Source of the DNA: a virus
Lineage: Duplodnaviria; Caudoviricetes
Length of the DNA stretch: 62,035 nucleotides
Virus record (IMG/VR): IMGVR_UViG_3300046170_000133
Span: 1 to 62,035 of that record
Strand: one strand, 5' to 3'
Shown: piece by piece, positions 1-62,035 of the stretch
How the letters are laid out: every line of letters begins with the position of its first letter
Position numbering within the stretch: position 1 is the first letter of the stretch
The notes under the pieces: model-generated
The model's database searches: none
Told to the model about the DNA's origin: nothing
What the model saw: only the letters and a program-made list of their open reading frames with translations
Program-made: the position numbers and the translations under genes

Positions 1-807
1 GCTACCGAGCAATTGGTCAACCGAATCAATAGACTCCGCTAACTCTTCAGATTGAAAGACCTGATCATTCAGAACTCTCGCTCTGTCATTATCAACTTTC
101 AACTTATCGAACATCGCATCTTTGAAAAATGCTCCGCCTTTATCTTTCGGCTTGAAGTTTTTCATCGCATCAATGACTCGCCCTAAAGAAGAATCTAAAT
201 TCTCCTTGGCATCATCCAACAAGAGTTTCTCGTTTTGACGATAGCTACCTTCAACTTGTGAAGCGATTTGTTTTCGCAACTTAGCTGAAGCAGTAGTACG
301 AATATCAGACTCAACTGAAGGAATGTTTCTGAAGTTAACATCAAAAACAAACTTTCGTGCTATCTCCCATTGCTCCAAATAGTCTTCCGATTTCCAAGCA
401 TTGCCCAAAGTATCTTTAGCACCTTCGACATAAGTCTCGTAGCTACCGATAAAATGATTGACCTCTCTATCCCACTCCAACTGAAACTTATTAATAGCTT
501 GTTGAACTTGTTCATAGTGAGTATTAGGTAACAGATAATAAACTGATTTATTACTGTCTCCTTCTTGCCATGGGTAAACATAAGGCTTGATCTCTCTGTT
601 CATAAACTTGTTGAACATTTTTCTCATATGAGAATTGATGTCAAAAGAATATAACTTCTTATCAACCTTGATGCTTCTATCATCAGCAGAATACATACCA
701 GTAACCTCATCGCTGATCTCACGATCAACTTTGATACCGCTAGGTATTTGCTTATGTATGTGAATTAAAGTCGCAACTTCTTGCAACACCGATTTTTTGT
801 TATCCAT
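1..807 (-). CDS. 5' part of early protein (DUF3150-like partner of AAA ATPase/VWA), truncated by window edge
   Basis: Same sequence as 58771-59721; ATG at 807 preceded by GGAGG. Confidence 0.85.
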   Translation of the reverse strand, partial: MDNKKSVLQEVATLIHIHKQIPSGIKVDREISDEVTGMYSADDRSIKVDKKLYSFDINSHMRKMFNKFMNREIKPYVYPWQEGDSNKSVYYLLPNTHYEQVQQAINKFQLEWDREVNHFIGSYETYVEGAKDTLGNAWKSEDYLEQWEIARKFVFDVNFRNIPSVESDIRTTASAKLRKQIASQVEGSYRQNEKLLLDDAKENLDSSLGRVIDAMKNFKPKDKGGAFFKDAMFDKLKVDNDRARVLNDQVFQSEELAESIDSVDQLLGS

Positions 808-836
808 AGTAACCTCCATAGATAATTAGTTAAAAG

Positions 837-894
837 AACTGATTTCGATTCTTTTGAATCATCATCAGGCAGACCACACAGTCCACGATCAGTT
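837..894 (-). ncRNA. Type III hammerhead ribozyme HH1
   Basis: Minus strand AACUGA-UC^GUGGAC-UGUGUG-GUCUGC-CUGAUGA-U-GAUUC-AAAA-GAAUC-GAAA-UCAGUU: full catalytic core, three stems, AUC cleavage triplet (cut between 887 and 886). Confidence 0.92.
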
Positions 895-907
895 AGAACA
901 CAGAGCA

Positions 908-935
908 GAGAAAATATTACTGGTAACATTTTCTC
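908..935. promoter_or_regulatory. 28-bp near-perfect palindrome, best copy of the genome-wide ACCAGT/AATATT motif
   Basis: GAGAAAATATTACTGGTAACATTTTCTC; related copies elsewhere in the genome. Confidence 0.7.
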
Positions 936-952
936 CACTCCAGTCCCTTGGA

Positions 953-2029
953 TTAGATCAATAAGTCTTGATGTCTAACCACAAAGTCAGAATAAACCTT
1001 AGTTTGTTTCAACTGAGATTTTATTCCCACCATAGTACGAACAAAGAAGATAGCAAACTCATCAGTCTGAAATTGCTCTACAAATTTTAGAGCGTTCTCA
1101 AAATGAATCGCTAACTCTGAGTCCTTCGATTCCTTAATGGTAGAAGTCAAAGCAACCGCAGTAGCGTATTGCAGACCCACACCTTCGGGAACATCCACCT
1201 TCTTGCCACCCAACACCTTTTCAAGATTTGGAACATCTTGCATCAAGGTTATGAAAGCCATGAACTCCGCAGTAAATTCTCGACCTACAAAACCATAGAT
1301 CAAGTTTTGCAGAATATCCTTGTCAGGATTTTGTGCTAGCACCTTAGACAAATTAGTGATTGTCCTAGGAGTCGCACTCGGCTCAACAATTTTGGGGTCA
1401 AAATTATTAAGGTACTGTGGCTGATACTGAATGAAAGCGATCAAGCGTTCATCAACACTATTTTCACTTGCCCACTTTAGCCAGTCGTTAGCGTTGCTCT
1501 CGAACTCGATCATCCCGACACGACCCATCCCATGTGCCACAATTTTGTTAGCACTTGATCTGTCGCTGTGACGATTTCCCGCTAGCACAATACTCCACCC
1601 TTCGGGGAAGACGTACTCGCCAAGTCTTCGTTCCTTAATCAACTGCGAAGCAATTGCTTGAAGGTCTTGACCCGCTTGAGCGAACTCATCTAAGAACAGC
1701 AGACCTTTACCTTTAGTCGGTAAATTTCCGAGCATTGCTCTCTTCTGAACTCCATCGACAATGTAAGGCAATCCGCCAAAGTCTACAGACTCAAAATGAC
1801 TCAGCCTAAAATCAACTAGACCAAATTGTTTAGCAGTCGGGGAAGCGTTATCCCAACTAACTGAAAGACCTTCCTCTTCAGCAAGGCTCTCTGCAAATTG
1901 ATAAATCGTTTCTGATTTACCAACACCCACAGACCCCAACACCAATGGTGTCTGATCTGCTAATTTCATCACGTGCATCATTCTTAAAGTCTGACTAGGC
2001 GATGACCCATTTATATTTTGTTCATCCAT
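953..2029 (-). CDS. MoxR-like AAA+ ATPase
   Basis: Walker A GSVGVGKS, Walker B LLFLDE, sensor AGNR, TPR(T) motif; GGAG before ATG at 2029; neighbours a VWA gene. Confidence 0.88.
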   Translation of the reverse strand: MDEQNINGSSPSQTLRMMHVMKLADQTPLVLGSVGVGKSETIYQFAESLAEEEGLSVSWDNASPTAKQFGLVDFRLSHFESVDFGGLPYIVDGVQKRAMLGNLPTKGKGLLFLDEFAQAGQDLQAIASQLIKERRLGEYVFPEGWSIVLAGNRHSDRSSANKIVAHGMGRVGMIEFESNANDWLKWASENSVDERLIAFIQYQPQYLNNFDPKIVEPSATPRTITNLSKVLAQNPDKDILQNLIYGFVGREFTAEFMAFITLMQDVPNLEKVLGGKKVDVPEGVGLQYATAVALTSTIKESKDSELAIHFENALKFVEQFQTDEFAIFFVRTMVGIKSQLKQTKVYSDFVVRHQDLLI

Positions 2030-2061
2030 AATTTTCTCCATCATAGATTAATAGTTAAAAG

Positions 2062-2115
2062 ACTGTTTCGGAACTTTTGTTCCATCATCAGAGCAAGCAC
2101 ACACTTGCTGACAGT
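2062..2115 (-). ncRNA. Type III hammerhead ribozyme HH2
   Basis: Minus strand ACUG-UC^AGCAAG-UGUGUG-CUUGCU-CUGAUGA-U-GGAAC-AAAA-GUUCC-GAAA-CAGU; GUC triplet (cut between 2110 and 2109); stems covary with HH1, loops identical. Confidence 0.93.
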
Positions 2116-2119
2116 TTTG

Positions 2120-2335
2120 CATCCCACCATTGTGAGACTGTCCCCCTCTATTCTTTAATATTTGAGGAGCAGAACTTTATTCTTGTTCTGGGAACTTGGT
2201 GTATCGTTTACCGCCCTCGCATGCTTCCTAGCAACTGTCACTTGCTACATGGTCTCTGGGGTACGACCTAGGCTACTGTCACTTATCCCTAGGAATTTGT
2301 CAGAGTCGTATTGTGCTGTTCTATAAAACCTCCAC
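2120..2335 (-). ncRNA. Structured leader RNA upstream of HH2
   Basis: Series of hairpins (UACGAC/GUCGUA with CCUAGG/CCUAGG; UAGCAA/UUGCUA; CAGAAC/GUUCUG; CUCCUC/GAGGGG); two loops contain AGUGACAGU; the second repeat copy has a different stem around AGUGACA. Confidence 0.55.
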
Positions 2336-2425
2336 GTTAAAATATAACTGGTAAGAAATTAACCAAACCAAGAAGACCGACACGCTGTCGGGGTTTGTTG
2401 ATCTGCTGTTTCTGTCCATGAGTTA

Positions 2426-2453
2426 ACTCTACGCTAATGGGAGTAGATTGCAA
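2426..2453 (-). promoter_or_regulatory. Putative sigma70 early promoter
   Basis: TTGCAA-N16-TAGAGT on minus strand, upstream of leader/HH2/ATPase. Confidence 0.45.
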
Positions 2454-2503
2454 GCACATTGCAGTCATTACATTAAGAAATAAAGACCAGTAAAATATTC
2501 CCT

Positions 2504-2992
2504 ATGACTGACGAGAAAAAACCAAACCTAAAAATAGTTAAAGACCGACCCGAAATTTTGACCCCGAAACAAAGACATTTTGTAGAACTCATAGTAAAGG
2601 GAAAGGTAACTTATAAAGAGGCATATGCAGAAGCTTACAATGTCACTCTAACGAAGTCAGGGAAGATACCTAAATGGGTAGAGACAGAGTCATCTAAACT
2701 GCTAGCAAACCCTAAGATAGCACTAAGCGTTCAGAGACTTATCAGTAAGCGAGAGGATGGTTCAGTAGCTTCTGGCATACGAACTAAGAACTATGTTCTT
2801 GAAAGACTAATGGCAGAGTCTAGGGATGCTGATTCAGATGCTAGCAGAGTCAGGGCATTAGAATTACTGGGTAAGACCATTGGAATATTCACAGACGTTG
2901 TGGAACAAAGAGAAGAGAGAGCAAGCGAAACGATAGCGGAAGAGATAGAAGAGAAGATCATCCGACTATTGGAAGAATCACAAAACGATTAA
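2504..2992 (+). CDS. terS: Terminase small subunit
   Basis: LTPKQRHFV N-terminal HTH, SKLLANPKI, RVRALELLGKTIGIF; upstream of terL. Confidence 0.88.
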   Translation: MTDEKKPNLKIVKDRPEILTPKQRHFVELIVKGKVTYKEAYAEAYNVTLTKSGKIPKWVETESSKLLANPKIALSVQRLISKREDGSVASGIRTKNYVLERLMAESRDADSDASRVRALELLGKTIGIFTDVVEQREERASETIAEEIEEKIIRLLEESQND

Positions 2993-3400
2993 TCAAATTT
3001 CTTAGCTAAAGAAAACAAAGACCACCCCTTTTGATTTTATGATCTGGATATTCTAGACGACCCCCACCCCCGCTAGAGAAACAGATTACTTGTCTACCAT
3101 ATATACATAGTGATCCACACATTTGATGTGCAGTTTTCATGTACCCCCCCCCTTCTTCTTTTTATGCTTGCATTTTGTAATCGCATATTACCTGTAACTG
3201 TAGGATAAAGGGGTAGGAATCCTACACCCCCATATATTATTATAATTTTTATGTTGACTTTCCATGTGAAGGGGTACTATTATGGTAGAGTATTGGAATA
3301 GATATACCTACTATGTAGTAAATACCAGATAAGTAATTACCAATTGGTTATACAAGGTATTGATTTTAAAGGAGTATCTACATTTCAGTATGTACCTACT
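2993..3400. other. Non-coding terS-terL spacer, candidate pac region
   Basis: C-runs, inverted repeat GGGGTAGGAATCCTACACCCC, GTA/TAC-rich tract; the right genome end maps here (~3102). Confidence 0.5.
3254..3283 (+). promoter_or_regulatory. Putative sigma70 promoter for terL/late operon
   Basis: TTGACT-N18-TATTAT. Confidence 0.5.
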
Positions 3401-4897
3401 ATGAATCCCAACATACTTAATCAAATCAAGAATCTAGATTCAGTTGAAAAGGCTGAGATGCTTGATCTGTTAGAAGAGTGGGAGTCTGCCAAAAGGCGTG
3501 AGGGTTCCCAGAATGATTTCTTAACCTTTGTGCAAGAGATGTGGACTGCTTTCATTCATGGTAAACACCACGAGATAATGGCTAAAGCTTTCGAGAAGGT
3601 CGTTAGAGGCGATCTAAAGCGTTTAATTATTAACATGCCTCCTAGACACACTAAGAGTGAGTTCGCTTCTTATCTGTTGCCTGCGTGGTTTTTAGGACAA
3701 TACCCTGAGAAGAAGATCATTCAGACTGCCCATACTGCGGAACTAGCTGTCGGCTTTGGTCGTAAAGTTAGAAACCTTGTCAACAATAATGATTTCAAGG
3801 ATGTCTTTCCTAATGTTAGTCTGCAAGCAGATAGTAAAGCTGCGGGTCGTTGGAATACCAACAAGGGCGGTGAATACTTTGCGATAGGTGTTGGCGGTGC
3901 GGTGACTGGTAAAGGTGCGGACTTATTAATTATTGATGATCCGCATTCAGAACAAGAAGGTGCATCTGCAGATGTGAATGTCTTTAATAAGACTTATGAG
4001 TGGTATACCTCTGGACCAAGACAGCGTTTACAACCGAATGGTGCGATTGTGGTAGTAATGACTAGATGGCATCAGCGTGATCTGACGGGTCAGGTAGTAG
4101 ATGCTAGCATTAAACGAGGTGGTGCAGATCAATGGGAAGTTATAGAACTGCCTGCGATCCTACCATCAGGCGAAGCTTTGTGGTCAGAGTTCTGGAAGCT
4201 AGAAGAATTAGAAGCGTTGCGTGCTGAACTGCCGAATAGTAAATGGCAATCTCAGTATCAACAAGACCCCACCTCAGAAGAAGGTGCGTTGGTCAAACGA
4301 GAATGGTGGCAGACTTGGGATCAAAGAGACCCACCAGATTGCGAGTTTGTCATCCAGTCTTGGGATACAGCCTTTATGAAGAATCAACGAGCAGACTATT
4401 CTGCTTGCACTACATGGGGAGTATTCTACAAAGAAGACGATGAAGGGATGCTAGCACCAAACATAATATTACTAGATGCTTATAAATCTAGACTAGAGTT
4501 TCCTGAGTTAAAAATAAAAGCTGCCGAAAAACATGCACAGTATAAACCTGATGCTTTGATTGTTGAGGCAAAAGCTGCGGGTATGCCTTTGATCTTTGAA
4601 CTAAGACAGACTGGGATACCGGTACAAGAATACACACCTAGTCGTGGTAATGATAAAATATCTAGAGTGAATGCAGTATCAGACCTATTTGCTTCAGGTG
4701 TCGTGTGGTGTCCTGAAACTAGATGGGCGGAAGAAGTAGTGGAAGAGTTTGCTGGCTTTCCTAATGTCGAACACGATGACTTAGTTGATAGTAGTACGCA
4801 AGCATTATTAAGATTTAGACAAGGCGGATTCATACCTTTACCAAGCGATGAAGAGGATGAGCCTTTAGAACATAACAAAGTCGCTGATTATTATTGA
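3401..4897 (+). CDS. terL: Terminase large subunit
   Basis: MPPRHTKSE Walker A region, LLIIDDP Walker B, SWDTA and HDDLVDS nuclease motifs. Confidence 0.96.
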   Translation: MNPNILNQIKNLDSVEKAEMLDLLEEWESAKRREGSQNDFLTFVQEMWTAFIHGKHHEIMAKAFEKVVRGDLKRLIINMPPRHTKSEFASYLLPAWFLGQYPEKKIIQTAHTAELAVGFGRKVRNLVNNNDFKDVFPNVSLQADSKAAGRWNTNKGGEYFAIGVGGAVTGKGADLLIIDDPHSEQEGASADVNVFNKTYEWYTSGPRQRLQPNGAIVVVMTRWHQRDLTGQVVDASIKRGGADQWEVIELPAILPSGEALWSEFWKLEELEALRAELPNSKWQSQYQQDPTSEEGALVKREWWQTWDQRDPPDCEFVIQSWDTAFMKNQRADYSACTTWGVFYKEDDEGMLAPNIILLDAYKSRLEFPELKIKAAEKHAQYKPDALIVEAKAAGMPLIFELRQTGIPVQEYTPSRGNDKISRVNAVSDLFASGVVWCPETRWAEEVVEEFAGFPNVEHDDLVDSSTQALLRFRQGGFIPLPSDEEDEPLEHNKVADYY

Positions 4898-4905
4898 GGT
4901 AAGTT

Positions 4906-7392
4906 TTGGCTATAGAAAAAAATCCTATGCAACCATCTACGCCTGTAGAAGGAACAATAGAACAAGGTGCTGAAGAAATTACTGTGGCGATAGAAAACCC
5001 AGACTCAGTTGCAATTGAAACTGATGATGGTGGCATGATTATAGACTTCGATCCCGATAGTAGTCCTATGGGTATGGAAGATTTTAATTCCAACCTTGCC
5101 GAGTTTATGTCCGATACCGACCTAAATGAAATGGGTCAGGACTTAGTCTCGCAGTTTGAAGCCGATAAAGATTCTCGTAGTGAGTGGGAAGAAAGCTACG
5201 TCAAAGGTTTAGATCAGTTAGGTTTAAAGATAGAAGAGAGAACTACCCCTTGGGCAGGAGCTTGTGGAGTCTTTCATCCAATGTTAAGTGAAGCTGTTGT
5301 CCGTTTCCAATCTCAGTCAATAGCAGAAATGTTTCCCGCCCAAGGACCAGTTCGCACTAAGTTAGTTGGTAAGATTACTACAGACAAAACTAAGCAAGCT
5401 CAAAGAGTTCAAGACTATCTTAATTATTTATTAACACATCAAATGTCTGAGTACCGAACTGAGACCGAGAAGATGTTATTCTCTTTACCCTTGGCAGGCT
5501 CTGCCTTTCGAAAAGTTTACTTTGATCCAAGCCTTGATAGACCAAGTTCTATTTTTGTTCCAGCCGAAGATGTAGTAGTTAACTATGGTGCAAGCGATTT
5601 AGAAACTTGTGATCGTGCTACTCATGTCATGCGTAAATCTTCAAACGATGTACGCAAGATGCAAGTCGCTGGCTTTTATCGTGATGTAGATATACCTGAG
5701 TCTAATGAAGGACAGTCAGATATTCGTAAGAAGTATGACGAAATGACAGGCGAATCAAAGACTTACAACTACGATGACCGACATACTATTCTAGAAATGC
5801 AAGTCAACCTTGATCTAGATGGTTACGAAGATATGATCGATGGGAATAAAAGCGGTATAGCTTTACCCTTATGTAGTCTCAATAGATTATCCAAGTGGCA
5901 TAGTCTTAAGTATTCGTAGAAACTATTACGAAGACGATCCTAAAAAATTAAGACGTATGCACTTTGTTCACTATCAGTATCTACCCGGATTAGGCTTCTA
6001 TGGCTTTGGTTTGATACACATGGTAGGTGGTTTAGCTAAATCTGCTACTTCAATACTCAGACAATTAGTTGATGCGGGTACACTATCTAATTTGCCGGGT
6101 GGTTTAAAATCTAGAGGTTTAAGAATTAAAGGGGATGACACACCAATTATGCCCGGAGAATTTAGAGATGTTGATGTGCCGGGTGGTGCGATCAGAGATA
6201 ACATTAGCTTCTTACCTTACAAAGAACCATCAGGAACTTTGTATCAACTCTTACAAAACATAGTAGAAGAAGGTAGACGTTTTGCTAGCATGAATGATAT
6301 GAAAGTATCTGACATGAACAATCAAGCACCAGTTGGTACTACGCTTGCTTTACTAGAAAGAAACATGAAAGTTATGTCAGCCGTGCAAGCAAGGCTACAT
6401 GCTTCGATGCGAAAAGAATTTGAAATATTAGTTGGCATAGTTAAAGACTTTACTGAACCAACTTATCCATACGAGATGGATGAAGAAGAATTTATTAAAG
6501 CTTCAGACTTTGATGATCGGGTAGATGTTCTACCAGTTTCTGATCCTAATGCTTCGACCATGGCACAAAGAATAATGCAATATCAGGCAGCCATGCAATT
6601 GGCAGCAACTTCTCCTGAAATTTATAATATGCCCGAGTTGCATAGGCAAATGTTAGAAACATTAGGTATCAGAAACGTAGATGATATTATTCCAAACAAC
6701 GATGACATCAAACCTGTTGATCCAATAACTGCAGTTCAGAATTTAATTAATGGTGTACCAGTTAAAGCTTTTATTACTCAAGACCATGAAGCACATATTG
6801 AAACAATAGCAGCAGCTCAACAAAATCCTGACGTAATACAAAAAATAGAAGCAAGTCCTACAGCTCAAAGCATCTTGGCTAATGCAAGTGCTTATGTAAA
6901 TCAACATCTAACTATGATGTTTAGAAAACAAGTTGAAGAAGAAATGGGTATACCTTTACCAGCAGAAGGCGAACCGCTACCAGCAGATGTTGAGAAACGT
7001 ATTTCTGATCTTGTAGCTGAAGCAGCCAAAGCGAGTTGCGATTACTTCTCAATCAAGAGCAGAACAAGACAGAATTGCAGCACAACAACAAGACCCACTT
7101 ATACAAATGCGTGAAAGAGAAGTGGCAATTAAAGAAGCTGACGTACAAAGAAAAATTGCTGGCGATGCTGCACGCATACAGCTAGATGCAGAGAAAGCTA
7201 AAAACCGAGATGAGATTGAAAGAGAAAGGATAGAATCTCAAGAGCAAATTGCAGGTGCTAGCATAGGGCAGAAAAGTTGCTAGTGATATGCTAGAAGCAG
7301 AGGAGAAAGCTGATAGCAAATCAGTAGAAAGATACAAGCAAGGTATTGACATTGCAAAAGATATAGCACAGAATCTAGATAGAGATGAGTGA
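4906..7392 (+). CDS. Portal protein, split by probable sequencing frameshifts (~5870, ~7030, ~7275)
   Basis: Follows terL; SRSEWE, LPLAGSAFRKVYFD, GFYGFGLIH, PVGTTLALLE motifs of P22-like marine portals; reading continues across frame changes. Confidence 0.88.
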
Positions 7393-7585
7393 TGAGTTCC
7401 AAGAATTAGCACTTTCAGATTTTCTGAAAACTAGAATCAAGGATTTAATTACTGATCACAAGGATCACCTAGCCAATGGTACGATCAAAGATCACGAAGA
7501 ATACAAAAGGCTATGTGGAATTATCGAGGGTTTAAACCTCGCAGAAAGAGAGATGGCTGACTGGATAGAAAGACACTCTCGCTAA
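7385..7585 (+). CDS. Small conserved head-region protein
   Basis: EYKRLCGIIEGL motif, usual portal-groES position. Confidence 0.7.
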   Translation: MSDEFQELALSDFLKTRIKDLITDHKDHLANGTIKDHEEYKRLCGIIEGLNLAEREMADWIERHSR

Positions 7586-7617
7586 AGGAACTCGACTCCT
7601 AAAGTCGTGCAAACATT

Positions 7618-7989
7618 ATGACAGAAGCGGTAAAGACACCAGAACCTGACGTAGCTAGAAAACAACTGCCTGATCCAAAGGGTTGGAAAATTTTAGTTGC
7701 TATGCCACAAGCTGATGAAAAGACAGAAGGTGGTATTATTAAATCAACCCAAACAATAAAGAATGAAGAAGTAGGTAACATCTGCGGATATGTTCTTGAG
7801 TTAGGACCTGAAGCATATAACGATAAGAAAAGATTTGCTTCTGGACCATGGTGCAAAAAAGGTGACTGGGTTATTTTCCGTGCTTATTCTGGCACTCGCA
7901 TGGTTATGTATGGACAAGAGTTTCGTTTAATAAACGATGATACTGTGGAAGCAGTTGTCGAAGACCCAGCAGGAGTAGTAAGAGCATGA
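7618..7989 (+). CDS. groES: GroES-like co-chaperonin
   Basis: KTEGGII mobile loop, GDWVIFRAYSGT, RLINDD. Confidence 0.88.
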   Translation: MTEAVKTPEPDVARKQLPDPKGWKILVAMPQADEKTEGGIIKSTQTIKNEEVGNICGYVLELGPEAYNDKKRFASGPWCKKGDWVIFRAYSGTRMVMYGQEFRLINDDTVEAVVEDPAGVVRA

Positions 7990-8993
7990 GTGAAACAGAA
8001 ATAATAAACGAAGAGCCTAACATTCCAGAACCAAGAATGTCTGACGAAGATAAATTTTTTGGTCAAACTACTGAAATTCAAACTGAAGTTGATGAAGGAC
8101 TATCAGTTGAAATAGTAGACGATACTCCAGAAGAAGATCGTAGACCACCAAAAGTAGAAACTCCAGAAGTAGAAGTTACTGATGATACAGTTGATCAAGA
8201 GATTACTGATTACAGCAAAAGAGCTGGAGACAGAATTAATAAACTCAAGTATGAGTTTCACGAAGAGCGTAGAGCTAAAGAAGCAGCAGTCAGAGAATCA
8301 TCTGAAGCTGTGCAAAGACTTCAAAGCTTACTCTCAGAGAATAAAAAACTTCAAGCCATGGTTGATCAAGGCGGAGAAGTTTTAAATAAGCAAGCAGCAA
8401 ACAATGCAGTATGGGCAAAACAAAACGCTCAGACTATGTACAAAGCTGCTTATGAAGCAGGCGATGCAGAAAAAATGGCAGAAGCACAAGAGCAACTATC
8501 AAAGGCTGTGCTAGCTGAACAAACTGCAAGCAGGATGGCAGAGAATGTACAAGAGGAAATAATTAAAAATATTCCTGAAGAAGAAGTGCAACAGCCAACT
8601 GATCCAGCCTTGCAAGCATGGTCAAGTAAAAACCCTTGGTTTATGGGAACTGATCCTACGCATAGAGAGATGACTAGCTATGCAATGTATTTAGATCAGA
8701 CTTTAAAACAACAAGGTGTAGACCCAAGCACACAAGCAGAGACTTATTACGCAAAGATAGATGAAGAAATGCGTGGTAAATATCCAAACTTTTTCGGAGT
8801 TACTCCACCTATAGAAATACAGGAAGAGACTCCAAAGCGACAACCTCAAACAGTTGTAGCACCCACATCGAGGGATAGTGGTACAAAAAAACCCTCGCAA
8901 GTACGTCTGACCCAGACTCAAGTTAAGATAGCTCGACAACTTGGTATTAGTCCGGAGCAGTATGCAAATCAATTATTAAAGGAGCAAACATGA
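7986..8993 (+). CDS. Probable capsid scaffolding protein
   Basis: Acidic coiled coil, WSSKNPWF, C-terminal IARQLGISPEQYA; head operon position. Confidence 0.7.
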   Translation: MSETEIINEEPNIPEPRMSDEDKFFGQTTEIQTEVDEGLSVEIVDDTPEEDRRPPKVETPEVEVTDDTVDQEITDYSKRAGDRINKLKYEFHEERRAKEAAVRESSEAVQRLQSLLSENKKLQAMVDQGGEVLNKQAANNAVWAKQNAQTMYKAAYEAGDAEKMAEAQEQLSKAVLAEQTASRMAENVQEEIIKNIPEEEVQQPTDPALQAWSSKNPWFMGTDPTHREMTSYAMYLDQTLKQQGVDPSTQAETYYAKIDEEMRGKYPNFFGVTPPIEIQEETPKRQPQTVVAPTSRDSGTKKPSQVRLTQTQVKIARQLGISPEQYANQLLKEQT

Positions 8994-9508
8994 CAGAGCA
9001 AGATAACACAACTAATGTGGAGGAAAATTCTGCAGAATCTTCTGAAAACCAAGAGCGTTCCCCTAGGGGATTAAATAGTCGAGAGGCTACCCAGCGTACT
9101 AAGAACTGGGAAAACCAAGGTAACCTACCTGATCCTGACCACCAAGATGGTTGGGTATTCAGATGGATCAGAACTTCCTTAGTAGGAAACTCTGATAATC
9201 CAAATGTATCTAGAAGATTTCGTGAAGGATGGCAACCCTGTCGTTTGGAAGATCATCCAGAGTTACAGATACATATGATGGATCACGAATCTGATTGGGC
9301 AAAGAAAGGTAATGTTGAAATAGGCGGACAGCTTTTATGTAAAATGCCAAAAGAAGATGCAGACGCTAGAGCTGCACACTTTGACAAAATTGCAAGAGAG
9401 CAAACAGAAGCTGTTGACAATACTTTCTTCAAAGACCAAGACAGCAGAATGGCTACCAAACAAGTATTTGAACGCAAAACAAAAACGACTTTTGGTAAAG
9501 ACTCCTAG
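8990..9508 (+). CDS. Conserved head-region protein
   Basis: GWVFRWIR, REGWQP, GGQLLCKMP motifs. Confidence 0.7.
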   Translation: MTEQDNTTNVEENSAESSENQERSPRGLNSREATQRTKNWENQGNLPDPDHQDGWVFRWIRTSLVGNSDNPNVSRRFREGWQPCRLEDHPELQIHMMDHESDWAKKGNVEIGGQLLCKMPKEDADARAAHFDKIAREQTEAVDNTFFKDQDSRMATKQVFERKTKTTFGKDS

Positions 9509-9560
9509 AGTCTTTGTTTAATAATTATATTCTGTAATTAATTTTACAGAGGAGTAAAAT

Positions 9561-10148
9561 ATGGCTTCATCAGCTACACCTATGGGTGCTAGACCAATGG
9601 GATCAGCCGTATCATGTGTTTACAATGCAAAGATTACTCACTATAAGATTGCTGCTAGTTATGGCACTTCAATCTTTTATGGTGACTTTGTAAAGTGGGC
9701 GGATGACAATCCTAATACAACAATTCAAAAGGATACTGGAACTACTTCCATGACTCCGATTGGTGTGTTTTTAGGAGTTTCTTATACTGATCCTTCTACT
9801 GGTCAAGCGACCTTTAATCAATACTATCCGGCATCTACCAATGCTAGCGATATAATGGCATACGTTGCTTCCGATCCATTCCTAGTCATGCAAATGCAAT
9901 CTGACGAATCGTTATCTCAAGATGATCTTGGGAAAAATGTAGCGGTAATTCAGACTGCTGGCTCGACTGCAATTGGAACAAGCAAGAATGCTGTCGATGG
10001 GAGTACAGCAGCTACTACTAACACTTTACCACTTAAGATTATTGACTTTGTCGATGGTCCTGATAGTGCTATTGGTGACAGTAATACTGACGTACTAGTT
10101 ATGTTTAACGCAGGACATCAGCTCCTGAATACAACCGGTATCGGTTAA
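9561..10148 (+). CDS. Capsid-associated/decoration-like protein
   Basis: GAGGAG RBS, beta-rich, directly before major capsid. Confidence 0.65.
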   Translation: MASSATPMGARPMGSAVSCVYNAKITHYKIAASYGTSIFYGDFVKWADDNPNTTIQKDTGTTSMTPIGVFLGVSYTDPSTGQATFNQYYPASTNASDIMAYVASDPFLVMQMQSDESLSQDDLGKNVAVIQTAGSTAIGTSKNAVDGSTAATTNTLPLKIIDFVDGPDSAIGDSNTDVLVMFNAGHQLLNTTGIG

Positions 10149-10160
10149 GGAGAATAAATT

Positions 10161-11072
10161 ATGGCTGCAATATCAAGAGCGAATGAGCTTAAACAGCTCC
10201 TTCCGGGATTAAATGCCCTCTTTGGCGAAGAGTACACAATGCATGAAAACCAGCATGAAGAAATTTATGCGACTGAAAACTCCGAAAGAAGTTTCGAAGA
10301 AGAGTTAAAGTTATCAGGTTTCGGTGCTGCTCCAGTAAAAGATGAAGGTTCTGCTATCAATTACGATACAGCACAAGAGTCTTTTGTCGCTAGATATACT
10401 CACGAAACAATAGCTATGGGATATGCTATAACAGAAGAAGCTATGGAGGATAACCTCTATGTCTCGCTTTCTGCTAGATATACCAAAGCCTTGGCTCGTG
10501 CAATGGCGTACACAAAACAAGTAAAAGCAACTTCATTGTTAAACAATGGATTTACTTCTTTTAATAGTGGTGATGGTGTTACTTTATTTAGCACAGCTCA
10601 CCCACTTGTTAATGGTGCAACTAACTCAAACAGACCTGCAACTGGTGCTGACTTGAATGAAACATCTTTAGAAGATGCAGTAATTCAAATCGGAAAATAC
10701 ACCGATGAGCGTGGTCTCAAAATAGCTGCAAGACCTCAGAAGTTAATCATACCTTCTGATCTTCAGTTCGTAGCAACTAGATTGTTACAGAGTGACTATC
10801 GAGTTGGTACAGCAGATAATGACATTAACGCTATCAAAACTAACGGAGTAATTCCTGAAGGTTTTGTTGTTAACAATTATCTTACTGATACCAATGCGTT
10901 CTTCATTACCACAGATATACCTGATGGTATGAAGCACTTTGTTAGAAGTCCTATGACTACTAGCATGGATGGTGACTTTGATACTGGCAACGTCAGATAC
11001 AAAGCTAGAGAAAGATATTCCTTTGGAGTATCTGATCCACTAGGTATCTTCGGAAGTCCGGGGTCTAGTTAA
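10161..11072 (+). CDS. Major capsid protein (Mu gpT-like family, HK97 fold)
   Basis: ISRANELKQLLPGLNALFG, ARYTKALARAM, YKARERYSFG; strong RBS; followed by terminator. Confidence 0.92.
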   Translation: MAAISRANELKQLLPGLNALFGEEYTMHENQHEEIYATENSERSFEEELKLSGFGAAPVKDEGSAINYDTAQESFVARYTHETIAMGYAITEEAMEDNLYVSLSARYTKALARAMAYTKQVKATSLLNNGFTSFNSGDGVTLFSTAHPLVNGATNSNRPATGADLNETSLEDAVIQIGKYTDERGLKIAARPQKLIIPSDLQFVATRLLQSDYRVGTADNDINAIKTNGVIPEGFVVNNYLTDTNAFFITTDIPDGMKHFVRSPMTTSMDGDFDTGNVRYKARERYSFGVSDPLGIFGSPGSS

Positions 11073-11083
11073 TAGATAGAATT

Positions 11084-11108
11084 AAGGGAAGCTTCGGCTT
11101 CCCTTTTT
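11084..11108 (+). terminator. Rho-independent terminator
   Basis: AAGGGAAGC-TTCG-GCTTCCCTT followed by T-run. Confidence 0.88.
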
Positions 11109-11112
11109 CTGT

Positions 11113-11175
11113 TTCTAGGATTTTTTAAAACTATCTATCGACTGTCCTAGCAGACTTGCCAAGACGATAGATTTA
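11113..11175 (+). ncRNA. Pseudoknotted RNA element, probably Mu-gpT-DE motif
   Basis: ATCTATCG (11133-40) pairs with CGATAGAT (11165-72); CTAGGA (11115-20) pairs with loop TCCTAG (11145-50); lies downstream of a gpT-like capsid gene. Confidence 0.55.
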
Positions 11176-11191
11176 ATTAAGGAGACTTAAT

Positions 11192-11647
11192 ATGGCGACA
11201 ACAACATTCACAGGTCCTGTAAAAGCAGGAACTATTAAAAACACAACAGGAACTACAGTAGGTACAGATGTAACTAATATCGGCTCAGTAGTTATGGCAC
11301 AAAGTGCTGTAATAGATATACTCGGTGCTAGTCACTTAAATCAAGTAGTAGCTACAATTCCTGCAAATTCACAAATTATAGATGTAGTATTAAATGTTAC
11401 TACTGTAAATAATGATGGCGGTGCAGCAACTGTATCTATTGGTACAGTAGCAGACGGAAACGCTTTTATCGATGGTCAGAATGTAAAAGCTTTAGCTACT
11501 ACTAGAGGTACTTTAGATACTGAAGCAACTGATGTAGGCACTACTGACATCCAAGTTTTAGCAGACTTTACAGGAGCTAATGGCGATTCAACTACCGGAA
11601 CTGCTTCAGCTACAGTAATGTATATTCAAAATAACAACTTAAGCTAA
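11192..11647 (+). CDS. Virion structural protein
   Basis: MATTTFTGPVKAG N-terminus typical of post-capsid genes; beta-rich; AAGGAG RBS. Confidence 0.7.
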   Translation: MATTTFTGPVKAGTIKNTTGTTVGTDVTNIGSVVMAQSAVIDILGASHLNQVVATIPANSQIIDVVLNVTTVNNDGGAATVSIGTVADGNAFIDGQNVKALATTRGTLDTEATDVGTTDIQVLADFTGANGDSTTGTASATVMYIQNNNLS

Positions 11648-11657
11648 TAGGTAAATT

Positions 11658-12065
11658 ATGGCAGATGCAGTAACAACTCAAACCATCATTGATGGTGAAA
11701 GAAACTGTGTTATGAAGTTCACCAATGTTAGCGATGGCTCTGGCGAGTCAGCAGTAGCTAAAGTAGACGTTTCTGCTTTAGCTGCTAACGCTAATAGCAA
11801 AGCATGTTCTGAAGTAAGAATCATGCGAGTCAGCCATGCGATAGTCGGTATGTCAGTTCAATTATTATTTAATGCTACTTCTAATGTATTAGCTATGGAG
11901 TTAGCAGAAAGTAGTAACGGACATATGGACTTCCACAGCTTTGGCGGTGTTCCAAACAATGCAGGTACAGGCAAGAATGGTGACATTCTGTTTACAACTA
12001 AAGGTCACTCTTCGGGTGATACTTATTCTATAACTTTAGAAATGACTAAAGTTTATTCTGATTAA
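11658..12065 (+). CDS. Virion structural protein
   Basis: MADAVTTQTIIDG...GDILFTT. Confidence 0.65.
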   Translation: MADAVTTQTIIDGERNCVMKFTNVSDGSGESAVAKVDVSALAANANSKACSEVRIMRVSHAIVGMSVQLLFNATSNVLAMELAESSNGHMDFHSFGGVPNNAGTGKNGDILFTTKGHSSGDTYSITLEMTKVYSD

Positions 12066-12076
12066 AGGAGAAAATT

Positions 12077-12375
12077 ATGGCTAAGAAAAAATCTATTATC
12101 TCTGAAACAGGAGAATTTCCACCCGCTTATAATGTTTTGACAGAAGGCGATAATGGAATTTGGCTCAAAGTATTTGGACCTGATCCTGATTTAGAAGACG
12201 CACAAAGGAAAGCAGACGAACTCAATGGTGTAAGAGCTAGAGACAGCAAAGGGACATTACATAGCTGATGATCCTTCTACACCTGAGAATGAAGCTTATG
12301 TCGGTGGTAAAACACCTAAGAAAACTAAAGCTAAGAAGACAACTAAGAAGAAAACTTCTAAAGCTAAAAAATAAC
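12077..12375 (+). CDS. Hypothetical protein with Lys-rich tail (probable frameshift ~12250)
   Basis: AAGGAG RBS; RARDSKG continues as YIADDPSTPENEAY in another frame. Confidence 0.5.
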
Positions 12376-12385
12376 GAGGGCAATT

Positions 12386-12583
12386 ATGGATGCTAAAAAA
12401 AATAAAAAGTATATGGCTGGCGGTGGCAAAATGAAAAAGTACATGGCTGGTGGCGGTAAGATGAAGAAGTACATGGCTGGCGGTGGTGCTACCAATGAAC
12501 CTAAAGTCGAAGCTTACAAAGACTATGTGCAAAGAATGTTTGGTGGCGGTGTTACAGGACCAGCCATGAAGAAAAACAAATAA
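12386..12583 (+). CDS. Small basic protein with 3x KKYMAGGG repeat
   Basis: 30-nt tandem repeat, in frame. Confidence 0.75.
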   Translation: MDAKKNKKYMAGGGKMKKYMAGGGKMKKYMAGGGATNEPKVEAYKDYVQRMFGGGVTGPAMKKNK

Positions 12584-12604
12584 TAAACCAGTCACATATT
12601 TTGC

Positions 12605-12898
12605 ATGGCTAGAAGTACAAAGGACTCAAGGCTAAAACGAGCTGGGGTTAGCGGGTATAACAAACCCAAGCGTACACCTAGTCATCCCAAGAAATCTCAT
12701 ATTGTTGTTGCTAAAGAAGGCAGCAAAGTTAAGACTATTCGTTTTGGACAGAAAGGTGCTAAGACTGCAGGCAAACCTAAAGCGGGTGAGTCAGCTAGGA
12801 TGAAAGCCAAAAGAAAATCTTTTAAAGCTAGACATGCAAAAAATATTAAGCGTGGCAAAATGTCAGCAGCTTACTGGGCAGATAAGGTGAAGTGGTGA
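12605..12898 (+). CDS. Small basic protein
   Basis: TIRFGQKG...SFKARH...AAYWADKVKW, recurrent in marine phages. Confidence 0.75.
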   Translation: MARSTKDSRLKRAGVSGYNKPKRTPSHPKKSHIVVAKEGSKVKTIRFGQKGAKTAGKPKAGESARMKAKRKSFKARHAKNIKRGKMSAAYWADKVKW

Positions 12899-13077
12899 GC
12901 AAACAAAAAAAATCAACAGTTAACAAAGCAGGTAATTATACTAAACCTACTATGCGAAAGAATTTATTCAATCGAATAAAAGCGGGAGGCAAAGGCGGTA
13001 AGCCGGGTCAATGGAGTGCTAGAAAGGCACAGATGTTGGCTAAACAATACAAAGCTAAAGGCGGAGGATATAAATAA
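12892..13077 (+). CDS. Small basic protein
   Basis: GQWSARKAQMLAKQYKAKGGGYK. Confidence 0.7.
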   Translation: MVSKQKKSTVNKAGNYTKPTMRKNLFNRIKAGGKGGKPGQWSARKAQMLAKQYKAKGGGYK

Positions 13078-13226
13078 TGGAAACCTTTATTGGCATTATA
13101 GTAATACTTGCGATTGCAATATTACTTATTAAAAAATACAAACCTTCTTGGTACGAAGTTGCTAAGAATTATTTTACTAACACGATCACAAGCAACAAAA
13201 AAACTACTAAGTCTAAAAAGAAATAG
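13077..13226 (+). CDS. Small membrane protein (49 aa, not in ORF track)
   Basis: MENLIGIIVILAIAILLIKKYKPSWY...; overlaps upstream stop codon. Confidence 0.55.
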   Translation: METFIGIIVILAIAILLIKKYKPSWYEVAKNYFTNTITSNKKTTKSKKK

Positions 13227-13229
13227 TAA

Positions 13230-13925
13230 ATGTCTTACCTAATAAGTAACATTCCACATTTTAAATGTTGGGTAAGAAGAGAGTTTACAACTAACCATCA
13301 GAAATATCATGGAGAGTTTCTTCATGCTATAGCTATTGCAGTTAATACAATTCCAGATCGTTCTCTTAGTTTTCAAGTTGTCTTTACAGGTTGTGAAGCT
13401 GATAACGAAGAAGGCATGGAAAATGTACATGGTGGTGCTATGTGGGCAAGAATGCCTATTCAAGCTTTAGTAGCAGACATACCTGTTGAAGAGTGGGCAA
13501 TGCCTATGCCTGATCATATGTGTCAACCTTGGGATTGTGAATCTAGAGATCACTCGGTAATCATTATGGATAGAGTCAGTTCTAGTCCTTGGATAGCCAA
13601 GATTAATAATGACTTTTATACAGCTAAGTATTTGTTTACAGTTGATTATACTGATCATCATATTGCTGATGATCCAGCACAACACAAACAATCTCACGTT
13701 ATGTATGTAACTGAAGAAGGTGAATGGCAAGGCAATATAGTTGCTTTACCTAATAACAGAGTAAGAGCAACCAGTCCTGCTTTATGGGCAACTGGGGAAG
13801 GACCACCAGATTTTAGACCTTCTCAATATTTGCACTCAGCAGAAGGACATGAAAGCTATCTTGATCCAAACATTACATTTAATAATTTATATAGCGAAGG
13901 AGTAGAAACAGATGAAACTGAATAG
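13230..13925 (+). CDS. Conserved phage protein of unknown function
   Basis: 231-aa ORF; GGAMWARMPI, QPWDC, HKQSH, LPNNRV motifs. Confidence 0.75.
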   Translation: MSYLISNIPHFKCWVRREFTTNHQKYHGEFLHAIAIAVNTIPDRSLSFQVVFTGCEADNEEGMENVHGGAMWARMPIQALVADIPVEEWAMPMPDHMCQPWDCESRDHSVIIMDRVSSSPWIAKINNDFYTAKYLFTVDYTDHHIADDPAQHKQSHVMYVTEEGEWQGNIVALPNNRVRATSPALWATGEGPPDFRPSQYLHSAEGHESYLDPNITFNNLYSEGVETDETE

Positions 13926-14061
13926 ACGACAAAAGGAAACTTTAAAAAAACATAGCAAGCATCATACAAAAAAACACATGGATGAAATGGTAAAATCTAT
14001 GAAAACAGGCGTTAAGTTTGGTGATGCTCATAAAAAAGCTTTGAAGAAAGTTGGTAAGTAA
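13912..14061 (+). CDS. Small His/Lys-rich protein (49 aa, not in ORF track)
   Basis: MKLNRRQKETLKKHSKHHTKKHM...AHKKALKKVGK, open frame overlapping both neighbours. Confidence 0.6.
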   Translation: MKLNRRQKETLKKHSKHHTKKHMDEMVKSMKTGVKFGDAHKKALKKVGK

Positions 14062-14297
14062 TGCCCTTAAAAAAATCGCAACGATCACTAAAGGATTGGG
14101 GTTCACAGAAGTGGCGTACTTCTGATGGCAAACCTAGCAAGGGTAAAAAAAGATATTTACCTGACAAAGCTTGGAAAGCTTTATCTGCTTCTGAAAAATC
14201 TGCAACTAATAAAGCTAAAGCTAAAGGTAATAGAAAAGGTAAACAATTTGTTAAGCAACCAAAAAGCATAGCAAAAAAAACAGCGAGGTATCGATGA
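14061..14297 (+). CDS. Small basic protein
   Basis: SQRSLKDWGSQKWRT...RYLP...KQFVKQP. Confidence 0.7.
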   Translation: MPLKKSQRSLKDWGSQKWRTSDGKPSKGKKRYLPDKAWKALSASEKSATNKAKAKGNRKGKQFVKQPKSIAKKTARYR

Positions 14298-14402
14298 CTA
14301 TTTCAAGAACCAATATGCGTAACCAAGTTACTAAAAATGGTAAAAAAAAAAGAATCGTAACAAAAGAAACAAAAGGTAACTTAACAATAACAAGAATAAG
14401 AT

Positions 14403-15095
14403 ATGGCGACTAGCGGAACTACTACATTCAATTTAGATTTAACTGAGATCATGGAAGAAGCCTTTGATCTTTGCGGTGTATCTATGATGTCAGGTGGAGA
14501 CTTCAATACTGCTAAACGTGCTTTAAATTTAATCTTTCTTGAATGGCAAAACAAAGGCTTAAATCTTTGGAAAGTAGAACAGGCTTCGGTAAGCTTAGTA
14601 GCAGGCACAAGTTCTTATGCAGCAAATTCTGCAGCATTAGAAATAGTAGATGCCTTTATTAGAACGGATGCAAATGATACAGATAAACAAATAGACACAA
14701 AGCTTAGAAGAATATCTAGAGTTGAATACAACCACCAAGCAAAAAAACTTACGCAGTCTAAACCTTCTCAGTATTATGTAGACAAAGGTACATCTGATAT
14801 AAATTTAGTAGTTTGGTCTACCCCAGACTCAGCACAGACGTATACTTTATTTTATGACTACATAAAAAGAATTGAAGATGCAGGTGCAAATGCAGATGTA
14901 AACCCCGATGTACCTGCTAGATATTTACCCTGTCTAACTTATGCTTTAGCTTTGAATGTAGCTATGAAATATCCTGAAGCAAATCCAAAAGTGCCTTTGT
15001 TAAAACAAAGATATGATGAGCTTTGGCGTGAGGTTTCTGAATCAGACAGAGAAAGAGCAGCAATAAAATTTGTACCTGATCTAGGATCGTACTAA
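14403..15095 (+). CDS. Head-tail adaptor / tail tubular-like protein
   Basis: MATSGTTTF, EWQNKGLNLW, PARYLPCL; late structural context. Confidence 0.65.
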   Translation: MATSGTTTFNLDLTEIMEEAFDLCGVSMMSGGDFNTAKRALNLIFLEWQNKGLNLWKVEQASVSLVAGTSSYAANSAALEIVDAFIRTDANDTDKQIDTKLRRISRVEYNHQAKKLTQSKPSQYYVDKGTSDINLVVWSTPDSAQTYTLFYDYIKRIEDAGANADVNPDVPARYLPCLTYALALNVAMKYPEANPKVPLLKQRYDELWREVSESDRERAAIKFVPDLGSY

Positions 15096-15895
15096 TGGCA
15101 TATGCAGCAGGAAAAAAAGCTTTAGGTATTTGTGATCGTTGTGGTTTTACAGTTAAACTAAAAGACTTAAAATACGAAGTAAGAGATTCAAGTCGAACTG
15201 GTTTTAGAGTTTGTATTAATTGTTTAGACCAAGATCATCCTCAGTTAAAAATAGGTGATGTAGATACCTCAGAAAAAATTTCTTTATTTAATCCTAGACC
15301 AGATACTGGCGAGCAAGACTCAACTATTTACTTTGGTTTTAATCCTGTCTCAAGTACAGGAAGTGTGCTTCGAGCTGAATTAGGCATAGCTAAAGTGCAA
15401 TCAGTAGTCCAAGGCGGAGGATCATCTAGCACACCTTTTACACTTACAAGTTTGTCTGCAACAGCTTTGTTAGGTACAGCTATAGTTACATCTAATGTAA
15501 CTCAAGTAGCAGTTACAGGTAATACAGCAACAAATTCAGTAGGTTCTGTATCTACTTTAATTGGCACAACTTTTGCAGTAACTGTTGCTGCTTACTATGG
15601 AGCAAACAAATATTATATAGATGGTACAAGACAAGCTACTGTTACTTTGAGTGAAGGTGCTACTTATACATTTGACCAATCTAATTCAAGTAATGCTGGA
15701 CACCCATTAAGATTTTCAACAACCTCTGACGGAACTCATGGTAGTGGCTCTGAATATACAACTGGAGTTACAACTAATGGAACTCCGGGATCAGCAGGAG
15801 CTTACACAAGAATTACTGTAGCGGTTGGCACACCAACACTTTATTATTACTGCACGAATCATTCAGGAATGGGTGGTCAGGCTAATACACCATAA
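15095..15895 (+). CDS. Virion protein: N-terminal CxxC...CxxC domain plus C-terminal cupredoxin-like domain
   Basis: ICDRCGF...VCINC; GHPLRF...LYYYCTNHSGMGG. Confidence 0.65.
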   Translation: MAYAAGKKALGICDRCGFTVKLKDLKYEVRDSSRTGFRVCINCLDQDHPQLKIGDVDTSEKISLFNPRPDTGEQDSTIYFGFNPVSSTGSVLRAELGIAKVQSVVQGGGSSSTPFTLTSLSATALLGTAIVTSNVTQVAVTGNTATNSVGSVSTLIGTTFAVTVAAYYGANKYYIDGTRQATVTLSEGATYTFDQSNSSNAGHPLRFSTTSDGTHGSGSEYTTGVTTNGTPGSAGAYTRITVAVGTPTLYYYCTNHSGMGGQANTP

Positions 15896-15899
15896 CACT

Positions 15900-16541
15900 A
15901 TGACTTATTCAGAATTAAAAAATTTAATACAAAATTATTTAGAAAACTCAGAGACTACTTTTGTAAATGATCTGCCACAAATAATTAAACAAGCAGAAGA
16001 AAGAATACTAAAGTCAGTTAAGCTGCCAAACTTTAGAAAAAATGTGCAAGGTAATTTAACTGCTGGTAATCAATATCTTTCTACGCCTAGTGATTTTTTA
16101 GATAATTTTTCTTTAGCAGTTATCTCAGGTACAACTCAAAACTTTTTGTACTTTCGTGATGTTAATTATATTAGAGAAGCTTATCCTGATACTTCAACAC
16201 AAGGAGAACCTAGTAACTATGCGTTATTTGATGACGATACTTTTATTGTTGCACCGACACCAAATGTAAACTATACCGCAGAGTTGCATTATTTTTATCG
16301 ACCAGCTTCAATAACTGCTGGTGCTGACTCAGGAGAAACATGGTTATCTAAAAATGCAAGCAATGCTTTATTATATGGTTGTTTGATAGAAGGCTATACT
16401 TACATGAAAGGTTCACAAGATTTACAAGCTGAGTATGAAAAGAGATATTTCCAAGCAGTCTCTAGATTAAAAAATCTTGGCGAAGCAGATAATACTATAG
16501 ATACTTATAGTTCCGGACAACTTAGACAACAGAGGACTTAA
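15900..16541 (+). CDS. Head-tail adaptor-like protein
   Basis: MTYSELKNLIQNYLE, APTPN, LLYGCLIE. Confidence 0.65.
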   Translation: MTYSELKNLIQNYLENSETTFVNDLPQIIKQAEERILKSVKLPNFRKNVQGNLTAGNQYLSTPSDFLDNFSLAVISGTTQNFLYFRDVNYIREAYPDTSTQGEPSNYALFDDDTFIVAPTPNVNYTAELHYFYRPASITAGADSGETWLSKNASNALLYGCLIEGYTYMKGSQDLQAEYEKRYFQAVSRLKNLGEADNTIDTYSSGQLRQQRT

Positions 16542-16831
16542 TGTTAAGCGTAGATAGTAAACCAGAAATAGGGACAGTAGATGTAGTAACTACATCAAAT
16601 AAAGGTTTGAGTCCAGAATATTGGACTGAAAGGATACTTGAGCGAATCGTTTCTATAAGTGAGACAGCCGACCCTATGGTCAAAGCACAGGCTGAAGCAT
16701 TTAAAGAATCTATTGCCCAAGTTATTTTAATTTATATTAGACAAGCAATTGCAAGTGACAGAAGTACAGTTGCTGGTCTGTTAGAAAAACAAGGTCATAA
16801 AGATATGGCTAATATTATAAGGAGGCTATAA
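16541..16831 (+). CDS. Hypothetical structural-region protein
   Basis: Coupled ORF. Confidence 0.6.
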   Translation: MLSVDSKPEIGTVDVVTTSNKGLSPEYWTERILERIVSISETADPMVKAQAEAFKESIAQVILIYIRQAIASDRSTVAGLLEKQGHKDMANIIRRL

Positions 16832-17262
16832 TGGCAATCTCTCAGGCAATGTGTACTTCATTTAAAAAAGAACTTTTAGAAGCAGTACACAATTTTAAAA
16901 ACTCAGGTGGTAGCACTTTTAATCTTGCTATGTATACAAGTTCTGCATCTTTGGGTGCAGCTACAACTGCATATACAACTAGTAACGAAATTTCAGGAAC
17001 TGGCTATACAGCTAAAGGCGGTGCATTAACTAGAGTTGATCCAACTACTAGTGGTACAACTGCTTTTACTGACTTCGCAGATTTAACTTTTTCTAGTTCT
17101 ACGATTACAGCTAATGGTGCATTGATCTTTAATGATAGTGCATCTGGTGATCCATCAGTTGCAGTCTTAGCTTTTGGTGGGGATAAATCATCTACCAATG
17201 GTGACTTTACAATTCAATTTCCAACAGCAGATGCTTCCAACGCAATTATAAGAATTGCATAA
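16831..17262 (+). CDS. Tail-associated structural protein
   Basis: MAISQAMCTSFKKELL...FTIQFPTADASNAIIRIA. Confidence 0.7.
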   Translation: MAISQAMCTSFKKELLEAVHNFKNSGGSTFNLAMYTSSASLGAATTAYTTSNEISGTGYTAKGGALTRVDPTTSGTTAFTDFADLTFSSSTITANGALIFNDSASGDPSVAVLAFGGDKSSTNGDFTIQFPTADASNAIIRIA

Positions 17263-20200
17263 ATGGCACTCGTATTAAACGATAGAGTAAAAGAAACTAG
17301 TACCACGTCAGGCACAGGCACGATCAATCTTGCCGGTGCTGTTACAAACTTTGAAACTTTTGTAGCTGGGATAGGTAATAGCAATACAGTTTACTATGCT
17401 ATCGTTCATCAAGATCAACCAGAATTTGAAGTAGGTATTGGTACTGTTACCGATGCATCTCCTGATACGTTGTCACGAACTACAATATTAAGTAGTTCAA
17501 ATAGTGATGGCTTAGTAAGTTTTAGTTCTGGAACTAAAGACGTATTCTGTACTTTACCAGCAAGTAAAGCAGTCTTTGAAAATGCAAGTAATGAAGTAGG
17601 AATTTCTAGTTTAAATATTGTAGATGGTTCATCTATAAATGGAACTATTACTTCATCAAGCAATTCACTTACATTAAATGGAAGAAATTCAGGTATTTTA
17701 ATATTACAAACAGGAAGTAGTGAAAGAGCTAGATTAAACTCTGACGCACTTACTTTGACAGCACCAAAGATAGCTCATGCGAGTAATTTAACAATAGATA
17801 CAGGTGGAGAAATAACTCTTGATGCTTCAGATGGCATTATAAGACTAAAAGATGATGGTACTGAATTTGGAAAAATATCACAAAATAGTAACAATTTAAG
17901 ATTTTTTAGCACTATTTCTGATGCCGACATTTTATTTCAAGGTAACGATGGTGGCTCATCTATAACAGCCCTTACCCTTGATATGTCTGCAGCAGGTAAA
18001 GCTACATTCAACTCAAGTGTATTTATAGGTAATCATTTATATCTTGGTGATAGCAAAAAAGCTATTTTTGGTGCAGGCGAAGATTTAAATATCTACCATG
18101 ATGGTAGTAATAGTTTTATACAAAATGATACTGGAATTTTAAATATAAAAAATGACGATATTAGATTTAAAACTTCTGGAGACGAAACTTCACTTAGAGC
18201 TGTAGCTAACGGAGCAGTAGAAATTATGCATAATAATTCTACTAAAATAACTACAACTTCAACAGGAGTAGACGTAACAGGCACAGTAACTGCTGATGGT
18301 TTGACTGTTGATGGTTCTGCAACATTTACTACAGCCGATAACAACCCACAGCTAACACTTATTTCTACAGATGCAGATGCTAATGTTGGTCCAGTTTTAA
18401 ACCTATATAGAAATAGTGCTAGTCCTGCCGATGGTGACGTATTAGGTCGTATTCTTTTTAAAGGCGAAGATGATGCAGGGAATGACGCTACCTTTGCTAG
18501 AATTGAAACAATCGCAACAGATGTAAGCAACGGCTCTGAAAATGCCAAAATGGAATTTTATGTTGCAATTAATGACACGTTTAATCCAAGCCTAACACTA
18601 GAAGACACAGGTGCAGCTACATTTAATTCTAGTGTAACAGCAGGAAGTTTTTTACAAGCTAATGGTCATATAAGCACAGGTTCTAACTCTGGAAGATTGA
18701 GAGCAGGATTGTTAAATCAAATTGAACTTTCACATAACGGCACTCATGGGGAGCTTGATGTTGATACAGGTAATTTAACACTTGATGTTGCTGGACAGAT
18801 TAAATTAGATGCTGATGGTGGATTTATTACTTTTGAAGATGGCGGAACACAATTTGGCTACATAGAAAATAGTAGTACAGATTTAGTCCTTGGAGCTAAC
18901 ACACAAGACAAAGACATAATTTTTAAAGGCAACGATGGCGGTAGTACAATAACTGCATTAACGCTTGATATGTCTGCAGGTGGTAAAGCTGTATTTGCAA
19001 GTAATATAGATTTTGGAGATGGTCATTTTATTGGAAATGATGGGGATGATAATTTATACATTGCAAGTAGTGCAGGAGAAAAAATTAGATTAGATTCACC
19101 AGATGAAATAATTTTAGATGCTGATGGTGGAAACATTACCTTAACCGATGGTGGCACAGCAATTGGTCAATTCCAATTAAATGATACCAACCATTTAAAA
19201 CTAGGTTCAAAAGTATCTGATGCTGATATTAGATTTTTTGGTAACGATGGTGGTTCTACTATAACTGCCCTTATTCTTGATATGTCTGAGGCAGGCACGG
19301 CTACCTTTAATAATGGTGTTGTTGTTCAAGGTGACTTGACTGTACAAGGTACTACAACAACTTTGAATACTGCTACCCTAGATGTAGAAGATAAAAACAT
19401 AACTGTAAACTTTGGCTCAGGTGATACTTCAGGTTCTGCTAATGGTGCAGGTATTACTATTCAAGATGCAGTTGATGCAAATACAGATGCAACTATTCTT
19501 TGGGATGCAAGTAATGATGAGTTTGATTTTTCACATACTGCAAATGTAACTGGAGGTGTTGTAGCTCAAACTAAATTAGCTGTAGGTGTGAGTGCTGTAC
19601 ATGGTTCTTATGGTCTATATAACCAAAACAATGCTTATTTTAATGGTGGTGTCACTATAGACGATAACTTAGCAATTACAGCAGGTTCTATATCAATTAC
19701 AGGTGATGGCAGTAATGCAACAACTTTAACTGAAAGTGGGTCAGGTGATTTTACTGTAGATACAGTAGGAAACATTGTTCTTAATGCTGATGGTGGCGGC
19801 ATACAGTTTTATGATGGTAGTGACTATATTGGTTCTTTTGGAAACTCAAGTTCTAACTTTTCAATCATGTCTAGAACAAATGATAAAGATATTGTTTTCA
19901 AAGGTATTGATGGCGGTTCTACGATTACTGCCCTTACTCTTGATATGTCTCAAGCAGGAGCAGCCACATTCAACGCAGGAGCTACCTTTGGAGGTGGTGT
20001 CACAGTAAATAGTGGTCATGTAAATATTGATGCAGGTTTATCATATCAATGGGGTGACTCACACGAAAGAATAGAACAAAGCGATGGCAATATAGAGTTT
20101 TTCACAAATAACAGTCAATCAATGACTTTATCTGGGTCAAATTTAGGAATTGGAACTACATCGCCAAATTCACCTTTAGAAGTAACTAAATCAGTAACAT

Positions 20201-22041
20201 TTAACAGTATTGATACCTTTGGGCAATTTGCTATTAAAACCGCTTCAGGTGCTACTGGCGATATGCTTAATTTTGGAGTAGATGGTGCTGATAGTTTAGC
20301 GTTTTTACAAGCACATGAAAAAGGCACTGATTTCATTCCTTTGGTTTTACAAAGATATGGTGGCAAGGTTGGAATTGGAACTGATTCGCCAGTATCAATT
20401 TTTCACACAAGAACTTCAGAATCTACTTCTAATCATAATTCAGGTGGTGGTTTTTCTTTAACAAGTTCATCAACAGCAAGTAGCAGAAACGCTAGAGTTT
20501 TCTTAGATGCAGACAATGGAAACTTTAGTACAAGTTCTGATGGTGCATACGCTTACCTTGAAAAGATAGGTGGTGGCGGAGCATTAAATATAATTAATCA
20601 AGATACAGCCGACATTAATTTAATGCATGGTGCTAATGTAAGATTAAAAATTAACACATCAGGGCAGATAGAAGGAGATATAGTAAACGGACATACTACA
20701 GAAAATACAGTAGCTAATGATGATGTTATAGCTTTCTACGATACTTCTGCTAGTGCAATGAGAAAAACTGCTATATCTAATTTACCCGGAGGAGGGGGAA
20801 GTGTTGCAGCAGATGATATTACTACAGGTGATGCGGCTGTTACTTTAGGAACTTCTTCAGGAGATATAACTTTAGATACTCCGGGAGACATTATTCTTGA
20901 TGCCGATGGCGATAATGTTTACTTTAAAGCAGGGGGAGGTAATCAAGCTTCATTTTCTTTTATAAATAGTGATGTTTATTTAGGTGTAGAAACACAAGAC
21001 AAAGATTTAATAATTAGAGGTAACGATGGCGGTTCAACAATAGTTGCCCTAACCCTTGATATGTCTGATGCAGGTACTGCTACCTTTAATCACGATGTAA
21101 AACTTGGTGATGATAGTATTCTTAAAATTGGAACTGATGGAGATTTACAGCTTACTCATAATAATAGTAATGGCACAATAAGTAACAGTACAGGTAATTT
21201 ATTATTAGATGTTGCTGGAGATATTATTTTAGATGCCGATGGTGGAGACATTAAATTTCAAGATGCTGGTACAGATATATTTTCTATTATAAATAATAGT
21301 AGTGATGCTAAATTAAAAATTGCTGTTCAAGATAAAGACTTACAATTTGAAGGTAACGATGGTGGTAGTGTCTTTACAGCTCTTACCCTTGATATGTCTG
21401 AAGGTGGCTCTGCAACTTTTAATAAAGATATTTTGTTATCTGATAATTCAGCTTTAAGATTAGGTACTGGTCAAGATTTGGCTCTGTTTCATGATGGAAC
21501 TGATTCAACTATTAGAAATACTACTGGAAATTTAATACTTGATGTAGCAGGAGATATAACTCTTGATGCTGATGGTGAAAATATAAAATTTTCTGATGCT
21601 GGAACTGAAGTAGGACAGATTGATTTAGGTTCTCAAAACTTTACTTTCAGATCACAGGTTGATGATAAAGATATAATATTTAGAGGACAAGATGGTACTT
21701 CGGAAATTGTTGCTCTTACCCTTGATATGTCAGAAGCTGGTGCAGCAACCTTTAACAACAACGTCACTGCTTTCTCAGACGAAAGACTAAAAGATAATAT
21801 TGAAACGCTTGAAGATGGTTTAGACAAAGTTGAACAACTTAGAGGTGTAACATATACCAGAGACGACAGAGAAGAAATAGGTGTCATAGCTCAAGAAGTA
21901 GAAAAGATTTTACCTGAGATAGTCTTAACTGCTAATGATGAAATGGGTACTAAGTCGGTTGATTACAGCAGAATAACTGCGGTATTAATTGAAGCAGTCA
22001 AAGAACTGTCTGCAAGAGTTAAAGAATTGGAAAGTAAATAA
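17263..22041 (+). CDS. Long tail fibre with C-terminal S74 intramolecular chaperone
   Basis: MALVLNDRVKET N-terminus; 7 GNDGG..ALTLDMS repeats; FSDERLKDNI...GVIAQEVE...LIEAVKELSARV. Confidence 0.9.
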   Translation: MALVLNDRVKETSTTSGTGTINLAGAVTNFETFVAGIGNSNTVYYAIVHQDQPEFEVGIGTVTDASPDTLSRTTILSSSNSDGLVSFSSGTKDVFCTLPASKAVFENASNEVGISSLNIVDGSSINGTITSSSNSLTLNGRNSGILILQTGSSERARLNSDALTLTAPKIAHASNLTIDTGGEITLDASDGIIRLKDDGTEFGKISQNSNNLRFFSTISDADILFQGNDGGSSITALTLDMSAAGKATFNSSVFIGNHLYLGDSKKAIFGAGEDLNIYHDGSNSFIQNDTGILNIKNDDIRFKTSGDETSLRAVANGAVEIMHNNSTKITTTSTGVDVTGTVTADGLTVDGSATFTTADNNPQLTLISTDADANVGPVLNLYRNSASPADGDVLGRILFKGEDDAGNDATFARIETIATDVSNGSENAKMEFYVAINDTFNPSLTLEDTGAATFNSSVTAGSFLQANGHISTGSNSGRLRAGLLNQIELSHNGTHGELDVDTGNLTLDVAGQIKLDADGGFITFEDGGTQFGYIENSSTDLVLGANTQDKDIIFKGNDGGSTITALTLDMSAGGKAVFASNIDFGDGHFIGNDGDDNLYIASSAGEKIRLDSPDEIILDADGGNITLTDGGTAIGQFQLNDTNHLKLGSKVSDADIRFFGNDGGSTITALILDMSEAGTATFNNGVVVQGDLTVQGTTTTLNTATLDVEDKNITVNFGSGDTSGSANGAGITIQDAVDANTDATILWDASNDEFDFSHTANVTGGVVAQTKLAVGVSAVHGSYGLYNQNNAYFNGGVTIDDNLAITAGSISITGDGSNATTLTESGSGDFTVDTVGNIVLNADGGGIQFYDGSDYIGSFGNSSSNFSIMSRTNDKDIVFKGIDGGSTITALTLDMSQAGAATFNAGATFGGGVTVNSGHVNIDAGLSYQWGDSHERIEQSDGNIEFFTNNSQSMTLSGSNLGIGTTSPNSPLEVTKSVTFNSIDTFGQFAIKTASGATGDMLNFGVDGADSLAFLQAHEKGTDFIPLVLQRYGGKVGIGTDSPVSIFHTRTSESTSNHNSGGGFSLTSSSTASSRNARVFLDADNGNFSTSSDGAYAYLEKIGGGGALNIINQDTADINLMHGANVRLKINTSGQIEGDIVNGHTTENTVANDDVIAFYDTSASAMRKTAISNLPGGGGSVAADDITTGDAAVTLGTSSGDITLDTPGDIILDADGDNVYFKAGGGNQASFSFINSDVYLGVETQDKDLIIRGNDGGSTIVALTLDMSDAGTATFNHDVKLGDDSILKIGTDGDLQLTHNNSNGTISNSTGNLLLDVAGDIILDADGGDIKFQDAGTDIFSIINNSSDAKLKIAVQDKDLQFEGNDGGSVFTALTLDMSEGGSATFNKDILLSDNSALRLGTGQDLALFHDGTDSTIRNTTGNLILDVAGDITLDADGENIKFSDAGTEVGQIDLGSQNFTFRSQVDDKDIIFRGQDGTSEIVALTLDMSEAGAATFNNNVTAFSDERLKDNIETLEDGLDKVEQLRGVTYTRDDREEIGVIAQEVEKILPEIVLTANDEMGTKSVDYSRITAVLIEAVKELSARVKELESK

Positions 22042-22697
22042 TGGCGTTACCAAGTTCTGGAGCAATAAGTTTAAATGAAATACACGTTGAAGCAGGAGGT
22101 TCTTCTGGCAGTCAAGTTAGTATCAATGATACTGATGTTAGAGATATAAAAGAAATTAGTTCTGGTGCTGCTAGTTCGTTTAACAATTTTTATGGAGCAA
22201 AAGCTCCTTTTACTTTTACAGGAACTGTAGGAGCAGATAATCAAGATTTGCCCGGAAACGACTATAATGCTGCTAGAAATTTTCGTTATAGAGGTTTTTC
22301 AAAATCTGCTACATTTGCTGGTGGTAGTTCTTTTGGTACATTAAGTCCTACTACTAATTCTGATTATGTTAATAATACTGAAATAATAGAGTTCGATACT
22401 AATGGTGATAATCCCGGATCAAGTGCTTCATCTGGCGGATGCGAATTTCAACTAGGAGTAGATAATGTTAGCGGAAGTGCTAATAATATAAACACTGATG
22501 CTTCTTTTAAAAAAGTAGATATAGGTGGTACTGTTTTTAACAGAAGTGACGCTGCTTATAGTAATGGCGGACCAGATGGTGTTGATACATATTGGGTATG
22601 GAGCTATACAACAACCATCCCTGCTAATCAAACAGACGCAATGTCACCTTTTGGTGCAGCAGGTACTTCTTATACCGGTAAACTTAGAGGGCAATAA
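22041..22697 (+). CDS. Probable fibre-tip/receptor-binding protein
   Basis: MALPSSGAISLNEIHVEAGG...SFNNFYG N-terminal module typical after S74 fibres. Confidence 0.6.
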   Translation: MALPSSGAISLNEIHVEAGGSSGSQVSINDTDVRDIKEISSGAASSFNNFYGAKAPFTFTGTVGADNQDLPGNDYNAARNFRYRGFSKSATFAGGSSFGTLSPTTNSDYVNNTEIIEFDTNGDNPGSSASSGGCEFQLGVDNVSGSANNINTDASFKKVDIGGTVFNRSDAAYSNGGPDGVDTYWVWSYTTTIPANQTDAMSPFGAAGTSYTGKLRGQ

Positions 22698-23722
22698 TGT
22701 CTAAAATAAAACTTAGTGAATTTGACGCTAGTTCTTCTGAGGAAAATACTGAAGTTAAAAGCGACATAGACGAAAATGATCAGCCTTTTCAAAGATTATC
22801 TGTTTGGTCAACTCATCCAATTACAAAACAAAAAATTAGATGGGAATGGAATAAAACAGATAGTTCTGAAATTATATCCTACACAGATAATGAGCCTTAC
22901 GTTGAAGAAGATGATATTGATTACTATCAAGCTTTATTTCAAGCAAATAAATATCGTAGTTACTTAACTGATAACACTTTAATCCCAGCAACATCAGAAG
23001 ATAATGCAAGCTTATCTCCTGCTGTACCAAAAAATCCTAATACTTATGATGAAGTTTATGTAAATAAAAAATTAATAAGAGTAGATTACAATATAGGACT
23101 TTCTCAAGCAGACCCTTTACTTGCAGAAATAGAAACAGTTTTTGGAGCAGAACAAGATTGGGACAAAAATAGATTTAATATTATTGGAACTTATATAGAA
23201 CATGATGATGCACCACTAAGACCGCCTTACACAAATGTTAAAACTTATAGTTGGTATGACGTTTTTACAGAAGTTCCTGAAGACAGATTAAATACTTTTA
23301 AAGTACCTAGTGTTGGCTACACTTATAAAACATGGCACTCTATAAAATACAATACAGTTTCAGGTAAAAAACAACTTAAATTAGTTATAGCAGATAATGA
23401 TTACACAAGTAACTATCAAGAACATCCTGATACATTTATACCTAGACCAGATGTTCCTGTGTATGCAGACGGAACTTTTTTCTTTGCCAAAATATTTAAT
23501 GAAGATGGTACAGAAGCAGATGAATACGATGTGTTTTTTACAACAACAACAGATATTATGAAAAAGTTCTGTGCAAAAAAAGAACTTTCTTTTCCTGTGC
23601 CAGAAAGCAGAGAAGATGATTTTATTTGGATATATGGTTTAGTTTATGACAAGAATACATTAGCAATAAAACAAGTTAAAGGCTATGTTAGATATGCAGT
23701 AAATGAAGGCGAATGGCTTTAG
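22697..23722 (+). CDS. Hypothetical protein
   Basis: 341-aa coupled ORF. Confidence 0.6.
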   Translation: MSKIKLSEFDASSSEENTEVKSDIDENDQPFQRLSVWSTHPITKQKIRWEWNKTDSSEIISYTDNEPYVEEDDIDYYQALFQANKYRSYLTDNTLIPATSEDNASLSPAVPKNPNTYDEVYVNKKLIRVDYNIGLSQADPLLAEIETVFGAEQDWDKNRFNIIGTYIEHDDAPLRPPYTNVKTYSWYDVFTEVPEDRLNTFKVPSVGYTYKTWHSIKYNTVSGKKQLKLVIADNDYTSNYQEHPDTFIPRPDVPVYADGTFFFAKIFNEDGTEADEYDVFFTTTTDIMKKFCAKKELSFPVPESREDDFIWIYGLVYDKNTLAIKQVKGYVRYAVNEGEWL

Positions 23723-23891
23723 AAATAAACACAAAAAAAGTTAATAAAAAATTTAATGAAAAAATTAAATTAGAAAACAAATATAAAAAAGAGTTTGAAA
23801 AAAAATTCTACAATGAAAAAAAATGCTTGGAAGAATAGTAATATGCTTTAGCAGGTTAACAAAAAAAACAATAGATATAAAAGAGGTATAA

Positions 23892-24587
23892 ATGTTTGGT
23901 ATTTTAGCTTTTGCTGAAGGAGCATTTTCAGAATTAACAGCTACAGGTGACGTAGAAGTTTCAATAACAGGAGTAAATGCAACTGGTCAAACTAGTACAG
24001 CGTCAGCTCAAGGCTCAGCTTTATTACTAGTTTCTGGTAATGCAGGTACAAGTGTATTAGGAAACATCAATTTAGATATAACTGTTTTAGTTGCTGAAAC
24101 AGGTTTAGAAGCTGTATCCAGTTTAAATAACATTACTTTATCAACTCAAGTTTTAATTGCTGTTACCCAAAGTGCTTTGACAAGTGCATTAGGTAATGAG
24201 GTTGTTATAGGAAATGCAGTTACTGGAGTAACAGCTACAGCATCTACATCTAATTTAGGTGATGAAACTATAATAGGTACAGCAAATGTTGCGGTAACTG
24301 GTACAGAAGCAACGTCTGCTATTGGAAATCAAACTGTTGTTCCACAAATGAAATTTGAAGCAACAGGTTTTAGTGTTACTAATTCTTTAGGAAATGTTTT
24401 AGTTACTGCAGGTTCAGTAGTAATACCAACAGGAATACAATCAACTATATCTATAACTAGTGTTACAGTTTGGGGTTTAGTTGATGATTCACAAACGTCA
24501 GGTTTTACACCTGTTACAGATTCACAAACAGCAAATTGGTCAGAAGTATCTGATACACAATCTCCCAGTTGGGATGAAGTTGCATAA
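23892..24587 (+). CDS. Tail structural protein with V/T/G-rich repeats
   Basis: MFGILAFAEGAFS start; VTG..ATS..G repeats; C-terminal DSQT..W repeats. Confidence 0.7.
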   Translation: MFGILAFAEGAFSELTATGDVEVSITGVNATGQTSTASAQGSALLLVSGNAGTSVLGNINLDITVLVAETGLEAVSSLNNITLSTQVLIAVTQSALTSALGNEVVIGNAVTGVTATASTSNLGDETIIGTANVAVTGTEATSAIGNQTVVPQMKFEATGFSVTNSLGNVLVTAGSVVIPTGIQSTISITSVTVWGLVDDSQTSGFTPVTDSQTANWSEVSDTQSPSWDEVA

Positions 24588-24599
24588 TAAGGAGTTTAT

Positions 24600-25760
24600 A
24601 TGGCAAGTACATATGATAATGATTTAAGATTAAATGAAATGGCTACTGGTGATGGTAGTGGAACTTGGGGTGAAACTACTAACCTCAATTTATCTATGAT
24701 TGCAGAAGCATTTTCATATCAGACTGAAGCTACTTTTGGTTCTGATGCAAATGTCACAGCTACTATTGCTGATGGAGCTAGTGATAAATACAGAGGCATG
24801 TATATAAAAGTTACTTCTTCTACTTCTTTATCTGCAAGTAGAGATTTAACTATTGGTCCTACTACAGTTTCTAAAGTTATTTTTATTGAAAATTCAACAT
24901 CAGGTTCACAGTCTATTATAGTTAAACAAGGATCAGGTAATTCTGTAACTATTCCAAATGGCAAAAGCAAAGTTTGTTTTTTAGAAGGTACTGGATCAGG
25001 AGCTGGTGTATATGATGGCTTAGATAAATTAGCTTTATCTGCTAATGTCACTATAAACAATCAAACTCCTATAAGTTCAGGTAGTACAAATACTTTTACT
25101 AATAAAACCTTTGATGCTAATGGAACAGGTAATAGTATTACTAATATAGAAAATGCTGACATAAGTGGTTCGGCTGCAATTGCTTTTAGCAAAATGGCAA
25201 ACCTTACTGCTAGCAAAGCTTTACAATCTGATGGTAATGGTGACGTAAGTGCAAGCGGTGTAACTAATACTGAGCTTGGTTATTTGTCTGGAGTAACTAG
25301 TGCAATACAAACACAAATACAAAACATATATCCAGTGGGTTCTATTTATATTAATGCTGCAGTATCAACTAATCCTAGTTCTTTAATAGGTTTTGGAACT
25401 TGGGTACGCCATGGTGAAGGTAGAGTATTAGTTAGTCAAAATGATTCTGACAGTTCTTTTGATACTTTAGGAGAAACAGGCGGTACTAAAGATGCTGTTG
25501 TAGTTGACCACACTCACTCAGTTAATGAATCAGCACACCAACATAGTACGTTTATTCCAAAATTTTTAAATTATACTGCCGATAATTTTAGTGGTCGAAG
25601 CAGTTTAGAATCTGCTTTAATTAATAATGCTAATGGTGGTGTAGATATTACAACTACCTCTGTAACTACAGGTGTTTCTATAAATAGTGCAGGTGAATCT
25701 GGTACAAATAAAAACTTACAACCATACATAACTGTATATATGTGGAGAAGAACAGCGTAA
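24600..25760 (+). CDS. Short tail fibre/baseplate-like protein (gp10-like C-terminus)
   Basis: GTWGETTN N-terminus; YPVGSIYI...GFGTW...NLQPYITVYMWRRTA. Confidence 0.75.
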   Translation: MASTYDNDLRLNEMATGDGSGTWGETTNLNLSMIAEAFSYQTEATFGSDANVTATIADGASDKYRGMYIKVTSSTSLSASRDLTIGPTTVSKVIFIENSTSGSQSIIVKQGSGNSVTIPNGKSKVCFLEGTGSGAGVYDGLDKLALSANVTINNQTPISSGSTNTFTNKTFDANGTGNSITNIENADISGSAAIAFSKMANLTASKALQSDGNGDVSASGVTNTELGYLSGVTSAIQTQIQNIYPVGSIYINAAVSTNPSSLIGFGTWVRHGEGRVLVSQNDSDSSFDTLGETGGTKDAVVVDHTHSVNESAHQHSTFIPKFLNYTADNFSGRSSLESALINNANGGVDITTTSVTTGVSINSAGESGTNKNLQPYITVYMWRRTA

Positions 25761-25933
25761 TGAGCAAGGAAGCTTTAAACAAAATAGAAACTCACGAGAA
25801 AGAATGTACTATTCGGTATCAAAATATCGAAAAGCGTTTAGATGAAGGTGCTAATAGATTTACTAGAATTGAGTTATTAATAGTAGGTGTTTATGCAGGA
25901 ATGGCTGCTATTGAAATAGTCTCTAGTTTATGA
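25760..25933 (+). CDS. Small coiled-coil + TM protein (holin-like?)
   Basis: HEKECTIRY...C-terminal hydrophobic helix. Confidence 0.55.
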   Translation: MSKEALNKIETHEKECTIRYQNIEKRLDEGANRFTRIELLIVGVYAGMAAIEIVSSL

Positions 25934-25942
25934 GGAAAAAAA

Positions 25943-26365
25943 ATGTATGAATATAATTGTGAAGTTGAAAGAATTGTTGATGGCGATACCATCGATGTTG
26001 TGTTGGACCTTGGGTTTGATATTCTTTATAAGTCTCGTGTTCGTTTATATGGTATTGATACTCCCGAGTCACGCACTCGTAACTTGGATGAAAAAGCTAG
26101 AGGAAAATTGGCATCTGCGTTTTTAGAAAATGCAATTAATACAGCAGAACAAGTAGTAATTAGAACAGAATTAAAAGATTCTCGTGGCAAATATGGCAGA
26201 GTATTAGGTAGCGTCATATGTGATGGCAAAGATATAAATGTAGATATGATAGATAATTACATGGCAGTGAAATACTTTGGACAAAGTAAAGAAGCAGTAG
26301 AAGCAGTTCATATGTCAAATCGAACCAGACTTATAGAGTTAGGAGTTTTTACACCAGATGAATGA
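25943..26365 (+). CDS. Thermonuclease (SNase-like)
   Basis: IVDGDTID, RVRLYGIDTPESR, GKYGRVLG. Confidence 0.88.
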   Translation: MYEYNCEVERIVDGDTIDVVLDLGFDILYKSRVRLYGIDTPESRTRNLDEKARGKLASAFLENAINTAEQVVIRTELKDSRGKYGRVLGSVICDGKDINVDMIDNYMAVKYFGQSKEAVEAVHMSNRTRLIELGVFTPDE

Positions 26366-26708
26366 AGTAGTTCAATTAATAAATGAAGTTGGTTTTCCAA
26401 TAGCTGCAGCCGGTGGGTTAGGATTTTTTATATGGAAACTTATTAACAGAATTATAGATGGCATGGAAAGTAAAATAGATACAGTTGATGACAAAGTGCA
26501 AGCACAATTAAATGCTTTAGAAGAAAGACTTGGCACAAAATTAGATAGTCAACATGGAATATTAGTATCATTAATTGATAGAGTAAGAAGTCTTGATAAT
26601 GAAATTATTAGGCAAGATACTTTAGTCAAAACAATTTTAGGTGTGCCACAACTAATAGATAGTCAAAAGATTGCTAAAGCAGATAGAGATGACCAGAGAA
26701 AAGACTAA
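26358..26708 (+). CDS. Membrane protein, holin-like
   Basis: VGFPIAAAGGLGFFIW TM followed by coiled coil. Confidence 0.55.
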   Translation: MNEVVQLINEVGFPIAAAGGLGFFIWKLINRIIDGMESKIDTVDDKVQAQLNALEERLGTKLDSQHGILVSLIDRVRSLDNEIIRQDTLVKTILGVPQLIDSQKIAKADRDDQRKD

Positions 26709-27171
26709 AAGAATATTAGAAAAAATAATGATTTCTGGATTTTTATTTACTGTCTTATTAATATTTGGTCAACATATTTTTGCAGATCAACTAACACATA
26801 AATTTAAGTCGCCAAGCTTTAGTGGTAATGGCACATCGAGTCATTATTTAACTATAGAAAATCAAGAACATACTAGAAAAATGACTATCAAAGAAGAGTT
26901 GCAAGCATTGCAAGATGAACTAGAACGTGATGCTGAAAATACTACTCTAGCTAGGTTTGTTAGAAATTTTGAATCTAGAATATATGCACAGCTATCAAGA
27001 CAACTAGTTGATAATTTATTTGGTGAGACTCCTAAAACAGAAGGAACTTTTGAATTAGAAGGTAGCACCATATCTTATGTAAGTGATGGCGTAACAATAA
27101 CTTTAAATGTATTAGATCAAGATGGCTCAACAACAACTATTTCTATTCCTGTCGGTTCTTTTACTTTCTAG
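26689..27171 (+). CDS. csgF: Curli assembly protein CsgF-like
   Basis: Signal peptide then LTHKFKSPSFSG, ESRIYAQLSRQLVDNLFG, TTTISIP; adjacent to csgG. Confidence 0.82.
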   Translation: MTREKTKRILEKIMISGFLFTVLLIFGQHIFADQLTHKFKSPSFSGNGTSSHYLTIENQEHTRKMTIKEELQALQDELERDAENTTLARFVRNFESRIYAQLSRQLVDNLFGETPKTEGTFELEGSTISYVSDGVTITLNVLDQDGSTTTISIPVGSFTF

Positions 27172-27922
27172 TTGTAGTTTGTTTCAGAACCTAAAAATTT
27201 TAGAAGAAGAATATAAAGCAGGCAAAGATCAATCTGCAAGCGTAGTTGGTATATTTTCTGATGAGTTGCTTAATGCACAAGCTCCAAAACAAAAACCAGT
27301 AATAGCAGTTTATCCAAATAGTTTTACTGATCAAACAGGACAAAGAAAAAGTAATAGTTCTTACGCTTTATTTTCTACAGCAGTAACTCAAGCACCACAA
27401 GCTTTACTTATTAGAGCTTTAAAACATACTGCTCGTGGTAAATTTTTTGTAGTAGTTGAAAGAGTTGGCTTAGATAATCTTACTAAAGAAAGACAGCTTA
27501 TTCGTTCATCAAGAAACGAAAAAGAAAAAAAATTAAAACCATTATTGTTTGCAGGAATAATAATGGAAGGTGCAGTAATTTCTTATGACACTAACCTACG
27601 TACAGGAGGTATGGGAGCAAGGTATTTAGGACTAGGCTCTAGTATAGAATATCGTGAAGATATAGTTAGTGTTAGTTTAAGATTAGTTTCGGTGTTGACT
27701 GGTGAAATACTTGTAGAAGTTTTAACTGAGAAAACTATATTTAGTTATGGAAAAACTCAAGACGCTTTTAAATTTATTGAACAAGGTACAGAACTTGTAG
27801 AAATAGAAGTTGGTAACGCAGTCAATGAAAGTCCAACAATAGCTTTACAAAAAGCAATTGAAGGAGCAATTCTAGAAATAGTTAATATAGGATATGAAAG
27901 GAGGTTTTGGTCTTATGAGTAA
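27122..27922 (+). CDS. csgG: Curli secretion channel CsgG-like lipoprotein
   Basis: Lipobox LSSC; FTDQTGQRK, FSTAVTQ, VVERVGLDNLTKERQLIR, GGMGARYLG. Confidence 0.92.
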   Translation: MAQQQLFLFLSVLLLSSCSLFQNLKILEEEYKAGKDQSASVVGIFSDELLNAQAPKQKPVIAVYPNSFTDQTGQRKSNSSYALFSTAVTQAPQALLIRALKHTARGKFFVVVERVGLDNLTKERQLIRSSRNEKEKKLKPLLFAGIIMEGAVISYDTNLRTGGMGARYLGLGSSIEYREDIVSVSLRLVSVLTGEILVEVLTEKTIFSYGKTQDAFKFIEQGTELVEIEVGNAVNESPTIALQKAIEGAILEIVNIGYERRFWSYE

Positions 27923-28634
27923 CTTTTTAAAAATATATGTTTTATTTTTTGCAATGATTACGTTTGCAGATAATGAAATATATATCGATCAGTCTGGTGC
28001 TACCGCTAATTTAGACATAGAGCAACAAGGTGGTAGCAATTTAATAGGTGGCACAACTGCTACTGCAGGTTCTTTAACTGCTTTAGATTTAGATGGTGCT
28101 ACTATGACATTAGACATAAATCAAATAGGTGCTTCTAATAAATTTTTAGGAGATATTTGGGCAGATAGTTATACAGGATTTTTTAATTTTGCAGGAGATA
28201 GCAATGTCTTCAACATGCAAACTGATCCTAGTAATACTTTTGGAGCTGATAACTCTAATGTAAATGTAGCAGTCACAGGCAATACAAACACTTTTACTCT
28301 TAATCAAGCTACTGCAGCTTTAGCTTCAGGTCTTGATTTAGATTGGATCATACAAGGAGGAGGTAATTCTATTACTGCCTCTATAGATATAGATGGTGCA
28401 ACAAACTATATGAATATAGATGGAAATGATAATACTGTTACATACGATGGCGATGGCACTAATGCCAGTGCTAATGGGTATTTTCATTTAACGCATGGTA
28501 GTGGAAACTCTAGGACATTTAATGTTACACAACAAAGCACACTTAATAACGACTGGCTTAAGATTGATTCTACTGGCTCTAATGGTACTTTCTGTATTAA
28601 CCAAGACGACCAAGGTTCAAGCACAGGCTGTTAA
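27915..28634 (+). CDS. Secreted curlin-like beta-solenoid protein
   Basis: Signal peptide; repeated IxQxGxxN-type arcs (IDQSG, IEQQGGSN, INQIGASN, IIQGGGN); directly after csgG. Confidence 0.6.
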   Translation: MSNFLKIYVLFFAMITFADNEIYIDQSGATANLDIEQQGGSNLIGGTTATAGSLTALDLDGATMTLDINQIGASNKFLGDIWADSYTGFFNFAGDSNVFNMQTDPSNTFGADNSNVNVAVTGNTNTFTLNQATAALASGLDLDWIIQGGGNSITASIDIDGATNYMNIDGNDNTVTYDGDGTNASANGYFHLTHGSGNSRTFNVTQQSTLNNDWLKIDSTGSNGTFCINQDDQGSSTGC

Positions 28635-29658
28635 TATAGGAGATATTTCTGAGCTAAATGGTAGTGCAGAAATAGTAAGAGACAAACCTTACGATGCTAA
28701 ATTAAAATTTGCTATTCAACAAAACGATCAAGCTGTTACAAAGAACGGAAGACTAGCCATAAAATTTTTAGATGACTCGCAAGTAAAACTTACTGAGTTT
28801 TCTGAATTAGTTATAGACGAATATATTTTTAATCCTGACCCTAGTAAATCAAAGATGGCTTTAAAATTTACTTTAGGTACAGCTAGATTTATTACAGGGA
28901 CATTTAATAAAATAGATAAACAGAACATAAAGTTATCTACACCAACAGCTAACATAGCAATCAGAGGTACAGACTTTACGGCAACAGTTGATGAATTAGG
29001 TAGAAGTCTAATTATTTTATTGCCAGATAGATTAGGTTTATCTAGTGGCGAAATAGAAGTTGTGACTGCTACTGGAAGCGTTTTGTTAAATAAACCTTTT
29101 GAATCTACTACTGTATCTGTATTTGAGTCATCACCAACTAAACCTTTAGTCTTAGACTTAACGCTTGATTTGATTGACAATATGTTAATTGTTACACCTC
29201 CTAAAAAAAATAAAGAGTTAATAGAGACTGAAACAAGCAAGCAAGATACAGTTTTAGATTTTAATGATTTAGATATTGATTATCTTGATGAAGATTTTTT
29301 AGACTCGGAAGAAGAATTAGAATTTACTGAATTAGATATAAATTTTTTAGATGTTAATTTCTTAGAAGACTTGTTAGATATAGTAGACGCTTTAGCTATA
29401 GCCGAAGAAGAAGATAAATTAAAACAAACTTCAGGAATAAATATAGTTGGCACAGAACTTGGACAAGATAAAGACACACAAATAACTACATTAGTTACTG
29501 GTCAATATGTAAGCTTCCGCAGAAATGTAAATCAAAACTTACGTTTAGACGTAGATGGTAGCAATGCTTACACATTAATTTTTGAACAAGATGGTGTAAA
29601 CAAAGTTGTTAAAGTAAATGGAGGAAGTGATTCAACAATATCACTCAGTCAGCAATAA
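28495..29658 (+). CDS. FecR-domain periplasmic protein with acidic C-terminal region
   Basis: TM/signal; IKFLDDSQVKL, GTARFITG, TPTANIAIRGTDF. Confidence 0.82.
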   Translation: MVVETLGHLMLHNKAHLITTGLRLILLALMVLSVLTKTTKVQAQAVNIGDISELNGSAEIVRDKPYDAKLKFAIQQNDQAVTKNGRLAIKFLDDSQVKLTEFSELVIDEYIFNPDPSKSKMALKFTLGTARFITGTFNKIDKQNIKLSTPTANIAIRGTDFTATVDELGRSLIILLPDRLGLSSGEIEVVTATGSVLLNKPFESTTVSVFESSPTKPLVLDLTLDLIDNMLIVTPPKKNKELIETETSKQDTVLDFNDLDIDYLDEDFLDSEEELEFTELDINFLDVNFLEDLLDIVDALAIAEEEDKLKQTSGINIVGTELGQDKDTQITTLVTGQYVSFRRNVNQNLRLDVDGSNAYTLIFEQDGVNKVVKVNGGSDSTISLSQQ

Positions 29659-31425
29659 TGAAAAAATTAATTTATCCATTACTTTTTATTTTAGTTTTAC
29701 CTTTTTTCTTTGGGTTATCTTTCATAGAAATCTTAAAGTTAAAAACTTTTGATGCTTTAGTAAAAGCTCAAGAGCCATCAGGTAATTTTGTTATCTTAAA
29801 TATTACAGAACAAAATGTATCCGATAGAGGTGGCTTTCCTTTTCCAAGACAAGACTATGCAGATATACATGCAGATTTATTAAGGAAAGGTGCATTAGGT
29901 GTTGGTTGGGTTATCGCATTTAGTGAACACGATAGATTTGGCGGTGATGAAGCATTTGCTTCAGTGTTAAATTTATCCCCCTCTATCTTGGCAATGTTTG
30001 AAAATAATAGTGGTAACTATCCTAAAACATCAGGAACAGTTTATTTAGGAGATGGAACACCTGCTAGCATAATGTCAAACGGAGTTGCAGAAAATATAGA
30101 TATTTTAAAAAGGTCTGCAGCACAAGGCATAGCAACAGCACCAGTAGATATAGATAACTTAGTAAGAAGAATACCTTTGTTGTTACAGACACCAAATGGA
30201 TTTGTTAGTGCTTTTGGTACAGAAGTTTTAAAAACTTTAACAGGCGGAAAAACTTATATAATAAAATCTACTACAGCAGGTATAGAAGAAATTACTGTAC
30301 AAGGCATACCGCCAGTCAAAACAGATACTCTAGGTAGAAAGTGGATAAGCTGGGTTAATACTCCAGAAACAAATTTAGATAGCATGGAAGTATTTGGCAA
30401 GTTTGTTTTTGTTGGAGTAACTGCTAATGGAGTTATGCCACAGATAGCTACGCCAGTAGGATTGTTAGAGCCACACAAAATACAAGCAGCTCTTTCAGAA
30501 TCTTTATTGATTCAAGATAGTCCGTATATACCAGCTTGGAGTATGCTTGCAGAATTAAGTATTCTTATAGTCTCTGTATTATTAGTTTGGTTTGTTTTGC
30601 AGTATGCTGGAATTTACTTAGGATTATTTGTGACTGGTAATATTTTCTTAGGTACTGCTATATCAGGGTTTTTTTTTGATACAATCAGGTTTATTACTTG
30701 ATGTTACTTGGACTTTAATATCACAATTTGTAACTGGCTCGCTAGCTTTTTATACTAGATTTAGAGAACAATATAAATTAAGACTACAAATTAAAAAACA
30801 ATTTGAACATTATCTCGACCCCAGACAAGTCAAACGATTGCAAGAAAATCCTGATTTGTTGCAACTTGGTGGTGAAACTAAAACAGCTACATTTCTTTTT
30901 ACTGATGTTAGAGGTTTTACAGCTATGTCAGAAAAACTCAAACCAGAAGATGTTACATACATAATGAATAAAGTATTAACAGCTCAACAGAAAGCAGTCC
31001 AAAAACATGGCGGTATGGTAGATAAGTATATTGGCGATGCAATGATGGCAATATTTAATGCACCATTAGATTTACAAGATCATCCCAAAGCAGCAGTAGA
31101 TTGTGCTTTAGAAATTGCAGAAAACATTAAAGCTTTAGCTGTTGAGTTGCAAGCAGAACGATTGCCAGAAATAGCAATAGGTATTGGAATTAATACTGGC
31201 TCGGCTGCAATAGGAAATATGGGATCAGAAAATAGATTCGATTATACAGCTATAGGTGATGCAGTTAACATTGCAGCTCGTTTAGAAAGTGCCACTAAAG
31301 AAAGAAAAGTTAATTTATTAATTGGTGAAGCTACTGAAAACTTATGTGGTTATCATTTAAAACCTTTAAAACCTATAGCAGTAAAGGGTAAAATAGAACC
31401 ATTAAACATTTATACATATGAGTAA
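29658..31425 (+). CDS. CHASE2-domain class III adenylate cyclase (frameshift in T-run 30668-30677)
   Basis: GGFPFPRQDYA, DIDNLVRRIPL (CHASE2), TM helices; FTDVRGFT, DKYIGDA, YTAIGDAVNIAARLE. Confidence 0.9.
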
Positions 31426-31813
31426 AATATTATTAGGAGTTGTTGGCATTTTATTTATGGCTTGTAGTTTTTTGTATTGGCAAAATTCTAGACTAGCAGA
31501 AATAAATCAAGCCTTTGAACTACGAGACAAAGAACAGAAAGATGCAATAGAAAGCTTGCAAAATGATTTTAAATTGCAAACAGAAGGTTTGTTAGAATTG
31601 CAATCTAAGACCCAACAGTATGAACAAGAAATGCAACGCTACTTAGATGTTTTTAAAAGACACGACTTAAGTAAGTTAGCTTTTGCAAAACCCGGCTTAA
31701 TAGAACCCAGAGTAAATAAAGGAACTAAAAATGTATTTGAAAGTATTGAAGAGATCAGTCGTAATATTGATGTCCTTGATGATGGTTTACAGTTGCAGTC
31801 TAATACCGACTAA
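31418..31813 (+). CDS. Probable i-spanin (Rz-like)
   Basis: N-terminal TM plus coiled coil, overlaps a lipoprotein gene, upstream of lysozyme. Confidence 0.65.
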   Translation: MSKILLGVVGILFMACSFLYWQNSRLAEINQAFELRDKEQKDAIESLQNDFKLQTEGLLELQSKTQQYEQEMQRYLDVFKRHDLSKLAFAKPGLIEPRVNKGTKNVFESIEEISRNIDVLDDGLQLQSNTD

Positions 31814-32102
31814 GCAAGTAGAAATAATAAGCAAACCATTAGAAAGAACAATTGTTCAACCTATCTTACCAAGAGAGATAGATTTAAAAGAACCTTATTG
31901 GTATGTAGTATCTACTAAAAATCTTCAAGAGTTCTTAGCTACTATAGAGAAAGATCAAGGCAAGGTTGTATTCTTAGCTATGTCTGTACCAGACTATGAA
32001 TTAATGTCTTATAACACTCAAGAGTTGAAGAGGTATATAAATGAACTTAAAGAAGTTGTGGTGTACTATCGAAAAGTTACGACTAATAAATCGGGAGAAT
32101 AA
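31731..32102 (+). CDS. Probable o-spanin lipoprotein (Rz1-like)
   Basis: Lipobox VYSC; overlaps the upstream gene. Confidence 0.65.
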   Translation: MYLKVLKRSVVILMSLMMVYSCSLIPTKQVEIISKPLERTIVQPILPREIDLKEPYWYVVSTKNLQEFLATIEKDQGKVVFLAMSVPDYELMSYNTQELKRYINELKEVVVYYRKVTTNKSGE

Positions 32103-32103
32103 T

Positions 32104-32547
32104 ATGAACATTTCAAAAGAAGGAGTAGCTTTAATTAAAAAATATGAAGGTTGCGAGTTAGAAGCTTATCTTTGTCCTGCAGGTGTTTTAACTATTGCAT
32201 ATGGCAGAACCAAAAATGTTAAGGAAAATGATGTATGCACTTATGCTGAAGCAGAAGAATGGCTTGAAGAAGAACTTACTGAGTATGAGGATTATGTAAA
32301 AAAATTAGTTAAAGTATCTTTAGAGCAAAATCAATTTGATGCTTTAGTTTGCTGGACTTATAACCTTGGTCCTACAAATCTTAAGAAATCTACTTTGTTA
32401 AAACTTTTAAATGCAGGTGATTATCATACTGTGCCAAATCAAATGAAGCGTTGGAATAAAAGCAATGGTGAAGTTTTAGAGGGTTTGATTAGAAGAAGAG
32501 AAGCAGAAGCTTTGCTTTTTGAAGGCGAAGAGTGGGAGAAAGTATAG
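32104..32547 (+). CDS. Endolysin, GH24 lysozyme
   Basis: YEGCELEAYLCPAGVLTIAYG, QNQFDALV, GLIRRREAEA. Confidence 0.93.
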   Translation: MNISKEGVALIKKYEGCELEAYLCPAGVLTIAYGRTKNVKENDVCTYAEAEEWLEEELTEYEDYVKKLVKVSLEQNQFDALVCWTYNLGPTNLKKSTLLKLLNAGDYHTVPNQMKRWNKSNGEVLEGLIRRREAEALLFEGEEWEKV

Positions 32548-34431
32548 ATGCCTTTGGTTAAGTTTCAGTTCAAACCCGGAATCAACAAAGAAGTAACTGC
32601 TTATGCAAATGATGGTGGCTGGTTAGATTCAGACAAGGTTAGATTTAGATTAGGTCGCCCAGAAAAAATAGGCGGTTGGGCAAAAAATTCACCTAATACT
32701 TTTGATGGCACTTGTCGTGCCATACATACTTACAAAGACACGGACTTAACTCATTATAATATTTTAGGTACACATCAAAAATTATATGTGCAAGAAGGTG
32801 ATACTTTTTATGACGTAACTGCAGTTAGAAATACAACTTCTGCAGGCGATGTTACTTTTGCTATTTCAAATGGCTCTTCTACTTTAACAGTAAATGATAC
32901 TAGTCATGGTTGTAATCCCGGAGATTTTGTTAGATTTAGAGCTGCAACAAGTTTAGGCGGTAATGTAACTGCAGCCGTTTTAAATACTGAGCATCAGGTC
33001 TTAGCTAATGTTAATGCAAACTCCTACACTATAGCACTTAGCGTAACTGCAAATGGTTCTGATAGTGGTAATGGAGGCAGTAGTACGGCTGGTCAGTATT
33101 ATATAAATGCAGGTCTTGACAACTATGTACAAGGTACTGGTTGGGGTGCAAGCACATGGAGTGATGGTACATTTGGTAGCACTAGTCCAGTAGCTGTAAA
33201 TAATCAATTACGTTTATGGTCGCTAGATAATTTTGGTGTAGATATGGTAGCTATTCCTAGAGGCGGTCCATTATATGTTTGGCAAAGCACTAATGGTACA
33301 AGTGCTGGTACAACAGGCAATGGTTTCTTTGATGCAAATCGAACAGTATTAGCTAGTTCTTTAGCTGGTGCTACTAATTGTCCTTTAGCTGCTTTACAAG
33401 TTATGACTTCAGATGTCGATAGACATATCTTAGCTTTTGGTTGCAATCCTATAGGCACTTCAACTATTGATCCTTTATTTGTAAGATGGTCTGATTCAGA
33501 AAGTTTAGTTGATTGGACACCATCTGCTACTAATTCATCAGGTGGTGTAAAGTTATCATCAGGTAGTCAAATTGTCGGAGCAATTAAATCACGACAAGAA
33601 ACTTTAGTATTCACTGATGCTAGTATATTTTCTATGCGATTTGTTGGCTCTCCATTTTATTTTTCTTTTAACGAGATAGCTAGTGGTATAGGCATGATAG
33701 CTCCTAAAGCTGGTGTATCTATAGGTAACATAGTTTATTTTATGGATGACGGAGCTTTTTATCGTGCTTCAGGTAATGTAGAAAGATTGCCTTGTACAGT
33801 TTTAGATTATGTATTTAGCGATATTAATAAGTCTGCAGCATTTAAAATATTTGCAGCAAACAATATTGAACACAGTGAAATACTGTGGTTTTATCCTTCA
33901 ACTTCTAGTACAGAAATAAACAGATACGTCTCTTTTAACTACGCAGAAAATGTTTGGACAGTAGGCACAACCTCAGACAACTTTACTAGAACTGCTTGGA
34001 ATCCTGCACCAAGTTTAAGTTTTCCATTAGCTACAGGTAAATTAGATACATCCGATAAAAATTATTTATACAACCATGAGTCAGGTAATTTAGGAGATGG
34101 CACAGCTTTTGGTGCATTCATAGAATCTGCCGACATAGACCTTGATCCTGCAGGAGAACAGTTTATGTATGTATCTAAAATAATACCTGACATAGAATTT
34201 AAAGATTCCACTAATGCTACTGATACAGTTAATTTAATATTAAAGGGTAGACGTTATCCAACTGAAACTCTTAGCACTTTATCTTCTAACGCTTTGACTG
34301 CTGCAACTAATTTTAAAAATACAAGAGGCAGAACTAGACAAATTACTGTGCGTTTAGAAAATACAAGTGGAGATTTTAAATGGCGACTAGGAGATACTAG
34401 ATTTGAAATAAGACCTGATGGAGCTAAATAA
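32548..34431 (+). CDS. Tail nozzle / packaged-DNA stabilisation-like protein
   Basis: PGINKE...KVRFR..PEKIGGW, FVRWSD, WRLG..R....PDG. Confidence 0.7.
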   Translation: MPLVKFQFKPGINKEVTAYANDGGWLDSDKVRFRLGRPEKIGGWAKNSPNTFDGTCRAIHTYKDTDLTHYNILGTHQKLYVQEGDTFYDVTAVRNTTSAGDVTFAISNGSSTLTVNDTSHGCNPGDFVRFRAATSLGGNVTAAVLNTEHQVLANVNANSYTIALSVTANGSDSGNGGSSTAGQYYINAGLDNYVQGTGWGASTWSDGTFGSTSPVAVNNQLRLWSLDNFGVDMVAIPRGGPLYVWQSTNGTSAGTTGNGFFDANRTVLASSLAGATNCPLAALQVMTSDVDRHILAFGCNPIGTSTIDPLFVRWSDSESLVDWTPSATNSSGGVKLSSGSQIVGAIKSRQETLVFTDASIFSMRFVGSPFYFSFNEIASGIGMIAPKAGVSIGNIVYFMDDGAFYRASGNVERLPCTVLDYVFSDINKSAAFKIFAANNIEHSEILWFYPSTSSTEINRYVSFNYAENVWTVGTTSDNFTRTAWNPAPSLSFPLATGKLDTSDKNYLYNHESGNLGDGTAFGAFIESADIDLDPAGEQFMYVSKIIPDIEFKDSTNATDTVNLILKGRRYPTETLSTLSSNALTAATNFKNTRGRTRQITVRLENTSGDFKWRLGDTRFEIRPDGAK

Positions 34432-34637
34432 TGGCAAGTAAATCATCACCCCCTTTACCATTACCTTTAGCAGACTATGAATTAGTAAATGAACAAATTA
34501 CTAGAAGAACCATTGAACAATTATTTCAAGATGTGTTTAGCGAAATATCAGGAGTAGAAGATTTAAAATCCGCTTCTGGTTCTAAAGCACTTAGACGACA
34601 TCAATTTTTATTAATGGGAGTTAAAGGTAATGTCTGA
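34431..34637 (+). CDS. Small virion protein
   Basis: Coupled ORF. Confidence 0.55.
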   Translation: MASKSSPPLPLPLADYELVNEQITRRTIEQLFQDVFSEISGVEDLKSASGSKALRRHQFLLMGVKGNV

Positions 34638-34965
34638 TACTTTAAAAGTTTTAGGACAACAAGCACCTGCAGGTACTACAGAAACTATTCTTTATACTGT
34701 GCCTACAGCCACACAAACAACTATTAGTTCCATAGTAGCTTGTAATAGATCAGGCTCTGGCGTTACTTATAGAGTAAGTGTTGCAGTTGCAGGAGCGTCT
34801 ACCAGTAATAAAGATTATTTGTTTTTTGATAAAGCTTTAGCAGCTAACTCATCAGACACAATAGTTATAGGAATAACAGTCACAGAAACAGATAGAATTA
34901 ATGTATATGCCAGCGATGGCAATTTAAGTTTTACAGCTTTTGGTTGTGAAACCAAGGAGGAATAA
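34630..34965 (+). CDS. Small virion protein
   Basis: ILYTVP...IVACN...SFTAFGCE. Confidence 0.65.
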   Translation: MSDTLKVLGQQAPAGTTETILYTVPTATQTTISSIVACNRSGSGVTYRVSVAVAGASTSNKDYLFFDKALAANSSDTIVIGITVTETDRINVYASDGNLSFTAFGCETKEE

Positions 34966-34966
34966 T

Positions 34967-36667
34967 ATGAATGATCTTCAACAACAAGTACAAAATATAA
35001 GCCAACAAGGAAGGTTTGGTGATAATACACTTGTGCATATGAATCCTGCAGAGGTGCGAGGACTTGCACAAATGGGTCGTATCACTACTAACCCTAATAC
35101 AGGTTTAGCTGAAGCATTTAGTTTGAATGATTTTTTAGGATTTGCTGCTCCAATAGTTGGTGGTATTTTTGGTGGACCAATGGGTGCAGCACTAGCATCA
35201 GGTGCGGTTACTACTGCTCAAGAAGGTAGTCTTAAAGAAGGAATCAAAGCAGGTCTTTTATCTTACGGATTAGGTAGTGCATTCAGAGCTGCGGGTTCTG
35301 CAGCAAAAGATACAACTGCATTTGCAGGCAGTTTAAAAGATGCAGGTACAACAGTAGGAGATGCAACTGCAGCACAATTAGATGCTGCTACTAAAGCTGG
35401 TGCAGATGCATCAAAAGAATTCTTAGCAGGAAGTGCATCCTTAACTAATCCAAAAGATTTTGATTTTTCAGGATTTACAAAAGGTGCTAGCGAAATGTTT
35501 AGCACACCTTTTGCAGGACAAGGTCCTTTGCAAGCTGTAGGTAATGTAGCTGAAGGATTAACAGACCCGAAAGCTTTCTTACCATTAGCTGCTGTAGGCA
35601 CAGAAGCTGCATACCGAGCTGCTGAAGAAGATATGCAACAAGGCATAACTGCAGCAGAAGAGGATAGAGAAAGAAGAAGAATGCAAGCATTTATAGATAA
35701 TCCTGAACCAGTTATATTTTCTGCAAGCGGAGGTTTAACGCAATTTGCGGAGGGTGGCGATACTGATAATGAAGATATAGTTTTAAATGTACCGCAAAGA
35801 CAAACTCTTGCTATTAGTCCAGATTTTAGAGCAGGCTTTCAACCAGAAATGATGTACTTTGATCCAGCTACTATTAATCCTTCTTATGCTGCTTTGACTA
35901 ATCAACCACCAAATCAAACTTTAGGACCAGTAACTAATGCAAATCTTGATACAAGTGCTTTAAACACACCAGAGTATATAACTGAAAATATTACTAATAA
36001 CACAGATAAATTTGTTCCAACAGGTAATAAATTTTTAGGTATGGACTTAGGTGCTTTAATGGCTAATAGTCTTTCTGCTCAAGCTGTTGATCCTTACACA
36101 GCATATACAGGTGTTGAACCACCACAATTATTAGATGAAACAACAAGAACTATGGCTGAAGGTGGTGATACAGATTTACCAAATCCGGGTCTTAAAGCTT
36201 TACAAAAAGTTGCACCTAATGTTGTTAAAGATATGGGCTATCAAGAAGGCGGAATGACTGATGATCTTATGACAGAGACTATAGCTTTTATCTTAGGCGA
36301 ATCAGATGATGAAACTGTTGTAGAAAAATTTATAGAAATGTATGGTGCAGAAACTTACATGCAACTTAGAGATACAGTTCTAAAAGAAATAACTAACCCT
36401 CAAGCACAAACATCTGGTCTTATTGAAGGGCAAGGTAATGGCGGTATGGATGATGACTTGCTTGGAACTATAGGTGGTAAAGAAGCAATTGCAGTTTCTC
36501 AAGATGAGTTTATTGTGCCTGCCGATGTTGTTTCTATGTTAGGTGATGGTAGTTCAGATGCTGGTGCTAACAAACTTTATAAAATGATGGATGATGTTAG
36601 AACAGAAAAAACTGGTACAACTAAACAAGCTAGCAGAATTAACGATCAAAGGGTGATGCCAACATGA
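34967..36667 (+). CDS. Internal virion/ejection protein
   Basis: GRFGDNTLVHM, TTNPNTGLAEAF, EFIVPADVVSMLGDGSSDAG; several [MFY]xxGG motifs. Confidence 0.7.
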   Translation: MNDLQQQVQNISQQGRFGDNTLVHMNPAEVRGLAQMGRITTNPNTGLAEAFSLNDFLGFAAPIVGGIFGGPMGAALASGAVTTAQEGSLKEGIKAGLLSYGLGSAFRAAGSAAKDTTAFAGSLKDAGTTVGDATAAQLDAATKAGADASKEFLAGSASLTNPKDFDFSGFTKGASEMFSTPFAGQGPLQAVGNVAEGLTDPKAFLPLAAVGTEAAYRAAEEDMQQGITAAEEDRERRRMQAFIDNPEPVIFSASGGLTQFAEGGDTDNEDIVLNVPQRQTLAISPDFRAGFQPEMMYFDPATINPSYAALTNQPPNQTLGPVTNANLDTSALNTPEYITENITNNTDKFVPTGNKFLGMDLGALMANSLSAQAVDPYTAYTGVEPPQLLDETTRTMAEGGDTDLPNPGLKALQKVAPNVVKDMGYQEGGMTDDLMTETIAFILGESDDETVVEKFIEMYGAETYMQLRDTVLKEITNPQAQTSGLIEGQGNGGMDDDLLGTIGGKEAIAVSQDEFIVPADVVSMLGDGSSDAGANKLYKMMDDVRTEKTGTTKQASRINDQRVMPT

Positions 36668-37135
36668 ATCAAGTAGCAAAAATACAAGAATCAACTTATG
36701 ACTATAGTATTGTTACTGTAGATCAATTAATTTTAATCTGGGATGGCATAAAAAAAATGTTAGAAAAGTCATGCAAGCGTTCTAGTGGGCAGAATAACTG
36801 TAGATGATATTTTTTATGAAGCTCTTAATGATAGAAAAAAAATCTGGATAATATTTGAAAACGATCAATTTAATATTAAAGGTGTACTAGTCACAGAGTT
36901 TTATGAATATCCCACGGGTAAACGCATGCTAAGTTTAGAGCATGTAGCTGGAGAAAAAATGGAAGAGTGGGTAGAGCTAGGTATAGATGCTCTAGAAGAA
37001 TATGCTAAAAATAATCAATGTCATGGTATTGAAAGTATAGGTCGTGCAGGATTTTGGAATTGGGTTAAAGACAGACCTGATTGGAAAAAGCTAGCAATCT
37101 TTTGTGAATACGAGGTAAACAATGAGAAAATTTAA
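36664..37135 (+). CDS. GNAT-like protein (frameshift ~36787)
   Basis: YPTGKRML, IESIGRAGFW; position among ejection genes. Confidence 0.5.
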
Positions 37136-38151
37136 GGGCGGTGGTAGTTCAGGACCTAGCAGTCAAACAGTTGTACAAACGAATTTGCCTGAATATGCAG
37201 AGCCATATTTTACTAGACTATTAGGTAGAGCAGAAGGAGAGTCTTTACAAGGATATACACCTTATCGTGGTCAAAGATTATCAGACTTTACTGGTGATGA
37301 ACAACTAGCACAACGTATGACTGCTGGTTATGCTACTGCTGGAACACCTAAAGGATTAACTGATGCAACTAACATAGCAACTGGTATTGCTGGTACAGAT
37401 TTTGGTGCAGGACCTTCGCAATATAATAATCAATTTCAAGTTGATCCCTATAAACGTATAGGGTTTTGAAGAAGGTGTTTCTAGATTTATGAGTCCTTAT
37501 CAGCAAAATGTTACTGATATTGTAAAGCGTGAAGCTGTAAGAGATTCAGCTATAAGAGGTCAAGACATTGCTTCAAAAGCCACAACTACTGGTGGTCTTG
37601 GTGGTTATCGTGAAGCTATTTTACAAGGCGAAAGAGAAAGAAACTTAGGTCAAAGATTAGATGATATACAAACTAAAGGCAGTCAAGCAGCATACAATCA
37701 AGCAGTGCAACAGCTTGCTAGAGAAAGAGGTCTTGGTATAAAAGAATCTGCTTTGATGGAACAACTAGGACAAAGTGAAGAAAAATTAAGATTAGCTGGA
37801 GTTGGTGTTGATCAAGCAGGAGCTAAGATAGGTTTAGCTGGCAGTCAATTACTGGGTGATCTCTCTGGTGAAACACAAAAAGATGCTCTTGCTAGAATTG
37901 GTGCATTGGCTAACGTAGGAGAGCAACAAAGAGCTATGGATCAAGCTGGCTTAGATATGGGTTATGAAGATTTTTTACGTCAACAAAATTACACTAGAGA
38001 TCAGTTAGGATTTTTAAGTAATATTTTACAAGGTTTGCCAGTACAACCTAATCAAACACAGTCTACTTATGCTAGACAACCTACTTTATTTCAATCATTA
38101 CTAGGTGGTGGTTTACAAGGACTAGGTTTATACAAATCATTACAAGGATAA
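37122..38151 (+). CDS. DNA ejection/transfer protein (frameshift ~37465)
   Basis: LPEYAEPY, MSPYQQNV, GGLGGYRE, C-terminal GLQGLGLY. Confidence 0.65.
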
Positions 38152-38155
38152 TATT

Positions 38156-39244
38156 ATGTCTAATTTAATTAAAGCAGCAGAAGAACTAGAATATGTGCCA
38201 AAAGAAAATTTAATTCAAATGGCTCAAGCAGGCGACACTAGATTCCCGCCTTATTTAGTTTTAGCAGAAATACAACGTAGAACTCAAAATGAGAAAGCAT
38301 ATAGTGCAATGCAACCACCGCCTACTACTACAGTAGCAGAAGAAAAAGTTGCAGAGTTTGCACAGTCAGGTTTAGGAGGCATGGCTTCTCCACTTTTCTC
38401 TCCTCCCCCAGAGGATTTGCCCATGTCTCCACCTATGCAGATGGCAGCTAGCGGTGGCTTAACCGGTTATGCAAATCAAGGTAGAACTACTTATGACAGA
38501 ACCTTTGGGGAACAACTACGGGCTAATCCATATCTTAAAACTCCTGTAGCTATATTTGATCTTATGGATTATCAAGGAGCAGGCAGAAGAGCTGTTCAAC
38601 AAGAACGAGAACGAGACGAGTTGAAGAAATTAGCAGAAAAATTTGCTATAGAAGAAGAAGATTATGATGATAATTTATTAGACAATAACCCTTTTGTTTT
38701 TCAAGATGGTAGCGGAAAACCGCCTCCAGATACAACTCCAACAACAGATGTATTTGGTACGTTAGATGAACTTAAAAAACGTATGCAAGATGTTGAGTAT
38801 AAATCTCCAACTGCTGATGATTTAAGAAATGATAGAACTTCAGAAACTCTTATGTATTTAGGTTCTTTAATTGCAGGTTCAACTGATAGAAAACAATTCG
38901 GAGAGGGTTTAGCTGACTTAACTAGCAAAGTCGTAGCTAGCAAAAGAGCTGATGATAGATTCTTAAATGAAGCTAAATTAAAAGAAAGAGGCTTGTTTAG
39001 TTCTGACTTGCAATTAGCTACAGCTTTAGAAACCTTAAAAGTTAAAGCAGTACAAGCTAAAAATACTGCAGCTAAAAATAAAATTGACGAAGCTCTTGGT
39101 ATGATTCAAGCTGCAAATCTTGCCGATATGCAGACTAGAAAAAAATTACTTGATCAAGCAACAAAAATATTTTTAGGTTTAGGTGGTGAAAGTGCAACAA
39201 GTCAAGCTGATGTAGATGCTATTCTTGGTGGTGCTAAAAACTAA
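38156..39244 (+). CDS. Ejection protein
   Basis: PPYLVLAEIQRR, MAASGG; helical. Confidence 0.6.
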   Translation: MSNLIKAAEELEYVPKENLIQMAQAGDTRFPPYLVLAEIQRRTQNEKAYSAMQPPPTTTVAEEKVAEFAQSGLGGMASPLFSPPPEDLPMSPPMQMAASGGLTGYANQGRTTYDRTFGEQLRANPYLKTPVAIFDLMDYQGAGRRAVQQERERDELKKLAEKFAIEEEDYDDNLLDNNPFVFQDGSGKPPPDTTPTTDVFGTLDELKKRMQDVEYKSPTADDLRNDRTSETLMYLGSLIAGSTDRKQFGEGLADLTSKVVASKRADDRFLNEAKLKERGLFSSDLQLATALETLKVKAVQAKNTAAKNKIDEALGMIQAANLADMQTRKKLLDQATKIFLGLGGESATSQADVDAILGGAKN

Positions 39245-42200
39245 TGCAAAGAATAAATTTACCAGATGGCAGATTTGTTGAAGTACCTGACGATATAACA
39301 AGAGAACAAGCAATAGATTTACAAAATCTTTTAGCTTCTGAATATCCAGATAATTATTCTCCTTATCAACCAGACATAGAAACATCTTTAGGTGGTGACG
39401 CTCTTGAAGTAGTTAAAGGTATACCTAGAGGTTTAGCTTCTACATTCTTGTCTGCTGGTGAAGGTATAAATAATTTATTTGATTCTGGCAATGACAATGA
39501 CCTAGGAGTTTATTTACGAGACTTACAACAAGCTCTTAATGAAAGTAGCATTGGTCCATCAGAAGGTTATGAGGATAGGTTTAGTTCTAAGCTAGGACAA
39601 GGTCTTGGTTCGTTTGCATCGTTTATGATTCCGGGAACACTAGCTGCTAAGACTGCAGGTCTTGCTGGTAAAGCTGCCAAGGTATCAGAAACTTTAACTA
39701 AAGCTGGTAAATCAACAGATCAAATAAATAAAGCAGTTAGAAAAGTTTATCGACCACAAACCTATTCAACTCTGGCATTAGCAATGCCTGTCGGTATAGC
39801 AGAACAAGGTCGTAATATTAGAGAAGCTGAAGCACTAGGCGAAGATGTTTCTGGTGGACAAGAGTTATTTGCAGAAATATTAGGTGCTGGTATTGGTGCA
39901 TCAGAAATATTTGCACCACAAAGATTGTTAAGAAGCATAGACAAAACAACTGCTGCTAGATTGAGAGTACCACAAAGATTAGTTGAGGCTTTACAGACTG
40001 GTGGTGTTGAGGGTTTACAAGAAATGACGGCTGGTATATTACAGGATGTAGTATCTAGAGGAGTTTACAGTGACAAGCTACCAATAGGAGACTCTGCTTT
40101 AGATGATGCAACTGTAGGTGGTGCTACTGGTTTTATAGCTGATTTATTTTTGCGAGGTATTGCTGGCAGGAAATCTTTTGGTAGTCAATATGAACAAGAA
40201 AAAGAAGCACAAACAGGACAACAAATAAATGAAGCTCGTAACAAAAATAAAAAATTCTATGAAACTGTAGAGAATGACAATGATATAGAAAATCTACAAA
40301 TACTAACTGAAGAACAAGCACAACCATTTGTTGGTCCGGTTAATGACAATATAATTCCAGAAGTTAACGAAACAAAAGAAAATATAGTTGAAGATGAATT
40401 AGACAAACTTCCTGTATTAGAAGATTTAATAGTTGAAACACAACAAATAGCTAATCCAACTACTAGAGAGTTTGACACAATATTTAATCTAGTAGGTTCT
40501 GAGACTGGTCAAATATTTGGTCAGTTCAATGATAACGAAACTGCTCTGCAAGCTAAACAAAAAATAGCTGCAGGAATATCTGCAGATTTTGTTAATAGAT
40601 TAGCTGATCAAACTGCTGATATAACTGGATTTGTAAATAACGGCACAATAAAAGCTTTAGGTCGTAAACTTTATCATCCTAATTACAATAATATAAATGC
40701 TAAAACTATAGCTATGTTTGATTCAAGAACTAGTGAATCAAGAAAAGCACAAGTGGCAGAGCAAAAAGAAATTGACGCAACTAAGGCTGAGATTGAAAAA
40801 GAAATACAAGCAATACAATTAGCTGGTGCTGGTTCGGTAAGTCCACAAACTTTGCAAAAATTAGAACGCTTAGAAAAAAAATTACAAACTTTGTCTGTTG
40901 TTGATTACAAACAAGGTAAGCAAAAACTAGTTAAACAAAAAAGAAAAGACCTTGCTCCTTTAGATCAAGTTTATGAGCGTGCAAGTAAATTAGGTTTAGA
41001 TCAAAAAAATAATTACACAATTAAAGAGGCAAAAAAACTTTTAAAACCTGAAGACTTTAATTCTTTAATGTCAGAAAAAGCTAACATAATTTACAAGACT
41101 GATGAAAAAACAGGAGCTATTAAATCTATTCAACAAGACGCTGACAGAATAGATGTAAGTCGTAAAGCATTGCAAGATACTTTGAGTAGTAAAAGAATAA
41201 AAACTAGAATAAATAGTCTTGAGTTTGAGTACATTGCTGAAACATTAGTTGGAGAAAAAAACTTTAACAAAATGAATCGAGGACAAAAAGAATTATTGAT
41301 AACCAGACTTAAAGGTTTGCCAATAATGTCTGATTTAGCCACAGGTTCTTTTGATGCTTTACAAAAACTACCTGACATGAAACCTAGAGAATATACTGCT
41401 CAAGATGTCCGAGCTTTTTATCGAGGTATAAAAAACGAACCAAGTGCTAGAGCTGTTACTGACAAAGAAATAGATTTCTTTTTTAATCTAAGAGATAAAC
41501 AACTTAATAAAAAACAAAGAGATCAATTCAAAAAAGATTTGGTTGAAAGTGGTAGAGCTATAAAAGTTGGTAATAGAGTGCGTTTAAATCCTGACTTTGA
41601 AAAAGTACAAGCACAACGTAGTACACCTTTCTTTGAAACTGAAGCAGAATATTTAGCTAGATTAAATAAATCTGGATTGCCACAAGAAACTATTAAAGAA
41701 AAAGTTGCTGTCCAATTATTAGAAAATAAAAATAGATTAGCCATACCTGAAGTTGATCCTAATAATGCTGAATCACAAATAAGCGAAGAAGCCAGAGAAG
41801 AGTTGTACAAAAGAATAGATGAAAGACTTGTAGGTTATGGTATATCAAAAGATATAAGAGTTAGGATAGTCAATGGCATTAGATCAAGTAGAAAGTTAGG
41901 TCTTACTTCAAGCGGTCAACCATATTTTAAAGCTAAAACAAAAGAAGAAGAAACTGCAGAGATGGAGTTTGATCAAAACTTAAATGACATATTTATCTTT
42001 AGTGAAAAAATATCAAAAGATATTGATGGCACACCGGAACAAAGAGAACAAGTCATAGATAATGTACTGGCTAATATAGACCATGAGACTATTCATGCCT
42101 TAATAAAATTAGATTTAATTACTGAGGCTGAATATCAAAACTTATTAGAGTTTGCTATTACAAAATTAGGATCAATGAACGTAACCATTAATGGTAAAAC

Positions 42201-45200
42201 CATGACTGAGTTACAAAGAATTAATCAAGCTTATGCAGACCTTACAAATCAAGATGCTTTGAATGAAGAATACATTGCTGAAATGTTTAGATTATATCGT
42301 GATAATCCTAAAGACTTTCAAAGCAAACCTAAGACTACTATAGAAAAAATATTAAATTTCTTTGCCGGTTTTGTAGAAGCTATAACTGGTTCAGTTTTTC
42401 GTAGTCCTTTAAGAGTTTTAGAAGATATAAGAACAGGAACTATTGGAGCAAGAAGTAGAAATACACAACGTAGTTTAAAAAATAGCAGACGAATATATGG
42501 TCAAGCATTAGCTATAGCTGAAACAAATCAAGCAGATGAACCTATCAATCTAGAAGATCAGTTTGATGAAACTGTATTTGATGAGCCTGCTCAAATAAGA
42601 AGAGGTCTTGGTGCTAGAGATTTATTAGGAGAATCTGATTTAGAAAATGATGTGCTTGCTGCATTTAGAAGAACCAATGGCAGAATAACTGCAAAAGATT
42701 TTCAAGATATATTCAAACGCTACAGTCCAAGAGGAACTGTACCACCCTTTAAAGATTTAAAAGAATTACAAAAAGATGTACAAGACGCTTTGCGTATTGG
42801 TGTCGATGCTAATTGGTATCAGCGTTGGTCTTTACAAGTTCCATTAGTTGTTGGTGCAGTAAATGTAAATGAATTTAGTGGAGTTTTTGGAATAACTTCT
42901 GAGCAAACAACACCAGAAAAAAACTTTCAAGATGCATTGAATACAATGATTACTGCAAGAGAAATTAATCCTGATACTAATAGAAAAAAATTCATAGCTA
43001 AACTTAGTGAATTGAATGTAGGTAAAAGAAACAAAGACAGATTAAATCGTATTGCAGATTTATATAAAGAAGGCATGTTTTTTAAAAAAGGTTCAGGACA
43101 AAAAACTCTTTTATATGCACAGACTATTGAGCAAGGAGCTTCAAATAGATTTGTACCCTTTGGTGTAATAGACATACACATGTTAAGAAAACTTGGGTTG
43201 ATACCTGCAGGAAAAAAATTAACTGCTGCTCCTGATATTTCTTATCAAGTAGGTAATGCCATGCTTAAAGCATTGTCTAGTTTAGATTACGTTGTTAATG
43301 GGCAAGTAACACAGATACCTGACGTAAGTAAAATACAAGCATTATTATGGGGTCATCAAAGATACACTGGCTCTACTAAAATTCATAACCAAGGCAGCTA
43401 TCAAGCTGCAGCAGCTCAAAGTAAAACTCAAATAGCAAAAATAAAAGAGATGCAAAGAACTGGTAAGTGGAATACCAAAGCATCTTTCAATGATAAATTT
43501 TTATATGGCTCTAGATTTGTAAACAATAACAACACATTTGATACCGACACAAAACATAATTTTACTAATGCTATTTTAGGAGCAGGTACTAAAGTTGTTA
43601 ATGAGTTTATGCCCGGCAGAGATAGAGGTTATGTACCTGACACTCTTATTATCTCGCAAGATATTAGAAACAAATTTTATTTTAAAACTCTTAATGCTTT
43701 ATCAACTGGTAATCAACTTAACTTTTTAGCTGAGTTAGGAATACCACATCAGATAACTTTAAGTGCTGGTAGTTGGCAAGGGGAATGGAATCCTAATCTT
43801 TTATTAAGTATGCCTATGACAGGTATGCCTACGCAAAGAGCTATAGCTAAATTAATTATGGATGCTACTTTGCAAGACAGTAATCTAATAATTAAACCAT
43901 CTGCACAAGGTATAGCTAAGACAGGTATCTATTTAGAAAATGCAGACGGCAGAGATTTTTCTGAGGAACAATTAACCGAAATATTAAATACAATAGATGC
44001 AAATGTTTCACAGACTGGTGGCACAAACTTTACTGTTATGCCACATAAAAATGTAAATGGTTTAACTTTCATTCATCCTAAGTCTTTTGAAGGTGAACTA
44101 ACTAAAGAAGACGTAGATCAATTTCTTCAATTTTTTACTGAAAATTTTCCAGCACAAGGTTATACTATTAGTCCTTATGGACAAGAATCAGAATACTACG
44201 AGTATAACGCAGGCGGAGCTAGAGGAGCTTTGCAAGAAATACAAAGTCAAGACACTGCCCTCGAACCATCCGATATACAAAGAGCAGCCATCCGTACTCT
44301 TTACCTCCCGTTCCAAAGAGTCTACGAAGACTTCGCAGAAGAAGTAGGCTTTACTGCTCGTACAGAAAAAGCTTACGAACTACCTGATAGTGCAATACAA
44401 CCTTTAAATGGTGCTATTGATAAGGCAGAGATTGATGCTATCGTAGAAATAGATAGACAAGTAAGAAACACTAGACCTACTGCTGTCCCTAGATTTAATA
44501 ATAATGCTAGCGGTTTTGCTAAGAAAATTGCTATAGATTTTGAGCAAGGTAATTTAGATTACTTGGATATACCTACCTTTAAAAGATCAGATACTAATGT
44601 GCCACCCGGCTCTGAAAAGTTATTTGAAGATATGAAAGCTACTACTCAAGAACCTAAAACTTTTTGGGAAAACATATCTGAAAATGTTGAATGGACTGAA
44701 AGTGTTAGCAGATTCTTAACAAGACAAAGAGCTAACTATATTTTTGGTTATGCAGCTATAGAAAAAAATATAAATAAAGGAGCTAAGACTTCTGCAAATA
44801 TTGCTGAAGAAGAATCAAGAGCAAGAACTGGTGCAATTCAAGCTCTATTATTATCAGATAAATCTAAAGGTGTTTTTGGTGCAATGTTAAATCATGGTGT
44901 ACCTACCTTAGATAAAGGGGTAGTAAGCGTAACTAAAGACAAACGCCTTTCACTTATAAATATATTTGGACCTTTAATTAATGAGATGAGAGAGACAGGT
45001 GTTGACTTAGAAAATACTTTTAAGGTTTATGCTATTGCAACTAGAGGAGTTAGATTAAATGAAAAGGGTATTGAAATACCTATGACTCCTGAACAGATAG
45101 AAGAAGGCTTAGCTTTAGGTAATAGCTATCCAATTGTTAAAGAAACATTTGAACTCTATCAAGAACAAAATGCTTACGTAATTGATTTATTAGTTGATTC

Positions 45201-47358
45201 AGGACTAGCTTCAAGAGAACCTAACTATACTGAGATCAGAAAAAGATTATTAGAATTAGGCATAGACAAAGCAAAAACTGCAGACAATGAGACGCTAATA
45301 GAACTAGCCACAGAAAGAAATACAATTTTAAAAACTGCAGACAAGATAGAACTCAGACCAACTGCAGAAGTATGGAAAGATAATGCAGACTATTATCCTT
45401 TCTATCGTGTTATGGCAGATGAATCTATTCAAGGTCCAAACATAGGAGCTGGTTCTCTTGGTGGTAACCCTTTAAATCAAAAACTAAAAGGAAGCAAAGA
45501 AGCATTAGAAGCCTCGCCTTTGTCAGTTATATTTAAGAATCAATTGGCTATAGTCAATGCTGCTATGAAGAACGATGCTCATAGAAAGTTAGTTAGAAAC
45601 TATATTAAAACTAAAAGCAATGATCCAGACAATGAATATCGTGCAAAAGAAATAAGTTCTAAAGAAGCACAAGGTTCAGATGTCATACCTATTTATGTAA
45701 ACGGAGTTAAAAGATTCTTTAAAGTTGAAGACCCAGAAATGTTATATGGCTTAACAACTGCAGGAATTTTAAATGAAAATACTATAGTTAAGTTTTTATC
45801 TTTCCCAGCTACTGTGCTTCGAGAGACTGTCACCCGAGACCCCGGATTTATAGCAGTAAATATGTTGCGTGATACCTTGTCAGCCTTTGTTACAAGTGGT
45901 GCTAACTTTACTCCTGTAATAGGAACAGTAAAAGGTTTTGCCGAAGACATGGAAAACTTAGAACGCTTTGGTATTTTAGGTGGCTATGATTATTCAGCCG
46001 ATGCCTTGAGTGTAGAAAAATATGTCAAGCAACAATTCAGATTAGCAGGCAAGGATGATAGAGGAGCAATGAATCCTACTACTATGGCACTCAAGCTATG
46101 GGATTTCCTAGGTAAACAAACTTATAAGTCTGATGGTGCAACTAGACAAGCAGTTTACAAAGGAGTCTACGAACAAACAGGAGACGAAGTTGAAGCAGCT
46201 TTCCAAGCTGGAGAAATAATTAACTTCTCAAGACGAGGCAATGATCCACTAGCAAGAGTAATCTTCTCAGCTATTCCATTTTTAAATGCAAGAGTTCAAG
46301 GACTTGATGTCCTATACAGAAGTATGACTGGTAAATATTCTGCTAAATATCCCGGAGCGTCTGTCACCTCAAACAAGCAAATGCAGAATCAAATCATCAA
46401 AGGTTTTATAACCCGAGGTGGTTTCTTAACTTTATTAACGGCTCTTTACTACGCTTTAGTTAGTGACGATGACCAATACAAAGAACGTAGAAGAGAAGAA
46501 CGAGATGATCATTGGATGATCTTTAGAGAAAAAGGACAAGAACCTTTGAAACTACCAGTACCTTTCGAGGTCGGTCTCCTGTTTAAGACTATCCCAGAAA
46601 GAATTATGGATACAATTGTTGGTAGTTCGACTACTGACGACCTGACTAGCACCTTAAAAAGAGGAGCATCCAATACTTTACTAATTGACCCGCTAGGTTT
46701 TCAAGCGATCAAACCTTTTATGGAAGCTTTCATAGATAACAAGAGTGGCTTCACTGGTAGTCCAATAGTTCCTCAGTATATGGAAAGCGGTCTTGAACCC
46801 TTTCAACAAAGCAGAGAAACTACTAACGAACTAGCTAGACTGATTGGTCGTACCTTTAATATCTCGCCCATCAAACTTGAGTATGTAATGAATGGCTATG
46901 GCGGTACATTAGGTGGCTATGTTCTGAGCCTCATAGATGCCTCTCTAAGGCAAATTACTGGGGAAGATTACATAACCCCTAGAATAGATCAGTTGCCTCT
47001 CTTGAAGCGTTTTATGGCTTCTCCGATTGGTGGCGGGTTACAACAACAATTCTATGAACTCAGAGCCGAGAGCGATAAGGTGGTGGCTACCATAAACTCC
47101 CTCAGAGAAGACCCGAAACTCGAAGACTCTTTAATTACTTACATGCGTAACAACGATGGCTTGATTAGAACCAGACAACAAGTGCTAGCGTTGGACAGAT
47201 ATATGACCTATTGGCGAGACCGAAGAGATAGAACTTTGCGTGACGACACCCTGTCAGTTGAAGTCAAAAAAGATTTATTGCAAGAGTTGGAATTAGAAAG
47301 AAACTTGAGATTGATGTACTTACCTGAGTTGCGAGAAGAAGCCTACGCAACCCAGTAA
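39244..47358 (+). CDS. Large polyvalent ejection protein (zincin HExxH, HhH-glycosylase-like region, LPD38-like C-terminus)
   Basis: 2704 aa; DHETIH...EEYIAE; WY...IDIHM...QALLW; INFSRRG, IPFLNARVQG, PVPFEVG. Confidence 0.75.
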   Translation: MQRINLPDGRFVEVPDDITREQAIDLQNLLASEYPDNYSPYQPDIETSLGGDALEVVKGIPRGLASTFLSAGEGINNLFDSGNDNDLGVYLRDLQQALNESSIGPSEGYEDRFSSKLGQGLGSFASFMIPGTLAAKTAGLAGKAAKVSETLTKAGKSTDQINKAVRKVYRPQTYSTLALAMPVGIAEQGRNIREAEALGEDVSGGQELFAEILGAGIGASEIFAPQRLLRSIDKTTAARLRVPQRLVEALQTGGVEGLQEMTAGILQDVVSRGVYSDKLPIGDSALDDATVGGATGFIADLFLRGIAGRKSFGSQYEQEKEAQTGQQINEARNKNKKFYETVENDNDIENLQILTEEQAQPFVGPVNDNIIPEVNETKENIVEDELDKLPVLEDLIVETQQIANPTTREFDTIFNLVGSETGQIFGQFNDNETALQAKQKIAAGISADFVNRLADQTADITGFVNNGTIKALGRKLYHPNYNNINAKTIAMFDSRTSESRKAQVAEQKEIDATKAEIEKEIQAIQLAGAGSVSPQTLQKLERLEKKLQTLSVVDYKQGKQKLVKQKRKDLAPLDQVYERASKLGLDQKNNYTIKEAKKLLKPEDFNSLMSEKANIIYKTDEKTGAIKSIQQDADRIDVSRKALQDTLSSKRIKTRINSLEFEYIAETLVGEKNFNKMNRGQKELLITRLKGLPIMSDLATGSFDALQKLPDMKPREYTAQDVRAFYRGIKNEPSARAVTDKEIDFFFNLRDKQLNKKQRDQFKKDLVESGRAIKVGNRVRLNPDFEKVQAQRSTPFFETEAEYLARLNKSGLPQETIKEKVAVQLLENKNRLAIPEVDPNNAESQISEEAREELYKRIDERLVGYGISKDIRVRIVNGIRSSRKLGLTSSGQPYFKAKTKEEETAEMEFDQNLNDIFIFSEKISKDIDGTPEQREQVIDNVLANIDHETIHALIKLDLITEAEYQNLLEFAITKLGSMNVTINGKTMTELQRINQAYADLTNQDALNEEYIAEMFRLYRDNPKDFQSKPKTTIEKILNFFAGFVEAITGSVFRSPLRVLEDIRTGTIGARSRNTQRSLKNSRRIYGQALAIAETNQADEPINLEDQFDETVFDEPAQIRRGLGARDLLGESDLENDVLAAFRRTNGRITAKDFQDIFKRYSPRGTVPPFKDLKELQKDVQDALRIGVDANWYQRWSLQVPLVVGAVNVNEFSGVFGITSEQTTPEKNFQDALNTMITAREINPDTNRKKFIAKLSELNVGKRNKDRLNRIADLYKEGMFFKKGSGQKTLLYAQTIEQGASNRFVPFGVIDIHMLRKLGLIPAGKKLTAAPDISYQVGNAMLKALSSLDYVVNGQVTQIPDVSKIQALLWGHQRYTGSTKIHNQGSYQAAAAQSKTQIAKIKEMQRTGKWNTKASFNDKFLYGSRFVNNNNTFDTDTKHNFTNAILGAGTKVVNEFMPGRDRGYVPDTLIISQDIRNKFYFKTLNALSTGNQLNFLAELGIPHQITLSAGSWQGEWNPNLLLSMPMTGMPTQRAIAKLIMDATLQDSNLIIKPSAQGIAKTGIYLENADGRDFSEEQLTEILNTIDANVSQTGGTNFTVMPHKNVNGLTFIHPKSFEGELTKEDVDQFLQFFTENFPAQGYTISPYGQESEYYEYNAGGARGALQEIQSQDTALEPSDIQRAAIRTLYLPFQRVYEDFAEEVGFTARTEKAYELPDSAIQPLNGAIDKAEIDAIVEIDRQVRNTRPTAVPRFNNNASGFAKKIAIDFEQGNLDYLDIPTFKRSDTNVPPGSEKLFEDMKATTQEPKTFWENISENVEWTESVSRFLTRQRANYIFGYAAIEKNINKGAKTSANIAEEESRARTGAIQALLLSDKSKGVFGAMLNHGVPTLDKGVVSVTKDKRLSLINIFGPLINEMRETGVDLENTFKVYAIATRGVRLNEKGIEIPMTPEQIEEGLALGNSYPIVKETFELYQEQNAYVIDLLVDSGLASREPNYTEIRKRLLELGIDKAKTADNETLIELATERNTILKTADKIELRPTAEVWKDNADYYPFYRVMADESIQGPNIGAGSLGGNPLNQKLKGSKEALEASPLSVIFKNQLAIVNAAMKNDAHRKLVRNYIKTKSNDPDNEYRAKEISSKEAQGSDVIPIYVNGVKRFFKVEDPEMLYGLTTAGILNENTIVKFLSFPATVLRETVTRDPGFIAVNMLRDTLSAFVTSGANFTPVIGTVKGFAEDMENLERFGILGGYDYSADALSVEKYVKQQFRLAGKDDRGAMNPTTMALKLWDFLGKQTYKSDGATRQAVYKGVYEQTGDEVEAAFQAGEIINFSRRGNDPLARVIFSAIPFLNARVQGLDVLYRSMTGKYSAKYPGASVTSNKQMQNQIIKGFITRGGFLTLLTALYYALVSDDDQYKERRREERDDHWMIFREKGQEPLKLPVPFEVGLLFKTIPERIMDTIVGSSTTDDLTSTLKRGASNTLLIDPLGFQAIKPFMEAFIDNKSGFTGSPIVPQYMESGLEPFQQSRETTNELARLIGRTFNISPIKLEYVMNGYGGTLGGYVLSLIDASLRQITGEDYITPRIDQLPLLKRFMASPIGGGLQQQFYELRAESDKVVATINSLREDPKLEDSLITYMRNNDGLIRTRQQVLALDRYMTYWRDRRDRTLRDDTLSVEVKKDLLQELELERNLRLMYLPELREEAYATQ

Positions 47359-47416
47359 GAACCTGTGACTGGTAAATATTTTTAGAACCAGCGAGTTGGC
47401 TGGAAATTTTTCAGGT

Positions 47417-47761
47417 TTATAAACCGCTTGCTTCTAGCCTAGTAATTATCTTCTCTTCCTTCAATGGCTTGACCGAAAAGAAGTCTTTGTACTCAGGATG
47501 TTTCACATGAAACAATCTGGCATAGAAACAAATGTAATCGTTACTAATCTTAAACTCGCCACCTTGGGTTTCTACTTCAGCGTTCCATCTAATCCTATTG
47601 ATGATCGCCCATTGGCTATACTTCTTACGACCAGAGTTGATTGCTTGGAAGGTATACTCCTCAAACTTCTGCCAGACATGAGGGTTGGCTTTGTGCCATG
47701 TCCACCATTTCTCCTTGCGTTCTTGTAGTTCATCTTGCAGTTGCTCTTTCAACATACTCAT
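47417..47761 (-). CDS. Conserved phage protein
   Basis: WHKANPHVW...IRW...FKISNDY..FYARLF. Confidence 0.7.
   Translation of the reverse strand: MSMLKEQLQDELQERKEKWWTWHKANPHVWQKFEEYTFQAINSGRKKYSQWAIINRIRWNAEVETQGGEFKISNDYICFYARLFHVKHPEYKDFFSVKPLKEEKIITRLEASGL
47499..47514. promoter_or_regulatory. parS-like site
   Basis: TGTTTCACATGAAACA, 15/16 to consensus TGTTTCACGTGAAACA; intragenic. Confidence 0.4.
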
Positions 47762-47762
47762 A

Positions 47763-48182
47763 TCATTCCTCCATACCTAGGTTTTTTCTAATGTTAGTTA
47801 AAATCTTTTCGTTCAGGCTACCCCCATCTCTAAACTTTGTCGGTGGTTTTGACGCAGATAAAACCTGTGACTGGTAAATATTTCTTCCCGCAGCGAGATT
47901 TTCCTGAACTTGTTCTAGTAATTCTGCTTCTGTGCCATAAGCATCCTCGAATCTTTTTTTGTAGGGATGTCTGCTGATTGGCTCGATGTGACCGCCATAG
48001 CGATGGTGTGAAGGGCAAAGCGGAAGCACATATAGATGAGCATCCTTGACAGTCTTGCCTTTAGTGTGGTGAATTTCTGCGGGTACATCTGGGAAACCTC
48101 GATTCGCACAGACAATACAACCTAACTGTTGCACCTTGTCCATGTATTCCTTTTCTTCTTTGCTTGGGTTTCTTCCTTTCAT
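47763..48182 (-). CDS. Ref-like/HNH-family nuclease
   Basis: GCIVC...EIHH...LPLCPSHH...FEDAYGTEAELL. Confidence 0.75.
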   Translation of the reverse strand: MKGRNPSKEEKEYMDKVQQLGCIVCANRGFPDVPAEIHHTKGKTVKDAHLYVLPLCPSHHRYGGHIEPISRHPYKKRFEDAYGTEAELLEQVQENLAAGRNIYQSQVLSASKPPTKFRDGGSLNEKILTNIRKNLGMEE

Positions 48183-48419
48183 AATTTATATGAGTAGCTA
48201 GTCACATGGCGGTTTAGTTCTCATTTGTGTTTCGTTCCTAACCTTGTCTACAAAGGATTTTATAAAGAATCGCTACCTAGCTACTACTAATTAATTAATG
48301 GCTTATCAGTCTCGGCATGCAACTGTTTTAACTGACTAACTTAGCTTACCCTCATTCAACCTAGAGTTTAATCTAGGTATTAGGCGATCACTCCTAGCCT
48401 TTGTAAGTACCATTACAAA

Positions 48420-48761
48420 TCATGCACCATAACGTGCTTGTTCTTTTCTCTGCGATACCTCCCTAGTTCTCCATACTTCATAACCAATCTCTAAACTTTT
48501 CAACTGTACTCTGATAGCTTCAAGCGTTCCCTTTGCCACACCAACCTTGAGTCTGGCTCGATACAATTCATCTGAAGCTTCAGCGTAAGTATCTTGTCCG
48601 CTATTAGTTTTAATTCCTTTGTCCATGGCTTGTAGCTTTAACGTAGCAAGAAGCTTCTTAACCTCGGCATCTTTCTCATGCACCTGATACATGGCTTGCT
48701 CAATCAAAGGCACTAAGTTCCTAATCTCGTGTTGCCAATTCTCTTGTATCTCGTCACTCAT
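48420..48761 (-). CDS. Coiled-coil hypothetical protein
   Basis: 113-aa ORF ending EVWRTREVSQR. Confidence 0.65.
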   Translation of the reverse strand: MSDEIQENWQHEIRNLVPLIEQAMYQVHEKDAEVKKLLATLKLQAMDKGIKTNSGQDTYAEASDELYRARLKVGVAKGTLEAIRVQLKSLEIGYEVWRTREVSQRKEQARYGA

Positions 48762-48901
48762 ACAACCTCATACCTAAACCAACCATCGCCTTGTTCTACC
48801 CCCCACAAGAAAGCATCTTTCTCAGCTTCGGTATTAAAAGTATAGGTTTGGGTTACATCCTCATCAGTTCCCCATGTAATAGTTAAAGAAAGTTCCTTCA
48901 T
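48758..48901 (-). CDS. Small hypothetical protein (47 aa, not in ORF track)
   Basis: MKELSLTITWG...FNTEAEKDAFLWGVE; GAGGAGG RBS; ATGA overlaps. Confidence 0.6.
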   Translation of the reverse strand: MKELSLTITWGTDEDVTQTYTFNTEAEKDAFLWGVEQGDGWFRYEVV

Positions 48902-49086
48902 ACTTCCTCCTCTTCTAGTTCATCAGGGTTATCAATACATTCCCAGTCCCCACCATTAGCATCAACTTCATCTGTATCTCCACCACCTGATAAAAATATA
49001 TCAACCGCTTCTTCATAAGACTTAGCTTCAACTTGAGTCTCCTCAGTAACAGTAACTGTGTTACTAAACATATATAATTTCTTCAT
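48898..49086 (-). CDS. Hypothetical protein
   Basis: VEAKSYEEAV motif, RBS, coupled. Confidence 0.65.
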   Translation of the reverse strand: MKKLYMFSNTVTVTEETQVEAKSYEEAVDIFLSGGGDTDEVDANGGDWECIDNPDELEEEEV

Positions 49087-49442
49087 GCTTCCTCCTCTGC
49101 ATTTTCTATTATCGTTTCTAGTTCTTCGTGATAGTACATCTGTCTTGAGTCATGGAGAATCTTGAACAAAGCCTTGGCATCTTGTTCTGCAATCCTAGAA
49201 ACATCATCAATCCTGACATGCCTATAATCTGACCAGTAACCTTGGTAATCATCATCTGAAACCTTGCCTTCTATTTCAAACTGCCAATCCAGAAAAGCTT
49301 TTTCCCAAACATACTCCCCACTATCCTTGGTCTTTAAGACTTCTGCTTCTTTCATAAAGGTAGCTAAGACTGTGTGATCTCGGTACTCGTGATTCCCTTC
49401 ACGACAGAAGTCTTTGACTAGATAATAACTAAGCTTCTTCAT
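49083..49442 (-). CDS. Hypothetical protein
   Basis: Coupled ORF. Confidence 0.6.
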   Translation of the reverse strand: MKKLSYYLVKDFCREGNHEYRDHTVLATFMKEAEVLKTKDSGEYVWEKAFLDWQFEIEGKVSDDDYQGYWSDYRHVRIDDVSRIAEQDAKALFKILHDSRQMYYHEELETIIENAEEEA

Positions 49443-49671
49443 TGTAGTATTCTTCTTCCATCATAGTCATTCTGCCTTCCATAATGCAGTCTATTTCAAT
49501 CTGAAGATTTTCAATCTCTGTTACGACCTTGAGTCTAAGAGAATTAATAGGACTATCAATATCGTAAGGTCTATCGCTGTTGTACTTATCGTACTCAGCA
49601 AAGCTTTTATTAACCCTAGCTTTGATCTCATCTATTATTTGTTCGTATCCATCATAACTTTGAAATGCCAT
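49429..49671 (-). CDS. Hypothetical protein
   Basis: AAGGAG RBS. Confidence 0.6.
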   Translation of the reverse strand: MAFQSYDGYEQIIDEIKARVNKSFAEYDKYNSDRPYDIDSPINSLRLKVVTEIENLQIEIDCIMEGRMTMMEEEYYNEEA

Positions 49672-49673
49672 TT

Positions 49674-49922
49674 TTACTCCTTGGTTTCTTTTGTAATAAT
49701 AGTAGCTTCTTCACTACCGCCATTTAAAACTTGAATAAGATCAGCGATTAATTTTTGTTTGTGATCTTGTGCCATAGCTAATCTATCATTTAAGTTTCTG
49801 ATTTGTGTTTCAACAAACTTAGTCATGTTTAATAACTTCATTGAATCTTCATTAAAATCAGCTTCAAAATAATCCTTATTATCTAAAGTTAATAAGGGTT
49901 CTTGTTTTTTTTCATCAGACAT
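49674..49922 (-). CDS. Hypothetical coiled-coil protein
   Basis: AAGGAG RBS. Confidence 0.65.
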   Translation of the reverse strand: MSDEKKQEPLLTLDNKDYFEADFNEDSMKLLNMTKFVETQIRNLNDRLAMAQDHKQKLIADLIQVLNGGSEEATIITKETKE

Positions 49923-49924
49923 TT

Positions 49925-50143
49925 TTACTCCTTTGTTTTGTTGTTGCTTTCCTCTAATGTCTTAGAGTATCCAAACTTTGGTTCAGTCAAAACCTTGTGA
50001 CCATACATCTCCGAAAACTTACGCTTCGCTATGATTGAGGTCAAAGGTTTCTCTCCATTCCCAAGTCTTTCTTTTGTGTTCAAACCAAACCATGTAGAAA
50101 AATTATCTGAGTATGGCTTGGAATCGTTGTAGTTAAACTCCAT
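49925..50143 (-). CDS. Hypothetical protein
   Basis: ATG at 50143 directly after a palindromic motif copy. Confidence 0.55.
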   Translation of the reverse strand: MEFNYNDSKPYSDNFSTWFGLNTKERLGNGEKPLTSIIAKRKFSEMYGHKVLTEPKFGYSKTLEESNNKTKE

Positions 50144-50168
50144 AAAAATATTACCAGTTATATTTTCT

Positions 50169-50483
50169 CTAAAACGGCACATCATCGTCAGAGATTTCTT
50201 TCTTCTCTGGCTCTGGAGTTGGCTCGACTTTTGTTTCGACTTTTGTTTCTTGCTTCATAGGTAAGTCCAAGCGAGCATACTTATACTCATTGCCATTCTT
50301 ACTAGTCCTATCCCACAACGCCACACGAATGTCTGCTTCCTCGCCCTCTTGCACCCTCTTGACCAAGTCTTTTAATAGGTCTCGGTCTAGAGTTATCTTG
50401 CCAGTCCAATCAGGTTGGGTTGCACTCTTCTTATAATTGTTGGTGTATATCGCACCATCACTTTGTTTTCTTTCTTCATCCAT
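50169..50483 (-). CDS. Probable single-stranded DNA-binding protein
   Basis: QPDWTGKI, acidic DDVPF C-terminus, follows recombinase. Confidence 0.7.
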   Translation of the reverse strand: MDEERKQSDGAIYTNNYKKSATQPDWTGKITLDRDLLKDLVKRVQEGEEADIRVALWDRTSKNGNEYKYARLDLPMKQETKVETKVEPTPEPEKKEISDDDVPF

Positions 50484-51177
50484 TGCTTTTGTCCTCCAAT
50501 AATTTTGACCTAGCTTTAAAAATCTTATCTAATTCATCACGCTTCTCGTGATACCTTTCGCCAAGTATGGCTATTTTTTCCATGTTGGCTTTGTAAAAAC
50601 CTCTTAGGTCTTCAATCGTAGTCATGGCTTCTATGATTTTGCCTTGCCCTTCGACAAAGACATCTGCCCAAGCCTCGGAATATTCTTCAGTCTCTTTAAC
50701 TTCTAACTCAATCACTTCAGCAGTAACATCCTCAGTAGTTTTCTTAGGCTTTGGTTTATCCTCTGAAGCTTTATCCTTTTCTTCGTCAGGCAAGTCATCA
50801 GACATACCTCTATAAAGGTCTATGCCTAACCCAAACATCGCTATAGCTTTGACAAAACATCTTTGTTTGTTGTCATTAATCTGCCTTGCATCAGGCGAAA
50901 TAACAGCTTTGTTCTTATAATCCATGACTGGCAAGGTAGCAAATCTAGAACACTCTCCAATCGTAATAAGACAACCGACTTCTTGTGTACCATCGTCAAA
51001 TTTCTCTGGTATAGAGAAATCATATATAGCTTCTGGATAATGTTGCTGAAGCAACCACCATGCTCTGCTCCAAGATAAATAACTAAGATTCATCTTCTCT
51101 TCAACATACTCAGAAACGTCTACCTTACTAAGGGTATCCCATATCTCTTTATACGTTGGCTCTTTTTTATTGGTCAT
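50476..51177 (-). CDS. Sak-like (Rad52-family, DUF1071) single-strand annealing protein
   Basis: LSYLSWSRAW, LPVMDYKNKA, QRCFVKAIAMFGLG. Confidence 0.82.
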   Translation of the reverse strand: MTNKKEPTYKEIWDTLSKVDVSEYVEEKMNLSYLSWSRAWWLLQQHYPEAIYDFSIPEKFDDGTQEVGCLITIGECSRFATLPVMDYKNKAVISPDARQINDNKQRCFVKAIAMFGLGIDLYRGMSDDLPDEEKDKASEDKPKPKKTTEDVTAEVIELEVKETEEYSEAWADVFVEGQGKIIEAMTTIEDLRGFYKANMEKIAILGERYHEKRDELDKIFKARSKLLEDKSNG

Positions 51178-52063
51178 TTCCAATCTCCATTTTGTATTGA
51201 TCACAGAAGTCAGAGACATCACAATAGTCTTTGCACTTACGACTCTCGCCTTTAGCAAACTCTATGGTCAGTCCTTTCTCTGCACTCTTGTTAATATAAT
51301 CCTCTGCTTCCTCATTAGTTGCCAGTACACGTAAGGCTCGTACCCTTCGTGGTTTGATAACTCGATAAGCATCGGGTTGTTTCCATCGCTCAACATCCGA
51401 ACAAGGAGGAAGAGTACCTGAGATCAGATACTCGCCCTCGGCTTCTTGATGGAGGTTAACTCTTTCATAGATGAAATCTTTTTGCTCTTGCTCTGTCCAC
51501 ATCTTGATAGGTATGACAGAGATATTAGAATCAGGATAGTCTGCACCTGAGTTCTGCTTCTGCCTGAGAGACCAATCCCTATTGACTGTAATAATCTCAA
51601 GCTTCTCTAATTCTTCGTTGCGATTCTGTCTGAATAGCCATGCATAGATATTCAATTGTTGTTCCCATTCTATCTTGCCCTCGCTCATGGCTCGCATCAC
51701 AGTCCAAGCCGAGGTTACTTTTAAATCCTTGAGGGTCTTATCCTTTATCGACATCGAATCAAACTGACCGCTTATAGTCCATCCATTTATCTGAGCATAC
51801 ATTCTTTCTTCTGCAATGATATCCTCTTGACCCTCGTTAGCTTTCTCCATTACATAATGGCAAGCAGTACCTAAGAGTTTCCATATCTGGTCAGAGACAT
51901 CCAACACAATCTTATCGTCAAACTCTTTTGCTAGCACTCTCTGTCTGGGAGACTGAAGCAAACCAGTAGCACTAATCGTAGACTTACCCCTAGTGTAAGA
52001 ATCTGATTGCACAGATCGAACAATCTCTTGGGGTAAGTTTTTTGTGTTGGTTAGCTTGACCAT
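51167..52063 (-). CDS. PD-(D/E)XK Cas4-like exonuclease
   Basis: LGTACH, ISGQFD, DLKVT, QLNIY, C-terminal C..YC....FC. Confidence 0.8.
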   Translation of the reverse strand: MVKLTNTKNLPQEIVRSVQSDSYTRGKSTISATGLLQSPRQRVLAKEFDDKIVLDVSDQIWKLLGTACHYVMEKANEGQEDIIAEERMYAQINGWTISGQFDSMSIKDKTLKDLKVTSAWTVMRAMSEGKIEWEQQLNIYAWLFRQNRNEELEKLEIITVNRDWSLRQKQNSGADYPDSNISVIPIKMWTEQEQKDFIYERVNLHQEAEGEYLISGTLPPCSDVERWKQPDAYRVIKPRRVRALRVLATNEEAEDYINKSAEKGLTIEFAKGESRKCKDYCDVSDFCDQYKMEIGNDQ

Positions 52064-52087
52064 AAAATATTTAACCAGTTATATTTT

Positions 52088-52852
52088 TTACCAGTTGAAG
52101 TGTTTTCTATCTGCATCTGTGCCAAAGTGAAAGATAGCTTTCAATAATCTAGCAACACCACCAGAGTAAGATACTTTTCTAGTACCATTCAAAAGATAAG
52201 TTTCTTTACAAAGATTAAAGACAGATACGTTTCCTTCTTTCCATCTGCATAACATTTGCTTGTGTGCTTCTTTACTTCCTTTCTGGAATCCACCCACAAC
52301 ATTCCTTTCAACAACAAGATTGCCTTTGATGTTGCTCCCAAGTAAACCTATTTCATGGTAGGTATAAGTAGAAGCAAATCTATAATCAACCTTCTCAATG
52401 ACCTCTTCTTTTTCCTTGGTCTCTTGAATGTTGTTAATAACCACAGTCTTCTTCTCTATTACTGGAGTCTCTTCTGGATTATCTAAGCCATGCACAAGGT
52501 TAGCTTCTGCATCTTTCATTGCTCTAGACAGAGCAGTTTCCCTTTCTGAGTTAGGAGTCCAAGGTACTTCTTTTACTATCTGAGTCTTACCATTTGGTAA
52601 CTCAAAATAAGAAACCATCTTGTGTTTCAATTGACCCGCCCAAATTTTCCAACCATTTTGTTTGGTCAGTTCTTGACCAGTAAATGTCTTGAGTTCGTTA
52701 GTAGCAAGGTTGCCTAGAATAACTACCTCGCTTTTTCCGAAGTCTTCAAACTGCTCTTCTTTAACATTAAGCACTTTGTAAACTCCACCTCTCCCTTGGG
52801 AGTCTGCTTCTTTTCTTCTTTGGAGAAGCGAACCACTTTTGTATAGTTTCAT
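52088..52852 (-). CDS. Hypothetical protein
   Basis: 254-aa ORF. Confidence 0.65.
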   Translation of the reverse strand: MKLYKSGSLLQRRKEADSQGRGGVYKVLNVKEEQFEDFGKSEVVILGNLATNELKTFTGQELTKQNGWKIWAGQLKHKMVSYFELPNGKTQIVKEVPWTPNSERETALSRAMKDAEANLVHGLDNPEETPVIEKKTVVINNIQETKEKEEVIEKVDYRFASTYTYHEIGLLGSNIKGNLVVERNVVGGFQKGSKEAHKQMLCRWKEGNVSVFNLCKETYLLNGTRKVSYSGGVARLLKAIFHFGTDADRKHFNW

Positions 52853-52876
52853 ATGTTAAGTTTTAGTTAAAATTTA

Positions 52877-53125
52877 TTACTCAGTTCTCCAGATGCCAAC
52901 ACCATCCTCTAACTTCACAACCTTAAACTGAGTATCCAATCTCCTAGATTTGAAGCGAGTGATAGCATTCCTTATTATCTTGATCTCTTTGTCTATCTTT
53001 TTCTTAGGCAAATCAACCCCAATAAAATCTCCAATAACCATCTCTTCCAAAGGCAAATCATATTTGATAGGCTTACCTCTGACAGGCTTTGGTATTGGAA
53101 CATCCTTCTGAATTTTGTAATCCAT
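52877..53125 (-). CDS. Small conserved phage protein
   Basis: IQKDVPIP...KYDLPLEEM..GD...GIWRTE. Confidence 0.7.
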   Translation of the reverse strand: MDYKIQKDVPIPKPVRGKPIKYDLPLEEMVIGDFIGVDLPKKKIDKEIKIIRNAITRFKSRRLDTQFKVVKLEDGVGIWRTE

Positions 53126-53230
53126 GATGTCATCATATCACAAGAATCTAAAATCGGGACACTAATATGTAAAAAAAGTGTAAATAAAGTGTGTTGCCTA
53201 TGTGCAGTCAATCTGATACCATCAATGACC

Positions 53231-53486
53231 ATGGAGATTGATAAGGTAATTTACAAAAGAGTTATTGAACAAGCAGTAAGAGACCTCGCTTCCAAAGACC
53301 CCAAGAAACAAGATCAAGCAAGAGACTATTTTAGATCAGATGATTTTAGAAATCTGTCTGTAGAAGTAGGCTTTCGATTTTTATTTGGTTAAAGAAGCAA
53401 TCGAACTCCTGCTAGATTATCCTCTGGTATCTCGTAAGAAGATGGCTAATGAAATGAATAAGGTCATCAAAGAATTCTTACAGTAG
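53231..53486 (+). CDS. Hypothetical protein (probable frameshift ~53370)
   Basis: RVIEQAVRDL...ARDYFRSDDF; continues in another frame to TAG 53486. Confidence 0.5.
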
Positions 53487-53500
53487 GTACTAGATGGTAG

Positions 53501-53551
53501 TTAGTAAGTATATATTTTAGTAAGTATATAGTTAGTAAGTACATAGTAAGT
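53501..53551. repeat. Iteron-like tandem repeats TTAGTAAGTAYATA
   Basis: Copies at 53501, 53517, 53532 and partial at 53544, directly upstream of primase-helicase. Confidence 0.65.
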
Positions 53552-53571
53552 TTAAACATACATGGAGAAAA

Positions 53572-55344
53572 ATGCAAAGTAAAGAAATCAGACACCACAT
53601 TGACAACCATCCGAAGACCTCTTCGTTGGCACTAGGTCAGTACAAAATCAAGTGTCCAAGTTGTTCAGACCAAAGGCGAAAGAACAAGAATGACACCCCA
53701 TTAAGCGTAAAGATAGAAGCAGATAAAATTATTTATCATTGCTTCCATTGTGAATTGAAAGGAATAATATCTAGAACACAAGGAGAGAGACCCATGAAGA
53801 TAGTACCTACAAAAGAATCAAAACAAAAACCTATAAAAGTAGCAGAAGAAAACTCAGACAAAGCTATCGAATGGCTAGCAGGCAGAGGTATATCATGGGA
53901 GGTTGCAGAAAAACATGGCGTTGTCGCCAAGGTGAACAAGAAACATTTACCAGTCATAGGTTTTACCTTCGCCTCAGAGAATGGCTCTGATTACGAAGCA
54001 GTCAAATGGCGTAGTGCCAATGGTAAGAAAGATTTCTGGTGGGATAATAATGCTAGCAAACTGTGGGGTAATTATCTTGAAGATGAAAAGAAAGAAACGA
54101 TTGAGGATACTGTTGTAATTACTGAAGGAGAGATGGATGCTTTGGCTATAGCTGAAGCCTTTAAAGATTACAACATCAGAGTTTATAGCGTTCCGAATGG
54201 CAGTCCGAATAAGATTTCAGAAGGAAAGGTAGACCCATCTGAGGATGGTAGATTCAAGTATGTTTGGAATGATAGGGAAAAGTTAGATGGTTTCAATAAG
54301 ATTATACTGGCAAGTGATTGTGATGAAGCGGGAGATTGTTTAGTCCATGAACTAAGCAGAAGACTAGGGAAAGAGAAATGCTATCGAGTAGATTATAAAG
54401 GTTACAAAGATGCTAACGAACTCTTACTCAATACTAACGCGATAGAAGTAAGGAAACAAATACTCAATGCTCAACCAATTCCTTTGCATGGATTGAATAG
54501 CATTGATCATTATCAAGACGAATGGCAATCTCTTTATGAGCAAGGAGAACCTAGCGGAATATCTACTGGAATTAAATCTCTTGATGACATTGTTACTTTG
54601 CAGACTGGTCAACTCTATGTGCTGACTGGGTATGCAGGTCATGGTAAGTCTGCTTTCTTAGATCAATTGGTAGTGAATGCGGGTAAGATGTATGGATGGA
54701 AAACTTGCTTTGCTTCTTTTGAGAAACCGCCAACCCTTCACGCAATACAACTTGCACAAATATTAACTGGTAAGAGTTTCTACAAACCACAATATGTGGG
54801 GTCGGAAAGGATGTCGCAACACGAGAAGGATGATGCCCAAGCATGGATTACTGAACACATTTTATTTCAAGACTATATGGATGGTGGTTTGCCTACGATC
54901 TCTGCGGTCTTAGAGAAGGCGAAGCACTCTATCCAGAGGAATGGCACAAGGATTGTTTGTATTGACCCCTTCAACTTTATCCATGCAGAGAAGACGTATG
55001 CCCTTGAAACCGATATGGTTAGTGAGATGCTAACCAAGGTTCAACTCTTTGCCAAGCAACACGATGTCTTAGTTATCTTTGTAGCACATCCAAGTAAACC
55101 TATGGACAAGTCAGGTAAAGTCGTACCGAATCTACTTGACGTTGCTAAATCTATGGCATGGTCAACTAAACCAGACGTAGGTTTGACTGTCCATCGAGGG
55201 GATGATGGGGTAGAAATTCATTGCACTAAAGCAAGATGGTATTGGAATGCACAACTAGGTCGTGTTATGCTGAATTATAATCCGAGTAATGGTAGGTATG
55301 AGGAGCATACGAAAAAAGAAGATGACTTCAATTGGGAGTTTTGA
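53572..55344 (+). CDS. Primase-helicase (T7 gp4/Twinkle-like)
   Basis: CPSC...CFHC zinc finger, ITEGEMDA and DCDEAG TOPRIM, TGYAGHGKS Walker A. Confidence 0.92.
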   Translation: MQSKEIRHHIDNHPKTSSLALGQYKIKCPSCSDQRRKNKNDTPLSVKIEADKIIYHCFHCELKGIISRTQGERPMKIVPTKESKQKPIKVAEENSDKAIEWLAGRGISWEVAEKHGVVAKVNKKHLPVIGFTFASENGSDYEAVKWRSANGKKDFWWDNNASKLWGNYLEDEKKETIEDTVVITEGEMDALAIAEAFKDYNIRVYSVPNGSPNKISEGKVDPSEDGRFKYVWNDREKLDGFNKIILASDCDEAGDCLVHELSRRLGKEKCYRVDYKGYKDANELLLNTNAIEVRKQILNAQPIPLHGLNSIDHYQDEWQSLYEQGEPSGISTGIKSLDDIVTLQTGQLYVLTGYAGHGKSAFLDQLVVNAGKMYGWKTCFASFEKPPTLHAIQLAQILTGKSFYKPQYVGSERMSQHEKDDAQAWITEHILFQDYMDGGLPTISAVLEKAKHSIQRNGTRIVCIDPFNFIHAEKTYALETDMVSEMLTKVQLFAKQHDVLVIFVAHPSKPMDKSGKVVPNLLDVAKSMAWSTKPDVGLTVHRGDDGVEIHCTKARWYWNAQLGRVMLNYNPSNGRYEEHTKKEDDFNWEF

Positions 55345-55843
55345 TGGTGTCACATTTGTAAATGACATTGGGAATCCTTATCTCCACGAAAGGCAAGACG
55401 TACATATAAGAAACGTAGACAATTCTAAGGTTGGCAGAGCAATAGTCTTTGACCAACACATCATTGATAAACTCTATACCAAAGATAAGCTTGACGAAAA
55501 GCAACATAATGTTTGTGATAAATACTTATCAGTCATAGCTCGAAGCGGTGCTTTCGCCAAAGCTCCCAGCTCCATGGAGAAAATATTTGACCAGTCACAG
55601 GTTTCTGCTGATGGTTCTCGTGCCTGCATTTTATCGCAAGTTCATCGAATAATTATTAGGGAATGTGGAAGGGATTCAGAGAAGGTGTTCTGGAAAGTTA
55701 TGACTGTCAATCCTAAAGAGATTGATCAGCCACAACTTGATTCGGTAGTAGCTTGTGCGAATGCCTTGCTACAGTATTGGTATGTTAATCAGCAGAGTCC
55801 GATTTCTTTATTTCAGAAAGCTTTTGTAGACCACTCTCAGTAG
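55298..55843 (+). CDS. Hypothetical protein
   Basis: Overlaps helicase end. Confidence 0.6.
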   Translation: MRSIRKKKMTSIGSFDGVTFVNDIGNPYLHERQDVHIRNVDNSKVGRAIVFDQHIIDKLYTKDKLDEKQHNVCDKYLSVIARSGAFAKAPSSMEKIFDQSQVSADGSRACILSQVHRIIIRECGRDSEKVFWKVMTVNPKEIDQPQLDSVVACANALLQYWYVNQQSPISLFQKAFVDHSQ

Positions 55844-56123
55844 GTTCGTCATAGTCATGGTTCTCAAATTCTTCTTTGGTCATACCCATCTCTATTGATC
55901 TACCTTGATTGCCCGCAAAGTAATCTTCGTTGTCTGATGTTATCGCTTGATACTTGTCAGGCTGTTCTACAATAGGTTCGCTTTTTATTTCGTGAAGGTT
56001 TGCATACTGATGTATCATTTGTATTAATTGTTTATTTAAAGAGCGACCTTCTTTCTTAGCTATGGCATGTGCCATTTCATAAGTCTCTTGATCACATCTT
56101 ACATAAAGATTTTTCTCTGTCAT
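55785..56123 (-). CDS. Arc-like ribbon-helix-helix regulator
   Basis: NLYVRCDQETYEMAHAIAKKEGRSLNKQLIQMI; GGAG RBS. Confidence 0.75.
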   Translation of the reverse strand: MTEKNLYVRCDQETYEMAHAIAKKEGRSLNKQLIQMIHQYANLHEIKSEPIVEQPDKYQAITSDNEDYFAGNQGRSIEMGMTKEEFENHDYDEPTESGLQKLSEIKKSDSAD

Positions 56124-56137
56124 ATATTGTCTCCAAT

Positions 56138-56470
56138 TTAATTTGTTAAGTGAATTTTAGGTTTGAGAAACTCGTCATCGTCTTGCAAATCTAATGCTTC
56201 AGCATCGCCTACTTCAGCCATAGCAATAGTTTCTTTGCCAATCGCATAGTAATTATTTTCAAGCAGAGACTCGGATGCTAACTTTAAAAAGTCTTCGTTG
56301 TTCTGTAGTAGCGGGTCTTTCCTTACCACATACATAGCCAGAATGAAGGCACTCTCGTGATCAGCAACTGTCCAAACCTTATGCACCCAACGACCCACAC
56401 TTTTCTGAGAAGACTTTACCTTTGGTTCAGGTATGTCTAATTCAAAAGTGTGATGGATAACTGCGTACAT
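56138..56470 (-). CDS. Hypothetical protein, probably leaderless
   Basis: Extended -10 TGCTATAAT (56485-56477) ends 6 nt before ATG; no SD. Confidence 0.6.
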   Translation of the reverse strand: MYAVIHHTFELDIPEPKVKSSQKSVGRWVHKVWTVADHESAFILAMYVVRKDPLLQNNEDFLKLASESLLENNYYAIGKETIAMAEVGDAEALDLQDDDEFLKPKIHLTN

Positions 56471-56562
56471 CTAAACATTATAGCATCTTGAAGGTATTAT
56501 GAAAGCTTTAGGCGGGCATCAACTTAAACCAATCGAAACGTCTAGGCACAAGTCAATGCCCT

Positions 56563-56603
56563 AAAAAAAGAGGAAGGCATGACTAAATAATCGCCTTCCT
56601 CTT
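56563..56603 (-). terminator. Rho-independent terminator of the sRNA
   Basis: AAGAGGAAGGC...GCCTTCCTC + T7 on minus strand. Confidence 0.8.
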
Positions 56604-56648
56604 AATCTTTTAACTAAAACTCTATGACATGGAGGTCATTGAAGTAAT
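56563..56648 (-). ncRNA. Predicted trans-acting antisense sRNA
   Basis: Own promoter and terminator, no ORF; GACCUCCAUGUCAUAGAGUUUUAGUUAAAAGA is complementary to RBS regions at 811-837, 2035-2062 and 52859-52872. Confidence 0.7.
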
Positions 56649-56654
56649 ACAAAC

Positions 56655-56713
56655 ATTGTACTTTATTCACAAGTTATCCACAACTATAAATTTCTATCAA
56701 CAGGATATCCACA
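56655..56713 (-). promoter_or_regulatory. sigma70 promoter overlapped by DnaA boxes
   Basis: TTGTGG-N17-TACAAT (56683-56655); boxes TTATTCACA 56663, TTATCCACA 56674, CTATCAACA 56694, ATATCCACA 56705, all co-oriented. Confidence 0.7.
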
Positions 56714-56895
56714 GGCAAACCTGTAACCAGTAAATATTTTTGTAACCTATCACCAACCAGTCACCACGCATGTGTAATTGGAATACGCATCAAAAGGAAA
56801 AGTTCATGGTCTGTGACTCGCATAGAATATATAACCAGTAAATATTTTATTTTACTAGCCACTTTTTTCACAAGCAGATGCAAAAAATTTAGACC

Positions 56896-56941
56896 AAAAA
56901 AAAAGCGAAAGCCTAACCATTTCTGGATAGACCTTCGCTTT
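56896..56941 (-). terminator. Rho-independent terminator ending the ATPase/VWA operon
   Basis: AAAGCGAAGGTCTA...TAGGCTTTCGC + T9 on minus strand. Confidence 0.8.
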
Positions 56942-56958
56942 AATTTTATCTAAGTGAA

Positions 56959-57195
56959 CTAATAGTCGTGTGTATCTTCTGCCCAAGACTCATACATATC
57001 TTCTTCATACATATCGTATTTAGGATTAGTAAAAATCTCAGGTCGATAACTAGCTTTGACTTTATTAACACATTTCTCACAGACTGTTCCACAAGAAATA
57101 CCTTTTGCATCAACCAACTCATAAACGTCATTGCCTACATGATATAAGCTTCCGCATTCTAAGATTGGTTCATCTGTATCTGGATAATACTTCAT
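56959..57195 (-). CDS. Small Cys-containing hypothetical protein
   Basis: DAKGISCGTVCEKC...YRPEIF; AGGAG RBS. Confidence 0.65.
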   Translation of the reverse strand: MKYYPDTDEPILECGSLYHVGNDVYELVDAKGISCGTVCEKCVNKVKASYRPEIFTNPKYDMYEEDMYESWAEDTHDY

Positions 57196-57305
57196 ACTTT
57201 TCTCCTATTTATTATGAATTTATTAAAATTTGACCTCCATACGTGGCTTCTAAGGGCAAAACTAAGAGGGGTTGAGGGGTAAGTAACCCCCCAAATAGAC
57301 CCCTC

Positions 57306-58778
57306 TCAGAATTGTCTGGGTAATATATCCATGTAAACAACCTTGCCGAATGGCAAGTCCTCAGAGTATGAAGACTGTTCTGAACATATCCACAAGACTG
57401 GAACGTCAGGCTCAACCTCTGGGTCAACCTCTCCATAACCATCAGTAAAGACAATGATTGCATCATAGTCATCATTGTCCTCTAGCTTTTGATGAAAAGC
57501 ATTGAATGGCGGAGTGAACTCTGTGCCACCAGTACCCGCACTAGGAAACTCATCCTTGTCAGGAAGAGAATCGCCCTGAGTAGTATCCCAAGTCTCCCAG
57601 TATTCGCCATTAGCATTTCGTAAAGCAATGCTAGCGAATCTGTTGACCGCAAGAACTTCTACCTGATACTGCTCGAACAAGTCCATAGCATTAGTGACGT
57701 AGTCATCTCGCTCATGTTCAGTAGACCCCGAAACATCAACCATCATTGCTATCTTTTTGATAGAAGGCTCGCTCTTCTTAGAAGGAAGATTGATACCTCT
57801 GTGTTGGTGTCTGCGATTGAGTCGAGACCATGAGTTAGAATCAGACTTAGTCGTTGAAAGAAAGTCTGCCATTTCATCTTCCCAACTCACAGAGACTTGA
57901 GTTATCTCAGCTTCTCTGCCACCGAGATAGTCAACACCGCCACTATGACCGATACCTTTTTCGAGTTTCTGAGCAACCATGACTTGAGCATCTAGAACAG
58001 TCATCTGTTCTTTAATCTCATCATCACTTAATGCTTGCCCATCCTCATCAGTAGCGGGAAGAATCGCACCCGCAAAAGAAGGCAACTCATTCAAGTCAAC
58101 TTCTCCGCTAGCACTTTTACCACCAGTCCCATCTTTTGGATTTTCTCTTTGGTCTCCTTCCTCATCGGATTGAGACCCGCCAGAAAACTCCTGACCAGTA
58201 ATATTTTCTTCTGCGTTTTGGTTCTGATCCTCAGATTGCTGACCGCCACCCTGACTGTCTTGATCTTCTTGTTCGTCTGAATCTTCCGAGTCAGAGTCTT
58301 GATCAATCAAGTCATTCAAAGCTTCGTCATCACTCATCAAAGTAGAATAGATTTTCTCGGCTGAATCTCTACCATACTTTTGAACATCAATCAGTCCGCC
58401 TTCTGGTAAAGGCTGACGTAATACATCATAGATATAATTGTTGATTGCATAATCACAAGCAATATTCCAAAGGTTAGCATTACGTCTACCCATCCTAAGA
58501 TGATGACCCCAAACAACGTGCAAAGTTTCGTGAATGATAACCGCAGTTATCTCTTCCATAGGTAGAGATAAAACAAAGTTAGCATTGAACTTGATGACCT
58601 TGCCATCGGTAGCCATGGTGTCAAACGAATTGTCTTCGATCAACTCCAACTGCAAGAGCATGCCCGCCATCCCAACTGAAGACTCAATCAGTCTGGCTTT
58701 TGCTTTTTGCATGATGTCCATCGCTGTGTATTTCGGATTGTGATAAATCTGATCACTTAAAGTATTGTAACTAGACAT
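57306..58778 (-). CDS. Metallopeptidase + VWA domain protein (DUF2201-like)
   Basis: TMATDG, HETLH, WNIACDYAIN, acidic linker, MIDAS DVSGS, GGT.F, VFTDGY. Confidence 0.88.
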   Translation of the reverse strand: MSSYNTLSDQIYHNPKYTAMDIMQKAKARLIESSVGMAGMLLQLELIEDNSFDTMATDGKVIKFNANFVLSLPMEEITAVIIHETLHVVWGHHLRMGRRNANLWNIACDYAINNYIYDVLRQPLPEGGLIDVQKYGRDSAEKIYSTLMSDDEALNDLIDQDSDSEDSDEQEDQDSQGGGQQSEDQNQNAEENITGQEFSGGSQSDEEGDQRENPKDGTGGKSASGEVDLNELPSFAGAILPATDEDGQALSDDEIKEQMTVLDAQVMVAQKLEKGIGHSGGVDYLGGREAEITQVSVSWEDEMADFLSTTKSDSNSWSRLNRRHQHRGINLPSKKSEPSIKKIAMMVDVSGSTEHERDDYVTNAMDLFEQYQVEVLAVNRFASIALRNANGEYWETWDTTQGDSLPDKDEFPSAGTGGTEFTPPFNAFHQKLEDNDDYDAIIVFTDGYGEVDPEVEPDVPVLWICSEQSSYSEDLPFGKVVYMDILPRQF

Positions 58779-59721
58779 CTTTACCACCTCCGAAAACATT
58801 AGACATAAGGTTCTTGTTCAACTTGCTCTTGGAATCTTCCGCACTAGCAAGAACTTGCTTACGTTTAGACTCTCCCAACTCAGTTTTATCTCGAAGAGTA
58901 TCAACTGAATTAATGCTACCGAGCAATTGGTCAACCGAATCAATAGACTCCGCTAACTCTTCAGATTGAAAGACCTGATCATTCAGAACTCTCGCTCTGT
59001 CATTATCAACTTTCAACTTATCGAACATCGCATCTTTGAAAAATGCTCCGCCTTTATCTTTCGGCTTGAAGTTTTTCATCGCATCAATGACTCGCCCTAA
59101 AGAAGAATCTAAATTCTCCTTGGCATCATCCAACAAGAGTTTCTCGTTTTGACGATAGCTACCTTCAACTTGTGAAGCGATTTGTTTTCGCAACTTAGCT
59201 GAAGCAGTAGTACGAATATCAGACTCAACTGAAGGAATGTTTCTGAAGTTAACATCAAAAACAAACTTTCGTGCTATCTCCCATTGCTCCAAATAGTCTT
59301 CCGATTTCCAAGCATTGCCCAAAGTATCTTTAGCACCTTCGACATAAGTCTCGTAGCTACCGATAAAATGATTGACCTCTCTATCCCACTCCAACTGAAA
59401 CTTATTAATAGCTTGTTGAACTTGTTCATAGTGAGTATTAGGTAACAGATAATAAACTGATTTATTACTGTCTCCTTCTTGCCATGGGTAAACATAAGGC
59501 TTGATCTCTCTGTTCATAAACTTGTTGAACATTTTTCTCATATGAGAATTGATGTCAAAAGAATATAACTTCTTATCAACCTTGATGCTTCTATCATCAG
59601 CAGAATACATACCAGTAACCTCATCGCTGATCTCACGATCAACTTTGATACCGCTAGGTATTTGCTTATGTATGTGAATTAAAGTCGCAACTTCTTGCAA
59701 CACCGATTTTTTGTTATCCAT
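58771..59721 (-). CDS. DUF3150-like protein between ATPase and VWA genes
   Basis: YVYPW...YLLP...DY....IARKF; GGAGG RBS; typical triad position. Confidence 0.7.
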   Translation of the reverse strand: MDNKKSVLQEVATLIHIHKQIPSGIKVDREISDEVTGMYSADDRSIKVDKKLYSFDINSHMRKMFNKFMNREIKPYVYPWQEGDSNKSVYYLLPNTHYEQVQQAINKFQLEWDREVNHFIGSYETYVEGAKDTLGNAWKSEDYLEQWEIARKFVFDVNFRNIPSVESDIRTTASAKLRKQIASQVEGSYRQNEKLLLDDAKENLDSSLGRVIDAMKNFKPKDKGGAFFKDAMFDKLKVDNDRARVLNDQVFQSEELAESIDSVDQLLGSINSVDTLRDKTELGESKRKQVLASAEDSKSKLNKNLMSNVFGGGKDV

Positions 59722-59750
59722 AGTAACCTCCATAGATAATTAGTTAAAAG

Positions 59751-59808
59751 AACTGATTTCGATTCTTTTGAATCATCATCAGGCAGACCACACAGTCCAC
59801 GATCAGTT
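59751..59808 (-). ncRNA. Hammerhead HH1, second copy
   Basis: Identical to 837-894. Confidence 0.92.
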
Positions 59809-59866
59809 AGAACACAGAGCAGAGAAAATATTACTGGTAACATTTTCTCCACTCCAGTCCCTTGGA

Positions 59867-60948
59867 TTAGATCAATAAGTCTTGATGTCTAACCACAAAG
59901 TCAGAATAAACCTTAGTCTGTTTCAACTGAGATTTTATTCCCACCATAGTACGAACAAAGAAGATAGCAAACTCATCAGTCTGAAATTGCTCTACAAATT
60001 TTAGAGCGTTCTCAAAATGAATCGCTAACTCTGAGTCCTTCGATTCCTTAATGGTAGAAGTCAAAGGCAACCGCAGTAGCGTATTGCAGACCCACACCTT
60101 CGGGAACATCCACCTTCTTGCCACCCAACACCTTTTCAAGATTTGGAACATCTTGCATCAAGGTTATGAAAGCCATGAACTCCGCAGTAAATTCTCGACC
60201 TACAAACCATAGATCAAGTTTCTGAAGATTTCCTTGTCAGGCTTCTTGTGCTAGCACCTTAGACAAATTAGTGATTGTCCTAGGAGTCGCACTCGGCTCA
60301 ACAATTTTGGGGTCAAAATTATTAAGGTACTGTGGCTGATACTGAATGAAAGCGATCAAGCGTTCATCAACACCTATTTTCACTTGCCCACTTTAGCCAG
60401 TCGTTAGCGTTGCTCTCGAACTCGATTAATCCCGACACGACCCATCCCATGTGCCACAATTTTGTTTGCACTTGATCTGTCGCTGTGACGATTTCCCGCA
60501 AGAACTATTGTCCACCCATCAGGCAAGACATAGTCTCCAAGTCTTCGTTCCTTAATCAACTGCGAAGCAATTGCTTGAAGGTCTTGACCCGCTTGAGCGA
60601 ACTCATCTAAGAACAGCAGACCTTTACCTTTAGTCGGTAAATTTCCGAGCATTGCTCTCTTCTGAACTCCATCAAGAATATAAGGAAGTCCGCCAAAGTT
60701 CTACAGATTCAAAATGACTCAGCCTAAAATCGACCACACCAAATAGTTTTGCAGTCGGGGAAGCATTATCCAACTAACTGTAAGACCTTCCTTTTCAGCA
60801 AGACTTTCCGCAAATGATAAATCGTTTCTGATTTACCAACACCCACCGAACCAAGAAACTAAAGGAACTGTTCTGACTCTTTCATTATGTGAAGCATCTC
60901 CATAGTCCTGGACTAGGCGATGACCCATATACATTTTGTTCAATCCAT
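59867..60948 (-). CDS. MoxR-like AAA+ ATPase, second allelic copy, broken by probable sequencing indels
   Basis: Homologous to 953-2029 with synonymous/conservative changes plus single-base indels. Confidence 0.75.
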
Positions 60949-60981
60949 AATTTTTCTCCATCATAGATTAATAGTTAAAAG

Positions 60982-61036
60982 ACTGTTTTCGGAACTTTTG
61001 TTCCATCATCAGAGCAAGCACACACTTGCTGACAGT
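60982..61036 (-). ncRNA. Hammerhead HH2, second copy
   Basis: As 2062-2115 with one extra base in the GAAA homopolymer. Confidence 0.85.
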
Positions 61037-61437
61037 TTTGCATCCCACCATTGTGAGACTGTCCCCCTCTATTCTTTAGTATTTGAGGAGCAGAACTTTA
61101 TTCTTGTTCTGGGAACTTGGTGTATCGTTTACCGCCCTATCATGCATCTTGTCTTCCTAACGATTGTCACTCTCGCTTTGCATGGTCTCTGGGGTACGAC
61201 CTAGGCTACTGTCACTTATCCCTAGGAATTTGTCAGAGTCGTATTGTGCTGTTCTATAAAACCTCCACGTTAAAATATAACTGGTAAGAAATTAACCAAA
61301 CCAAGAAGACCGACACGCTGTCGGGGTTTGTTGATCTGCTGTTTCTGTCCATGAGATTAACTCTACGCTAATGGGAGTAGATTGCAAGCACATTGCAGTC
61401 ATTACATTAAGAAATAAAGACCAGTAAAATATTCCCT

Positions 61438-61926
61438 ATGACTGACGAGAAAAAACCAAACCTAAAAATAGTTAAAGACCGCCCCGAAATTTTGACCCCG
61501 AAACAAAGACATTTTGTAGAACTCATAGTAAAGGGAAAGGTAACTTATAAAGAGGCATATGCAGAGGCTTACAATGTCACTCTAACGAAGTCAGGGAAGA
61601 TACCTAAATGGGTAGAGACAGAGTCATCTAAACTGCTAGCAAACCCTAAGATAGCACTAAGCGTTCAGAGGCTCATAAGTAAACGAGAGGATGGTTCAGT
61701 AGCTTCTGGCATACGAACGAAGAACTATGTTCTTGAAAGGCTCATGGCAGAGTCTAGGGATGCTGATTCAGATGCTAGCAGAGTCAGGGCATTAGAATTA
61801 CTGGGTAAGACCATTGGAATATTCACAGACGTTGTGGAACAAAGAGAAGAGAGAGCAAGCGAAACGATAGCTGAAGAGATAGAAGAGAAGATCATCCGAC
61901 TACTAGAAGAATCACAAAACGACTAA
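61438..61926 (+). CDS. terS: Terminase small subunit, second copy
   Basis: Same protein as 2504-2992, several synonymous differences. Confidence 0.88.
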   Translation: MTDEKKPNLKIVKDRPEILTPKQRHFVELIVKGKVTYKEAYAEAYNVTLTKSGKIPKWVETESSKLLANPKIALSVQRLISKREDGSVASGIRTKNYVLERLMAESRDADSDASRVRALELLGKTIGIFTDVVEQREERASETIAEEIEEKIIRLLEESQND

Positions 61927-62035
61927 TCAAATTTCTTAGCTAAAGAAAACAAAGACCACCCCTTTTGATTTTATGATCTGGATATTCTAGACGACCCCAC
62001 CCCCCTTAGACAAAGAGGTTACATGCCTAACATAT

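What the first reader, a model, noticed from the sequence alone, without database searches (positions are those of the whole stretch)
837..2115. Two type III hammerhead ribozymes bracket the early AAA ATPase gene, each ~80 nt before a start codon
Seen: 837-894 and 2062-2115 (minus strand, mRNA sense) both have the full core (CUGAUGA, GAAA, NUC triplet), identical loops (UGUGUG, AAAA) and the same extra U after A9. Their stem sequences differ but still pair. Cut sites lie 79-80 nt upstream of the ATGs at 807 and 2029. Known: hammerhead cleavage leaves 5'-OH and 2',3'-cyclic phosphate ends, and 5'-OH ends are poor substrates for 5'-end-dependent RNase E decay. Inference: the phage self-processes its first early transcript into standardised mRNAs, like a natural RiboJ insulator.
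Basis: partly seen in the sequence, partly recalled or inferred. Interest (0 to 1): 0.9.

Follow-up and report, generated by a model that had tools for sequence, protein, structure and literature searches.

The report
Hammerhead ribozymes bracketing a phage ATPase gene
Two small self-cutting RNA motifs (hammerhead ribozymes) sit before and after an ATPase gene of an uncultured marine phage and probably cut its transcript into separate messages; this arrangement has been described in phages since 2011, and its purpose is still unproven.

Summary
Both elements (2115..2062 and 894..837, minus strand) have a complete hammerhead core, three stems that differ yet still pair, the same two loops and the same extra U. 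The cuts fall 80 and 79 nt before SD-led ATGs. Rfam misses them at its curated score: HH-A reaches 26.1 of 48.5 bits, and HH-B has no hit.

A model built from 16 relatives scores them 78.7 and 74.9 bits. In that alignment 14 of 17 pairs change on both sides.

Among 79 IMG/VR loci found only through the ATPase protein (42-91% identity), 66 of 68 testable loci carry a hammerhead beside the gene. All lie on the gene strand. At the upstream junction type I and type III hammerheads replace each other.

All 24 distinct downstream junctions keep a long hairpin just before the cut. In the window this hairpin is far more stable on the mRNA strand.

The best reading is ribozyme punctuation of a phage operon into messages with set ends, the hypothesis of Perreault et al. 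2011. Cleavage, "early" timing and RNase E protection were not tested. Low-depth RNA-library contigs bridge both cut sites, so they give no support for cutting.

This scan has reported phage hammerheads on other DNA before. Verdict: a real feature and a new member of a known kind.

The parts
2062..2115 (-). HH-A, a type III hammerhead. The predicted cut is between C2110 and A2109. Nearly the whole ribozyme stays on the downstream (ATPase) RNA.
   Evidence: Sequence. RF00008 26.1 bits, E 4e-4, over the full model 1-54 when a 91-nt stretch was given. Model R1 78.7 bits. The minimum-energy fold is the hammerhead fold, z -2.32.
2030..2061 (-). Leader of the ATPase gene: CUUUUAACUA, an A/U-rich spacer, and SD GGAG (2039-2036). 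The ATG is at 2029.
   Evidence: The leader is shared with the HH-B module.
953..2029 (-). MoxR-like AAA+ ATPase gene (358 aa counted from ATG 2029).
   Evidence: PHROG phrog_1297 at 4.3e-70 and Pfam AAA_5 at 1.7e-4. The closest named phage homologues are 26.6-30.1% identical.
895..947 (-). Long hairpin (about 24 bp, apex UUACCAGU) between the ATPase stop codon (955-953) and HH-B. It would be the 3'-terminal structure of the excised ATPase RNA.
   Evidence: -25.6 kcal/mol, z -5.92 on the mRNA strand, against -10.0, z -1.76 on the other strand. A hairpin is present in all 24 distinct junctions of this kind.
837..894 (-). HH-B, a type III hammerhead. The predicted cut is between C887 and G886.
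   Evidence: Sequence. Model R1 74.9 bits. No Rfam hammerhead hit even when a 91-nt stretch was given. The minimum-energy fold of the isolated RNA is an alternative in which core CUGAU pairs with AUCAG.
808..836 (-). Leader of the next gene: CUUUUAACUA and SD GGAGG (817-813). The ATG is at 807.
1..807 (-). 5' part of a gene of about 316 aa from ATG 807 (ORF listing gives 320 aa from an earlier ATG), of unknown function. Its full copy runs 59733..58771 in the overlap. It is followed by a 497-aa DUF2201 metallopeptidase/VWA gene, 58799..57306.
2116..2503 (-). Non-coding region upstream of HH-A. Two hairpin loops contain UGACAGU (2283-2275 and 2242-2234), which is complementary to the HH-A cut site. 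Copies of the dispersed TTACYRGT motif lie at 2354 and 2493.
59751..59808 (-). Second copy of HH-B in the terminal overlap; identical.
60978..61038 (-). Second copy of HH-A in the terminal overlap, with an extra A (GAAAA). The ATPase frame is broken in this copy.
   Evidence: The descriptor does not accept this copy.

Best explanation
Both elements are functional type III hammerhead ribozymes carried in the leftward mRNA of an uncultured marine podophage-like genome of about 58.9 kb.

As the RNA is made, each would fold and cut itself after C2110 and after C887. This step is inferred. The upstream leader would be removed, and a 1,223-nt ATPase message (2109..887) released. Its 5' end would be a 5'-OH followed by the folded ribozyme body, a ~25-nt A/U-rich leader and a strong SD. 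Its 3' end would be a 2',3'-cyclic phosphate about 8 nt after a long hairpin. The next gene would get the same kind of 5' end from HH-B.

The purpose is most likely to uncouple neighbouring genes in stability and translation, giving each message fixed ends that do not depend on context. This is a natural counterpart of the synthetic RiboJ insulator, and an instance of the hammerhead punctuation of phage operons described in 2011.

Shown here: the motifs, their covariation, their conserved position and strand, and the conserved junction layout. Inferred: cleavage in vivo, the fate of the ends, and the benefit to the phage.
For: 1. The full core, G10.1-C11.1, A15.1-U16.1 and C17 are present in both copies.

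2. Covariation. In 16 relatives found with a pattern that fixed only the loops and core, 97.8% of cells pair, against 64% in shuffles and 32-44% with slid partners; 14 of 17 pairs change on both sides. In 49 distinct hammerheads from loci found through the protein alone, 97.7% of cells pair and 15 of 17 pairs change on both sides (that alignment is fitted to the model).

3. Strand. 95 of 95 model hits and 115 of 115 descriptor hits lie on the gene strand, with 0 on the opposite strand in 298 kb.

4. Position is conserved at 42-91% ATPase identity. A hammerhead lies within 250 nt upstream in 61 of 78 loci (36 type I, 25 type III) and downstream in 49 of 69. Of the 68 loci testable on both sides, 66 have at least one and 34 have both.

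5. Module regularity. The cut-to-ATG distance is 76-83 nt in 23 of 23 distinct type III modules. By my reading of the printed folds, most type I modules with a 5' UTR of 50 nt or more place a hairpin right after the cut.

6. A hairpin lies before the cut in 24 of 24 distinct downstream junctions, z -2.7 to -7.1. In the window it is far more stable on the mRNA strand.

7. Perreault et al. 2011 showed cleavage in vitro, and in E. coli, for other clustered prophage hammerheads (passages read).
Against: - No cleavage data exist for these RNAs.
- In RNA-library contigs, X16 record 3 (779-929) and X20 record 9 (778-954) bridge the HH-B cut. X20 record 10 runs across the cut site of an HH-A variant. 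So uncut template is present, either as RNA or as carried-over DNA; depth is 2-6.
- Rfam's curated thresholds are not reached.
- The isolated HH-B sequence prefers an alternative fold. With its 240-nt leader, HH-A's minimum-energy fold disrupts the ribozyme. Two leader loops can pair across its cut site more strongly than its 5-bp stem III. HH-A may therefore be slow or regulated rather than constitutive.
- In this window HH-A has no gene upstream on its strand, so there it removes a leader rather than separating cistrons.
- Predicted SD accessibility does not change on cleavage: 0.41 against 0.41, and 0.35 against 0.35.
- The four nearest named phages by TerL (52.6-57.6% identity) have 0 of 4 hits, so the device is not essential to the lineage.
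- 2 of 68 ATPase loci have no hammerhead detected on either side.
Confidence: 0.6

Rival explanations
1. Regulated or timed cleavage. HH-A is a conditional ribozyme. Leader hairpin loops (UGACAGU, two copies), and a leader copy of the stem I strand (AGCAAGUG), compete with the short stem III and with stem I. Cutting, and with it ATPase-operon expression, would then depend on co-transcriptional folding, translation or a phage/host factor.
For: - Two 7-nt anti-cut-site loops lie within 175 nt upstream of HH-A. The homologous leader of L002 keeps 2 copies at 77% identity. By my own arithmetic about 0.02 copies are expected in 300 nt.
- The minimum-energy fold of leader plus HH-A is not the ribozyme fold.
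- HH-B also has an alternative fold.
Against: - Only 5 of 92 distinct hammerhead contexts have any upstream anti-site, so this is local to one leader.
- The two leader hairpins are not more stable than shuffles, z -0.85 and -0.33.
- Co-transcriptional folding usually favours local ribozyme folds (recalled).
Confidence: 0.15
2. 5'-leader trimming of separate transcripts. The dispersed AAATATTTACYRGT motif in the apex of the pre-HH-B hairpin, and at 2354 upstream of HH-A, is a promoter. Each hammerhead would then clip a short 5'-triphosphate leader off a freshly started RNA, rather than cutting a polycistronic one.
For: - The motif occurs 11 times against 2.26 expected.
- Several copies sit right before start codons, and they are oriented with the genes.
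- Homology between the window and L001 breaks exactly between the motif (2339) and HH-A (2118).
Against: - In the window the hairpin is far more stable on the mRNA strand, and the lower stems differ in sequence among the 24 junctions while still pairing. That points to an RNA element, not a DNA site.
- In type I junctions the hairpin lies after the cut.
- No sigma-70-like site was found there.
- No transcription start data exist.
Confidence: 0.12
3. Circular ATPase mRNA. The excised 1,223-nt RNA has a 5'-OH and a 2',3'-cyclic phosphate. It would be closed by the ribozyme's reverse reaction or by an RtcB-type ligase.
For: The end chemistry follows from hammerhead cleavage (established knowledge). 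Perreault et al. raised this possibility. Another first-stage note on this window raised it too.
Against: - The 3' end (…AACUGAUC) does not match HH-A's stem III strand (ACAGU) without a bulge next to the core, by my reading.
- Close relatives L001 and L002 also have unlike stems III in the two ribozymes.
- Perreault et al. report that they detected no circular or spliced products.
- No joints were seen in the RNA contigs (table 5), though depth is very low.
Confidence: 0.04
4. Cassette boundaries. The ~85-nt unit of hammerhead, leader and SD is mainly a repeated recombination or mobility unit that shuffles genes between related phages, and cleavage is secondary.
For: - L001 has an 806-nt insert (an extra HH-B-like hammerhead plus a 121-aa ORF) in place of window 2338..2119.
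- L002 has an extra 86-aa gene plus a hammerhead directly after its HH-A.
- The modules resemble each other at 78-89% identity over 54-86 nt.
Against: Cores are intact and stems covary everywhere, which needs selection on the RNA fold. Both things can be true at once.
Confidence: 0.07
5. Chance motif or dead relic with no activity.
For: Rfam gathering scores are not reached. One overlap copy has an extra A in GAAA.
Against: R1 E-values of 1e-18 to 1e-20, covariation, strand bias of 115 to 0 and conserved position.
Confidence: 0.02

Closest known systems
Clustered hammerhead ribozymes flanking single genes or short gene blocks in prophages and phages (Perreault et al. 2011, PLoS Comput Biol, PMC3088659; passages read)
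   Same: Several hammerheads lie within a few kb on the gene strand, in intergenic positions, bracketing one gene. Types are mixed among relatives. The proposed role is the same: processing of long phage transcripts into single-gene mRNAs.
   Different: - The host phage here is an uncultured marine virus, not a prophage.
- The bracketed block is a MoxR ATPase / unknown / DUF2201-VWA operon.
- Described here: a conserved pre-cut hairpin, a fixed cut-to-ATG distance, and type I/III replacement at one orthologous junction. I did not see these in the passages I read. The paper's figures and supplements were not available to me.
Rfam RF00008 Hammerhead_3 (type III hammerhead; seed mostly viroid, satellite and plant sequences, by recall)
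   Same: Same core, same three-stem topology open at stem III, and a full-length alignment of HH-A to the model.
   Different: HH-A scores 26.1 bits against a gathering score of 48.5. HH-B gives no hit. Loop I is a 6-nt UGUGUG loop, there is one extra U after A9, and loop II is AAAA.
RiboJ (synthetic insulator made from the sTRSV hammerhead plus a hairpin; Lou et al. 2012, recalled, not read)
   Same: A hammerhead that cuts near its own 5' end. Any upstream leader is removed, and the downstream message starts with 5'-OH plus the ribozyme body at a fixed distance from the RBS.
   Different: This one is natural, and it is not derived from sTRSV. No dedicated extra hairpin separates ribozyme and SD. 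An insulating effect has not been tested.
HHphage of haloviruses HF1/HF2 (Perreault et al. 2011, passage read)
   Same: A hammerhead just upstream of the first gene of an early polycistronic phage transcript. The mapped 5' end lies within 3 nt of the cut site.
   Different: That one has a variant core with insertions, lies 13 nt from the start codon, and is in an archaeal virus. The core here is canonical, and the cut lies 79-80 nt from the ATG.
Rfam RF03152 RAGATH-1-hammerhead and RF00163 Hammerhead_1
   Same: The type I hammerheads that replace HH-A at the same junction in relatives align to these models: 34.3 and 23.8 bits, and 21 bits.
   Different: All are below the gathering scores (56.3 and 34). 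The window itself has no type I copy.

Membership tests
Hammerhead ribozyme, type III | Core strand C3-U4-G5-A6-N7-G8-A9 | tested here: met
   CUGAUGA is present in both copies. One extra U follows A9 in both. It is treated as an insertion in the RF00008 alignment.
Hammerhead ribozyme, type III | Core strand G12-A13-A14, the A15.1-U16.1 pair, and cleavage-site triplet N-U-H | tested here: met
   GAAA is followed by stem III. The triplets are GUC (HH-A) and AUC (HH-B). The U:A pair is invariant in 16 of 16 and 49 of 49 relatives.
Hammerhead ribozyme, type III | Three helices around the core, stems I and II capped by loops, stem III open | tested here: met
   Stems of 6, 5 and 5-7 bp. Covariation in 14 of 17 and 15 of 17 pairs. 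HH-A's minimum-energy fold is the hammerhead fold.
Hammerhead ribozyme, type III | Base pairs directly next to the core (N1.1-N2.1, G10.1-C11.1) | tested here: met
   A-U and G-C at 1.1-2.1, and G-C at 10.1-11.1 in both copies.
Hammerhead ribozyme, type III | Loop I / loop II tertiary contact that allows fast cleavage at low Mg2+ | tested here: inconclusive
   Among 21 distinct type III hammerheads from the ATPase-ascertained loci, loop I is UGUGUG (G-U-closed GUGU) in 13 and loop II is AAAA in 10. That is consistent with selection on the loops, but no 3D test was made.
Hammerhead ribozyme, type III | Site-specific self-cleavage giving 5'-OH and 2',3'-cyclic phosphate ends | not testable with these tools
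   Only contigs from RNA libraries could be laid, and these cannot show ends.
Rfam RF00008 Hammerhead_3 | Score at or above the gathering threshold (48.5 bits) | tested here: not met
   No hits at gathering in the window. HH-A scores 26.1 bits. HH-B has no hit at E up to 10.
Clustered phage hammerheads (Perreault 2011) | Two or more hammerheads within a few kb, on the gene strand, in intergenic positions, flanking a gene or short block in a phage genome | tested here: met
   HH-A and HH-B are 1.2 kb apart, both on the minus strand with the genes. Phage genes (terS, terL, portal, primase-helicase) are in the same record.
RiboJ-like insulator (function, not family) | Downstream expression becomes independent of the upstream sequence after cleavage | not testable with these tools
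   Only indirect evidence: a fixed 76-83 nt 5' UTR in 23 of 23 modules. Predicted SD accessibility is unchanged by cleavage.

The most novel reading that the evidence does not exclude
The junction as a whole would be a phage-encoded mRNA punctuation cassette that sets both ends of each message. Its parts, in order: a mRNA-strand hairpin with a conserved UUACYRGU apex, a hammerhead cut, a structured 5' end, a ~25-nt UUUUAACU-type leader, and an SD. Selection would act on the product ends, meaning a hairpin-capped 3' end with a cyclic phosphate, and a 5'-OH followed by structure. It would not act on the ribozyme's topology. That would explain why type I and type III hammerheads replace each other at one orthologous junction, and why type I junctions add a hairpin right after the cut. 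This would be the first defined natural counterpart of a RiboJ-type insulator, and a concrete answer to what phage hammerheads are for.
Probability: 0.3. Interest if true: 0.65.

Novelty: new member of a known kind. Interest (0 to 1): 0.45.

Why it matters
The biological role of bacterial and phage hammerheads is still open. The 2019 review PMC6765202 says more work is needed to define it (passage read).

This locus offers a compact and widely conserved test case:
- one gene bracketed by two canonical ribozymes;
- a conserved hairpin before the cut;
- a fixed-length leader after it;
- natural type I and type III swaps at the same junction in relatives.

These features give clear predictions for reporter and end-mapping experiments. 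The case also shows that Rfam's curated thresholds miss this marine-phage variant, so routine annotation will overlook it.

Tried and rejected
Rfam. A whole-window scan at gathering gave nothing. A 1.8-kb scan at E up to 10 also missed both elements, because of the speed filters. Only 91-nt stretches were informative.

Cultured relatives. The HH-A plus leader stretch found nothing by blastn in 50,697 phage records. Model R1 found nothing in Pelagibacter phages HTVC027P and HTVC023P, phage DSL-LC04 or phage 023Pt_psg01, 0 of 4. That tool warns that an empty answer proves little.

Bacterial and archaeal genomes. The exact loop-and-core pattern has 0 matches in genome contigs. A looser pattern gave 3 contigs. 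Two of them, binned as Saccharibacteria MAGs, carry clusters of 4 and 2 good hits. I draw no host from this.

Expression. Fourteen DNA runs hold half or more of the stretch's sampled words. Six RNA-library runs hold 9-13%. Laying four RNA runs gave 10 short contigs at depth 2-6. None ends at a cut site, and some bridge the cut sites. This neither supports nor excludes cleavage.

SD unmasking by cleavage: rejected, since unpaired probabilities are identical.

Leader motif CTTTTAACTA as a dispersed signal: rejected, 19 matches against 14 expected.

Sigma-70 promoters and intrinsic terminators near the ribozymes: none convincing.

Trans-cleavage sites: not possible for this topology, because stems I and II are both closed. 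I did not search for them.

Papers. Four full-text searches found no study of hammerhead function in marine phage mRNAs. Supplements were closed, so I could not check whether this variant is in Perreault's Dataset S1.
Full report
WHAT IS THERE

On the minus strand, 2115..2062 (HH-A) and 894..837 (HH-B) each read as a complete type III hammerhead. In order, each has:
- the 5' strand of stem III;
- the triplet GUC (HH-A) or AUC (HH-B);
- a 6-bp stem I capped by UGUGUG;
- the core CUGAUGA plus one extra U;
- a 5-bp stem II capped by AAAA;
- GAAA;
- the 3' strand of stem III.

The predicted cuts are C2110|A2109 and C887|G886. These lie 80 and 79 nt before ATG 2029 (SD GGAG) and ATG 807 (SD GGAGG). 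Between the two copies 5 of 6 stem I pairs and 3 of 5 stem II pairs differ and still pair.

CHANCE

- CTGATGA-N8-30-GAAA occurs 7 times in the window against 1.53 expected, and 0 of 100 shuffles reach 7.
- A three-stem descriptor of my own finds 2 sites in one genome length, against 10 hits in 100 shuffled genomes.
- With filters off, covariance model R1 finds only these elements, at E 1e-18 to 1e-20; the next hit has E 0.28.
- Rfam is of little help. It gives nothing at gathering. HH-A reaches 26.1 bits against 48.5 for RF00008, and only when a 91-nt stretch is given. HH-B gives no hit at all.

THE RECORD

The window is a whole IMG/VR virus record. Its ends overlap: 1-~3121 matches 58915-62035 at 94-100% identity over most stretches (one 86-nt block is 74% identical), with indels. 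The genome is therefore about 58.9 kb, and the further copies at 59751-59808 and 60978-61038 are not independent. In that second copy the ATPase frame is broken and HH-A has an extra A.

Genes:
- HH-A;
- a MoxR-like AAA+ ATPase (phrog_1297, 4.3e-70);
- HH-B;
- a gene of about 316 aa from ATG 807 (320 aa in the ORF listing), of unknown function;
- a DUF2201 metallopeptidase/VWA protein;
- terS, terL and a portal run the other way from 2504.

TerL is 52.6-57.6% identical to Pelagibacter phages HTVC027P and HTVC023P, DSL-LC04 and 023Pt_psg01. None of these four has an R1 hit.

RELATIVES

An exact pattern that fixed only the core and loops hit 25 IMG/VR loci. All have the full three-stem fold with different stem sequences. 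In 16 distinct ones 97.8% of cells pair, against 64% in shuffles and 32-44% with slid partners, and 14 of 17 pairs change on both sides.

To avoid ascertainment by the motif, I fetched 79 loci through an alignment of the ATPase alone, at 42-91% identity.
- R1 gave 95 hits there, all on the gene strand.
- My descriptor, which also recognises type I, gave 115 hits on the gene strand and 0 on the other.
- A hammerhead lies within 250 nt upstream of the ATPase in 61 of 78 testable loci: 36 type I and 25 type III.
- One lies within 250 nt downstream in 49 of 69, all type III.
- Of the 68 loci testable on both sides, 34 have both, 32 have one and 2 have none.
- Some "none" cases show a core that my descriptor did not accept, so these are lower bounds.
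- Two type I examples align below threshold to RF03152 and RF00163.
- On the 49 distinct R1 hits, 97.7% of cells pair and 15 of 17 pairs change on both sides. That alignment is fitted to the model.

JUNCTION LAYOUT

In type III modules the cut-to-ATG distance is 76-83 nt, in 23 of 23 distinct modules that have an SD and an ORF of 50 codons or more within 260 nt. Modules without such an ORF were dropped and not counted.

In type I modules the distance is 24-114 nt (n = 35). By my reading of the folds printed, most of those with 50 nt or more start with a hairpin right after the cut.

Between the ATPase stop and the downstream type III hammerhead, all 24 distinct spacers fold into a long hairpin, z -2.7 to -7.1. 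The lower stem differs in sequence while still pairing. The apex keeps UUACYRGU in about 18 of 24, by my reading of that output.

The window's hairpin (895-947) is -25.6 kcal/mol on the mRNA strand and -10.0 on the other. It is therefore an RNA element, and it would cap the 3' end of the excised ATPase RNA about 8 nt before the cut.

EXPLANATION

The best reading is self-cleavage that punctuates the operon. The leader is removed at HH-A. The ATPase message is released with a 5'-OH plus ribozyme body at one end, and a hairpin plus cyclic phosphate at the other. The next gene gets the same standard 5' UTR.

This is the hypothesis Perreault et al. 2011 put forward for clustered prophage hammerheads. 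They showed cleavage in vitro and in E. coli for other examples (PMC3088659, passages read). A 2019 review still calls the purpose undefined (PMC6765202, passage read). The comparison with RiboJ, and the argument that a 5'-OH resists RNase E, rest on recalled knowledge.

RESULTS AGAINST, OR NOT IN FAVOUR

- No cleavage evidence. RNA-library contigs at depth 2-6 bridge both cut sites. The material may be DNA carry-over or uncut RNA.
- Isolated HH-B prefers an alternative fold.
- With its leader, HH-A's minimum-energy fold is not the ribozyme fold.
- Two leader loops (UGACAGU) are complementary to its cut site and are kept in L002's homologous leader. Only 5 of 92 hammerhead contexts show any such anti-site.
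- Predicted SD accessibility is unchanged by cleavage.
- No promoter was identified, so "first early transcript" cannot be judged.

OTHER READINGS

- The dispersed AAATATTTACYRGT motif occurs 11 times against 2.26 expected and often sits just before ATGs. It might be a promoter. In that case the ribozymes trim 5' leaders of separate transcripts.
- Circularisation of the excised RNA is unlikely, because the two stems III do not match (also unlike in relatives) and no joints were seen.
- Close relatives differ by whole cassettes of hammerhead plus gene exactly at these modules. The modules may therefore also serve as recombination boundaries.

VERDICT

The feature is real, canonical and conserved, and it is a new member of a known kind. 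This scan has already reported phage hammerheads on other DNA.

What this case adds is a well-defined and widely conserved junction layout, plus natural type I and type III swaps. Together these make the old question of function testable.

Noticed in passing
window 1-3121 and 58915-62035: The two ends of the record are overlapping copies at 94-100% identity over most stretches, with indels and one 74% patch (1896-1981 against 60812-60897). The ATPase frame is broken in the right-hand copy. This looks like a circular or terminally redundant genome assembled from two variants, or with errors.
   Followed up: partly
window 908-935, 2338-2354, 2485-2500, 46327-46338, 47368-47379, 47870-47881, 50151-50160, 52072-52095, 56726-56737, 56834-56845 and others: The semi-palindromic motif AAATATTTACYRGT(WA) occurs 11 times against 2.26 expected. 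Most copies are on the minus strand of the 46-57 kb region, and several lie directly before start codons (terS 2504, 52063, about 50143). It also forms the apex of the hairpin before HH-B. It could be a promoter, a terminator or a protein site; this is unresolved.
   Followed up: partly
window 2283-2275 and 2242-2234 (minus strand), also 2142-2136: Two hairpin loops in the HH-A leader contain UGACAGU, complementary to the HH-A cut site ACUGUC|A. A third GACAGUC copies the 3' strand of stem III. Two copies are kept in the homologous leader of L002.
   Followed up: partly
L002:2384-2474, L022:2374-2460, L007:2970-3055, L008:476-561: These type III hammerheads in relatives have two small hairpins (about 30 nt, different sequences) inserted between A9 and G10.1. 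That is exactly where the window's ribozymes have one extra U.
   Followed up: partly
L001:1611-2416 against window 2338-2119; L002:2068-2448: Close relatives (77-92% identical flanks) carry extra cassettes of hammerhead plus a small gene (121-aa and 86-aa ORFs) inserted next to HH-A. Gene gain and loss happen at the ribozyme modules.
   Followed up: partly
window 4906-5919 and 5957-7114 (plus strand): The portal gene appears split into two ORFs of 337 and 385 aa, which match the front and back of phrog_1216.
   Followed up: no
window 39244-47358 (plus strand): A giant 2,704-aa ORF matches only PHROGs of unknown function (phrog_9854, phrog_18222). It may be a virion-borne enzyme; this was not examined.
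   Followed up: no
window 17785-21764: Seven to eight diverged repeats of about 100 nt lie inside a 1,592-aa ORF (17263-22041), probably a repetitive tail fibre.
   Followed up: no
L117:5518-7772 and L118:5443-7623: Clusters of 4 and 2 hammerheads of the same variant (loops UGUGUG and AAAA) lie on contigs binned as Saccharibacteria MAGs. So the variant is not confined to the marine ATPase phages.
   Followed up: partly
window 2029-2021 and 807-799; leaders 2050-2030 and 825-808: The two modules are alike through the start codon (AUCUAUG..GGAG..UAUGGAU). Each is predicted to form a small hairpin that pairs the region just before the SD with the start-codon region.
   Followed up: no

What the first reader, a model, noticed from the sequence alone, without database searches (positions are those of the whole stretch)
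56563..56713. DnaA-box-controlled sRNA antisense to the RBSs of the hammerhead-led early genes
Seen: a minus-strand unit with promoter TTGTGG-N17-TACAAT, no ORF and a strong terminator gives a ~86-nt RNA. Its 5' half GACCUCCAUGUCAUAGAGUUUUAGUUAAAAGA pairs with the leader after HH1 (UCUUUUAACUAA..UCU-AUGGAGGU: 12+3+8 bp, covering the SD). It also pairs with the leader after HH2 (UCUUUUAACUA..UCUAUGA-UGGAG: 11+7+5 bp). Further matches: 14 nt just upstream of the 52852 start codon (52859-52872) and 10 nt at 57231-57240. Two consensus DnaA boxes cover the -35 and spacer, with two degenerate boxes upstream. Known: DnaA represses promoters it overlaps. Inference: with active DnaA the sRNA is off and early genes are translated; in non-replicating hosts it silences several early genes. 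This would be a host-state-sensing lysis/dormancy switch. I know of no description of this sRNA-plus-ribozyme circuit.
Basis: partly seen in the sequence, partly recalled or inferred. Interest (0 to 1): 0.92.

Follow-up and report, generated by a model that had tools for sequence, protein, structure and literature searches.

The report
Phage small RNA antisense to leaders
An uncultured marine phage carries a conserved gene for a roughly 80-base RNA that mirrors the ribosome-binding leaders of several of its own genes, and its promoter sits under binding sites for the host replication initiator DnaA, which suggests an untested link between host replication state and phage protein synthesis.

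Summary
On the minus strand, 56563-56648 is a self-contained unit: a promoter (TTGTGG-17-TACAAT), no conserved ORF and a strong terminator. Two TTATNCACA DnaA boxes lie over the -35 hexamer and the spacer.

Nine metagenomic relatives keep the unit. Its 5' half is 45/46 identical in relatives whose neighbouring third codon positions are only 73-78% identical. The DnaA boxes vary only at the free N. One relative has a terminator of unrelated sequence that still forms a hairpin plus T-run.

In a scan of the whole window, the two leaders that follow hammerhead-like elements are the best non-self pairing sites (about -30 kcal/mol). More distant clades have equivalent RNAs, and the bases flanking the anti-SD and the second pairing block change together with their own leaders.

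Best reading: a trans-acting antisense RNA that occludes the ribosome-binding sites of several phage genes, made from a DnaA-responsive promoter.

Not shown: the transcript itself, repression, DnaA binding and its sign, and any dormancy switch. The host is unknown. Rfam recognises neither the sRNA nor the ribozyme-like elements.

I rate it a new variant of a known kind (phage antisense RNAs such as P1 c4).

The parts
56563..56648 (-). Predicted ~86-nt sRNA (77 nt in most relatives)
   Evidence: Sequence. Fold z-score -5.25. Conserved in 9 relatives. The 5' half is 45/46 identical where neighbouring third codon positions are 73-78% identical.
56624..56639 (-). 5' hairpin AUGAC/GUCAU that presents CUCCAU in its loop. 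The anti-SD ACCUCCAU lies at 56629-56636.
   Evidence: MFE and centroid structures. Consensus structure with one compensatory U-A to A-U change and two C-G to U.G changes.
56606..56617 (-). Unpaired second pairing block UUAGUUAAAAGA
   Evidence: Unpaired in the predicted fold. GUUUUAGUUAAAAG is invariant in 10 of 10 clade-A sequences. It pairs with UCUUUUAACUAA of the leaders.
56568..56603 (-). Intrinsic terminator: 11-bp stem followed by a U-run reaching 56563
   Evidence: The relative L091/L002 has a stem of different sequence but still a hairpin plus T-run.
56655..56683 (-). Sigma-70-type promoter TTGTGG-N17-TACAAT
   Evidence: The -10 is TATAAT in 8 of 10 aligned sequences and TACAAT in 2, always with a 17-nt spacer. 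It is not listed by the consensus scan because the -35 matches only 3/6.
56663..56682 (-). Tandem DnaA boxes TGTGGATAA-CT-TGTGAATAA over the -35 and spacer
   Evidence: In 10 aligned sequences they vary only at the N of TTATNCACA. In L085, L086, L088 and L090 every consensus box of the locus lies in this region.
56694..56713 (-). Upstream pair of weaker DnaA boxes (TGTGGATAT, TGTTGATAG)
   Evidence: The first is a perfect TGTGGATAA in 7 of 10 relatives. L090 has two full tandem pairs.
59716..59752 (-). Target 1: leader, SD and start of the 320-aa gene, after hammerhead-like element HH1. A duplicate copy lies at 802-838.
   Evidence: Predicted duplex of 29 bp, -30.3 kcal/mol. Joint top non-self hit of the window scan.
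60938..60985 (-). Target 2: leader and SD of the MoxR-type ATPase gene, after HH2. The cleaner copy lies at 2035-2065.
   Evidence: -30.6 and -30.1 kcal/mol, 25-31 bp.
52849..52873 (-). Possible target 3: the start region of the 254-aa gene, with a 14-nt perfect complement of the unpaired block
   Evidence: -18.0 kcal/mol. A similar 13-nt match stands upstream of the homologue in L002.
47757..47808 (-). Possible target 4: leader of the 114-aa gene (AUUUUAACUAAC ... UAUGGAGGAA)
   Evidence: -24.1 kcal/mol.
59753..59810 (-). Hammerhead-like element HH1 (type III layout; predicted cut after C59801)
   Evidence: No Rfam hit.
60986..61040 (-). Hammerhead-like element HH2 (left copy 2066-2119)
   Evidence: No Rfam hit.
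56138..56500 (-). Next unit downstream: an extended -10 promoter TGCTATAAT with ATG 6 nt later (leaderless 110-aa gene)
   Evidence: Conserved in L001/L002. This shows the sRNA is not the 5' UTR of that gene.

Best explanation
The unit is a phage gene for a small regulatory RNA.

- Synthesis (inferred): host RNA polymerase makes an RNA of about 77-86 nt from a sigma-70-type promoter and stops at an intrinsic terminator.
- Pairing surfaces (predicted): the RNA offers two. One is an anti-Shine-Dalgarno sequence, ACCUCCAU, in the loop of a short 5' hairpin. The other is an unpaired A/U-rich block, UUAGUUAAAAGA.
- Targets (predicted): together these are the reverse complement of the leader module UCUUUUAACUAA...AUGGAGGU. 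That module follows the hammerhead-like elements in front of at least two phage genes (the MoxR-type ATPase and the 320-aa gene). Weaker versions precede two or three others.
- Action (inferred): pairing covers the SD and the upstream leader, so it most likely blocks 30S binding and turns these genes down together.
- Control (inferred): the promoter lies under two tandem consensus DnaA boxes, with two more upstream. Host DnaA probably binds there and, in this clade, hinders transcription.

The RNA would then rise when free DnaA falls. That could happen in non-growing hosts, or, as I think equally likely, when replicating phage DNA multiplies the boxes and the sRNA gene. The second case would give a replication-coupled shut-off of these genes.

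Shown here: the sequence features, their conservation and the co-variation. Inferred: transcription, pairing in vivo, repression and DnaA binding.
For: 1. Gene-like unit.
- Promoter, hairpin, unpaired block and terminator are all present.
- No ORF is conserved on either strand (and reading).

2. Purifying selection.
- The 5' half is 45/46 identical in L089 and L092, where third codon positions of the adjacent gene are 73% and 78% identical.
- It is 40/46 identical in L090 (third positions 77%) and 37/46 in L091 (neighbouring protein 61% identical).

3. Structure kept through sequence change.
- The terminator stem of L091 is unrelated in sequence but is still a hairpin plus T-run.
- The 5' hairpin has one compensatory pair and two G.U-compatible changes.

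4. Targets.
- The two leaders are the best non-self sites among 12,398 windows.
- A control kept ACCUCCAU fixed and shuffled the rest, scoring 168 SD+start sites. The real second-best site (-28.9) was reached by 0 of 100 shuffles. The real best non-self site (-30.1) compares with a shuffle mean of -24.7 (sd 2.0) and an extreme of -30.2.
- In L002 the two best non-self sites are again hammerhead-led leaders, with 14-nt perfect matches.

5. Wider family and co-variation.
- By an automatic detector, 19 of 29 distinct loci with the neighbouring 110-aa gene carry an anti-SD plus terminator unit upstream. Two more were seen by eye.
- The own-clade sRNA pairs best with 19 of 34 leaders, against about 7 expected. 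The mean advantage is 5.4 kcal/mol.
- Clade A/D sRNAs read gaCCUCCau against leaders auGGAGGu. Clade B sRNAs read uauCCUCCaau against leaders auuGGAGGau. That gives 3.1-4.0 or 3.5-5.3 extra flanking pairs for matching clades, against 0.7-1.4 for crossed ones.
- The second block changes from AAA/UUU to GAU/AUC.

6. DnaA boxes.
- They vary only at the N of TTATNCACA in 10 sequences.
- All consensus boxes of L085 (2/2), L086 (3/3), L088 (3/3) and L090 (4/4) lie in this region.
- Clades D (L114, L120) and L101 also have boxes next to the sRNA promoter.

7. Precedent (literature).
- Phage antisense RNAs that block ribosome-binding sites (c4, sar) are described in passages of PMC12197685.
- DnaA acting as a repressor by keeping RNA polymerase off a promoter is described in passages of PMC8203912.
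Against: - The -35 is weak (3/6) and the consensus scan does not call the promoter.
- The leaders beat the best unrelated coding window by only about 2 kcal/mol (-30.3 against -28.7). One of 100 shuffles reached the top score.
- Own-clade preference is absent in clade C (0/2), weak in F (1/3) and partial in B (3/10). The clades are few, so the co-variation rests on perhaps two to four independent events.
- Ten of 29 loci scored negative in the automatic detector. Eight of these (the L007-type lineage) show no unit at this place, yet their leaders keep the motif.
- Three relatives weaken the anti-SD to UUUCC.
- DnaA boxes are missing from the promoter in clade B and are placed differently in clades D and L101.
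- The host, and therefore its DnaA-box preference, is unknown.
- Complementarity could be kept up by repeated copying between an inverted duplicate and the leaders.
Confidence: 0.5

Rival explanations
1. The sRNA is an antisense regulator as above, but the DnaA boxes serve a DNA-level purpose. That purpose could be a replication origin, or anchoring of phage DNA to membrane-bound DnaA during entry. Another possibility is that a phage protein binds them. In each case the overlap with the promoter is secondary.
For: - T5-like phages carry conserved pairs of DnaA boxes in a non-coding region, for which an injection-stop role has been proposed (passages of preprint 10.1101/866236).
- The region lies beside the primase/helicase and recombination genes.
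- It also holds other repeats and palindromes: AAATATTTACTGG, and CACAACATCTTGTG in relatives.
- The geometry of the boxes relative to the -35 is not conserved between clades.
Against: - In clade A the boxes occupy the -35 and spacer in all 10 sequences, so any occupancy must affect transcription.
- Boxes stay close to the sRNA promoter in three clades.
- I saw no AT-rich unwinding element or DnaA-trio-like repeats beside the boxes (reading; not formally tested).
Confidence: 0.2
2. The short transcript serves replication rather than regulation, as an origin-activating or priming RNA at a DnaA-box origin. Its likeness to the leaders would then be a relic of an inverted duplication.
For: - A DnaA-box cluster and a promoter lie next to the replication genes.
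- Transcription is known to activate some phage origins (passages on lambda in PMC8203912; abstract of PMC3017604 in the listing).
Against: - A strong terminator ends the RNA after about 80 nt in every relative.
- The most conserved part is exactly the leader-complementary part.
- That part co-varies with the leaders across clades, which a priming role does not explain.
Confidence: 0.08
3. The RNA acts on the host rather than on phage leaders. Either it mimics the 16S rRNA 3' end and soaks up host SD sequences, or it targets particular host mRNAs.
For: - ACCUCC is the core of the 16S anti-SD (established knowledge).
- Two relatives carry two anti-SD copies in one RNA (L098, L107), as sponges often do.
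- Phage sRNAs that regulate host genes are known (abstract of 10.1101/2024.10.31.621285).
Against: - The flanks of the anti-SD and the second block match the phage's own leaders and change with them.
- ATGGAGGT occurs only 5 times in the window, and 4 of those are the sRNA gene itself, the HH1 leader (counted twice because of the end duplication) and a leader-like site at 57233-57240.
- The host genome is unknown, so host targets could not be examined.
Confidence: 0.07
4. The unit has no function as an RNA. It is an inverted duplicate of a leader next to a terminator that only insulates the upstream operon from the 110-aa gene.
For: - It lies between two transcription units.
- The leader module is a repeated, recombining element in these phages.
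Against: - The upstream operon already has its own terminator at about 56895-56935.
- Sequence conservation exceeds that of synonymous sites.
- A promoter with a perfect or near-perfect -10 and a fixed 17-nt spacer is kept in 10 of 10 sequences.
- There is co-variation across clades.
Confidence: 0.05

Closest known systems
c4 antisense RNA of phages P1/P7 (immI region; Rfam 'C4' family, family name recalled)
   Same: A phage-encoded RNA of about 77 nt whose exposed sequences are complementary to sites around a ribosome-binding site of the phage's own mRNA and block translation (passages of review PMC12197685).
   Different: From my recall of the P1 literature, c4 is cut out of the same transcript that it controls, acts on one operon (icd-ant) and belongs to temperate phage-plasmids. 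Here the RNA has its own promoter and terminator, lies 3-4 kb from its best targets and matches several leaders. No Rfam family, C4 included, was reported for the region.
sar RNA of P22 and OOP RNA of lambda
   Same: Short phage antisense RNAs that repress a phage gene after transcription. sar acts at the ant translation start (PMC12197685).
   Different: Both are transcribed from the strand opposite their target and so are fully complementary (recalled). Here the target and the sRNA lie on the same strand at different loci, with two-block partial complementarity.
T4 RegA (recalled; no call)
   Same: One factor that turns down translation of many early phage mRNAs by occupying their initiation regions.
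   Different: RegA is a protein. The likeness is functional only.
DnaA-repressed promoters (dnaA, nrdAB)
   Same: Consensus 9-mers TTATNCACA at a promoter. High DnaA occupancy keeps RNA polymerase off (passages of PMC8203912).
   Different: Those promoters drive host protein genes. That review has 0 occurrences of 'sRNA', 'small RNA' or 'phage' as word starts. The phage-sRNA review PMC12197685 has 0 occurrences of 'DnaA'.
Paired DnaA boxes in the first-step-transfer region of T5-like phages
   Same: Conserved pairs of closely spaced DnaA boxes in a non-coding phage region (preprint 10.1101/866236).
   Different: In T5 they are proposed to stop DNA injection, are spaced 3 bp apart inside inverted repeats and are not linked to an sRNA promoter. 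Here the spacing is 2 bp and the boxes cover a -35 and spacer.
Hammerhead ribozymes flanking genes in prophages
   Same: Several hammerheads in a row in front of single genes or short gene blocks, proposed to cut long phage transcripts into gene-length mRNAs (passages of PMC3088659).
   Different: That work describes no antisense RNA against the leaders. The elements here mostly carry an extra base, or whole hairpins, between the CUGANGA core and stem II, and no Rfam hammerhead model reports them.

Membership tests
Any curated RNA family (Rfam 15), including C4 antisense RNA | Score at or above the family's gathering threshold | tested here: not met
   There were 0 matches at gathering thresholds over the whole window. 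At E<=10 the region gives only a chance-level BTnc231 hit (21.5 bits against 80). The L088 homologue gives STnc390 at 29.9 bits against 50 and FopS at 27.3 against 56, mostly through the terminator.
Trans-acting base-pairing sRNA (enterobacterial Hfq-type layout) | Own promoter and an intrinsic terminator with a U-tail | tested here: met
Trans-acting base-pairing sRNA (enterobacterial Hfq-type layout) | A conserved, unpaired seed complementary to the translation-initiation regions of several mRNAs encoded elsewhere | tested here: met
   This is computational only.
Trans-acting base-pairing sRNA (enterobacterial Hfq-type layout) | A detectable transcript, dependence on a chaperone, and a regulatory effect | not testable with these tools
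   The public RNA runs held only assembled contigs, which cannot show a small RNA's ends or strand.
DnaA box / DnaA-regulated promoter | 9-mer matching TT(A/T)TNCACA | tested here: met
   Two boxes at 56663-56682. Relatives have 2 to 4.
DnaA box / DnaA-regulated promoter | Clustering and conservation beyond chance, with variation confined to the degenerate position | tested here: met
   Genome-wide frequency is at the chance level, so the signal is local clustering.
DnaA box / DnaA-regulated promoter | Binding of DnaA and a change in promoter activity | not testable with these tools
   The host is unknown.
Hammerhead ribozyme, type III (the elements in front of the targets) | Core CUGANGA ... 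GAAA, three helices, and an NUH triplet at the cut site | tested here: met
   Of 69 distinct elements from the window and loci, 61 can form all three helices, using 36, 19 and 21 distinct stem sequences. An N-U-H triplet is present in 67 of 69.
Hammerhead ribozyme, type III (the elements in front of the targets) | Recognition by the Rfam hammerhead covariance models | tested here: not met
   No hammerhead family is reported for these elements even at E<=10. The only hammerhead hit is a different element in L007 (RAGATH-1 hammerhead, 27 bits against 56.3).
Hammerhead ribozyme, type III (the elements in front of the targets) | Self-cleavage | not testable with these tools
   Contigs cannot show RNA ends.

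The most novel reading that the evidence does not exclude
A lineage of uncultured marine phages runs a three-part RNA circuit. Self-cleaving ribozymes give a set of genes a common processed leader. One 'master anti-leader' sRNA can silence all of those leaders at once. The host replication initiator DnaA gates that sRNA. The phage would thus read DnaA availability, meaning host growth state or its own genome copy number, to time or suspend expression of these genes.
Probability: 0.3. Interest if true: 0.85.

Novelty: new variant of a known kind. Interest (0 to 1): 0.72.

Why it matters
Phage-encoded small RNAs are known mainly from a few temperate coliphages, and most of those act on one neighbouring gene or on host genes. 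This one is a conserved, computationally well-supported example in abundant but uncultured marine phages. One RNA appears aimed at a shared leader module of several of the phage's own genes.

Its promoter sits under DnaA boxes. That would be, to my knowledge and within the two reviews I searched, the first small RNA placed under the replication initiator.

If confirmed, it would give a simple molecular route by which a phage couples its gene expression to host replication status or to its own replication. It would also give a reason why ribozyme-processed leaders are kept uniform. The pieces are short and portable, so every step can be tested in E. coli with reporters.

Tried and rejected
**Transcript evidence.** The look-up of sequencing runs returned 6 runs from 4 studies, each holding only 0.05-0.11 of the sampled words. 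I laid four of them. All are assembled contigs. Pieces cover parts of the region, for example 55803-56467 and 59693-59843, but nothing was laid on about 56470-56690. Contigs cannot show a small RNA, its ends or its strand, so this says nothing either way.

**Rfam.** There were no matches at gathering thresholds, and only chance-level matches at E<=10.

**Close phage records.** blastn of 55700-57300 against 50,697 phage records found nothing. The primase/helicase protein finds at best 31.5% identity, so no cultured relative or host is available.

**Bacterial genomes.** 43 loci encode relatives of the metallopeptidase/VWA protein, none of them close (best segments 25-42% identity). This gives no host and no sign of a prophage.

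**Exact-pattern scan of viral contigs for the sRNA core.** Three stretches matched. Two are the contigs already held as L001 and L002. The third is a chance match inside a coding region.

**First shuffle test.** It used the longest ORF for each stop codon to define start regions. That put the 320-aa gene's start inside its own SD and lost the frameshifted ATPase copy, so I discard the result. One search replaces it.

**Leaders dropped.** Three regex-picked 'leaders' were dropped as in-gene false hits: L010 at 1081, L098 at 2236 and L011 at 2061. L120 yielded no leader.

**Hammerhead alignment.** I did not run a formal covariation count on the MAFFT alignment of 49 elements, because the two sub-types are out of register. 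A direct parse replaced it.

**A gene on the plus strand behind the GGAGG at 56632.** Rejected. The 34-aa frame is not kept in L002 or in clade B.

**The sRNA as 5' UTR or attenuator of the 110-aa gene.** Rejected. That gene has its own conserved promoter between the terminator and its ATG.

**Supplements.** The supplementary files of the papers were not opened. The supplementary figures of PMC3088659 that show hammerhead variants may bear on whether the extra base after A9 has been seen before.
Full report
**What the window is.** The window is a complete-looking viral record of 62,035 bases. Its first ~3,120 bases repeat 58915-62035 with small differences, so each 'target' near the ends is seen twice.
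- Genes from about 61400 down to 47417 run mostly on the minus strand.
- They encode a MoxR-type ATPase, a 320-aa protein, a metallopeptidase/VWA protein, a primase/helicase, a Sak-like annealing protein, an exonuclease and an SSB-like protein.
- No cultured phage is close; the best primase identity is 31.5%.
- No bacterial genome holds a close relative. The host is therefore unknown.

**The observation.** Between the terminator of the upstream operon (about 56895-56935) and the promoter of a leaderless 110-aa gene (TGCTATAAT, with ATG 6 nt later at 56470) lies a unit with no conserved ORF.

On the minus strand it reads as follows:
- TTGTGG at 56683-56678.
- 17 nt of spacer.
- TACAAT at 56660-56655.
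- An 86-nt stretch ending in an 11-bp GC-rich hairpin and seven U.

The predicted RNA folds much better than shuffles (-25.4 kcal/mol, z = -5.25, 0 of 200). The fold has three parts:
- A 5-bp hairpin with CUCCAU in the loop.
- About 11 unpaired bases.
- The terminator.

TGTGGATAA (56682-56674) and TGTGAATAA (56671-56663) both fit TTATNCACA and cover the -35 and spacer. TGTGGATAT and TGTTGATAG lie upstream.

- The -35 matches the consensus at only 3 of 6 positions, and the consensus scan does not list this promoter.
- DnaA-like 9-mers are not enriched in the genome as a whole (18 against 18.6 expected). What is unusual is that the only perfect box and two near-perfect ones sit within 50 bases.

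**More than chance.**
- The 11-mer TCTTTTAACTA with up to one mismatch occurs 14 times against 4.9 expected (0 of 100 shuffles).
- A duplex-energy scan of 12,398 windows on both strands puts the HH2 leader (-30.6) and the HH1 leader (-30.3) first after the gene's own antisense strand. The background is -11.6 (sd 3.7), and the best unrelated site is a coding window at -28.7.
- Any CCUCC-bearing RNA will stick to SDs. I therefore kept ACCUCCAU fixed, shuffled the remaining bases and scored 168 SD-plus-start sites.
  - The real second-best site (-28.9) was reached by 0 of 100 shuffles.
  - The real best non-self site (-30.1) compares with a shuffle mean of -24.7 (sd 2.0) and a most extreme value of -30.2.
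- An earlier version of this test was invalid and is set aside.
- The two leaders are homologous to each other. The real statement is therefore that the sRNA contains an inverted copy of the leader module.

**Close relatives (clade A).** Scans with the neighbouring metallopeptidase/VWA protein found two viral contigs at 74-75% amino-acid identity and nine metagenome contigs at 75-96%. One of the nine (L091) is the same stretch as a viral contig (L002). All nine metagenome contigs hold the unit.

In the 10-row alignment:
- The -10 is TATAAT in 8 and TACAAT in 2, with the spacer fixed.
- The box over the -35 is TGTGGATAA in 9 and TGTGAATAA in 1.
- The second box is TGTG(G/A/T)ATAA, with G in 6, A in 2 and T in 2.
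- The upstream box is perfect in 7.
- The boxes therefore vary only where the DnaA consensus is degenerate.

In L085, L086, L088 and L090 every consensus box of the locus (2, 3, 3 and 4) lies in this region.

The 5' half of the RNA is 45/46 identical in L089 and L092, where third codon positions of the adjacent gene are 73% and 78% identical. It is 37/46 identical in L091, where the neighbouring protein is 61% identical.

L091's terminator has an unrelated stem sequence but is again a hairpin plus T-run. The small 5' hairpin shows one U-A to A-U exchange and two C-G to U.G changes.

Three relatives read UUUCC instead of CCUCC. Both changes are C-to-U, so they keep wobble pairing with GGAGG but weaken it.

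In L002 the sRNA's two best non-self sites in the 13.5-kb locus are again leaders behind hammerhead-like elements, each with a 14-nt perfect match.

**A wider family, and co-variation.** More distant relatives (neighbouring proteins about 40% identical) carry an equivalent unit upstream of the homologue of the 110-aa gene. It has a promoter, an anti-SD and a terminator.
- My automatic detector finds it in 19 of 29 distinct loci that have at least 450 nt of upstream sequence.
- Two more (L098, L017) were seen by eye.
- Eight loci, the L007-type lineage, show none at that place.

I grouped 16 genomes into clades A, B, C, D and F and paired each sRNA with 34 leaders that follow hammerhead-like elements. 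Three false leaders were dropped first.
- The own-clade sRNA is the best partner for 19 of 34 leaders: A 12/16, B 3/10, C 0/2, D 3/3, F 1/3.
- The mean advantage is 5.4 kcal/mol.

The clearest signal is at single bases.
- Clades A, D and F read gaCCUCCau, and the leaders of clades A and D mostly read auGGAGGu.
- Clade B reads uauCCUCCaau, and its leaders read auuGGAGGau.
- The number of extra contiguous pairs flanking the SD/anti-SD is 3.1-4.0 for A/D sRNAs on A/D leaders, and 3.5-5.3 for B sRNAs on B/C leaders.
- For the crossed combinations it is 0.7-1.4.
- The second block changes in step: leader UUU-UAACU with sRNA AGUUA-AAA in clade A, and leader AUC-UAAC with sRNA GUUA-GAU in clades B and D.

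These flanks are not dictated by 16S rRNA pairing. ATGGAGGT is also not a general feature of the window's start sites: there are 5 occurrences, and 4 of them are the sRNA gene, the HH1 leader counted twice and a leader-like relic.

The weakness is that there are few independent lineages. Repeated copying between the inverted module and the leaders could mimic selection for pairing.

**What the targets are.** Each leader follows an element with this layout: a 5' strand of stem III, an N-U-H triplet, a closed stem I with a (A/G)UGUG(U/A) loop, CUGANGA, a short closed stem II with an AAAA/GAAA loop, GAAA, and the 3' strand of stem III.
- Among 69 distinct elements in the window and the loci, 61 can form all three helices, with 36, 19 and 21 different stem sequences. 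67 have the N-U-H triplet.
- That is the type III hammerhead architecture. Rows of hammerheads in front of phage genes have been described (passages of PMC3088659).
- Even so, no Rfam hammerhead model reports these elements at E<=10.
- Most copies have an extra base, or even extra hairpins, between the core and stem II.
- I therefore call them hammerhead-like. Cleavage is untested.

**How it most likely works.**
- The RNA has the layout of a trans-acting base-pairing sRNA: its own promoter, a loop-exposed anti-SD, an unpaired A/U-rich second seed directly upstream of a terminator with a U-tail, and several partly complementary targets at translation starts.
- The predicted duplexes cover the SD and the 20-30 bases upstream. 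They are 29 bp for the HH1 leader and 25-31 bp for the HH2 leader. Weaker ones reach the starts of the 114-aa and 254-aa genes.
- Occlusion of the ribosome-binding site is therefore the expected outcome, as for P1 c4 and P22 sar (PMC12197685).
- Transcription, pairing and repression are all inferred.

**The DnaA link.**
- The boxes look real because of their consensus, their tandem spacing, variation only at N, and recurrence next to the sRNA promoter in clades A, D and L101.
- In clade A they overlap the -35 and spacer, which for DnaA normally means repression (PMC8203912).
- In clades D and L101 they lie just upstream of the -35. In clade B other palindromes take their place. The sign and generality of control are therefore open.
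- High-affinity consensus boxes bind both nucleotide forms of DnaA (established knowledge), so the promoter would read DnaA availability rather than its ATP state.
A replication-coupled timer fits equally well and needs no lysogeny-like state, for which I found no evidence. In that reading, phage DNA copies multiply both the boxes and the sRNA gene, free DnaA drops, the sRNA rises and these genes shut off.
- A DNA-level role of the boxes is a serious rival for that part. Candidates are an origin, or membrane anchoring as proposed for the paired boxes of T5-like phages (10.1101/866236).

**Novelty.**
- Phage antisense RNAs against ribosome-binding sites are a known kind.
- What differs here is a free-standing sRNA aimed at a shared, ribozyme-associated leader module of several genes, DnaA boxes on its promoter, and an uncultured marine phage lineage as its home.
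- The phage-sRNA review I searched has no occurrence of 'DnaA'. The review of DnaA as a transcription factor has none of 'sRNA', 'small RNA' or 'phage'. My full-text searches turned up no description of such a circuit. These searches cover only the open-access library.
Both notes are unchecked.

**Verdict.** The sRNA gene is very likely real, antisense control of the leaders is likely, and DnaA control is plausible but untested.

Noticed in passing
window 1-3120 and 58915-62035: The two ends of the record are copies of one region, but not identical. Patches are 74-94% alike, and single-base indels in the right copy break the ATPase frame (only 82 aa stay open at 60404-60652). This looks like an assembly overlap of two strain variants rather than a true terminal repeat.
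   Followed up: partly
window 2060-2119 (= 60980-61040) compared with L085 3310-3369 and 3767-3826: The window's HH2 element combines the stem III/I half of one element of relative L085 with the stem II and leader half of the next one, and the small gene between them is missing (also in L090). The ribozyme-like modules seem to act as recombination joints.
   Followed up: partly
window 56717-56741 and 56826-56848, 47350-47395, 47852-47897, 53938-53971, 55580-55610; loci L003-L021 upstream of the 320-aa gene: A semi-palindromic motif AAATATT(T)ACTGGT recurs, always co-oriented with the local genes in the window. In relatives it sits in the loop of a GC-clamped hairpin just upstream of the hammerhead-like elements. 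It may be a phage-specific promoter or operator.
   Followed up: no
window 56470-56500 (minus strand): The 110-aa gene downstream of the sRNA has an extended -10 (TGCTATAAT) with its ATG 6 nt later, so its mRNA is probably leaderless. The next gene (55785-56123) has a weak Arc-like repressor match (phrog_228, E = 6.6e-4).
   Followed up: partly
window 56959-57305; loci L086, L088, L089, L091, L092, L093: The 78-aa cysteine-rich gene (56959-57195) is replaced in six relatives by another hammerhead-led gene whose leader has an 11-14-nt match to the sRNA. The window keeps only a relic, AUGGAGGUCA, at 57231-57240. One RNA-run contig joins 56960 to 57191, skipping 230 bases.
   Followed up: partly
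L098 4149-4200 and L107 3668-3720: In two distant relatives the sRNA carries two tandem copies of the anti-SD module (GUUAUCCUCC...).
   Followed up: no
L003, L004, L010, L011, L094, L098, L107 upstream of the sRNA promoter; L003-L011 upstream of the 110-aa gene: Conserved palindromes CACAACATCTTGTG and TGTTCCACATGGAACA flank the sRNA unit in the distant clades. They look like operators of an unknown phage regulator.
   Followed up: no
L086 2174-2227, L086 4787-4843, L091 3736-3795: Some hammerhead-like elements have one or two extra hairpins inserted between CUGAUGA and the conserved stem II hairpin. This is unusual for hammerheads and may explain why Rfam misses them.
   Followed up: no
window 39244-47358 (+): A 2,704-aa protein matches only PHROG families of unknown function over its last ~650 residues (phrog_9854, phrog_18222). 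Its role is unknown.
   Followed up: no
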